A DNA stretch of 16,660 bases from Leptospiraceae bacterium. Lineage in GTDB: Bacteria > Spirochaetota > Leptospiria > Leptospirales > Leptospiraceae. Below the pieces are notes generated by a model. It did not search any database, was not told the origin of the DNA, and saw only the letters and a program-made list of their open reading frames with translations. The stretch is taken from the NCBI GenBank assembly GCA_016711485.1, contig JADJSX010000013.1, positions 214,889 to 231,548 of the forward strand, given 5' to 3'. The first letter of the stretch is position 1; the number at the start of each line of letters is the position of its first letter. Positions 1 through 16,660 of this stretch are shown piece after piece. The translations under genes were made by a program, and so were the position numbers.

Positions 1-367
1 CAAGTTTAAAGAAAATCGAAAGAATATTTTATTTCTAAGTAAAAAACAACTGCAAGAAATTGAGGATCGAATAGCATTCTTAATCCATGCGACTAAAAAT
101 TTAAATCTCTTCAATGTATCGCTTACGGATATTCGTTGTATTGCGTATGGTTGGATTTTGGATGTGCCCGTTGTCACGGAAGATAAAGATATGACTAAAT
201 TGGCAAATGAATTTGAAATAAAAATTATTAAAACTTTAGATCTTATTAAACTAATGTATCATGCCAAATATGTATCAAAACAAAAATTATTAGAATTAAA
301 AAAATATTTAAAGTCAATAAATGAATATCCTAAATCATACGATATTTTTTTTAATTCAATTCAGTGA
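1..367 (+). CDS. 3' end of a gene continuing upstream of the window. The C-terminal region resembles a PIN-domain nuclease: the motif VVTEDKD matches the C-terminal T-x-D acidic motif of PIN/VapC.
   Basis: Frame 2 is open from base 2 to the TGA at 365-367, with no in-frame ATG before the ORF-track TTG at 158. The sequence ...SLTDIRCIAYGWILDVPVVTEDKDMTKL... is PIN-like. The stop lies 12 bp before the start of the next gene, suggesting an operon. Confidence 0.45.
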   Translation, partial: KFKENRKNILFLSKKQLQEIEDRIAFLIHATKNLNLFNVSLTDIRCIAYGWILDVPVVTEDKDMTKLANEFEIKIIKTLDLIKLMYHAKYVSKQKLLELKKYLKSINEYPKSYDIFFNSIQ

Positions 368-1191
368 GGAATCCCAAACATGTCCATTACCTTTTATAAA
401 ACTCACGAAAAACAACTTGAGAAAATTCTACAAGACTATAAAAAGAAAATTTCCAAATCGGATAACGAACTATTTACCGATCCATCCATTTCTCATTTTA
501 AAAGATTTGAAACTGAATTATTTAAACACAAACTTCGCCCTTACCAAATGGAAGCGCTGTATATTCTAGATGCTCTCTACACTCAAAGTAAATCCGATAA
601 GGATATAAAGAAACTCTATGAAAAACTTTTAGAGTCACACGGAAAAGAAAATCCAGTTAAGATTCCTTTTATTGGCTATGAAATGGCAACCGGATCAGGC
701 AAGACAACGCTAATGGGGGCATGTATCTGTTATCTGCTAGAGCAAGGAATTAAAAACTTTCTAATCATTACACCAAAGTCCTTGGACATATACAATAAAA
801 CAATTCGCAATTTCACAAAAGGGGGAGCTGATTCTATTTGGGATAGAGAAGCGCCTGTTAAGTTTAATCTAATAACAGGAGATGATTACAACCATTTACA
901 ATTTAATTCTGATAAGGACTTTAATTTATTTATTTTCAACATTGACAAATTCGGTCCCAATGCAAACAAAACATCGAAAGAGTGGGAGAGTTCTTACTTC
1001 AAAGATAAGAACGGAAATACGATCAGCGTAAAAGAATTTTTAGAAAATGAAGACCTTGCTATTATAACGGATGAAGCTCATCACTCACAAAGTCAGAGTG
1101 CTGGTGGTTCGGGAAATATTAGAGTTGTTGCAAAATTAGAAATATCCTAAAAAAAGCTTGTACAAAAACAATCGAGTTATTTATTTTCTGT

Positions 1192-1563
1192 ATGAAGAAT
1201 ATAGAAAAGATATTAAAAAAGAAACGACTTTGTCAGGCATTGACAGGAGTATCGCCTGAAAAAATTTATGAAAGTCTTCCCTATTTTGAAATTGAATTAG
1301 AAAAACATGACAAGAAAGAAAAGAAATCATCGAAAGGAAGAAAAACTGAACTAACAAATTCGTTAGAGAAATTATTTTTCATTCTATACTATGTAAAATG
1401 CTATCCCACATTCGATGAAGCAGGCTTTTTCTTTGGCGTCGATAAAGGAACAGCAAATCGGTGGGTTCATAAGTATTCGAAAATACTAGAGTCTACTTTA
1501 AAAACAATGATGCTATTACCCGCACGAAAGCCTAAAAAGATTACTGATAAATTGAAAAGATGA
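1192..1563 (+). CDS. IS transposase OrfA (N-terminal HTH part of a DDE_Tnp_4 transposase).
   Basis: 123-aa ORF. The motif ...LFFILYYVKCYPTFDEAGFFFGVDKGTANRWVHKY... is typical of the N-terminal region of IS5/Harbinger-type transposases. It ends at a TGA overlapping the -1-frame start of the catalytic part. Confidence 0.7.
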   Translation: MKNIEKILKKKRLCQALTGVSPEKIYESLPYFEIELEKHDKKEKKSSKGRKTELTNSLEKLFFILYYVKCYPTFDEAGFFFGVDKGTANRWVHKYSKILESTLKTMMLLPARKPKKITDKLKR

Positions 1564-2195
1564 AAGAAAATAATGAAGAAATTTTTATTGATGGAACTGA
1601 AAGACCCAGAAGAAGACCGAAAAATAAGGATATTCAAAAAGAAAACTATTCAGGAAAAAAGAAACGGCATACAGTTAAAAATTTAGTTATTACAAATCGA
1701 AAAAAAGAAATCTTATATACCCTTCGCCAAAAGTAATTTCCCTTTTTGTAAAAAATAGGGTATTCCCAAACGCCAAAAATAAGACTCTTTTAAAAACGAA
1801 TGGGTAATTACTTTTGGCGTTTGGTATATTTATCTAACACAGTGCAAGGCTCAATGCATGATTTCGTATTGATGAAAGAAACACTAGTCAAAAATTATCT
1901 TCCGTCCGAAATGAAAGTTTATGTCGATACTGGATTTCTAGGCTTCCAAAAACTAAGTCCTGATCTAAATATCTTTATGCCTAAAAAGAAACCTAAATCT
2001 AGAACTCTTTTTCAATACGAAAAAAAACAGAATAGAAAGATTTCAAAACTTAGAATTCTCGTTGAACATGCAATAGGCGGCATAAAGAGACTTCGCGGAG
2101 TCACTGATGTATTTAGAAACATCAAAAAAGGATTTTCAGATTTAATCATGAATATATGCTGCGGATTATGGAATTTAAACTTGAAAAAATTTTAG
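1560..2195 (+). pseudogene. IS transposase OrfB (DDE catalytic domain, -1 frame relative to OrfA), disrupted by a MITE insertion that introduces a stop at 1735-1737.
   Basis: Frame 1560+3k reads MKENNEEIFIDGTERPRRRPKNKDIQKENYSGKKKRHTVKNLVITNRKKEILYT, then a stop inside the inserted element. The same frame resumes as VYLSNTVQGSMHDFVLMKETL...YVDTGF...ILVEHAIGGIKRLRGVTDVFRN, giving the DDE triad (D in IDGTE, D in YVDTGF, E in VEHAIGGIK) and the family signature SGKKKRHT. Confidence 0.7.
1717..1828. mobile_element. MITE-like ~110-bp non-autonomous element (copy A) nested inside the IS transposase gene.
   Basis: Imperfect ~26-bp terminal inverted repeats: left 1715-1740 TATACCCTTCGCCAAAAGTAATTTCC, and the reverse complement of the right end 1803-1829 ATATACCAAACGCCAAAAGTAATTACC. 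An internal third copy of the repeat core (1761-1785 TATTCCCAAACGCCAAAAATAAG) forms a perfect 13-bp hairpin with the right end. It is flanked by a TA/TAT duplication (TATATA / TATAT). Removing 111 bp restores an uninterrupted transposase (…EILY-LSNTVQGSMHDF…) that matches DDE_Tnp_4 spacing. Confidence 0.6.
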
Positions 2196-4711
2196 ACTAA
2201 CATAAAATCGAATTTTGCAACAACTCTATTATAAAAAACTTTCATCCCAAAGTAGTATTGGAATTTACCGCAACTGCTTTAGAAGATACAAAGTCAGACG
2301 AGAAACGTGCTCAAAAGGTCGTTTATAAGTATGATATCAGAAAATTCTTAGAACAAAAATATGGAAAACGAATAAAAGCAGTTGCACTGGATACCGAATC
2401 CATTAAACGAACAAAGAAAACGGAAATTCCTGACTCAGAAAAATGGAAGCTAATTACATTATACCTCTTTCATATTCTAAAAAAGAAAGCCTTACTTTTA
2501 TCAGAGAGCACAAAAAATTTAAAACCATTGGCTCTAATCAAAGTAAAAGATGATTCGATTTATGCAAAAAAAATCTATGACTATATTATAAATGAACTCC
2601 CAAATGATGAATCCAATATAAAAATCATATTAGAGAAAATTAAGACAGAAGAAATAGATGTTGTTCCTACTCTTAAAGCTGTTCTAGAAGATTTATTTCA
2701 ATTCGATCTAACCAAAATTAAAAAAGAATTAGAACGATTGATTGTGGCAAAAACTTTACTTTATTCAGGAGATTTGGACAAAGAACAAAAAGAGGGATTC
2801 CTAAAAATCCAAACTAACTTATACGAAAGCATTGTTTTTATTAAACGTCTAGACGAAGGAATTGATTTACCGAATATTTACACCATTGCTGTTATCAACG
2901 ACAATGAATCAGACTTTAAAACTTCGGTTAAGCAGATTATTGGTCGCGGCGTTCGACTGCCAAAGTTAACAAGAGAATATGATGAGGAACACGATTTATT
3001 ACAAGCTCAATCAGAAATTCTACATATAATATGCGATAGAGGCAAGAATTTTGAAAAAATCATCGAGGACATTAAGGCTGAATTTGATTTGAATGAATTT
3101 TTATTTTCTAACAATTCTAAGCATAAAGTCACAATAACCAACATTGTAAAAAAACATTTACTGAAAGATAAAAAAATTCCAATCATTAAAGCATCTGATA
3201 AAATAAAGAAAGATGTAACATTAGACGGACTCATGTCAGATACGGATGCAATCGTGAACTCATATATTCAACATAATTGCACGCCAAATCCTGATAAGTC
3301 GAGAGTTTACTTAAAATTTGCCCCTACTTCTTTTTTCACAATTATAGATATTTTCTCTGATGATTTCACTTTCTTAAAGGCAATGGAAGAAAAAGGAATA
3401 CCGTCCGAAAAATTTCAAATCAATGAGGATGATTATAAGGAGATTTATACAAGGATTGTAAAAAAAGTTCCTCATATACCAGATAGTGCGAAATACAAAG
3501 ATTATTTTAAAAAATACATTGATCATCTAGTTCAAAAAGATTTTTATTTTTTTAAATCAGACGACGCGGATAAAGAAATTGCTAAAAGGAAATTCAAAGA
3601 TTCATTTTGTTATTTTTTTGATAACTATATTCACAAACATTATTACCAACCAGATTATAAACAAATTCATGAAGACCAATATTTAGAATTGGAAGATATT
3701 TTTAAAGATGTAGAAATTTCTATTCAGCAAGATGCGATAGGATCTAAACAAAAGAAAAAATTAGAAACCTTAGTTCATGATTTTGCAAAAATGGCAGAAC
3801 TAGTCAAACAAGGTCATTATTTTAATGGATATAAATACTCTTTATATGATTACACAAGATTTGATTCTTATACAGAAAAACAATTAGCGGATTACTTGGA
3901 GGAACTGATTGGAAAATTAGAAAATCCAGAACAATATTTTTGGGTAAAAAGTGAACGGCAGTTTAGTTTTCAATATGGTAACCAAAGATACTTTCCGGAT
4001 TTTTTATTTCATTATTCTGATATGATGAATATTATCGAGACGAAAGCAGAGCCGTTTTCAAATCAAAAGAAAAATGCACTGTTAGAAAAAGTAAATGAAA
4101 TAGATGGGTATCGCGGAATTTTAATTTACTCTGATAAAATGGATGATATCCAAAAACAAAATAATGATGTTCCTTTTGAAGATTTACTTGGAGTTTCGAA
4201 GCAGTCATTCAAATATGAAAAATATAAAAATCATCTTATCTATAGTATAGAAGAGAATTTAAAGTTCACTGAATTTTTACCTTTCTATTCCGTGAAAGCA
4301 GCCGCAGGTGCGTTTAGTGAATCGCAAGAAGCTAATCCTGAAGGATGGCTTCCAGTAAAAAAAGGCAAATATTCCAAAACATCTTTTGTGATTCAGGTCA
4401 AAGGTCATTCAATGAGTCCAAACATTTTCGATGGAGATCTTTGTATTTTTGACAATCATTTCGTTGGTTCAAAAAATGAAAAAACCGTATTGGTGCAACA
4501 TAGAGACATTTTTGATCCAGATAACGGAGGAAAATATACCGTTAAGCGTTACTACAGTAAGAAAATTCAATCAGAAGAAGAATTGATTGGAAACTATAGA
4601 ATAGAATTAAAACCAACTAATTCTAATTACAAATCTATTATTCTTGAAAAAGCATTAGAGGCTGAAATTAAATTTATAGGAGTCTTTGTAGATACAGTAG
4701 CATTACCTCAA

Positions 4712-4737
4712 GCCGAATAAAGATTCGGCATTTTTTT
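4712..4737 (+). terminator. Rho-independent terminator of the helicase-nuclease-peptidase gene.
   Basis: Stem GCCGAAT (4712-4718), loop AAAG, stem ATTCGGC (4723-4729), followed by a T7 run (4731-4737). The stop codon TAA lies inside the stem-loop. Confidence 0.55.
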
Positions 4738-4841
4738 CTTTTTCATGGAATTGTACAAAAAATTGTAAATTTAATTCAATTAGTAAATTATTTTTATTTT
4801 TTTTATTTGTAATTCATCTTCCATGTAAAAATAATTATCTC

Positions 4842-5933
4842 ATGAACTCCAAACCCACCGGCATCTCTACTCCAACATACAACTCCATCCTAAAAGACAT
4901 CTCCCTCATTTACGAAAACGCACAAAGTGAAGGTGATGGAAATTGGAACAAAACAAATCTATTCGCTCACTGGAAAATCGGAGAAAGGATAATCGAAGTC
5001 GAACAAGGGCAAAAAGAAAGAGCGGCTTACGGGGATATGGTGCTAAAGCAACTTTCAAAAGATTTGAACAGAAAGTTTGGAAAAGGATTTTCAGATAGAA
5101 ACTTGCGGTATATGAGAAAGTTCTATCAGACCTACAAAATGAAAGAAGTGCAATCAGTTCTATCGTGGAGTCATTATCGGGAATTGTTACTTGTGGATGA
5201 TTCTTCGGTGAGAATAAAGCTAGAAAACCAAGCGATTCGGGAACGGTGGTCACAACTAGAATTACAAAAACGGGTTAAATTAGCTATAGCCGGTAAAGGC
5301 GAAAAAACAGAGTCAGAAAAGCAAGATGAGCCAATAAAAGACAGTTTGAAACGACCATTGATGAGGCTCTATTTATACCGCACTTTACGAAAATTTTCGT
5401 CAGATTTGGAACAGTCTGTTCCAAATCTGGATCTAGGTTTTTCGATTCGTTTAAAGGTTAATAGATATTATGCGTTTTTATCTTCAAATGGGAGTGATTT
5501 GAATAAACTCAAAGTCGGTTCGGTGATTGAGTCACGGAAGAAAGGTAATTCGTATTATTTTGAGTCTATTTCTAGCAGCAAAGAGATGTTTACCTACAAA
5601 GCTTATTTGGAGAGAGTTATTGACGGAGATACTTTGCTTGTTACTATTGATTTGGGTTTTTCGGTTTTCATTGAGCAAAGGTTGCGGCTGCGTGGATTAA
5701 ACGCTCCTGAGCTTGGGACAAGTAAAGGTAACGCGACGAAGAAATTTGTAGAGTCTCGTTTAATGGATTGTGATTTTTTGATTATTAAAACTCACGGAGC
5801 TGACAAATACGATCGTTATTTGGTGGATGTATTTTATTTGGGGGGTGTGGATAATGAGGATAAGGTTTTACGAGATGGGACTTTTTTGAATAATGAGTTG
5901 TTGGAAGAAGGATTGGTTGGCTTTGTGACCTAA
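4842..5933 (+). CDS. Fusion protein: a DUF1016_N (YhcG-like N-terminal) domain joined to a staphylococcal-nuclease (SNase/thermonuclease)-like domain.
   Basis: N-terminal region ...ERAAYGDMVLKQLSKDLNRKFGKGFSDRNLRYMRKFYQTY... matches the DUF1016 N-terminal consensus. C-terminal region ~5617-5930, VIDGDTLLV...RLRLRGLNAPELGT...KYDRYLVDVFYLGG, matches SNase motifs (V.DGDT, RL.GIDAPE, D.YGR). Confidence 0.75.
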   Translation: MNSKPTGISTPTYNSILKDISLIYENAQSEGDGNWNKTNLFAHWKIGERIIEVEQGQKERAAYGDMVLKQLSKDLNRKFGKGFSDRNLRYMRKFYQTYKMKEVQSVLSWSHYRELLLVDDSSVRIKLENQAIRERWSQLELQKRVKLAIAGKGEKTESEKQDEPIKDSLKRPLMRLYLYRTLRKFSSDLEQSVPNLDLGFSIRLKVNRYYAFLSSNGSDLNKLKVGSVIESRKKGNSYYFESISSSKEMFTYKAYLERVIDGDTLLVTIDLGFSVFIEQRLRLRGLNAPELGTSKGNATKKFVESRLMDCDFLIIKTHGADKYDRYLVDVFYLGGVDNEDKVLRDGTFLNNELLEEGLVGFVT

Positions 5934-5971
5934 CCCCAATTTTTTATTACTTGGTTTACTTTTACAATGAA

Positions 5972-6034
5972 GCCCCTTCCCTAATCCTATTTTTGTATCT
6001 CCTGCTGTTAAATAGAGAGCTTCAGGGAAGGGGC
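5972..6034. repeat. GC-rich inverted repeat or hairpin (11-bp stem GCCCCTTCCCT / AGGGAAGGGGC, 41-nt loop) downstream of the DUF1016-SNase gene.
   Basis: 5972-5982 is the exact reverse complement of 6024-6034. There is no following U-run, so it is not a canonical intrinsic terminator. Confidence 0.5.
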
Positions 6035-6148
6035 AACTTGTGAGTATTCTATTGGAGTAAAAAACTAGAACTAAGAAAAGGTCTTAATGGAGCATTGCGA
6101 AGTGTTAAAGAGAAAAAGTCTGAGCTGCGGGTTTTCTTTTCTTTTTTG

Positions 6149-6195
6149 CTTACTTTTTTCTTTTCTTTTTCATAAAAGAAAAGAAAAAAGTAAGA
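6149..6195. repeat. Perfect ~21-bp polypyrimidine/polypurine inverted repeat (hairpin) with a 5-nt loop.
   Basis: CTTACTTTTTTCTTTTCTTTT (6149-6169), loop TCATA, AAAAGAAAAGAAAAAAGTAAG (6175-6195). Confidence 0.6.
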
Positions 6196-6268
6196 ATCCC
6201 CCCACGGGAGTGGAGATAATAAAGATCTCCCCCACTGGGCAGCGGTAATAAAAAATAATCTCCCTCTG
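6195..6268. repeat. Imperfect tandem direct repeats with C5-6 cores (AATCCCCCCACGGGAGTGGAGATAATAAAG / ATCTCCCCCACTGGGCAGCGGTAATAAAAAAT / AATCTCCCTCTGAG...).
   Basis: Two or three adjacent units of ~30 bp share ATCTCCCCCAC-GGG followed by an A-rich tail. The C/G-rich cores stand out in an AT-rich genome. Confidence 0.45.
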
Positions 6269-6312
6269 AGAAAAGAAAGTCCGACAACGACGACGCGTTA
6301 GGGATCGAACGA

Positions 6313-6348
6313 TGTCATCTTTTTTTATCTTTTTGAAAAAAGATGACA
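6313..6348. repeat. 13-bp inverted repeat or hairpin (TGTCATCTTTTTT / AAAAAAGATGACA) with a 10-nt loop.
   Basis: 6313-6325 is the reverse complement of 6336-6348. Confidence 0.5.
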
Positions 6349-6503
6349 ATAGTGAGAGCCCGGCGCATTTAACGAAAGAATAAATCAAAATAAAAATTAG
6401 TTAAGCTAAAACTTTAAATGCGCAACGCCCCAAAAAAAGTAATAAATTCAAGGTTTCTAATTACCACCGGAAACAAGGATATTAAAATCTCTTTCCACTA
6501 AAA

Positions 6504-6533
6504 TTCTACTTGCTTGTAAACAAATCTTACAAT
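6504..6533 (+). promoter_or_regulatory. Weak candidate sigma70-type promoter for cstA (-35 TTCTAC, 18-nt spacer, -10 TACAAT).
   Basis: TACAAT at 6528-6533 lies 13 nt upstream of ATG 6546. No SD is visible, so the transcript would have a very short leader or be leaderless. This call is speculative. Confidence 0.2.
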
Positions 6534-6545
6534 GCTTAGTAAAGC

Positions 6546-8399
6546 ATGCTTCCGATGATCATTGTTTTAGTCTGTCTTATTACCTATTTTTTTGGATATC
6601 GTTTTTACTCTCGCTACTTAGCCGAAAAAGTTTTTGGGCTTAGGGATAAAGAATTTATTACCCCAGCACATAAACACAATGACGGTGTGGACTATGTTCC
6701 GACTAAACCAAACGTTCTATTTGGTCATCATTTCGCGTCTATCGCTGGGCTTGCTCCAATTTTGGGACCTGCAGTAGCTGTAATTTGGGGTTGGCTTCCT
6801 GCAATGGTTTGGGTTGTATTGGGTGGAGTATTCATGGGTTGTGTACATGACTTTGGCGCACTCATTGTTTCCGTTCGCCACGATGCAAAATCAATTGGTC
6901 AAGTGGCTGAAGATTTACTCGGACATAGAGCACGTTCTTTATTTCATATCATTATTTTCTTTTTAGTTTCTCTCGCTATGGGAGTGTTTGTATTAGTCAT
7001 TGCCGGACTTTATTCAGCTCCACCAAAACCTATTGAAATAAAATCTCCGACTGTATTAGAGCAACCCGTTACAGTAAAGGAAGTAAAAGAAGGACACGAC
7101 AGCGGAGATTTGCAAAAAAAGGAACCTACAAAAATCCAACTTAGAAGTAATTTTCCAGAATCAGTAACTCCAACTTTAGTATTGATGCTTTTAGCGGTTA
7201 TCGTTGGTTACCTCCACTATAAAAAATCTTATCCTCTTGGTCCACTCACTGTTCTCAGTTTTTTTATTACCCTTTTTGTAATCTACTTTAGTATGGATGA
7301 AAGTTTTCTCGGTTTTATCGGTTTAAATGATATAGATAGGGCACCTTCGACTGATGCTTGGAAATTAATTTTGCTGGCCTATGCATTTTTAGCTTCTGTA
7401 ACACCAGTCTGGTTATTATTACAAAGTAGAGATTATATAAATTCATTCTTGCTCTATTTGGGGATAATCCTAATTTATCTCGGTTACTTTATAGGAAGTA
7501 TCAATGGAAATTTTCCGAGTTTTAACGCGGCTCCCCTTCGAACTGAGGAAATCGGAATGGATATTCTACCATTTGTATTTATTACAATCGCTTGCGGTGC
7601 CATTTCTGGATTTCATGCACTCGTAAGCTCTGGAACTACAGCCAAACAAATCAATGTAGAAAAAGATGCACGGGTCATTGGGTATGGCGGAATGATTGGC
7701 GAGTCTCTTCTTGGGCTAACAGCCGTTATCGCCTGCACAATTGGATTTTCTTCCATGGAAGAATGGAATTCTTATTATAAATCTTGGTCTGGTTTACAAG
7801 GATTAAACGTTCAAGTTGGAGCATACATCTATGGAACAAGTCGTTTTTTAGGTCAACTTGGAATTCCAGAAAAATTTGGACAAGGATTTATCGCACTAAT
7901 TGTAATCAGTTTTGCACTCACATCTTTAGATTCAGCGACCCGACTCCTTAGATACAACATCGAAGAAATCGTTCATTCTATTGGTTCAAAACCCCTCAAT
8001 CTACTACTTGCAAATCGTTACTCATCTAGCATTCTAGCTTGTGCTTCCATTGCATTCTTTGCATTTCTCAAAATAAATGTAAATGGACAAATGAAACCAG
8101 CAGGGCTTGCACTCTGGAAAGTATTCGGAACTACAAACCAACTACTTGCCGGTTTATCATTGTTAGTCGTATTTATTTATTTATTAAAATCCAAAAAACC
8201 AACGATCAATATATTCATTCCAATGATATTTGTATTACTTGTTACCCTGTGGGCAATGGTTGGAAACTTTTTAGAATTTGTGTCTGGAGCTACACCAAAT
8301 TATCTGCTTGCTTGCGTGGGTGGAATATTAATAGTACTGACAGTTTGGCTTTTGGTAGAAGGAATATTAGTTTGGAAAAAAATAAAAAAAGTCAATTAA
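6546..8399 (+). CDS. cstA: Carbon starvation protein A (CstA family peptide/pyruvate transporter).
   Basis: 617-aa polytopic membrane protein. The N-terminal ...[16 protein letters not shown]... and overall hydrophobic architecture with a central loop match CstA. Internal overlapping ORFs (7592..7780, 8039..8407) are spurious. Confidence 0.9.
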
Positions 8400-8727
8400 A
8401 ATCCTGAATCGCACTCCCTTCCGAATCATAGAGTTTAAAACTTAAGTCTAGCTTAGTTAGGGCAAACAAACGTTTTACTTCATCACTTAAATCAGCAAAT
8501 TTAATAGAGATACCTTTCTGTTGGCATTCAAAAAATAGATTCGTCAGAAATCCTAAACCAGAAGAATCAATAAAATGAACTTTTTTAAGATTAAATAAAA
8601 TTTTAGAATTTTCACTACGAGTAAGTATTTTACAGAATTTTTTTAATTCAGGTACAGAATACAAATCCATGGAATTCTCTATACTTACTATATTTACACC
8701 ACCAATAATTCTATGTGAAAAAGCCAT
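8392..8727 (-). CDS. STAS-domain anti-sigma factor antagonist (SpoIIAA/RsbV-like), paralog 1.
   Basis: 111 aa carrying the ...[16 protein letters not shown]... hallmark (phosphorylatable Ser in DSSGLG). An SD AAGAGGA lies 8 nt upstream of the start on the - strand. The 3' end overlaps the cstA 3' end by 8 bp, and the two genes are convergent. Confidence 0.85.
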
Positions 8728-8867
8728 TTTCTGTATCCTCTTACATTAACCTTCAAATAATACTTAATATTACTGATTCTATTTACCCGTTGCATAGGAT
8801 CTTATACCATTTCGACTTATTTGAGATGGTTAGATACTATTCTTTTTGAAATGATATAAACATTTTG

Positions 8868-9206
8868 TTAAGTTCGAAATGAATAAATTGCATCTTGAAT
8901 TGATTCATAAAATGCATAATTCTGAGATAATTTTGTAACAGCAAAAACTCTCTTTGCCTCTTTACTTAAACTCGCTAGTTTAATTTCAATTCCTTTCTGT
9001 TTACATTCAAAAAATAGATTCACGACCATACCAAGTCCCGATGAGTCTACAAATGTAACATTTTCCATGGAGATAATGATCTTACTATTAACCGACTTTA
9101 GCAATGATTTTGCAAATTTTTTTATTAACGGTGTAGAATATAAATCAATAGAACCTTCCAGACTAAGTATATCGACTCCGTTTTCTTCTCTATGAACATA
9201 ACTCAT
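8868..9206 (-). CDS. STAS-domain anti-sigma factor antagonist (SpoIIAA/RsbV-like), paralog 2.
   Basis: 112 aa carrying ...VTFVDSSGLGMVVNLF.... It is about 45% identical to paralog 1. An SD GGGAGA lies upstream of the start. Confidence 0.85.
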   Translation of the reverse strand: MSYVHREENGVDILSLEGSIDLYSTPLIKKFAKSLLKSVNSKIIISMENVTFVDSSGLGMVVNLFFECKQKGIEIKLASLSKEAKRVFAVTKLSQNYAFYESIQDAIYSFRT

Positions 9207-9464
9207 TTAATTATTTATCTCCCATATCAATTAGGTCAATATTTTTCTTACTAAGATTATTTGTATAGCTTCATTTTCTACTTAATTTTTGTAACTTCTT
9301 TTGTTGACCACAGAGGCTCAGAGGCACGGTTTTTTTTGGAATTATGTCATTTTTAAGCGCATGAATCACTCGAATGAGAAGTGATGAAAAATTTTGATCC
9401 TGCTGCTCAGATTTCTAATTCTAAACAATGCTTTCTGCCAAACACTACTCCCTATAAACCCGTA

Positions 9465-9574
9465 TATACCCAACGTCAAAAGAATTTTCCTTTTATTAAA
9501 AGATGGATATTCCCAATTGCCGAATAAAAGGTTCATTTAAAATGAATAGGTAATTACTTTTGGCAATTGGTATA
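9465..9574. mobile_element. Second, diverged copy (copy B) of the MITE-like element, in the divergent intergenic region between the STAS genes and the kinase gene.
   Basis: The ~110-bp sequence aligns along its full length with 1717-1828 at roughly 75% identity. It has the same three-repeat architecture: left terminal repeat TATACCCAACGTCAAAAGAATTTTCC, an internal copy ATTCCCAATTGCCGAATAAAAGG, and a right terminal repeat GGTAATTACTTTTGGCAATTGGTATA. It is flanked by TA. Confidence 0.6.
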
Positions 9575-9810
9575 AACAATTATTTTTTGTGTTAGAAATT
9601 TTATTGGAAATTGCTAAACTCAATGTATTTTACCATTCGTCTAAGAAATACAAAAAAAATGCTTAAAAACATAAATTTACTCGTTCATTGGATTTTTACT
9701 TGCATTTCTTTATTGTATTCCCCAATGTACTGAAGTCAGGAGATTTGTGATTAGAAAAGGATTATTTTTTAGTTTCAGAAGTAGAAAACTCCCAGCTTTT
9801 CAATTTAAAG

Positions 9811-11115
9811 ATGCAGAATTATCCAACTAGCGAATCAAAAATTTTACTAGATAAACCACAAATTTTAATTGTGGATGACGATCGTAAAACTTTTGAATTA
9901 TTCAAAATCGCACTGGAAAATAAATACGAACTTACCTTTTGTTCAAACGAATTAGAAATATTTGAACAAATTAATTTTCCTTTTTCCGCAGCCATTATAA
10001 ACATAAAGTTGGAAACCAAAAATGAATTCAAAACCATTCAAGAAATTAAAAATAAAAACATAAATATTCCTATTATTTTTCATTCAGACTATAAAGACTC
10101 AATCAATACAATCATAATTAAAAATGAATATAAACCGTTCGCATACGTTATAAAAGAAGAAAACTTTAACAAACTCCTCGACACCTTAGAAAGTGCAGTG
10201 CAATACTTTCAACAAATCAATCAAAATTTAGTTTTGGCTCAGACGTTAGACAAGTTAGAACATAACTATAGAGACTTAGTAGAGAACTCTCCCGATATTA
10301 TTTTTTCACTAGATGAGAATTGGAGACTAATTTCAATTAATGAATCAGTAACACAAATTTTACGTTATCCGGTAAAGGAAATATTAAATAAAACAATATT
10401 GAACCTAGAATTTAAATTAAATAACCCAACAAGTGGAATTTTAGAAAAAAAATTACAAGAACTTACATTATCCCAAAATACTATCTCATTCAATTGTGAT
10501 TTGGTTACCAAATTTGGAGAACCAAAAGAGATGCATTTAAAGTTACGATATGTAAATCAGAAAAATGGACACACTTTTTTTGGTACTGCCACAACAAATG
10601 AAGAAGATATACTATTGCGTATCTGTGAATCCGAATCACAGATTTATAAATTAGGAAATTATTTAACTCATGTAGATATTATTACACAGAGATTAGCAAA
10701 TTATTCTTCAAAGTATTGTACGCCAGAAATTCTTATGAACCTAAAACTATGTATTAGAGAGTTAATCATTAATGCAATGGAACACGGAAATTTAGGAATT
10801 AGTTTTGAAGAAAAATCCGAATCTCTCATGAATGGAACATACATTGAACTACTCATCAAAAGACAAAGAAACAAAACACATGCCGACAAACAAATTACGG
10901 TCGAATACTCATTAACCCCAAAAAGGATAGAAGTAAAAATCACTGATGAAGGAGAGGGATTTGATCATCAAAAAATGTTATCTAGATCAATTAACCAATT
11001 AGATGATAATATCCTCGGTCACGGTCGCGGAATTGCCTTAGTAAAAAATTATATAGACTCAATAGTTTACAATGAAAAAGGAAATTCTGTACATATAATA
11101 AAGAATTTTATTTAA
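9811..11115 (+). CDS. Three-domain regulator: N-terminal receiver-like domain lacking the phospho-acceptor Asp (pseudo-receiver), a PAS domain, and a C-terminal HATPase_c anti-sigma-factor-type serine kinase (RsbW/SpoIIAB/RsbT-like).
   Basis: The receiver-like region has ILIVDDD...AAIINIKLE (Asn where the conserved Asp is expected), ...IIFHSDY...YKPF. The PAS-like region is SPDIIFSLDENWRLISINESVTQILRYP. HATPase_c motifs: ELIINAMEHGN (N-box), ITDEGEGFD (G1), GHGRGIALV (G2). Confidence 0.75.
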   Translation: MQNYPTSESKILLDKPQILIVDDDRKTFELFKIALENKYELTFCSNELEIFEQINFPFSAAIINIKLETKNEFKTIQEIKNKNINIPIIFHSDYKDSINTIIIKNEYKPFAYVIKEENFNKLLDTLESAVQYFQQINQNLVLAQTLDKLEHNYRDLVENSPDIIFSLDENWRLISINESVTQILRYPVKEILNKTILNLEFKLNNPTSGILEKKLQELTLSQNTISFNCDLVTKFGEPKEMHLKLRYVNQKNGHTFFGTATTNEEDILLRICESESQIYKLGNYLTHVDIITQRLANYSSKYCTPEILMNLKLCIRELIINAMEHGNLGISFEEKSESLMNGTYIELLIKRQRNKTHADKQITVEYSLTPKRIEVKITDEGEGFDHQKMLSRSINQLDDNILGHGRGIALVKNYIDSIVYNEKGNSVHIIKNFI

Positions 11116-11119
11116 TTCA

Positions 11120-11150
11120 CTCACCTTACGCACAAGCGCGTTGAGGTGAG
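11120..11150 (+). terminator. GC-rich compound hairpin immediately after the kinase gene stop. It may be a terminator or a structured RNA. There is no U-run.
   Basis: CTCACCTT-ACGC-acaagc-GCGT-t-GAGGTGAG gives a ~12-bp stem. It sits inside an unusually GC-rich ~100-bp patch (11118-11215) of an AT-rich genome. Confidence 0.35.
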
Positions 11151-11422
11151 AGATTGGGCAATCGGCGACACTTCAACGATCGCTCAGTGTATCGCTTGGG
11201 CTGCCGCCCAAACCTGCTTATTCATTAGCTTTATCTAATATTCTTAACTTTGCTTTAAATTTCATAATTTTTCTTTTTTGCGTAACGTCAGTTAATTCAG
11301 TTCAAATCATTATTTCTTCAAAAAAATTTAGCTTTTTACTTTTAAGTATTGAATCAATGAATACAAATCCGCTTGACTAGATGTATCACTCAATCAAAAT
11401 TAGAGTGGGCTGAATAAATTAT

Positions 11423-13948
11423 ATGAAATACTTACTTTATTTCCTGACATTCCTTCTATTATTTCAATGCAAAATAGTCGGTAAAAACAATACAATTCCT
11501 TTAAATGGAGAATGGAAATATAGAAATGGATTCGATATTGATTGGCTTTCAAATCCCGGCAGTGACAAAAAATGGAAAAGTATTTCCCTTCCGACAAATC
11601 TATCGAAAGAACTAAATCTGGAAGGATATACTGGGTATATTACACTCAGAAGAGAACTTCCTAAATCATTAAACACATATTTACTAAATGGAAAACCACT
11701 TGCTATCAATGCAGGAAGAGTTCTAGATGTTTCTTACTTTTATTTTAATAAAACTCTAATTGGTCAATTAGGATCTTCTTCACCGTATCAAGCGGGAGCG
11801 ATGAGACCTTTTTTAAAAGATATTCCATTTAATGACATACAGACAAATGATAAAAATTCTATTACCATTGTTCTTTACACAAATACTAAATATCCGCTTC
11901 AATTCATGGACACGATTGAAATTGGAGAATCAGATACAATTTATTCCTCCTATACCAAAAAGGAAATTTATTCATTTTTCTTTTTAACCATTTACCTCAT
12001 AGTAGGATTGTATCATATTTTACTTGCCAGCAAACGAAAGAAAGATTTGTACAATCTCTATTTTGGATTATTTAGTGTATTTGCATCAATCTACTGGTTT
12101 ATAGCAAATACGTTGTCTAGAGACGCAGTTTTTCAAGATTATGTTGACCTTCAGAGAAAACTAGAACACGTTTTTCTATTTACCCTTAGCCCTACTCTAC
12201 TTTTATTTTTAGTACAGTTCTTTGAAAAAAAATACAACCGTATATCGAAAGGATTAGCAGGATTTTGCGCTACGATTATTGTTTTGACAATTCTACTCCC
12301 ACTTCCGGTCATGAGAGTTAGTACAATGTTATGGCAATTGTCAACTTTATTCATTGGACCGTATATGGTCTATTATTTGCTAAAACAAATCAAACAAGGA
12401 AATAAAGAAGGAATCTACTTAATTGTTGGACTTTCTATATTTGTATTAGGTGGGCTATTGGATATGGCGACATCACGGGATTATATCCATTTACCTCAAC
12501 TTTCTAATTTTACATTTTTGATATTTGTAATGGGAATTGCAACAATCATGGCAAATCGATTTATGGCAATCACAAATGAAGTTGAAACTCTTAACTTAGA
12601 ATTAGAAAAAAAAGTAGAGGATAGAACAAAAAAACTTTCCGAAAGTTTAGACCAAGTGCAAATTCTAAAAGAAAAACAAGACGGTGATTATTATTTAACA
12701 TCCCTTTTAGTAAAACCACTTTCTGGTAATTTCATTCAAGGCAAAGAAACAGATATTAAAGCAGAAACCCTTATTCGTCAAAAAAAACAATTTCAATTTA
12801 AAAAGAAAAATAGTGAAATCGGCGGAGATATTTGTATCATCGATGAAATCGAATTGGCAAATGTCACTTACACCGTATTTCTGAATGCAGATGCAATGGG
12901 AAAATCAATTCAAGGCGCAGGCGGATGCCTTGTATTGGGAACTGTATTCAAATCTATTTTACAAAGAAATCACTCTTTATCGCATACTCGTAGAAATCCC
13001 CCGGAGTTATGGATGAAAGAATCATTCCGAGAATTACAGAATGTATTTGTATCATTTAACGGTTCCATGCTTATTTCAGCAATGTTCGGTATTATAGATA
13101 ATCGAAATGGAATCATTTATTATATTAACGCCGAACATCCATTTACCGCACTGTATAGACATGGAAAAGCAAGTTTTATGGACGCTGAAACATTTAGAAG
13201 AAAAATTGGAATTGATGTAAAATACAATCCATTAAGAATCCACATTTTCCAACTAAAACCGGGAGATAGTGTGATAGCGGGCTCGGACGGAAGAGACGAC
13301 CTTTTAATTGGAGAAAGTAAAGAAGGTGAAAGAATAATTAACGAAGATGAGAACTTATTTTTAAAAATTCTCGAAGAGGCAAAGGGAGATTTGTCGACGA
13401 TTGAATCACTCCTTCAGTCAAAAGGAGAATTAACAGACGATTTATCTCTATTAAAAATTACCTATGATAAAAAACCAAAACCTACAACAAAAGTTGACCA
13501 AAAAGAAATCCAAAGAATAATGAAAGAGGCTTATTCTTATTATCTGAAAGGCGATAAAACTATCGCAATAACTAAGTATGAAAAAATATTTCAATTAGCA
13601 AATGACGTAGGACTAATAGAAGAAATTGCAAATCTATTTATTGAAAAAAAAGACTATTCATTTTCCAGTCAAATTTTAGACAAATATCTAATAGAAAATC
13701 CAGTAAATTCGAATATGCTTTACATCGCATCCTTCATTAAGAAAAAAAATAGAGAATACAAAGAAGCTGCAATTTTAGGAGAGAGATACAGACTGAGAGA
13801 ACCGCGCAATATAAAAAATCTAGTGAACTTGGCAGATACATACAGATACTTAAATAAAATTGAAAAAACACGAAAGTTTATTAACCGTGCCCTACAATTA
13901 GATCCTCAAAATAGACACGCTTTAAAACTTAAAGAAATTTTAGTATGA
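11423..13948 (+). CDS. Sensor PP2C-type serine phosphatase (RsbU/SpoIIE-like): N-terminal 7TMR-DISM extracellular domain, 7-TM region, PP2C-SIG phosphatase domain, and C-terminal TPR repeats.
   Basis: Signal-like N-terminus. GEWKYRNGFDIDWLSNPGSDKKWKSISLP matches 7TMR-DISMED2. Multiple TM helices lie between 11990 and 12560, followed by a coiled coil. PP2C motifs: DGDYYL, GGDICIID, NADAMGKSIQGAGG, SDGRDD. The C-terminal TPR-like region is YYLKGDKTIAITKYEKIFQLAND...ALQLDPQN. Confidence 0.85.
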   Translation: MKYLLYFLTFLLLFQCKIVGKNNTIPLNGEWKYRNGFDIDWLSNPGSDKKWKSISLPTNLSKELNLEGYTGYITLRRELPKSLNTYLLNGKPLAINAGRVLDVSYFYFNKTLIGQLGSSSPYQAGAMRPFLKDIPFNDIQTNDKNSITIVLYTNTKYPLQFMDTIEIGESDTIYSSYTKKEIYSFFFLTIYLIVGLYHILLASKRKKDLYNLYFGLFSVFASIYWFIANTLSRDAVFQDYVDLQRKLEHVFLFTLSPTLLLFLVQFFEKKYNRISKGLAGFCATIIVLTILLPLPVMRVSTMLWQLSTLFIGPYMVYYLLKQIKQGNKEGIYLIVGLSIFVLGGLLDMATSRDYIHLPQLSNFTFLIFVMGIATIMANRFMAITNEVETLNLELEKKVEDRTKKLSESLDQVQILKEKQDGDYYLTSLLVKPLSGNFIQGKETDIKAETLIRQKKQFQFKKKNSEIGGDICIIDEIELANVTYTVFLNADAMGKSIQGAGGCLVLGTVFKSILQRNHSLSHTRRNPPELWMKESFRELQNVFVSFNGSMLISAMFGIIDNRNGIIYYINAEHPFTALYRHGKASFMDAETFRRKIGIDVKYNPLRIHIFQLKPGDSVIAGSDGRDDLLIGESKEGERIINEDENLFLKILEEAKGDLSTIESLLQSKGELTDDLSLLKITYDKKPKPTTKVDQKEIQRIMKEAYSYYLKGDKTIAITKYEKIFQLANDVGLIEEIANLFIEKKDYSFSSQILDKYLIENPVNSNMLYIASFIKKKNREYKEAAILGERYRLREPRNIKNLVNLADTYRYLNKIEKTRKFINRALQLDPQNRHALKLKEILV

Positions 13949-14005
13949 AATATTTTTTCTTGACAAAGTAAAAATTTGTAAGGACTTTAAGAAAGTTAAA
14001 TCAAT

Positions 14006-14818
14006 ATGAATATTATACAAGCAAATCAAAACTACTTTAAAACAATGCTGAATGAATATGCGGCAAATACACCATGTTCACAAGCAGTATTCGCGGTAAA
14101 TGATAATATACTTCTTCACTACGGCACCGAAATTCATCCAAAATCAACTATGTTGCAAATGGTCGATGACTTAAAAAAATTTGATTTACTTGCCAACTTA
14201 CTCGCCGGTCAAATTAGATTTAGCAAAATCACTACTATCGAAAAAAATCAGCAAAAGTACGACATATACACCTACTCTATCGAAAAAAACAAAAGTATCT
14301 TTCGAAGTATATTTCTAATTCCATCGGGACAGATTCCACATGAATCCGAATTCAAATTATTAAATGATCTTGTCTTAAATTATTATCTGAACCTTCCCCA
14401 AAATAAGGACTTTCAATTCATTGAAACATATTCAGAATTTTTAGAACTAGCCACAAAGGAAATTGGAAATCATTTTAACTCAATTGAGGAGGAAGGTGTA
14501 GTCTCGCATTTTTATATTCAAAACCTGCAAGTTTACTATAAGAATATGAGCCAACAATATTCAGAAGAGATACATAAACAAATCCGTTTAGGAATTCTGC
14601 GTCACTTAAAAAAAGGTGATTTATTATTCCGTGTTAGCCAAAGATCTTATATTACCTATTCCCATAATTGTAATATTGATTCTGTCAAAAAACGTTTCAG
14701 TGATATTTTTTTTCAACTGAATACCCTCATTATTCGTTATCAATTATTTTTTCATCAAAATAACTCAACTAATTTCAGAAAAAGAGAATTCTGGGACAAA
14801 ATTCTTTCCGTAGACTAG
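14006..14818 (+). CDS. Hypothetical protein of 270 aa. The N-terminal third is weakly reminiscent of a Roadblock/LC7 (MglB-like) fold, but this is speculative.
   Basis: Intact ORF with no recognisable catalytic motifs. It lies downstream of the sensor phosphatase, and TTGACA (13960-13965) could serve as a -35 element. It overlaps the convergent downstream gene by 4 bp. Confidence 0.5.
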   Translation: MNIIQANQNYFKTMLNEYAANTPCSQAVFAVNDNILLHYGTEIHPKSTMLQMVDDLKKFDLLANLLAGQIRFSKITTIEKNQQKYDIYTYSIEKNKSIFRSIFLIPSGQIPHESEFKLLNDLVLNYYLNLPQNKDFQFIETYSEFLELATKEIGNHFNSIEEEGVVSHFYIQNLQVYYKNMSQQYSEEIHKQIRLGILRHLKKGDLLFRVSQRSYITYSHNCNIDSVKKRFSDIFFQLNTLIIRYQLFFHQNNSTNFRKREFWDKILSVD

Positions 14819-16660
14819 AGTTTAACACCCATTATCCTTTGATATGTTTCCCCAGTTTCGTCCGTAGTTTTTGTATAAACAAATTTCAAAACTGAAAACT
14901 TTGAGTATTTTGTTTCGGATTCAGTTTTGTATTCCCATAATAATCCCCATAAACTCCCACTTCCCTCATATCCTCTTTCTTTCGGAACGGAAGTTTTGTA
15001 ATACAAAATTCCCATTAATACATTAAGGTGATCTTCTTTTTTAATTTTATCGGAACTTTTATAATAAAGTGCTCCAAGACCTGCATGTTCCATAGATTCC
15101 GATTCAGTTTTATTTGAGTAATACAATGTAGGTGCAAACCAAACAAGTTTTTCAGAAATAGATTTTTCAGAGTAGTAGAAAGGCAGTATATTATTGTAAG
15201 AATATTGTTTTTTTTCTTTGGAAGAAAACCAAAATAAATTCATACTAGTTTCTTTTATATTAGAAGAGTAATTTCCCAATCCATATAATAGTTTTACATT
15301 TACTTCCTCTTTTGCATTCGCAAATTGTATAGCTCTAAATAAAAACGTAACTTCCCTTTTATTTGTTTCCTTAGAATATTCATGTTCAGCTAACATTAAA
15401 AAATTTTGTGAATTTCTCTTTGAATTAGAACTCCAATACATCCCTAAAATAAATGCCGAATATTCATTATTTGCCTCTGAGGAGAAATATAACGGGAAAA
15501 AATGTGTATAAGTTTTCGGACTATCTATATTCTCAGTATTTAAAGAATACCAAAATGGAAATAATACCAATCGAACTAATTTTCCTTTTTTATAAGCCGA
15601 ATCATAGAACATCAAAATATTTCTATGTTCCTCTTCTATGTTTGAATTTTTGTAATATATAAAAGGAATAATCGGAAATAAAATACTTCTTTCGTATATT
15701 TTATTTTTTTCAGTTTTAGATTCCAGTTCGAAATCGTTGTATAAAAGTGAGAGAAAAGTTTTATCAAATTTTTGCGAGTTAACATCTTCTTCTTTTTTAT
15801 AAAAAAACAATGGCAAAACCCAAAGGGAAGATTTTTGAAGACCTTGTTTTTTTTCTTCATCGTAATACGTAATAGGAAAAAAACTAAAAGAAGTTTTTGT
15901 ATTGGTTCTTTCTCTACTTACTATTCCTAGCCAATTTGAATATGTTTCTCCGGGATTCTCAGAGTGATAAGCTAATAAAAGAGGCAGAACCCATTTTTTG
16001 TGTGTATCATTTCGATTTGTATAAAATCCCAAAATTGAATAAAAAGAAAATTCCGAATTAGAAACTTCTCTCGTTTTATCTCCGTTATCCTCTGCATGGA
16101 GTTGTGTTTTCTTCGATTTATTCCAAAAATAAATAGGAGCAAACCAATTCGTGTAGTTATAGTTTTTACTATCCTGCTCAAAAAAATCTTGATAGAATAT
16201 AGGAAATATTTTTATATTATGCGCAGTTTTTGATTTTTCATAAGAAGATAAACCCAACCAATTCCAATAAGATTCATTATTCTCTGATTTATAAGAATGA
16301 TATAATACTGGAATTGGAAAAAACCAACTTGTATCTTCGAAATTTTTAGACTTAATTTCGGAGGTATTATAAAAAATGAAAGGAGAATAAAGACTAACCG
16401 CTTCAGTTTCATCCTTAGACTTTGCAGTATCTTTTTTATAATAAAATGGAAAAATCCAGCGGCTAATAGACGTTACTTTCCCATTTTTATATTCAATACT
16501 ATTATAATACAAAGGTAAAACTTTGGATGAATTCTCCGTTTTCGAGTCTTCATAACTAGCAAATAATAACCAGTTCCAATACGTTTCCTCATTTGCCTTC
16601 AAGTAAGAATGATAGATAAATGGAATAGGAAAAAATAATTTTTTATTTGTATGATTATAA
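14815..16660 (-). CDS. Large tandem-repeat protein, 5'-partial. The frame is open to the window edge, so the ORF-track TTG at 16602 is not the true start. It is built from degenerate ~45-55-aa repeats rich in Trp/Tyr/Phe/Pro.
   Basis: Repeats such as ETYWNWLLFASYEDSKTENSSKVLPLYY, ESYWNWLGLSSYEKSKTAHNIKIFPIFYQ, ETYSNWLGIVSRERTNTKTSFSFFPITYY and YTNWFAPIYFWNKSKK occur at least 8 times. The minus-strand frame stays open through 16603-16660 (…NHTNKKLFFPIPFIYHSYLKANEETYWNW…). Confidence 0.65.
   Translation of the reverse strand, partial: YNHTNKKLFFPIPFIYHSYLKANEETYWNWLLFASYEDSKTENSSKVLPLYYNSIEYKNGKVTSISRWIFPFYYKKDTAKSKDETEAVSLYSPFIFYNTSEIKSKNFEDTSWFFPIPVLYHSYKSENNESYWNWLGLSSYEKSKTAHNIKIFPIFYQDFFEQDSKNYNYTNWFAPIYFWNKSKKTQLHAEDNGDKTREVSNSEFSFYSILGFYTNRNDTHKKWVLPLLLAYHSENPGETYSNWLGIVSRERTNTKTSFSFFPITYYDEEKKQGLQKSSLWVLPLFFYKKEEDVNSQKFDKTFLSLLYNDFELESKTEKNKIYERSILFPIIPFIYYKNSNIEEEHRNILMFYDSAYKKGKLVRLVLFPFWYSLNTENIDSPKTYTHFFPLYFSSEANNEYSAFILGMYWSSNSKRNSQNFLMLAEHEYSKETNKREVTFLFRAIQFANAKEEVNVKLLYGLGNYSSNIKETSMNLFWFSSKEKKQYSYNNILPFYYSEKSISEKLVWFAPTLYYSNKTESESMEHAGLGALYYKSSDKIKKEDHLNVLMGILYYKTSVPKERGYEGSGSLWGLLWEYKTESETKYSKFSVLKFVYTKTTDETGETYQRIMGVKL

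Follow-up and report, generated by a model that had tools for sequence, protein, structure and literature searches.

Positions 1-5933 of the window, by which we mean the whole stretch of 16,660 nucleotides analysed here from a Leptospiraceae bacterium (GCA_016711485.1 JADJSX010000013.1:214889-231548), very likely form the downstream end of a composite and partly decayed defence island containing pieces of three independent modules, a reading to which we assign a probability of about 80%. All three modules are of known kinds and lie side by side instead of making up one system (Table 1): the locus is mostly ordinary, combining a restriction-modification (R-M) operon with a TA pair and a nuclease encoded by one gene, and is eroded by an IS element and a MITE. 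The preliminary description of this DNA had proposed three consecutive genes on one strand, each with a different nuclease fold. The three same-strand coding regions are present, but they are not three intact genes, as gene 2 (res) is split by the IS and gene 1 is partial; the predicted nuclease folds (PIN-like, PD-(D/E)xK and SNase), together with the S24 and DUF1016_N domains, were each tested and each borne out, and the 12-bp spacer, terminator, IS and MITE of that description were likewise confirmed. Restriction activity, toxicity and self-cleavage are properties that we infer for these families. No Rfam family and no tRNA was found in the window, and MADS was rejected as a candidate identity, the PADLOC match to mad8 amounting to just 17 bits over 35 residues.

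Table 1. Features of the locus, with positions counted from the first nucleotide of the window
Feature	Position	Strand	Description
PIN-fold gene (gene 1), C-terminal 121 of 182 codons	2-367	+	N-terminus and HTH+M78 partner upstream of window
res (gene 2), 5′ part	380-1121	+	codons 1-247 plus 1 nt; ResIII SF2 helicase N-lobe
IS target-site duplication	1117-1121 (left), 2227-2231 (right)		TATTA, 5 bp; read from sequence
IS element	1122-2226	+	1105 bp including MITE; inside res; DDE_Tnp_4 (IS5-like)
IS terminal inverted repeats	1122-1137 and 2211-2226		perfect, 16 bp
IS ORF1	1192-1563		HTH_Tnp_4
IS ORF2	1560-1718 + 1830-2195		DDE_Tnp_4
MITE target-site duplication	1714-1718 and 1825-1829		TATAT
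MITE	1719-1824	.	106 bp; nested in IS transposase ORF2
MITE, second copy	~9466-9571
res (gene 2), 3′ part	2232-4720	+	codons 248-1076 plus stop: helicase C-lobe, linker, PD-(D/E)xK, LexA-like S24
PD-(D/E)xK catalytic core	3995-4045	+	YFPDF...IETKAE; P836, D837, E850, K852
Peptidase S24 (LexA/UmuD-like) domain	4280-4690	+	Pfam Peptidase_S24 9.8e-13
S24 cleavage-site motif	4298-4309	+	AAAG
S24 nucleophile Ser	4409-4411	+	in GHSMSP
S24 general-base Lys	4544-4546	+	in TVKRY
Intrinsic terminator of res	4712-4729	+	GCCGAAT-AAAG-ATTCGGC then ATTTTTTT; 7-bp stem, T7
Gene 3	4842-5933	+	stand-alone; DUF1016_N (aa 20-146) + SNase (aa ~246-358)

An interrupted res gene from a UvrD-Cas4/Mod/Res operon

Gene 2 is a pseudogene in the window because the IS splits res into two parts. 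Deletion of positions 1122-2231 yields a stop-free res reading frame of 1076 codons, the product of which is 79% identical to an intact orthologue (P0001) across 100% of its length; the 5′ part taken by itself is likewise 79% identical to P0001, and the best match in the contig scan is 81% identical. The inserted DNA has inverted repeats, a target duplication and a DDE transposase, and its junction with res was found in contigs of three independent assemblies. When the nested MITE, recognised by its inverted repeat, is excised in silico, ORF2 of the IS becomes continuous again. The view that a defence island has here attracted mobile DNA is supported. An IS5-like element with a 5-bp target duplication has inserted after codon 247 of res, so the restriction enzyme would be inactive in the window strain, and since the rest of the frame is intact the insertion would be recent.

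In the restored Res protein a single chain combines an SF2 helicase-like ATPase on the N-terminal side with a PD-(D/E)xK endonuclease on the C-terminal side. Pfam ResIII matches it at 7.6e-20, and the 5′ part encodes a Walker A motif (EMATGSGKT) and a DEAH box (within TDEAHH). The nuclease residues P836-D837...E850-x-K852 are invariant in 22 of 22 and in 50 of 50 aligned relatives, and Foldseek places the nuclease region with Bax1, VRR_NUC, RecU, Hjc and Cas4. A search of the PDB with the Res family profile returned only HsdR and T7 endonuclease I (3cae, E = 0.0047), and not EcoP15I. Similarity to classical Type III models is weak (PADLOC REase_III E = 0.0015, 15 bits); with NCBIfam BPTD_3080 the score is 27 bits where the cutoff is 800, and tblastn with Res reached 23-25% identity, in the helicase region only, to H. 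pylori loci that we take to be Res.

By its neighbours, gene 2 encodes Res within a conserved UvrD-Cas4/Type III Mod/Res operon. In the 26 close loci, which come from several phyla, Mod lies directly upstream of Res in 25 and UvrD-PDDEXK_1/Cas4 is present in 23. The intact orthologous locus has the order UvrD-PDDEXK_1, N6_N4_Mtase, HTH_3+M78, a 185-aa protein and ResIII-S24. The upstream region of the source strain, as covered by contig L082, starts within Mod and reads from the Mod C-terminal part through HTH+M78 and the 182-aa gene to res. The locus with the closest intact orthologue (L002) has a Mod that PADLOC assigns to MTase_III at 6e-92; an adjacent Type III Mod on the same strand accompanies Res. 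The association of UvrD-Cas4, Mod and Res was described computationally in 2017 (Hudaiberdiev et al., PMC5704561).

A single-gene DUF1016_N-SNase nuclease

Gene 3 is a separately transcribed single-gene nuclease; within the candidate defence family DUF1016/YhcG it represents a variant rich in Leptospiraceae members. Pfam recognises DUF1016_N at 5.7e-31 and SNase at 4.2e-4 (21.2 bits, the cutoff being 21), whereas the match to PADLOC PDC-S02 (2.3e-37) is confined to the N-domain (residues ~10-150); YhcG_C was searched for in gene 3 with no match, the C-terminus being SNase. Catalytic positions of the SNase domain (DGD, R, E, R) are invariant in the family alignment, and the gene in the window has Asn in place of the conserved Asp found in the D-A-P-E motif of its relatives. 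More than 100 homologues share this architecture, which is common in Leptospiraceae; an exact-sequence look-up of gene 3 and a PDB sequence search with it gave no match. Gene 3 sits at the edge of defence islands with varied content. We claim no promoter for it because promoter-like sites occur no more often than they do in shuffled sequence.

The preliminary description had left gene 3 as either separate from the other two or an accessory to them. Its separateness holds: it begins 121 bp downstream of res with the predicted intrinsic terminator found between them, and DUF1016_N was not seen near Res in ~40 other Res loci. The accessory role fared less well. In its most specific form, gene 3 would serve the UvrD-Cas4/Mod/Res operon as an accessory or effector peculiar to the Leptospirales lineage, as SNase relatives adjoin the operon at 3 of ~7 Leptospirales loci (the window, L092 and L006). 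An 84%-identical copy in L092 lies 1.5 kb from a UvrD-Cas4/YhcG/Mtase operon that contains a second DUF1016 protein, this one with YhcG_C, and the SNase-only relative in L006 abuts Res. However, side and orientation vary from case to case, a 77%-identical copy (L088-91) stands beside GmrSD_N/AAA/NERD genes without Mod or Res, and no gene 3 homologue is present at L002, where a SRAP gene is the neighbour, or at L023 and L034. DUF1016_N-SNase is missing from all non-Leptospirales loci, and close homologues adjoin differing defence genes (contexts L088-L092). We therefore regard an accessory role as improbable and keep gene 3 as an independent unit.

Function of the operon and the mod-res junction

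If the operon works as Type III enzymes do, its Mod-Res complex would recognise asymmetric sites that lack methylation, then use ATP to travel along DNA and cut foreign DNA, while the UvrD-Cas4 helicase-nuclease would probably process DNA ends. It is highly improbable that the UvrD, methylase and helicase-nuclease genes instead form a module for DNA repair or epigenetic regulation in which S24 ties a repair factor to SOS. UvrD and LexA/UmuD-type domains are classic parts of DNA repair and the SOS response, and the weak resemblance of Res to bona fide Type III Res would fit such a role, but the operon is patchily distributed over distant phyla and the central region of Mod is variable, phmmer matches being interrupted at residues ~275-420. 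Cargo of the TA, Abi and CBASS types is embedded repeatedly, and IS inactivation and the defence-island setting fit a mobile defence system, the view also reached in PMC5704561.

In relatives the slot between mod and res is filled by DarT+Macro, NTase+Cap15 or GmrSD_N+AAA_15, and in L018 an MntA+HepT pair sits between UvrD and Mod. The mod-res junction of UvrD-Cas4/Mod/Res operons thus behaves as a recurrent cargo slot for abortive-infection modules, its contents comprising a RosmerTA-like pair, DarTG, a CBASS-like NTase-Cap15 and GmrSD/AAA, and is therefore a handy site to search for new modules.

Gene 1 and its upstream partner

Gene 1 is predicted from its sequence and neighbours to encode the toxin in a RosmerTA-like module that lies between mod and res. 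The preliminary description had proposed looking further upstream; contigs L082 and L083 overlap positions 1-1241 at 99.9-100% identity and supply the complete gene together with its HTH+M78 partner. Residues D9, E44 and D104 of the PIN-like protein are invariant in 60 sequences and D122 is conserved in at least 90%; T120 is a further invariant position in the family. The AF2 model (pLDDT 87) has a Rossmann-like fold with the four conserved acidic residues, and the PDB matches listed by Foldseek are all PIN proteins (HARP, VapC, FitB and Nob1). Pfam, NCBIfam and PADLOC gave no match to the protein itself, RmrT included among the PADLOC models, while 10 of 60 family members match Pfam PIN_5 and 9 of 60 match PIN. 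DUF4411 was rejected as its identity, that model being touched by only 3 of 60 relatives. This family of ~185-aa PIN proteins, with 516 cluster representatives, has no Pfam model of its own.

The partner is a gene of ~380 aa with HTH_3 and Peptidase_M78 domains (5.5e-7 and 4.1e-7 by Pfam in L002), and the copy of the source strain in L082 matches PADLOC RmrA at 1.6e-10. It precedes the PIN-like gene, overlapping or abutting it, in L002, L082, L085 and L086. The two proteins diverge in parallel, down to about 39-40% identity, and are co-inherited at 38-41% identity in unrelated contexts. Loci with the pair but no Res gene are known too, one being Tn7-like cargo in Neiella marina. The HTH+M78 (ImmA/IrrE-type) peptidase would serve as antitoxin and the 182-aa PIN-fold nuclease as toxin; PIN-like toxins paired with ImmA-type antitoxins have already been noted (PMC10440598).

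This arrangement bears directly on the earlier proposal of a compact three-nuclease cluster in which genes 1 and 2 form one system and DUF1016_N-SNase is an accessory, for which the common strand, the nuclease fold in each gene and the 12-nt spacer (gene 1 stop at 365-367, AGGA at 367-370, gene 2 ATG at 380) could be cited, but which we consider extremely unlikely: the PIN-like gene adjoins Res at only two distinct loci (the window strain and L002-4), always follows an HTH(+M78) gene, in L085-87 in the absence of Res, Mod abuts Res directly in 19 of 25 Mod-bearing close loci, and gene 3 is preceded by a terminator and missing from the other loci. The proposal is largely refuted by this neighbourhood analysis, the partner of gene 1 being the upstream HTH_3+Peptidase_M78 gene and those of gene 2 being Mod and UvrD. 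Two findings had been named in advance as counting against the cluster, a housekeeping gene upstream and no co-localisation of the three families elsewhere; the upstream gene is not of the housekeeping kind, and homologues of all three are nowhere else found together as a trio.

The S24 domain of Res

The C-terminal S24 domain is probably capable of LexA-type self-cleavage that would detach the last ~136 residues of Res, judging from the retained Ser-Lys dyad and Ala-Gly site. Its AF2 model has a pLDDT of 92, and the best 18 Foldseek matches are LexA, lambda cI and UmuD′. A PDB sequence search with the S24 region gave no match, and a literature search on S24 fused to restriction or helicase proteins, or on Peptidase_S24 with ResIII, found nothing relevant. 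A motif survey indicates that Ser, Lys and the AG site are all lost in ~90% of Res family members, so that within a widespread family with an S24-fold domain a minority, including the clade of the window, keeps an intact LexA-type catalytic apparatus. The three features are retained or lost together, and in some relatives a dead S24 domain is followed by another that is live, which would argue that selection maintains proteolysis in some lineages; in the catalytically dead majority the domain would then act as a scaffold only.

These features suggest a self-cleaving restriction subunit. A fuller scheme, which we offer tentatively and think rather unlikely as a whole, is that Res is cut at AAA|G upon a signal, releasing the C-terminal ~136 residues and switching the nuclease off or on. 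The trigger could be a DNA-damage signal, a RecA-filament signal or simply dimer contact. Switching off would provide a built-in restriction alleviation that shields the host chromosome during SOS, and the alternative is that the nuclease is switched on.

Comparison with known systems

Gene 3 resembles DUF1016/YhcG (PDC-S02) in its strong DUF1016_N match and its occurrence as a single-gene unit in defence islands, and differs in having SNase instead of a C-terminal PDDEXK (YhcG_C). Gene 1 and its partner are like RosmerTA (RmrT/RmrA, PMC10440598) in consisting of two overlapping genes, an HTH + ImmA/IrrE (M78) zinc-peptidase antitoxin-like protein and a variable toxin. They are set apart by a predicted toxin from a ~185-aa PIN family without a Pfam, NCBIfam or PADLOC model of its own, and by their position inside an R-M operon.

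The operon shares with the systems of PMC5704561 the order UvrD-PDDEXK_1/Cas4, Type III Mod, Res, a Res with an SF2 ResIII motor on the N-terminal side and a PD-(D/E)xK nuclease on the C-terminal side, and, at some loci, extra regulatory or defence genes within the operon. In contrast to those systems, Res scores low against classical Type III Res models and has an additional C-terminal S24-fold domain with catalytic residues intact in the clade of the window, a domain of which we found no mention in PMC5704561, and in the window res is broken by the IS. With LexA, UmuD and lambda cI the S24 domain has in common the fold (Foldseek probability 1.0, 21-26% identity), the G-x-S-M-x-P nucleophile motif and the T-V-K general base, and its AAAG stretch occupies the position of the LexA Ala84-Gly85 site. 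Unlike those proteins, ~90% of the S24 domains in the Res family are without Ser, Lys and AG site, and the domain is fused behind a 940-residue helicase-nuclease and not a DNA-binding domain. The members with an intact catalytic apparatus offer a way of testing whether restriction is tied to proteolytic switching of the SOS type.

Layout of the nuclease genes and their insertions

ORF calling identified five features on the + strand of window 1-5933, which are listed with other features in the table. Perfect 16-bp inverted repeats delimit an insertion with the 5-bp direct repeat TATTA on both flanks, and when 1122-2231 was deleted in silico, the 380-1150 ORF and the 820-codon ORF fused into a stop-free frame of 1076 codons, so the two are one gene (res, gene 2) split by an insertion sequence (IS). 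The IS encodes HTH_Tnp_4 and DDE_Tnp_4 (Pfam) and is itself interrupted by a 106-bp MITE (target-site duplication TATAT), transposase ORF2 being whole again once the MITE is taken out. A second, TATA-flanked MITE copy, about 75-80% identical to the first, has the STAS genes on one side and the receiver-PAS-HATPase gene on the other. We found the IS junction in four contigs: two short ones from other assemblies whose overlaps with the window (1-1241 and 1-1172) are 99.9-100% identical, a third with the left junction and another with the right. The preliminary description was correct in placing 12 nt between the gene 1 stop and the next start (ATG at 380), and the intrinsic terminator that it saw at the end of gene 2 is a GC-rich stem-loop of 7 bp followed by a T-run.

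Features of the window and their coordinates
Feature	Position	Strand
ORF entering from window edge (gene 1)	stop at 367	+
ORF (gene 2, first part)	380-1150	+
IS inverted repeats	1122-1137 / 2211-2226	
Three short ORFs with transposase domains (IS)		+
MITE within IS	1719-1824	
820-codon ORF (gene 2, second part)	ends 4720	+
Terminator	4712-4729	
363-codon ORF (gene 3)	4842-5933	+
Intergenic region before cstA	5934-6545	
Imperfect inverted repeat	5972-5997 / 6009-6034	
Perfect hairpin	6149-6169 / 6174-6194	
Partner-switching signalling cluster	8392-13948	
Second MITE copy	~9466-9571	

Nothing out of the ordinary is encoded from 6546 onward (CstA, two STAS proteins, a receiver-PAS-HATPase protein and a 7TMR-DISM-SpoIIE phosphatase), and the defence island ends near 6000. 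Partner-switching clusters of this kind, here with a HATPase_c_2 domain in the receiver-PAS protein and TPR repeats in the phosphatase, are ordinary for Leptospiraceae. The 600-bp intergenic region before cstA, with its 21-nt hairpin and 26-nt inverted repeat, gave no Rfam match.

Domains of the restored Res protein

In Pfam searches the restored gene 2 protein matched ResIII (helicase; 7.6e-20) and Peptidase_S24 (9.8e-13). Its family is a large one, made up of ~1070-aa members that span Spirochaetota, Bacteroidota, Nitrospirota and others. Its nearest relative shares 79% identity over the full length, and a Leptospiraceae MAG has an annotated 820-aa fragment that is 100% identical. The residues P836-D837...E850-x-K852 are invariant in a 22-sequence alignment, and with the family profile this region aligns to T7 endonuclease I. 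When residues 780-1076 were modelled with AF2 (pLDDT 92), the domain preceding S24 resembled Bax1, VRR_NUC, RecU, Hjc and Cas4, and the last domain resembled LexA, lambda cI and UmuD'.

Among the 120 best Res relatives, the motifs G-x-S-M-x-P and T-V/L/I-K occur together in only 11. Five of these are single-domain S24 proteins that include the window clade, those placed taxonomically being Spirochaetota; the other six (P0005, P0006, P0008, P0009, P0010 and P0015; e.g. L008:9980-13696) are ~1230-aa tandem proteins in which a dead S24-like domain without the Ser and Lys is followed by a live one with an intact Ser-Lys dyad. At the LexA cleavage position 7 of the 11 read AA(A/C)G or GACG, and of the tandem forms these include only P0005 and P0010 (AACG, GACG); the other four, all tandem, gave no match to this pattern. 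In the remaining ~90% of the 120 both motifs are gone, and the AG site is likewise absent in the Ser/Lys-less sequences that were aligned. Given these losses, the general role of the S24 domain would have to be non-catalytic, perhaps dimerisation beside the nuclease, and LexA-type self-cleavage is plausible, to judge from the motifs, in the window's Res clade. We found no paper on an S24-Res fusion in the open-access literature, an absence that is not proof of novelty.

Gene 3, a DUF1016_N-SNase fusion

Gene 3 matches DUF1016_N (5.7e-31) and SNase (21.2 bits against a cutoff of 21) in Pfam, and the PADLOC PDC-S02 models cover its N-domain only. The same architecture is found in more than 100 homologues, chiefly from Leptospira, Leptospiraceae and Omnitrophota, and the SNase catalytic positions DGD, R, E and R are invariant in the family alignment. 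The Asp of the DAPE motif (G-L/I-D-x-x-E), which occupies the place of a metal-ligand Asp in staphylococcal nuclease, is present in 27 of 27 aligned relatives and replaced by Asn in the window copy alone (N287, window 5700-5702, reading GLNAPE), a change that may weaken this SNase.

An 84%-identical copy of gene 3 lies 1.5 kb from a UvrD-Cas4/YhcG/Mtase operon in divergent orientation, and an SNase-only relative directly adjoins Res in one Leptonemataceae genome. Around Res, the other ~40 loci have no DUF1016_N up to 10 kb away, and the neighbours of a 77%-identical copy are GmrSD_N/AAA/NERD-helicase genes. A lineage-specific functional tie of gene 3 to UvrD-Cas4/Mod/Res appears improbable, and we read gene 3 as an independent defence-island resident. 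At the locus of the 84%-identical copy (L092:1191-5037), a canonical DUF1016_N+YhcG_C gene lies between UvrD-Cas4 and the methyltransferase, and just past the operon come a gene with an Ntox47 domain and DUF1016_N-SNase itself.

Gene 1 and its HTH-M78 partner

The window contains the final 121 codons of gene 1, whose 182-aa protein itself had no match in Pfam, NCBIfam or PADLOC. Several lines place it in the PIN superfamily as a predicted member. The residues D9 (in IDTN), E44, D104 and T120-x-D122 are invariant in the family alignment, and the PDB matches listed for its AF2 model (pLDDT 87) are PIN proteins only (HARP RNase P, VapC, FitB, Nob1 and Nmd4). An exhaustive profile search put the family at 516 cluster representatives, with lengths of ~185-200 aa in nearly all cases, and 60 sampled relatives included Pfam matches to PIN_5 (10/60), PIN (9/60) and DUF4411 (3/60).

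A ~380-aa HTH(+M78) gene always lies 5' of the gene 1 homologue, also in Res-free loci such as a Tn7-like cargo beside Type I R-M in Neiella marina. The partners diverge in parallel, HTH+M78 matches PADLOC RmrA (1.6e-10), and PIN-like toxins paired with ImmA-type antitoxins are already in the literature (PMC10440598). On these grounds gene 1 is predicted to encode the toxin of a RosmerTA-like pair that is lodged between mod and res. In Neiella marina (L085:1-16558), the pair, with an M78-like domain, is the first cargo of the element (TnsB, TnsC, TnsD, TnsE), and after it comes a Type I R-M system with two genes set into it, DEAD-helicase/phosphoribosyltransferase and DprA-like/LDcluster4.

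The UvrD-Cas4/Mod/Res operon

The intact orthologous locus has the order UvrD-PDDEXK_1 (927 aa), N6_N4_Mtase (683 aa), HTH_3+M78 (375 aa), a 185-aa protein and Res. Scanning one genome per species and searching the flanks with the intact-locus proteins yielded 26 close loci. Mod lies upstream on the same strand in 25 of them (the exception is a 1.7-kb contig), within a few bases of Res in 19, and a UvrD-PDDEXK gene is present in 23. Against Type III methyltransferase models, Mod reaches 6e-92. A remoter Res clade (~28% identity) is without the S24-like tail and mostly without UvrD, yet still Mod-Res. For the source strain, the two short contigs supply the upstream region: the Mod C-terminus, HTH+M78 (377 aa) and the 182-aa gene. 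In the near-identical metagenome contigs, the mod frame is broken about 230 codons short of its end (L082:1-240) and HTH and M78 fall into separate ORF calls (L083:760-1891), perhaps through genuine frameshifts, perhaps through assembly errors at low coverage.

A Mod-Res gap of 0.7-3.4 kb occurs in 6 of the 25 Mod-bearing loci (5/6 with a Spirochaetota host), each filled differently: with the HTH-M78/PIN pair, DarT + Macro, a nucleotidyltransferase (NTase) + Cap15, GmrSD_N + AAA_15/DUF3696 and, both named by eye, an ORF that looks like HEPN and one that resembles a transposase. Two loci have cargo between uvrD and mod, MntA + HepT (L018) and a classical PIN. The cargo intervals are L005:8326-9997, L007:8509-9991, L034:6519-9996, L018:7486-8141, L023:9605-9997 and L049:9235-9903.

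The cluster of three nuclease genes noticed at the outset largely stands as an observation, but its interpretation as a three-gene system fails: what lies side by side here is a Type III-like Res gene that is broken, half of the gene for a nested TA toxin, and a nuclease gene that stands alone. The UvrD-Cas4 + Mod + Res neighbourhood has been known computationally since 2017, when it was read as a defence system (PMC5704561).

Follow-up and report, generated by a model that had tools for sequence, protein, structure and literature searches.

The gene interrupted at positions 380-4720 of a 16,660 nt stretch of Leptospiraceae bacterium DNA (GCA_016711485.1, JADJSX010000013.1:214889-231548; hereafter the window) is the res gene of a Type III-like restriction-modification (R-M) operon with three genes. 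It belongs to a clade of Res proteins that is set apart from canonical Res by a C-terminal LexA/UmuD-type S24 domain. This domain seems to be an undescribed part of Res; the type of operon was already noted in 2017 (PMC5704561). Taken jointly, the evidence makes it rather probable that the product is a Type III-like Res whose S24 domain cleaves itself, probably under stimulation by RecA*, and that this cleavage turns restriction down.

Structure of the split gene

The Leptospiraceae res gene is inactivated by an insertion sequence (IS) located between helicase motifs II and III. Its 5' part (380-1120, plus strand; aa 1-247) encodes the N-terminal region and the RecA1 lobe of an SF2 helicase. 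The 3' part (2231-4720, plus strand; aa 248-1076 and the stop codon) encodes motif III, the RecA2 lobe (which includes motif VI), a middle stretch and then the nuclease and S24 domains. The IS (1121-2227, plus strand; 1,107 bp) codes for the transposase domains HTH_Tnp_4 and DDE_Tnp_4. It is bounded by 17-bp terminal inverted repeats, AGAGTTGTTGCAAAATT, at 1121 and 2227, and flanked by a 3-bp target-site duplication, ATT (left copy 1118-1120, right copy 2228-2230; unstranded). When the IS is excised and 380-1120 is spliced to 2231-4720, a single ORF of 1,076 aa without internal stop is obtained; in the ORF listing of the window the same gene appears as two pieces, 380-1150 (256 aa) and 2258-4720 (820 aa), with transposase fragments lying in between. 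The repeats, the duplication and the restored frame bear out the interruption that an earlier reading of the sequence alone (the sequence-only reading) had proposed. The transposase frame is itself split into three ORFs (1192-1563, 1560-1736 and 1800-2195), and a palindromic element of about 115 bp at 1714-1828 accounts partly for this. Since the res gene is a pseudogene here, nothing operates at the locus now, and the question of a damage switch is moot for the Leptospiraceae genome itself. The protein discussed below is the reconstructed product.

The helicase-nuclease body

Pfam ResIII matches residues 50-262 of the reconstructed protein (E = 7.6e-20). The helicase motifs, all on the plus strand, are motif Q/Ia LRPYQ (533-547), Walker A ATGSGKT (686-706), motif II DEAHH (1070-1084), motif III LEFTATA (2258-2278) and, in the RecA2 lobe, motif VI QIIGRGVR (2930-2956). 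They are followed by a PD-(D/E)xK nuclease core, FPDFLF...IIETK (FPDFLFHYSDMMNIIETK; 3992-4045, plus strand), comprising P836, D837, E850 and K852. These four residues and the helicase motifs show no variation across 53 homologs, and the nuclease core is also present, as PD...DVK or EVK, in the sister group lacking the S24 domain. The nuclease assignment rests on motif and position, because Pfam RE_endonuc does not match the reconstructed protein.

The full-length structural model (pLDDT 81.4) has the Res subunit of EcoP15I as its top PDB match (4zcf_C, E = 7e-12); SauUSI and HsdR come next. Of the comparisons with PDB, only this type, by fold, was informative: sequence-based searches gave nothing with the single protein, only a weak HsdR match (3h1t) with the family profile and nothing meaningful with the profile of the C-terminal domain, in which catalytically dead members dominate. 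Homologs match PADLOC REase_III (E = 3e-16), and the distant relatives retrieved include Type III Res genes of Helicobacter pylori. The PADLOC matches of the reconstructed protein itself are limited to mad8 (E = 7e-4, 38 residues at Walker A) and REase_III (E = 1.5e-3); no system-level match was found for it in PADLOC-DB v2 (Gabija, DISARM, MADS and others), and NCBIfam yielded only weak UmuD and BPTD_3080 matches, far under the cut-offs. The protein has in common with the Type III Res of EcoP15I (PDB 4ZCF) and H. pylori the SF2 helicase motifs, the C-terminal PD-(D/E)xK nuclease and a co-oriented N6_N4 Mod, although identity with H. pylori Res is only about 23%, over the helicase part.

The C-terminal S24 domain

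The LexA/UmuD-type Peptidase_S24 domain occupies aa 926-1076 (4265-4717, plus strand), as indicated by Pfam, a structural model and PDB fold matches. The Pfam match (residues 931-1067, E = 9.8e-13) covers the whole 116-position model. An AlphaFold2 model of residues 900-1076 has a pLDDT of 93.6 and a pTM of 0.89, and LexA, lambda cI and UmuD account for all 25 of its best PDB fold matches (E from 1e-5 to 4e-3, target TM 0.39-0.73).

The predicted self-cleavage site is Ala939-Gly940 (4304-4309, plus strand), within LPFYSVKAAAGAF and the motif KAAAGAF (4295-4315); this stretch is comparable to the E. coli LexA cleavage-site sequence, LPLVGRVAAGEP. The predicted nucleophile is Ser974 (4409-4411, plus strand) in GHSMSP (4403-4420), and the predicted general base is Lys1019 (4544-4546, plus strand) in YTVKRY (4535-4552). 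The site, the Ser and the Lys are all intact in the reconstructed protein. LexA, lambda cI and UmuD have the same fold, the same Ser-Lys dyad and an Ala-Gly or Cys-Gly site, in the same order (site, Ser, Lys) and in the same LP-x-x-x-x-x-AAG context. The subfamily studied here differs from them in having invariant residues of its own, such as the Trp of a GW motif and a DPETGG stretch, which E. coli LexA is not known to have. In the AlphaFold2 models, built on an alignment of mostly dead homologs, residues 935-942 including the Ala-Gly are helical, in contrast to the extended strand of cleavable LexA.

The three-part architecture of helicase, PD-(D/E)xK nuclease and an S24 module complete in its cleavage site and Ser/Lys dyad, first recognized in the sequence-only reading, is therefore upheld by Pfam, the invariant motifs and the models; every motif quoted there was found in its place. 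That reading did not recognize the fusion from described defence systems; PADLOC likewise gave no match for it, and in the literature searched no restriction enzyme is described as bearing an S24 or LexA-like domain. An apparent literature match for S24 proved to be a 'Table S24'.

The res operon and its neighbours

A Type III Mod-like methylase gene lies upstream, on the same strand, in all 24 genome loci holding an S24-bearing homolog, and a UvrD-PDDEXK gene is present in 22 of them. The seven metagenome contigs all agree, with the homolog downstream of Mod and UvrD-PDDEXK present. The order in the operon is UvrD-Cas4-like helicase-nuclease, Type III Mod methylase, Res; the Mod of one locus (L004) matches PADLOC MTase_III with E = 3e-107. 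This arrangement differs from that of canonical Type III systems, mod being followed by res and a third, UvrD-Cas4-like gene being present. The two-gene definition of Type III R-M (mod and res only) does not describe it, and we call the system Type III-like rather than canonical because the UvrD-PDDEXK gene belongs to the operon. The same three-gene neighbourhood, in which UvrD fused to a PDDEXK_1/Cas4-like nuclease stands beside Mod and Res, was noted by Hudaiberdiev et al. (2017), whose paper proposes only an ancillary role for it and makes no reference to Res carrying an S24 or LexA-like domain (PMC5704561).

These loci alter the earlier interpretation, which is partly supported overall. 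The sequence-only reading saw no Mod gene upstream, considered a canonical Type III system improbable and put forward a candidate undescribed defence effector; homologs always standing beside Mod were named as the finding that would count against it, and that is what all the loci and contigs show. The protein is not a new effector acting on its own. The absence of Mod holds within the window and fails at the locus. The window starts 380 bp before res, so that Mod falls outside it. A contig (L088) identical to positions 1-1241 of the window but for one mismatch makes a further 2.35 kb visible upstream. Directly upstream of res it carries the 3' part of a Mod gene, an HTH-M78 gene and a gene for a 182-aa protein; the Mod part lies 1.7 kb upstream of res and is 81% identical to the Mod of another locus (L001).

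The HTH-M78 gene and the 182-aa gene form a two-gene cassette inserted between mod and res at the Leptospiraceae locus. The window contains the 3' part of the 182-aa gene (2-367, plus strand); its partner, the HTH_3 + Peptidase_M78 gene, is RmrA-like according to PADLOC and lies just beyond the window edge. The 182-aa protein is 63% identical to a 185-aa protein of L001. The earlier description of this neighbour as PIN-like stands as far as motifs recognized by eye are concerned (IIDTN..., VVTEDKDM); no Pfam or NCBIfam model matches the protein, and it has no similarity to a genuine PIN protein from another locus (L011). It may be a PIN-like toxin. On the other side of res, a link with the downstream DUF1016_N-SNase gene was considered and rejected; the downstream genes vary among homologs. 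An SNase gene is likewise found downstream of res in L004.

Live and dead domains in the Res clade

All 100 bootstraps of the helicase-nuclease tree group the S24-bearing proteins together. The tree suggests that the domain, which adds about 150 aa relative to canonical Res and marks the whole clade, was gained once at the base of that clade. The catalytically intact (live) forms are monophyletic in 0 of 100 bootstraps and make up a basal grade of lineages from Spirochaetota and Lentisphaerae, including the Leptospiraceae gene. A large crown group retains the domain in a catalytically dead form (Ser to Ala, Lys to Arg). Neighbour-joining unites the dead crown in one clade in 56 of 100 bootstraps, which lends no more than moderate support to catalysis having been lost once. 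About 100 family members combine both substitutions and the absence of Ala-Gly with invariant helicase and nuclease motifs. Profiles of the dead and the live domains match each other with a probability of 99.8% (E = 3.5e-29), and P931, A938 and W953 are invariant across both forms.

Live triads are found in the reconstructed protein and in P0001, P0004, P0007, P0021, L039 and L054. Of these, P0001 (GCA_018063525.1, JAGPBE010000165.1) and P0007 (OZ245742.1) are intact orthologs. Six further proteins (P0005, P0006, P0008, P0009, P0010 and P0015) carry a second, live S24 domain behind a dead one. At least 12 sequences preserve the triad of Ala/Cys-Gly, Ser and Lys at an identity of only 34-63% between their S24 domains, the cleavage site being of either the Ala-Gly (AAG) or the Cys-Gly (ACG) type. 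Because the triad is kept at this level of identity and a live copy has been re-added in six proteins, the domain is, judging from sequence conservation, not merely decorative. As a natural experiment, the family allows one domain to be compared in its live, dead and dead-plus-live versions.

Possible control of restriction by self-cleavage

The intact protein would cleave itself between Ala939 and Gly940. The most probable stimulus is the RecA-ssDNA filament, to which LexA, lambda cI and UmuD also respond. The 137 C-terminal residues would thereby be separated from the helicase-nuclease. What is released would then be a helicase-nuclease of 939 residues, instead of the DNA-binding domain of a repressor or a short arm at the N-terminus. 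With less certainty, the attached domain may contribute positively, for instance through dimerisation or by contacting a partner, since most active-looking members retain an uncleavable version of it; cleavage may then turn restriction down during DNA damage. The conservation pattern makes switching off more likely than switching on. The two-domain proteins fit poorly with a simple loss of a needed domain, because cleavage would remove only their second, live domain and leave the dead one.

The opposite direction, a nuclease activated by RecA*, was the one first envisaged. The S24 domain would hold the helicase-nuclease inactive until RecA*, upon phage infection or DNA damage, triggers self-cleavage, resulting in an abortive-infection-like activation. 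DNA damage is sensed by other defence systems, the scissile bond and both catalytic residues are intact, and the S24 subfamily is also fused to defence NTPases outside R-M (DUF2075 helicases, nSTAND3), where an activating signal makes sense. We nonetheless consider activation unlikely and do not favour it, because most members keep a non-cleavable domain: in the roughly 100 proteins with invariant motifs, a plug that cannot be removed would mean permanent inactivity. Moreover, the Mod methylase, always present, already provides self/non-self discrimination, and restriction awaiting the SOS response would come late.

Alternatively, the domain might be a structural module only, used for dimerisation or for contact with DNA, Mod or the UvrD-like partner, which never cleaves and whose catalytic residues are an unselected leftover. 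The C-terminal domains of LexA, cI and UmuD are dimerisation modules, the dead version serves most of the family, and three residues are invariant in live and dead forms alike. Such a module would hardly preserve the full triad in both its Ala-Gly and Cys-Gly types at the divergence given above, acquire a second live domain behind a dead one, or keep Ser, Met, Gly and Lys invariant, as they are in 58 diverse fusion proteins of the S24 subfamily; this possibility appears quite improbable. Self-cleavage independent of RecA*, either as constitutive maturation or triggered by a phage protein, ssDNA or the partner helicase-nuclease, would be in keeping with a different interaction surface, which the subfamily-specific invariants (GW Trp, DPETGG) may form, but it is very doubtful given that the loci show nothing pointing to another trigger and that, to our knowledge, the well-studied S24 self-cleavers LexA, lambda cI and UmuD all respond to RecA*.

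Self-cleavage that turns restriction down would have a parallel, as a functional analogy only, in Type I systems. There, according to Makovets, Murray and colleagues, HsdR is proteolysed after DNA damage in ClpXP-dependent restriction alleviation, by which these enzymes spare the cell's own chromosome. The logic would be the same, namely proteolytic, damage-linked control of the restriction subunit; however, ClpXP acts in trans, whereas the S24 protease would be built into Res itself and would answer RecA* directly. We know of no established mechanism by which Type III, ISP or IIG enzymes spare their own chromosome after damage, and a RecA*-responsive domain within the restriction subunit would, if confirmed, be a simple and direct answer. 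Restriction enzymes would then join the short list of proteins under LexA-type autoproteolysis, which comprises repressors and UmuD.

S24 domains in other restriction and defence proteins

The S24 subfamily extends beyond the Type III-like Res proteins, with 2,567 representative proteins at E ≤ 1e-3 and 441 at E ≤ 1e-30. The domain is found at the C-terminus of Type ISP, Type IIG (Eco57I, MmeI), Type IIS AlwI-like and LlaJI-like enzymes, of proteins with a Type I specificity domain, of DUF2075/Schlafen-like helicases and of DEAD-MZB helicase-nucleases. Such fusions across restriction enzymes hint at a built-in DNA-damage switch for restriction. We tentatively suggest that a mobile LexA-type module may have been fused repeatedly to the C-termini of several restriction classes and of defence helicases and NTPases, placing them under direct RecA*/SOS control. 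Each enzyme would then carry its own proteolytic switch, serving restriction alleviation or, in certain hosts, activation; the literature searched contains no account of such a module.

Short S24 'proteins' that seemed to bear Type_ISP_C, T1RH-like_C or DUF2075 domains were considered as small regulators and rejected as such: their matches are confined to the final 50-77 positions of those profiles. In at least two loci the short ORFs extend into longer or frameshifted ORFs, and they are read as the 3' ends of larger genes.

The disrupted res gene

Two collinear open reading frames (ORFs) of the window, 380–1150 (256 aa) and 2258–4720 (820 aa), are separated by three transposase fragments. An insertion sequence (IS) of 1,107 bp occupies 1121–2227; its termini are 17-bp inverted repeats (AGAGTTGTTGCAAAATT), ATT stands on both sides as a 3-bp direct repeat, and its ORFs have the domains HTH_Tnp_4 and DDE_Tnp_4. 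When the IS and one copy of ATT are taken out, 380–1120 is fused to 2231–4720 in a single ORF of 1,076 aa with no internal stop. The insertion site separates helicase motif II (DEAHH) from motif III (TAT), and the res gene is therefore inactive in its present state. The source is a Leptospiraceae metagenome-assembled genome. The 820-aa product has the same sequence as protein P0002 (NCBI IPL26_11920).

At 1714–1828, the transposase gene of the IS contains a palindromic element (about 115 bp, 31-nt arms), on either side of which lie two in-frame pieces of the DDE domain. The element resembles small MITE-like or REP-like repeats and probably rendered this copy of the IS non-autonomous. A second copy (80% identical) is intergenic, at 9463–9574, between the STAS gene and the response-regulator gene.

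The sequence-only reading had recognized, in a gene that carries an IS, a Res-like helicase and PD-(D/E)xK nuclease fused to a full LexA/UmuD-type peptidase (S24) module, and every helicase, nuclease and S24 motif that it quoted is in place. In the reconstructed protein, Pfam identifies ResIII (E 7.6e-20) and Peptidase_S24 (residues 931–1067, E 9.8e-13), the S24 model being covered end to end. The AlphaFold2 model of residues 900–1076 is confident (pLDDT 93.6, pTM 0.89), and its best 25 matches in the PDB are LexA, lambda cI or UmuD without exception. For the full-length model (pLDDT 81.4), the top PDB match is the EcoP15I Res subunit, followed by SauUSI and HsdR. In the predicted models the Ala-Gly site sits in a short helix, which is a caveat to the proposed self-cleavage.

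A Type III-like three-gene operon

The search of the protein collection returned 429 relatives at E < 1e-5. The best 120 of these are mostly 1,060–1,100 aa long, with about 40% identity and 99% query coverage, and are spread over Bacteroidota, Nitrospirota, KSB1, Spirochaetota and further phyla. One operon type is common to all seven homolog contigs retrieved: a UvrD-helicase–PDDEXK_1 gene (about 910–930 aa), an N6_N4_Mtase gene (about 590–680 aa) and the Res-like gene. HMMs of the two partner proteins were scanned over 77 loci from GTDB species-representative genomes. In all 24 loci whose homolog is of the S24-bearing type, the methylase gene is upstream on the same strand; the UvrD–PDDEXK gene is present in 22 of the 24, one of the two exceptions being a 4-kb contig. 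Against PADLOC, the methylase matches MTase_III (E 3e-107), and intact Res-like homologs from loci L004 and L008 match REase_III (E about 1e-16). Decayed systems also occur: in L028 (10001–15174), which is rearranged, the Res gene is in pieces of 223 and 552 aa and the UvrD-like gene is downstream, not upstream; L052 retains no more than short pieces of the UvrD-like and Res genes.

A sister group (about 910 aa, 28–30% identity), which occurs in archaea as well as in Patescibacteria and several further bacterial phyla, also has the order mod then res, with no C-terminal domain and mostly no UvrD gene. The canonical Type III Res of Helicobacter pylori is more distant than this group (about 23% identity).

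The window starts 380 bp upstream of the res gene. Contig L088 belongs to another assembly; it agrees with window 1–1241, IS junction included, except for a single mismatch, and adds 2,350 bp upstream. Nearest to res is a 182-aa gene, of which the first ORF of the window (2–367) is the 3' end (63% identical to its counterpart in locus L001). Further upstream come an HTH_3–Peptidase_M78 gene (377 aa; RmrA-like in PADLOC) and then the 3'-terminal 700 bp of a Mod gene, with 81% identity to the L001 Mod. L088 1–290 has no match to Mod, though Mod residues 450–683 come directly after; compared with the IS of the window, this segment is different. It may be that mod, too, is disrupted or rearranged in this strain.

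The suggestion that the gene is not Type III is thus contradicted, because L088 shows Mod upstream of this res; Mod also lies beside the S24-bearing homologs in 24/24 loci. Rather than a stand-alone new effector, the gene is the IS-disrupted res of a Type III-like three-gene restriction–modification (R-M) operon already noted by comparative genomics: according to Hudaiberdiev et al. 2017 (PMC5704561), UvrD–Cas4-like fusion genes most often have mod and res of Type III as neighbours. That paper makes no mention of a peptidase domain. The novelty lies in the autopeptidase of LexA type carried by Res, in the live, dead and duplicated forms that it takes within the family, and in its repeated occurrence on many other restriction and defence enzymes.

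In the live-S24 clade, the mod–res junction accommodates other defence or toxin–antitoxin cargo. The HTH_3–Peptidase_M78 (RmrA-like) and 182-aa genes occupy it here, in L001 and in L088. Loci with such cargo also include L005/L013, with CBASS (CD-NTase and Cap15) in L013. L011 carries DarT and Macro (DarTG), with an additional PIN pair between uvrD and mod; L028 a HEPN gene; L039 an AAA_15/AAA_21–DUF3696 ATPase and a 298-aa gene; and L054 an IS200-like transposase. At dead-S24 loci the mod–res gap is just 1–9 bp.

States and origin of the S24 domain

All 115 aligned family members possess the C-terminal domain, only a few of them with the catalytic signature. A live single domain with AAAG, G-x-S-M-x-P and T-V-K is found in the query, P0001, P0004, P0007 and P0021, and one with AACG, GKSMEP and TIK in L039 (Leptospiraceae) and L054 (Lentisphaerae). 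The Cys-Gly type of cleavage site is known from UmuD. About 100 members have a dead form (A-Y/F-K-K-F, G-x-A-L-x-P, T-I-R), with Ala in place of Ser, Arg in place of Lys, and no Ala-Gly. As judged from sequence profiles, dead and live forms are the same domain (91 dead domains against the live-domain profile: 99.8% probability, E 3.5e-29, 148 columns). In six proteins of about 1,230 aa (P0005, P0006, P0008, P0009, P0010 and P0015) a second, live copy stands behind a dead domain, with an Ala-Gly or Cys-Gly site in five of the six.

A neighbour-joining tree was established from the helicase–nuclease part and rooted on the S24-less sister group. The S24-bearing clade is recovered in 100/100 bootstraps. 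The live forms make up a basal grade (monophyletic in 0/100), the Cys-Gly pair being the first branch, sister to the remaining S24-bearing members (72/100); the dead crown is monophyletic in 56/100. The simplest reading, with moderate support, is that the live domain was gained once and catalysis was subsequently lost in the crown.

The same module on other enzymes

Profile A3, built from 11 live domains, matches 2,567 representative proteins at E <= 1e-3 and 441 at E <= 1e-30, nearly always at the very C-terminal end of proteins of 150 to 1,969 aa. Many of the shorter hits are 3' fragments of larger S24-fusion genes. Among the best 150 hits, 97 of the 142 newly returned have the strict pattern A[AC]G + GxSMxP + T[VIL]K.

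In a Pfam scan of the 58 of these hits with a length of >= 400 aa, a sample rather than a full census in which one protein can count under several families, the partners were SLFN-g3/DUF2075 helicase and ResIII (15 proteins each), Type_ISP_C (8), Eco57I (5), N6_Mtase (4), DEAD-Helicase_C-MZB and GIY-YIG (3 each), RE_AlwI, Methylase_S, HNH_4 and nSTAND3 (2 each), and RE_LlaJI, MmeI_Mtase and PLDc_2 (1 each). S24 is terminal in all eight fusions whose individual architectures were checked; among them are an MmeI-like Type IIG enzyme, Type ISP-like methylase–TRD proteins and 1,900-aa DEAD–MZB helicases, one of the latter also with a restriction-endonuclease-like domain. No description of the S24 module on restriction or defence enzymes was found in the literature searched. 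In the defence island of L091 (564–10890), a PLD–SNF2 helicase and an N6 methylase are followed by a frameshifted Type ISP-like TRD–S24 gene (6013–7765) and, immediately after it, by a Gabija-like pair (DUF2813/AAA_15 and UvrD-like helicase).

Possible function of the S24 domain

By analogy with the S24 family, the protein would cleave itself at Ala939-Gly940, probably stimulated by the RecA–ssDNA filament, and release residues 940–1076. Helicase and nuclease residues are invariant in most family members, though their S24 is uncleavable; the attached domain is thus more likely needed than inhibitory, and cleavage would lead to less restriction. Repair and recombination generate unmodified sites in the host chromosome. 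Since this problem is common to all R-M partners, we favour S24 on Res as a putative SOS-triggered off-switch (restriction alleviation). A simple model in which a needed domain is lost does not account for the dead-plus-live proteins. The S24 fusions to non-R-M NTPases leave open an activating effect of cleavage in some contexts.

Other genes of the window

Directly downstream of res, 4842–5933 (+) codes for a DUF1016_N (E 6e-31)–staphylococcal-nuclease fusion that matches the PADLOC candidate family PDC-S02 (E 2e-37) and in which the staphylococcal-nuclease domain replaces the usual PD-(D/E)xK. In L004, a Leptonemataceae homolog locus, an SNase gene also comes right after res, on the opposite strand. 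The genes of 6546–13948, the rest of the window, appear to serve housekeeping and signalling: CstA, two STAS anti-sigma-antagonist genes (−), a receiver–PAS–HATPase_c_2 protein and a 7TMR-DISM–SpoIIE–TPR phosphatase, together forming a partner-switching module. The 270-aa product of 14006–14818 (+) has no match in Pfam or NCBIfam. The 595-aa product of 14815–16602 (−) has no Pfam match, and its C-terminus matches the NCBIfam family LA_1737, named after a Leptospira interrogans locus tag.

Follow-up and report, generated by a model that had tools for sequence, protein, structure and literature searches.

A probable MITE insertion in the transposase gene of an IS5-like element that lies within a helicase gene of a Leptospiraceae bacterium

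How can a transposase gene break off and then resume, in the same phase, a little more than a hundred nucleotides downstream? The question is raised by a 16,660-nucleotide stretch of DNA (referred to here as the window) that originates from a metagenome-assembled genome bin, Leptospiraceae bacterium. The window has a G+C content of 31.6%, and five of its proteins match MBK8395927-MBK8395933 exactly. GenBank annotates three separate genes here: a 256-amino-acid helicase, a 131-amino-acid "transposase," and an 820-amino-acid hypothetical protein. We read them instead as fragments of one 1076-amino-acid gene and one 297-amino-acid transposase.

What broke these genes apart? Very probably, a 109-bp MITE inserted at a TA in the transposase gene of an IS5-like insertion sequence (IS), which itself lies inside a helicase gene. 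A sequence-only reading of the window had proposed this three-level nest, and repair of the sequence succeeds at both levels. Judging from the nesting, the IS would have come first and the MITE second, in the following steps. (i) A 995-bp IS5-like element would have entered a ResIII-helicase/S24-peptidase gene, duplicating TATTA. (ii) A 109-bp nonautonomous MITE would have entered a TA within the TTATAT of the transposase gene, duplicating TA. (iii) The stop codons of the MITE would abolish production of transposase from this IS copy, whose own ends are intact. The features are listed in Table 1.

Table 1. Features of the nested insertion and of a second family member in the window
Feature	Position	Strand	Evidence
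5' part of interrupted host gene (ResIII helicase, C-terminal S24 peptidase)	380..1121	+	ORF list; Pfam; intact homologues collinear
Left TATTA direct repeat flanking IS (taken as target-site duplication here)	1117..1121	.	Sequence; host-gene repair; L083 DNA
IS5-like insertion sequence	1122..2226	+	Inverted repeat; Pfam; NCBIfam IS5_4 (below cut-off); alignment to intact copies
Left terminal inverted repeat of IS, GAGTTGTTGCAAAATT	1122..1137	+	Inverted-repeat search
N-terminal transposase fragment (HTH_Tnp_4), ended by frameshift	1192..1563	+	ORF list; Pfam
A4 run (A5 in intact copies), 1-nt deletion with frameshift, or homopolymer sequencing error	1555..1558	+	Alignment to intact IS copies
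Middle transposase fragment, first catalytic Asp region (FIDGTE) and KKKRHT	1560..1717	+	Frames; protein alignment
Left TA, probable target-site duplication of MITE	1716..1717	.	Empty site TCTTATATTTATC in intact IS copies; family copies
Probable MITE, 109 bp, 34% G+C, three stops in transposase frame	1718..1826	+	Inverted repeats; empty-site comparison; family copies
Left terminal inverted repeat of MITE, TACCCTTCGCCAAAAGTAATTTCCC	1718..1742	+	Inverted-repeat search
Internal third, degenerate arm copy, CCAAACGCCAAAAATAA	1766..1782	+	Direct/inverted repeat search
Right terminal inverted repeat of MITE, GGGTAATTACTTTTGGCGTTTGGTA, arm kept in all subfamilies	1802..1826	+	Inverted repeats; family copies
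Right TA, probable target-site duplication of MITE	1827..1828	.	As left copy
C-terminal transposase fragment with HD and E motifs, same phase as 1560+3k	1829..2195	+	ORF list; alignment; GenBank
Right terminal inverted repeat of IS, AATTTTGCAACAACTC	2211..2226	+	Inverted-repeat search
Right TATTA direct repeat flanking IS	2227..2231	.	Sequence; empty homologous DNA; other copies
3' part of interrupted host gene, with C-terminal half of helicase and S24 peptidase	2232..4720	+	Repair; Pfam; homologues
Second, diverged family member, 106 bp, intergenic	9467..9572	+	nhmmer E 3.9e-15; TA at 9465-9466 and 9573-9574

The helicase gene and its insertion sequence

At the outer level, the frame opened at position 380 continues into the IS, where it meets a stop at 1150. 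Removal of 1110 bp (the IS and one TATTA) joins 380-1121 to 2232-4720 and gives a protein of 1076 amino acids, in which Pfam recognizes ResIII (PF04851; E 7.6e-20) and a C-terminal S24 peptidase. The repaired protein is collinear with two intact homologues, both likewise of exactly 1076 amino acids, and aligns to them without a gap: P0284 (93% identity) and P0149 (79% identity). Both carry the sequence ...GGSGNIIKNF... that the removal restores at the junction, and ...AGGSGNIIKNFHPK... is conserved there between the repaired protein and the intact homologues. At the DNA level, a homologous locus without the IS (L083) reads GGAAATATTATCAAAAAC.

Is the interrupted gene a defense gene, as the sequence-only reading called it? 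From its domains and setting, this is plausible. The ResIII domain and the N6_N4 methyltransferase near the homologous locus speak for it; the PADLOC matches to the helicase, which are negligible (E 7e-4 and 1.5e-3), do not. In L083, the region upstream of the helicase encodes a UvrD/PDDEXK protein, the N6_N4 methyltransferase (three genes upstream of the helicase), an HTH/M78 protein, and a 185-amino-acid protein, and the corresponding region precedes the start of the window. PADLOC also matches the gene downstream of the helicase, of the DUF1016/SNase type, to the candidate system PDC-S02.

The IS measures 1105 bp in the window, against 995 bp in its native state, and a wider inverted pair (1116-1140 and 2208-2232) delimits it. 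Intact copies encode one 297-amino-acid transposase with HTH_Tnp_4 and DDE_Tnp_4 domains, both of which Pfam finds in the repaired transposase of the window (PF13613, E 7.9e-10; PF13359, E 1.2e-26). These two domains, a length of about 1 kb, 16-nucleotide inverted repeats beginning with GAG, and a short A/T-rich target duplication are all features of the IS5 family. However, the element scores 76.2 bits against the NCBIfam model IS5_4 (NF033581), for which the cut-off is 140, and so we regard it as a distant IS5 member only.

On the most parsimonious view, the IS duplicated 5 bp, TATTA, when it entered the helicase gene. TATTA also stands on both sides of another copy of the IS, L096. A 2-bp TA duplication is ruled out for the copy in the window, as the gene would then keep one codon too many (GNIIIKNF) compared with the intact homologues. 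The remaining short-read contigs of the IS have only a TA beside each end in common and their flanks are mismatched, which is attributed to repeat-collapsed assembly.

A 109-bp segment within the transposase gene

What separates the two halves of the transposase? The frames 1560+3k and 1800+3k are in the same phase, as the sequence-only reading had claimed, and read-through from the first ends at a TAA at 1734-1736. Deletion of 111 bp from any start between 1714 and 1719 gives ...NRKKEILYLSNTVQGSMHDF..., and with the upstream frames fused as well, a protein of 297 amino acids results. The same reading had also held that the spacing of DDE_Tnp_4 would be regained in this way, and indeed the whole profile is matched (positions 1-158 of 158). 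A database search returned P0001, likewise of 297 amino acids, as 97% identical to the repaired transposase over its full length, and there are hundreds of single-ORF relatives of about 300 amino acids. The transposase alignment passes over the junction, ...NRKKEILY/LSNTVQGSMHDF... (the slash marks the join), with no gap, and ...KKEILY/LSNTVQG... is a gap-free join in the transposase protein alignment. The interruption separates the first catalytic Asp from the HD motif.

A comparison with other copies of the IS had been proposed as a check, and the copies L001-L003 and L093-L095 turned out to be without the 111-bp segment. The three intact copies L001-L003 are 97.3% identical to the IS of the window and differ from it by two indels only, the 111-bp block and one A. 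L093, L094, and L095 are closer still: once the 111 bp is taken out and the one A restored, the IS of the window is 100.000% identical to them over 995 bp. An exact progenitor without the segment therefore exists. The repaired 297-amino-acid transposase is in turn the exact equal of P0285, found on four public contigs.

This comparison bears directly on the idea that the 111 bp belongs to the IS lineage itself, as an intrinsic or variant segment (an indel or an internal repeat), and is no separate mobile element. Its length is a multiple of 3, it lies inside a gene, and the same IS variant occurs on two other contigs, all of which would suit a lineage-specific segment. Nevertheless, the progenitor matches at all 995 other positions and lacks it, the segment introduces stop codons, and stand-alone copies with the same ends and TA flanks are found at many non-IS loci. 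We give this idea hardly any credence.

An artefact, such as a chimeric join in a repeated IS of a metagenome-assembled genome, would be another explanation. The source is a genome bin, mixed flanks are demonstrated in short-read contigs of the IS, and a homopolymer error could account for the A4/A5 difference. Yet both junctions between MITE and IS recur in two independent short-read assemblies from other samples (L090 and L091), where the MITE alleles are slightly different. Moreover, the inverted repeats of the insertion are complete, and its TA target has been cleanly duplicated. It is thus extremely improbable that assembly or sequencing created the arrangement.

The short-read contigs are less informative about the surroundings of the IS. 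The right flanks of L090 and L091 differ, as if the composite of IS and MITE had moved to new sites, a proposal that we largely reject. These flanks are unreliable because the right flank of L091 recurs in L094, a contig whose IS is intact. Every one of these low-coverage short-read contigs runs through a half of the IS in which the copies are 100% identical. In L095, the helicase flank of the window (30/30 nucleotides) is joined to an intact, MITE-free IS. By its sequence, this contig could be the allele that preceded the MITE, though it may be a collapsed contig, as its last four bases are TAAT and those of the window TATT.

Did the MITE kill the IS? The sequence-only reading said that it did, and this holds insofar as the MITE brings three stops into the transposase frame, leaving the IS copy unable to make transposase. 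What had been overlooked is the additional 1-nucleotide frameshift in the run of A residues. Since the IS is also frameshifted, the MITE may be neither its first nor its only inactivating lesion. The A4/A5 difference may itself be a homopolymer sequencing error rather than a real deletion; further copies of the IS from the same genome bin likewise have breaks in runs of A. The GenBank "transposase" of 131 amino acids takes its start, an ATG at 1800, from inside the MITE.

Where exactly are the ends of the MITE? At the empty site the sequence is ...AAATCTTATATTTATC..., at the filled site ...AAATCTTATA-TACCC...(105 bp)...TTGGTA-TATTTATC.... The filled site is longer than the empty TCTTATATTTATC by 111 bp, which is 109 bp plus a TA. 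This filled/empty comparison consists of one pair, and because the target is a TA repeat that fits several registers, the register of the duplication is inferred by comparing copies. The symmetric reading, TA/TA...TA/TA with a 2-bp duplication, suits 14 of 15 complete family copies. The exception is L015, with AA at its left end; apart from the complete copies, the 5'-truncated L052 has TG on the right. Beyond the TATA at the ends, the sequences of the copies are unrelated. Duplications of 3, 4, or 5 nucleotides fail in several family copies, and a 4-bp TATA duplication would need a shift of 109 bp that breaks the progenitor transposase frame. The symmetric reading and the empty site together thus place the MITE at 1718-1826 between TAs at 1716-1717 and 1827-1828, within 1 to 2 nucleotides of the earlier proposal of 1717-1828. 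Syntenic loci did not yield a further pair of this kind, L004 and L009 having just 2.5 kb in common.

To briefly describe the structure of the element, the inverted repeats of about 26 bp with TA-rich flanks that had been noted from the sequence were recovered as arms of 31 nucleotides (1715-1745 and 1799-1829), 84% complementary. The ends match at 21 of the 25 outermost positions, corresponding to terminal inverted repeats of about 25 nucleotides. The internal copy of the arm is direct with respect to the left arm and inverted with respect to the right. The chance expectation for the left arm in the window is 0.00 occurrences. The MITE has no capacity to encode a protein in the orientation and frame in which it lies here: four of six frames contain stops, two frames are open on the opposite strand, and the longest open frame is the element itself.

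A family of small elements in uncultured Leptospiraceae

If the segment is mobile, other copies should exist. A family scan with the arm core CGCCAAAAGTAATTWCCC against one genome per prokaryotic species found 13 loci in Leptospiraceae, spread over three other bins (JAGOHK01, DDBL01, and JANMOF01), and 8 loci in Candidatus Uabimicrobium; stray single matches occurred at chance number. Full-length copies at L028, L023, and L013 are 99%, 96%, and 91% identical to the MITE of the window, with unrelated flanks. Near-identical copies are present in two of the three other Leptospiraceae bins, together with several sister subfamilies, and L028 holds three elements inside 400 bp. The sister elements, of about 105 to 120 bp, are at L004, L009, L015, L018, L036, L040, L053, L054, and the metagenome contig L077. 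Their interiors and left arms differ, and the right arm, GGGTAATTACTTTTGGCGTTTGG/TATA, is common to all. In every family member the arm TA-CCAAACGCCAAAAGTAATTACCC is present, as such or in variant form.

The source genome itself has two copies within the roughly 24 kb examined. An nhmmer profile from four copies (window 1716-1828, L028, L023, and L013) found the second one (9467-9572), a member of roughly 78% similarity, which recurs at the corresponding position of L086, an independent assembly. The search for further copies that the earlier reading had called for was therefore fruitful both in the window and in other bins, and it supports the TA duplication. The tally stands at two copies in the window, three near-identical copies, at least 11 sisters in the three other bins, and one on a metagenome contig. 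That contig, L077, was the only related one among 23 matches in a metagenome scan with WWCGCCAAAAGTAATTWCCC. A scan of a viral collection for the arm gave two matches, both unrelated, and blastn against plasmids and phages gave nothing relevant for the MITE.

The element is thus small (below the limit of about 300 bp) and does not encode a transposase, with terminal inverted repeats, a duplication evident from filled and empty sites, and dispersed copies, all of which are among the criteria for a MITE. We consider the family of uncultured Leptospiraceae previously undescribed, since a literature search for the arm sequence did not find it.

Could the segment have been a functional RNA element (intron-like, a regulatory hairpin, or a small RNA) whose removal or tolerance leaves the IS active? 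It does form a strong hairpin. As single-stranded DNA, 1716-1828 folds at -22.1 kcal/mol, compared with an average of -9.4 for shuffles (z = -5.0), and not one of 200 shuffles is as stable. The two open frames on the opposite strand could also be taken in favor of a function. On the other hand, Rfam gives sub-threshold matches only, to generic miRNA hairpins (24-26 bits, where gathering thresholds are 83-107), and no promoter-like or terminator-like site was found within the MITE. In its present orientation, the segment puts three stops in frame, and dispersal with TA duplications is the signature of DNA transposition. A functional RNA is accordingly a most unlikely explanation, and the reading as a MITE is the one followed here.

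What moves the MITE?

Candidate mobilizers are best weighed through the target site. Elements of the IS630/ISY100 and Tc1/mariner groups insert at TA and duplicate it; for ISY100 in vitro, the flanking TAs are the target duplications, and inverted repeats of about 24 bp suffice (PMC2170065). As exact TA duplication is the signature of this superfamily (PMC2170065), we lean toward cut-and-paste movement of the family in trans by an IS630/Tc1-mariner transposase encoded elsewhere in the genome. Such an enzyme would bind to the conserved arm and insert the element at TA. Because no autonomous element was found, the evidence for this assignment consists of the TA duplication and the arm architecture, and the absence of a partner holds our preference for IS630/Tc1-mariner at a little better than even while leaving another family a real, though smaller, chance.

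How was a partner sought? In some 170 kb of related loci, no autonomous element with the ends of the MITE was found. Arm pairs 0.4-3.5 kb apart were sought in all loci, with three matches, of which two were followed up; neither is a candidate. The pair in L029 encloses an ordinary gene of 454 amino acids. The pair in L047 belongs to a Spirosoma IS5-like element whose last codons, ...YRQK*, mimic the pattern and whose ends differ. An all-against-all ORF comparison found no transposase repeated across loci. Screening of repeated and MITE-adjacent ORFs from the 13 Leptospiraceae and 8 Uabimicrobium loci likewise yielded no transposase; their Pfam assignments were adenylate cyclases, ABC-F, DUF1564, and Bro-N. 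In a Leptospira plasmid with a 21-nucleotide match, the first 50 kb of the 65-kb record contained no IS630.

The other possibility, to which we attach a clearly lower probability, is a transposase outside IS630/Tc1-mariner, either from a TA-targeting IS5-family element or from an undescribed family. It would account for the lack of an IS630-type partner, and the IS5-like host IS has a TA directly adjacent to each end in every case, so the genome has at least one non-IS630 transposase that favors TA-ending sites. Furthermore, the ends of the IS and the MITE share a loose [GC]CAAAA[TG]TA, 8 to 9 nucleotides from the tip. Weighing against it, the inverted repeats of the two are otherwise unrelated, the IS has a 5-bp repeat (TATTA, both here and in L096) against the 2-bp TA of the MITE, and exact TA duplication remains the hallmark of IS630/Tc1-mariner (PMC2170065). 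The host IS in particular is not the mobilizer of the MITE, given its unrelated ends and its flanking repeat of 5 bp rather than 2.

A further clue to an IS630/Tc1-mariner transposase may come from Candidatus Uabimicrobium, a planctomycete. Its unrelated family of elements is TA-flanked and about 160 bp long and has the same core of 18-20 nucleotides, placed, as in the Leptospiraceae family, 7 nucleotides from the duplicated TA. This common core, CGCCAAAAGTAATTACCC, contains the 11-mer CAAAAGTAATT at almost the offset that it has in the repeat of the human mariner Hsmar1. The Uabimicrobium core and the Hsmar1 11-mer both fit IS630/Tc1-mariner, though neither is proof of it. One speculation, which we hold to be doubtful, is that behind these MITE families stands a lineage of bacterial transposases not yet described, mariner-like (of the IS630 superfamily) and extending across phyla, which has spread horizontally with its DNA-binding specificity conserved. 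Weaker still is the added notion that the dead composite of IS and MITE is itself still moved in trans.

How does the element compare with known MITEs? Bacterial MITEs are typically 100-200 bp, A+T-rich, and bounded by terminal inverted repeats with TA termini and target duplications (PMC2229807). The closest parallel is RUP, which is 107 bp long, targets TA, is ascribed to IS630-Spn1, and inactivates the transposase genes of ISs by inserting into them (PMC2229807). RUP and the 109-bp MITE are alike in size, inverted repeats, TA target, A+T richness, lack of coding capacity, and multiple copies, as well as in the landing in an IS with inactivation of its transposase gene, which is documented for RUP (PMC2229807). 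They differ in phylum, and RUP has a known partner IS whose ends match, whereas none was found for the Leptospiraceae MITE; the two are compared here by description. Insertion into transposase genes has likewise been seen for Neisseria MITEs (PMC2229807). Among these, the Correia/NEMIS elements resemble the present family in length (about 107-155 bp), inverted repeats (about 24-26 bp), TA termini and duplication, subfamilies with differing interiors, and insertions into transposase genes (PMC2229807). Sequence and host differ, however, and Correia elements carry IHF-binding and promoter motifs, in contrast to the MITE with no promoter-like site.

Among eukaryotic elements, Stowaway and Made1, which are moved by mariner-like transposases such as Hsmar1, share with the MITE the TA duplication and the short, hairpin-forming build. 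A weak Rfam match of the MITE to mir-548 is a further likeness to Made1, from which mir-548 is derived. In the MITE, CAAAAGTAATT is 10 nucleotides away from the TA-flanked tip, and the repeat of Hsmar1, TTAGGTTGGTGCAAAAGTAATTGCGGTT, has the same 11-mer at 11 nucleotides (PMC9062482). The identity is confined to an A/T-rich spacer, the host here is bacterial, and the 11-mer may be coincidence or convergence, because the flanking bases read by SETMAR (GGTGC and GCGG) differ. We claim no homology of the MITE arm to Hsmar1.

The Leptospirales are among the orders richest in MITEs, with a median of 154 per genome (PMC11602168). Given this richness, RUP, and the Neisseria MITEs, both the nested arrangement and the type of element were already known, and existing knowledge of the mechanism of such elements is unchanged. 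What is new is one particular MITE family and a clean case of a MITE knocking out an IS with the exact progenitor sequence in hand. For RUP and Correia, knockout of an IS by a MITE has been proposed to limit transposase load. On a practical note, the MITE family of these activated-sludge Leptospiraceae could serve as a strain marker.

Nested insertions in the helicase gene

The gene interrupted by the IS encodes a ResIII helicase fused at its C terminus to a LexA-like S24 peptidase, a combination that is widely conserved. In GenBank, the region is split into three annotated proteins, MBK8395924, MBK8395925, and MBK8395926, all of which are fragments resulting from the nested insertions of IS and MITE. 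What surrounds the gene? At a homologous locus, L083, it is preceded by a UvrD/PDDEXK gene, an N6_N4 methyltransferase, an HTH/M78 protein, and a 185-aa protein. The gene that comes after it in the window encodes a DUF1016+SNase nuclease, a match to the PADLOC candidate PDC-S02. The helicase region looks like an uncharacterised restriction-like island.

Locations of the features discussed
Feature	Location	Size	Remarks
MBK8395924	window 380-1150	256 aa	GenBank
MBK8395925	window 1800-2195	131 aa	GenBank 'transposase', ATG inside MITE
MBK8395926	window 2258-4720	820 aa	GenBank, hypothetical
Helicase/peptidase gene	window 380-4720	~1070 aa	interrupted by IS
DUF1016+SNase nuclease	window 4842-5933		after helicase gene
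A4 run in IS	window 1555-1558	4 nt
CAAAAGTAATT in MITE arms	window 1728-1738, 1806-1816	11 nt
Second MITE family member	window 9465-9574		TA-flanked, intergenic; ~78% similar, diverged
IS::MITE junctions	L090 1-680, L091 1-590		short-read contigs
Helicase left flank with intact IS	L095 285-1313		wastewater metagenome
MITE cluster	L028 3170-3546	~400 bp	other Leptospiraceae bin
Homologous helicase locus	L083 1-9231
Uabimicrobium MITE loci	L020, L027, L029, L030, L031, L037, L042, L055	~160 bp	NZ_CP165719.1

Copies of the IS with and without the MITE

Two contigs from other samples, L090 and L091, carry the same IS::MITE junctions as the window, and the right half of the IS in both is identical to that of the window. 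Their MITE alleles are slightly different, with about 8 changes in L091 that cluster in the inner loop. The right flanks of the two contigs are not alike; they are probably assembly chimeras, since the flank of L091 also borders an intact IS in L094. In L095, the helicase sequence that flanks the IS on its left in the window (30/30 nt) is joined to an intact IS lacking both the MITE and the frameshift described below. This contig may be the pre-MITE allele of the window's helicase::IS locus or, because the 4 nt of its right flank do not match the window, a repeat-collapsed contig.

The frameshift lies in a homopolymer, with A4 in the window versus A5 in all intact IS copies, and separates the HTH and DDE parts of the transposase. 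A runs are also broken in MBK8399487 and MBK8399488, further IS copies from the same genome bin. The A4 may be a homopolymer sequencing error and not decay.

Among the members of the protein cluster, one IS fragment, on a 660-bp ENA contig (P0282), stops matching the IS a few codons short of the MITE insertion site, shortly before KKEILY, the transposase residues directly preceding the MITE. It may represent a truncation or another insertion at this A-run/TA-rich spot.

Relatives of the MITE and its arm core

The second MITE copy in the window sits between STAS-domain genes and a response-regulator/HATPase gene, and an independent assembly, L086, has a copy at the equivalent position. The three family members clustered in L028, the 99% copy among them, suggest that insertion either has a local hot spot here or favours TA-rich sites beside earlier insertions.

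A distinct, TA-flanked MITE family is found in the planctomycete Candidatus Uabimicrobium sp. HlEnr_7, its ends reading AGTGACCCGCCAAAAGTAATTACCCAT after the TA. The two families have in common an arm core of 18-20 nt, located 7 nt from the duplicated TA in both. The 11-mer CAAAAGTAATT in the arms of the window's MITE also occurs in the inverted repeat of the human mariner Hsmar1, at a nearly equal distance from the TA-flanked tip (PMC9062482), but the Hsmar1 repeat differs from the MITE arm at the specifically recognised bases around it. This common 11-mer probably accounts for the weak match of the MITE to Rfam mir-548 (24.6 bits versus a gathering score of 90).

Follow-up and report, generated by a model that had tools for sequence, protein, structure and literature searches.

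The 106-nt segment at positions 9467 to 9572 of the window (the whole 16,660-nt stretch of Leptospiraceae DNA analyzed here) is a non-autonomous, TA-duplicating miniature inverted-repeat element (MITE), and across the family to which it belongs the two arms of a stem formed between an internal repeat, R', and the right end, R, evolve in concert. As the cause we prefer, with a confidence of about one half, pairing-dependent concerted evolution within a TA-duplicating MITE that has no function at this site, rather than a functional hairpin maintained by selection. An unusual abundance of MITEs has already been recorded in Leptospirales (PMC11602168), and this family, from uncultured Leptospiraceae, has apparently been undescribed until now. 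Co-varying hairpin arms are a phenomenon already known for similar bacterial repeats.

The window holds two copies of the element, copy A and copy B (Table 1). When the pattern TACCNNNNGNCAAAAGNANTTNCC, a consensus of the four terminal inverted repeats (TIRs), was searched for with up to two mismatches, only four sites were found in the window, at 1718-1741 (+), 1803-1826 (-), 9467-9490 (+) and 9549-9572 (-), forming two inverted pairs; the shuffled window gave 0.01 matches. Copy A is flanked by TA at 1716-1717 and 1827-1828. The preliminary description had placed copy B at 9465-9574, a span that comprises the element and one TA on each side. It had also put the identity of the two copies at about 75%; their full-length collinearity was confirmed, while the measured identity is higher, at 81% (86 of 106 aligned bases), and agreement of this kind over the full length makes it unlikely that they are unrelated repeats aligned by chance. 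Covariance model R1 scored copy B at 104.3 bits and copy A at 137.7 bits. No open reading frame (ORF) of at least 60 amino acids lies inside copy B, and a single one (1800-2195) overlaps copy A, being a displaced 3' portion of a transposase gene, with its ATG within copy A.

In copy A the internal repeat pairs with the right end over 13 bp without a mismatch, as had been described. In copy B the perfect stem is of 9 bp, CCAATTGCC (9513-9521) with GGCAATTGG (9562-9570), and it extends to 12 bp (9513-9524 with 9559-9570) when one G.T is allowed. From copy A to copy B an A-T pair has become T-A and a C-G pair has become T-A; these pairs are adjacent and differ on both arms, so the earlier statement that the arms changed together holds. 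R' of copy B, the partner of the right end in this stem, is itself a direct but degenerate copy of a TIR, the resemblance of R' to the TIR extending over approximately 20 nt (TTCCCAAACGCCAAAAATAAG versus TACCAAACGCCAAAAGTAAT). The best internal match to the right ends of subfamily 1 (SF1), to which both copies belong, covers 12 to 13 of 14 positions, compared with a mean of 7.75 of 14 for shuffled 14-mers (95th percentile, 9), and is therefore beyond chance.

Table 1. Coordinates of the two MITE copies, their parts and the insertion sequence (IS) that hosts copy A, given as positions in the window
Feature	Position	Strand	Basis or remark
Copy B with flanks, TA-TACCCAACGTCAAAAGAATTTTCC...GGTAATTACTTTTGGCAATTGGTA-TA	9465..9574		sequence
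Left TA flank of copy B	9465..9466	.	presumed TA target duplication, one copy; sequence
MITE copy B, subfamily 1 'AATT' type, 106 nt	9467..9572	+	TIR matches, alignment to copy A
Left TIR of copy B, TACCCAACGTCAAAAGAATTTTCC	9467..9490	+	TIR-pattern match
Internal repeat R' of copy B, CCAATTGCCGAA	9513..9524	+	perfect core 9513-9521; minimum-energy DNA fold
Right TIR of copy B	9549..9572	-	R'-pairing arm 9559-9570, TTTGGCAATTGG
Right TA flank of copy B	9573..9574	.	sequence
MITE copy A, subfamily 1 'AAAC' type, 109 nt	1718..1826	+	TIR matches, covariance model
Vestigial inner end L' of copy A, AGGGTA	1757..1762	+	directly 5' of R'
Internal repeat R' of copy A, CCAAACGCCAAAA	1766..1778	+	
Right-end arm of copy A, TTTTGGCGTTTGG	1812..1824	+	13/13 complementary to R'
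Host IS of copy A	1122..2226	+	TIRs GAGTTGTTGCAAAATT.., 5-bp duplication TATTA

Of the features expected of a MITE, small size (98 to 119 nt, noncoding), TIRs, a target duplication, multiple copies and insertion polymorphism were found. The clearest record of an insertion is copy A, which splits a DDE_Tnp_4 gene such that positions 1-44 of the Pfam profile lie to its left and positions 43-158 to its right, in one reading frame; as the profile halves are contiguous and in frame around the element, exactly 111 nt (109 nt plus TA) have been added. A scan for the end pattern in one genome per species returned 59 stretches, of which the true relatives all fell within five Leptospiraceae/Leptospirales metagenome-assembled genomes. 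From the Leptospiraceae/Leptospirales loci 30 complete elements were extracted, each with a 24-nt TIR at both ends and nearly all flanked by TA on both sides, the exceptions being those at loci L013 (both sides) and L038 (right side). All but copy A are intergenic, save the element at L057, which the ORF caller placed within a long ORF. An empty site (L014) could be aligned with a filled one (L044), with a blurred junction and a flank identity of 75%. The earlier designation of copy B as a MITE copy is thus upheld by its TIRs and TA flanks, the many copies, the empty site and the 109 + 2 nt that copy A adds to a transposase gene. Elsewhere, the organism of the window was found on one contig only (L001), in which copy B is identical; its nearest protein relatives are Leptospiraceae sequences of approximately 63% identity, and contigs of another genome carry copies 97 to 99% identical to copy A. 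A scan of both strands of the whole window against Rfam 15 gave no match at the gathering thresholds.

The IS that hosts copy A is IS5-like, with an HTH_Tnp_4 ORF followed by the DDE_Tnp_4 ORF in the -1 frame. It was considered as the parent of the MITE and rejected, as its ends (GAGTTGTTGCAAAATT) and 5-bp duplication TATTA stand against TACC..GCCAAAAG and TA in the MITE. The region 380-4720 of the window is a three-level nest, in which copy A lies in the IS5-like IS and the IS in turn lies in a ResIII-helicase / S24-peptidase gene; the halves of that gene (380-1121 and 2232-4720) regain a common frame once the IS is taken out together with one TATTA. Identification of the element accounts for two intergenic or pseudogene features of the window.

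Together with two metagenome contigs, the five metagenome-assembled genomes of Leptospiraceae/Leptospirales yielded 33 related elements in total. These make up one family, divided into three subfamilies, with lengths of 98 to 119 nt, 24-nt TIRs and a TA target duplication. SF1 (106 to 119 nt, mostly about 109 nt) comprises both window copies and 12 others and, of the three, has spread most widely and been active most recently; elements of SF2 are approximately 110 nt and those of SF3 approximately 98 nt. SF3 is homologous to SF1 only if read in reverse, and the same orientation was picked by an SF1 covariance model built from a MAFFT alignment of 13 SF1 copies (A2). When run over 353 kb of loci, the SF1 covariance model found no further full copies. 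One SF1 copy on a UBA2033 contig block (L008, 1718-1826) has the same coordinates as copy A in the window, with different flanks and 90% identity, and the match of coordinates appears to be a coincidence.

All three subfamilies share one order of parts: the left TIR on the outside, then L', which repeats the left terminus briefly and in inverted form, 0 to 3 nt, a direct copy of a terminus (R') and the outer right TIR. In copy A, L' is complementary to the left terminus TACCCT (1718-1723). The middle of the L074 element reads GCATTTGGTA-TA-GACCAAACGC, that is, two ends abutted over TA, and each half has matched ends, AAATG in L and L' and AAACG in R' and R. The simplest reading is that the elements of about 100 nt descend from two tandem foldback units that are now mobilized via their outer ends, and that R' is what remains of the inner end of unit 2. 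The preliminary description had reported an internal hairpin; the pairing is confirmed, and its inner arm is not an arbitrary sequence but the inner terminal repeat, now degenerate, of an element made of two units. In SF3 the first unit is little more than two copies of the TIR around a 5-nt loop, and in SF1 the L:L' stem is down to 5 to 6 bp. Derivatives were also observed: at L017 (1630-1825) two different elements are joined by a common TA, at L053 (4141-4203) a 63-nt derivative has its left terminus fused to R', and at L033 (5361-5394) there is a mini element of 34 nt. These provide examples of element shrinkage and fusion.

A single strand of the element can fold either as one long hairpin between left and right ends or as two hairpins (L:L' and R':R), and single-strand folding found the elements to be bistable between the two forms. 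For copy B and for SF3 the two-hairpin form is the minimum-energy fold. RNAalifold, given no structure as input, predicted the same two-hairpin fold from the alignment A2.

Within A2 the R':R stem is 95.3% paired, and pairs 54-114 and 55-113 have changed on both sides in five copies. Pairing between the left and right TIRs reaches only 76.6%; it is mismatched in 11 to 12 of the 13 copies just where the right end covaries with R', and essentially every shuffle scores higher. The larger set of copies therefore bears out the covariation first seen in the window, in the R':R stem and not in the TIR-TIR pairing. SF3 supplies a third matched state of R' and the right end (CCGATTG/CAATCGG), and its 12-bp left hairpin has two more compensated pairs. 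G.T intermediates were found in L003, L004 and L057. To cover the whole family, an alignment of the stem alone (A4; 33 elements with 24 distinct sequences) was fitted by the author to the stem. In A4, four pairs have changed on both sides: pair 5-28 is AU in 13 elements, GC in 7 and GU in 2; pair 7-26 is UA in 12 and AU in 10; pair 8-25 is UA in 13 and CG in 10; and pair 10-23 is CG in 13 and AU in 3. The covariation score of this alignment, itself fitted to the stem, was 0.273 compared with 0.134 for shuffled alignments, a value reached by none of 500 shuffles, which ignore the relatedness of the copies; with the partner arm slid out of register the score was at most 0.088. The arms are of 8 to 13 bp and are separated by 33 to 43 nt. 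Between subfamilies the loops have diverged past alignment while the stems have been kept, and the R' columns of A2 are nearly as conserved as those of the TIR.

The compensated states are common to whole clades, as the AAAC, AATT and GATT haplotypes, and independent double-sided events are few, perhaps three or four lineage splits. Such a clade-wide distribution points to a small number of events in active lineages and not to selection on copy B. Among single-sided changes, the G.U type and the C.A type are equal in number, with no preference for either strand. Tolerance of stem mismatches had been named beforehand as something that would speak against the hairpin. Individual copies (L008, L058, L044 and L038) do carry uncompensated mismatches, as expected of decaying insertions, and the covariation holds at the level of the family.

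The preliminary description had offered selection or intramolecular homogenization as the reason for the paired changes, and both remain live explanations. According to the one that we prefer, a change in one arm would be carried over to the other, which lies nearby, by intrastrand template switching or mismatch correction in the quasi-palindrome during replication. Template switching in quasi-palindromes is established as an error of replication through which imperfect inverted repeats become perfect (PMC7202029). Binding of the transposase would keep the right arm fixed outside positions 5-8 and 10, where constraint is loose, and it is exactly these positions of the ends that vary. The concerted changes would have arisen in lineages of active elements, from which copy B would have inherited them; nothing indicates that copy B itself functions at its site.

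The main competing explanation, a serious one although less probable in our estimation, is that the R':R and L:L' hairpins are required for function and are kept by selection in active elements. One possibility is that the two-unit fold brings the ends of a very short element together for synapsis; another is that the stem offers a double-stranded copy of the terminus within single-stranded DNA. Stems that are kept while loops diverge are also a classic signature of selection on structure, and double-sided stem changes are found here across three subfamilies whose loops differ in both sequence and length. Conservation of R' near the level of the TIR in A2 and the two-hairpin minimum-energy fold of copy B and SF3 are likewise consistent with a selected hairpin. 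A mutational cause is nevertheless favored by several lines of evidence. The left hairpin has decayed to its 5 to 6 bp in SF1, which is the most successful subfamily. In the related family M1, from other metagenomes, the internal repeat decays, yet M1 has proliferated to dozens of copies. The covarying positions are exactly those that are free to vary in the ends, and the lack of orientation bias, with wobble-type intermediates equally frequent for either strand, points the same way. Furthermore, the chemistry of IS630/Tc1-mariner elements requires no hairpin, as the transposase of ISY100 acts alone on duplex 24-bp ends (PMC2170065). The family provides a clean natural example in which nearby inverted arms coevolve and the canonical end-to-end pairing does not; paired compensatory changes in mobile repeats thus need not mean an RNA function at the level of the host.

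It is unlikely that the complementarity simply records the origin of the elements, with units born as perfect inverted duplications of one end, or as mini-MITEs with matched ends, and the subfamilies assembled independently from units with different end variants. The L074 element does resemble a heterodimer in which each unit has its own matched ends, elements do land side by side via a common TA (L017), the first unit of SF3 is barely more than two TIR copies and a 5-nt loop, and the AAACG, AATTG and GATTG variants recur in unrelated families. Against such an origin, the AAAC and AATT types of SF1 are collinear and approximately 80% identical through the R'-R loop and the first unit, from which it follows that they had a common composite ancestor and that both arms changed later; the existence of G.T intermediates (L003 and L057) also argues against it.

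A further proposal, which we consider quite improbable, is that ultra-short elements targeting TA have the double foldback as a functional adaptation, in which extruded hairpins would juxtapose the termini at the internal junction and selection for mobility would keep the stems. If this were true, the double foldback would solve the problem of bringing into synapsis two 24-bp ends that lie approximately 60 bp apart, with extrusion taking place in single-stranded or supercoiled DNA, and DNA secondary structure would be a previously unrecognized requirement in transposition of the IS630/Tc1-mariner type.

Some Tc1-like elements have inner transposase-binding sites, and R' is TIR-like over some 20 nt, so that R' could be an additional binding site with haplotypes that track variants of the transposase. 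We regard this as very unlikely. At positions 5-8 these elements show no matching change in the left TIR, and within a single M1 element the two ends differ, reading AAACG and AATTG, which indicates that matching at the variable positions is not needed for mobility.

Copy B lies in a gap of 604 nt between two STAS genes on the minus strand (8392-8727 and 8868-9206) and a receiver-PAS-HATPase_c_2 gene (9811-11115), next to which, downstream, is a gene for a 7TM-SpoIIE phosphatase, and these gene coordinates agree with the divergent setting described previously. The two STAS genes are tandem paralogues, visible as a 65-nt direct repeat (8636-8700 and 9115-9179) that is 71% identical. A regulatory or RNA-level role had been suggested for the element on the basis of this position. 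No bias in orientation relative to neighboring genes was identified among 30 copies, with 7 arrangements codirectional with both neighbors, 7 opposed to both, 6 divergent and 3 convergent, and a scan of copy B for promoters and terminators found no such site; the suggestion is thus not supported. That the hairpin works at the RNA level, as a signal for transcript ends, stability or processing that affects the STAS or kinase genes, is highly improbable: many bacterial MITE-like repeats are transcribed and stably folded, bcr1 has compensatory changes at the RNA level (PMC3184786) and copy B does occupy a divergent intergenic region, but Rfam holds no match, copy B has no terminator-like or promoter-like site, orientation relative to genes is random, G.U changes are not in excess over single changes of the C.A type, and the element is missing from kinase-gene homologues whose downstream context is conserved among them. 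For annotation, caution is advised in that copy B should be given no regulatory meaning without expression data.

One further copy near a kinase gene was observed. At L003 (4875-4983; the same locus as L161) an AATT-type SF1 copy lies approximately 113 nt upstream of a kinase homologue (6001-7386), in the same orientation as copy B. This homologue is 63% identical to the receiver-PAS-HATPase_c_2 gene of the window and has a different gene context. The closest homologues of the L161 kinase that have the same downstream genes (L153-L160) are without the element. An ancient, conserved insertion was therefore rejected for copy B; the differing context and the absence of the element from L153-L160 make it more likely that copy B and the L003/L161 copy are independent insertions.

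Among the known systems with which the family was compared, RUP of pneumococcus and bcr1 of Bacillus are the closest analogues. REPINs, which are mobilized by RAYT, and palindromes derived from IS200/IS605 elements are short and noncoding, can form one long or two small hairpins and have these hairpins as the feature that is recognized. They differ from the present family in having no target duplication and no long TIRs, with GTAG/CTAC or asymmetric ends. Membership among REP/REPIN elements was accordingly rejected on the TA duplication and the 24-nt TIRs ending in TACC/GGTA, and an IS200/IS605-type palindromic element was rejected because the ends are inverted repeats over 24 nt and a duplication is present. 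RUP of pneumococcus resembles the family in length (about 107 bp), in being noncoding and in its TIRs and insertion at TA, and it often lands inside IS transposase genes, as copy A does; it reaches about a hundred copies per genome and is thought to be mobilized by IS630-Spn1, which has similar ends (PMC2229807, PMC3049150). RUP belongs to a different phylum, and its TIRs pair with each other (PMC3049150), whereas in the Leptospiraceae family the right end pairs with the internal repeat and the left-right pairing is mismatched. The Correia (NEMIS) elements of Neisseria similarly have TIRs of 24 to 26 bp, a terminal TA, a length of about 100 to 150 bp and a stable hairpin (PMC2229807), but their TIRs pair together and they carry IHF-binding and promoter motifs, neither of which was found in copy B. 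The MITE-like mobile repeat bcr1 of the Bacillus cereus group has a cruciform-like predicted fold, with two independent stem-loops that compensatory changes maintain (PMC3184786, reviewing Klevan et al. 2007); it is larger (about 155 bp), has a 5-bp duplication and is known to be transcribed, whereas the present family has a TA duplication and 24-nt TIRs and gave no sign of transcription or of a strand preference. IS630/Tc1-mariner elements such as ISY100 share with the family imperfect TIRs of 24 bp, which the ISY100 transposase fully protects, and insertion at TA with its duplication (PMC2170065), but they are autonomous and of approximately 950 to 1,200 bp.

The consensus of the 24-nt ends is TACC-N4-G-Y-CAAAAG-W-A-W-TT-W-CC. 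The same ends also bound MITE families of unrelated organisms that are much richer in GC or in AT, and the common ends suggest a widespread cut-and-paste transposase of the IS630/Tc1-mariner type. This assignment draws on two features only, duplication of TA and a TIR length of 24 nt, since no cognate autonomous IS with the same ends, and so no transposase, was found in the 167 loci. We take the family ends to resemble the Tc1 end GGCCAAAAAGATATCC. In the search for a parent, pairs of ends lying 160 to 3,500 nt apart were listed and ORFs inward of single ends were inspected. Two such pairs, at L067 (1,002 nt) and L076 (1,162 nt), were set aside, as neither encloses an ORF for a transposase and L076 consists of several MITEs in an array. 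Among the ORFs inward of single ends a transposase was found only at L006, where an ISAzo13-family gene (852-2068; PF07592, E value of 6.6e-109) was rejected as the parent because it has no matching left end. Immediately after that gene comes a GC-rich MITE that shares this end and of which the right half is present, and L006 is probably an IS within or beside a MITE. A plasmid BLAST search with copy A and the GC-rich TIR variant returned no match or short chance matches only, a scan of viral contigs for the ends gave three stretches that were taken as chance matches, two of them on contigs equal in length to metagenome loci with no more than an unpaired match to the TIR pattern, and a text search of the literature for the end sequence returned unrelated primers only.

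At least two other MITE families with this end consensus were observed at loci L061-L152. An AT-rich family from Ga0308414/Ga0308419 samples has elements of 97 to 99 nt and approximately 32% GC (for example, L065, 1201-1299, and L106, 756-854). A GC-rich family from soil- or rhizosphere-like samples has elements of approximately 110 nt and 60% GC with internal GC hairpins (for example, L094, 1258-1367, and L137, 5102-5211). Within the window itself, an inverted repeat of two perfectly matching 21-nt arms around a 4-nt loop (CTTACTTTTTTCTTTTCTTTT / AAAAGAAAAGAAAAAAGTAAG) lies at 6149-6194, between a DUF1016-nuclease gene and cstA.
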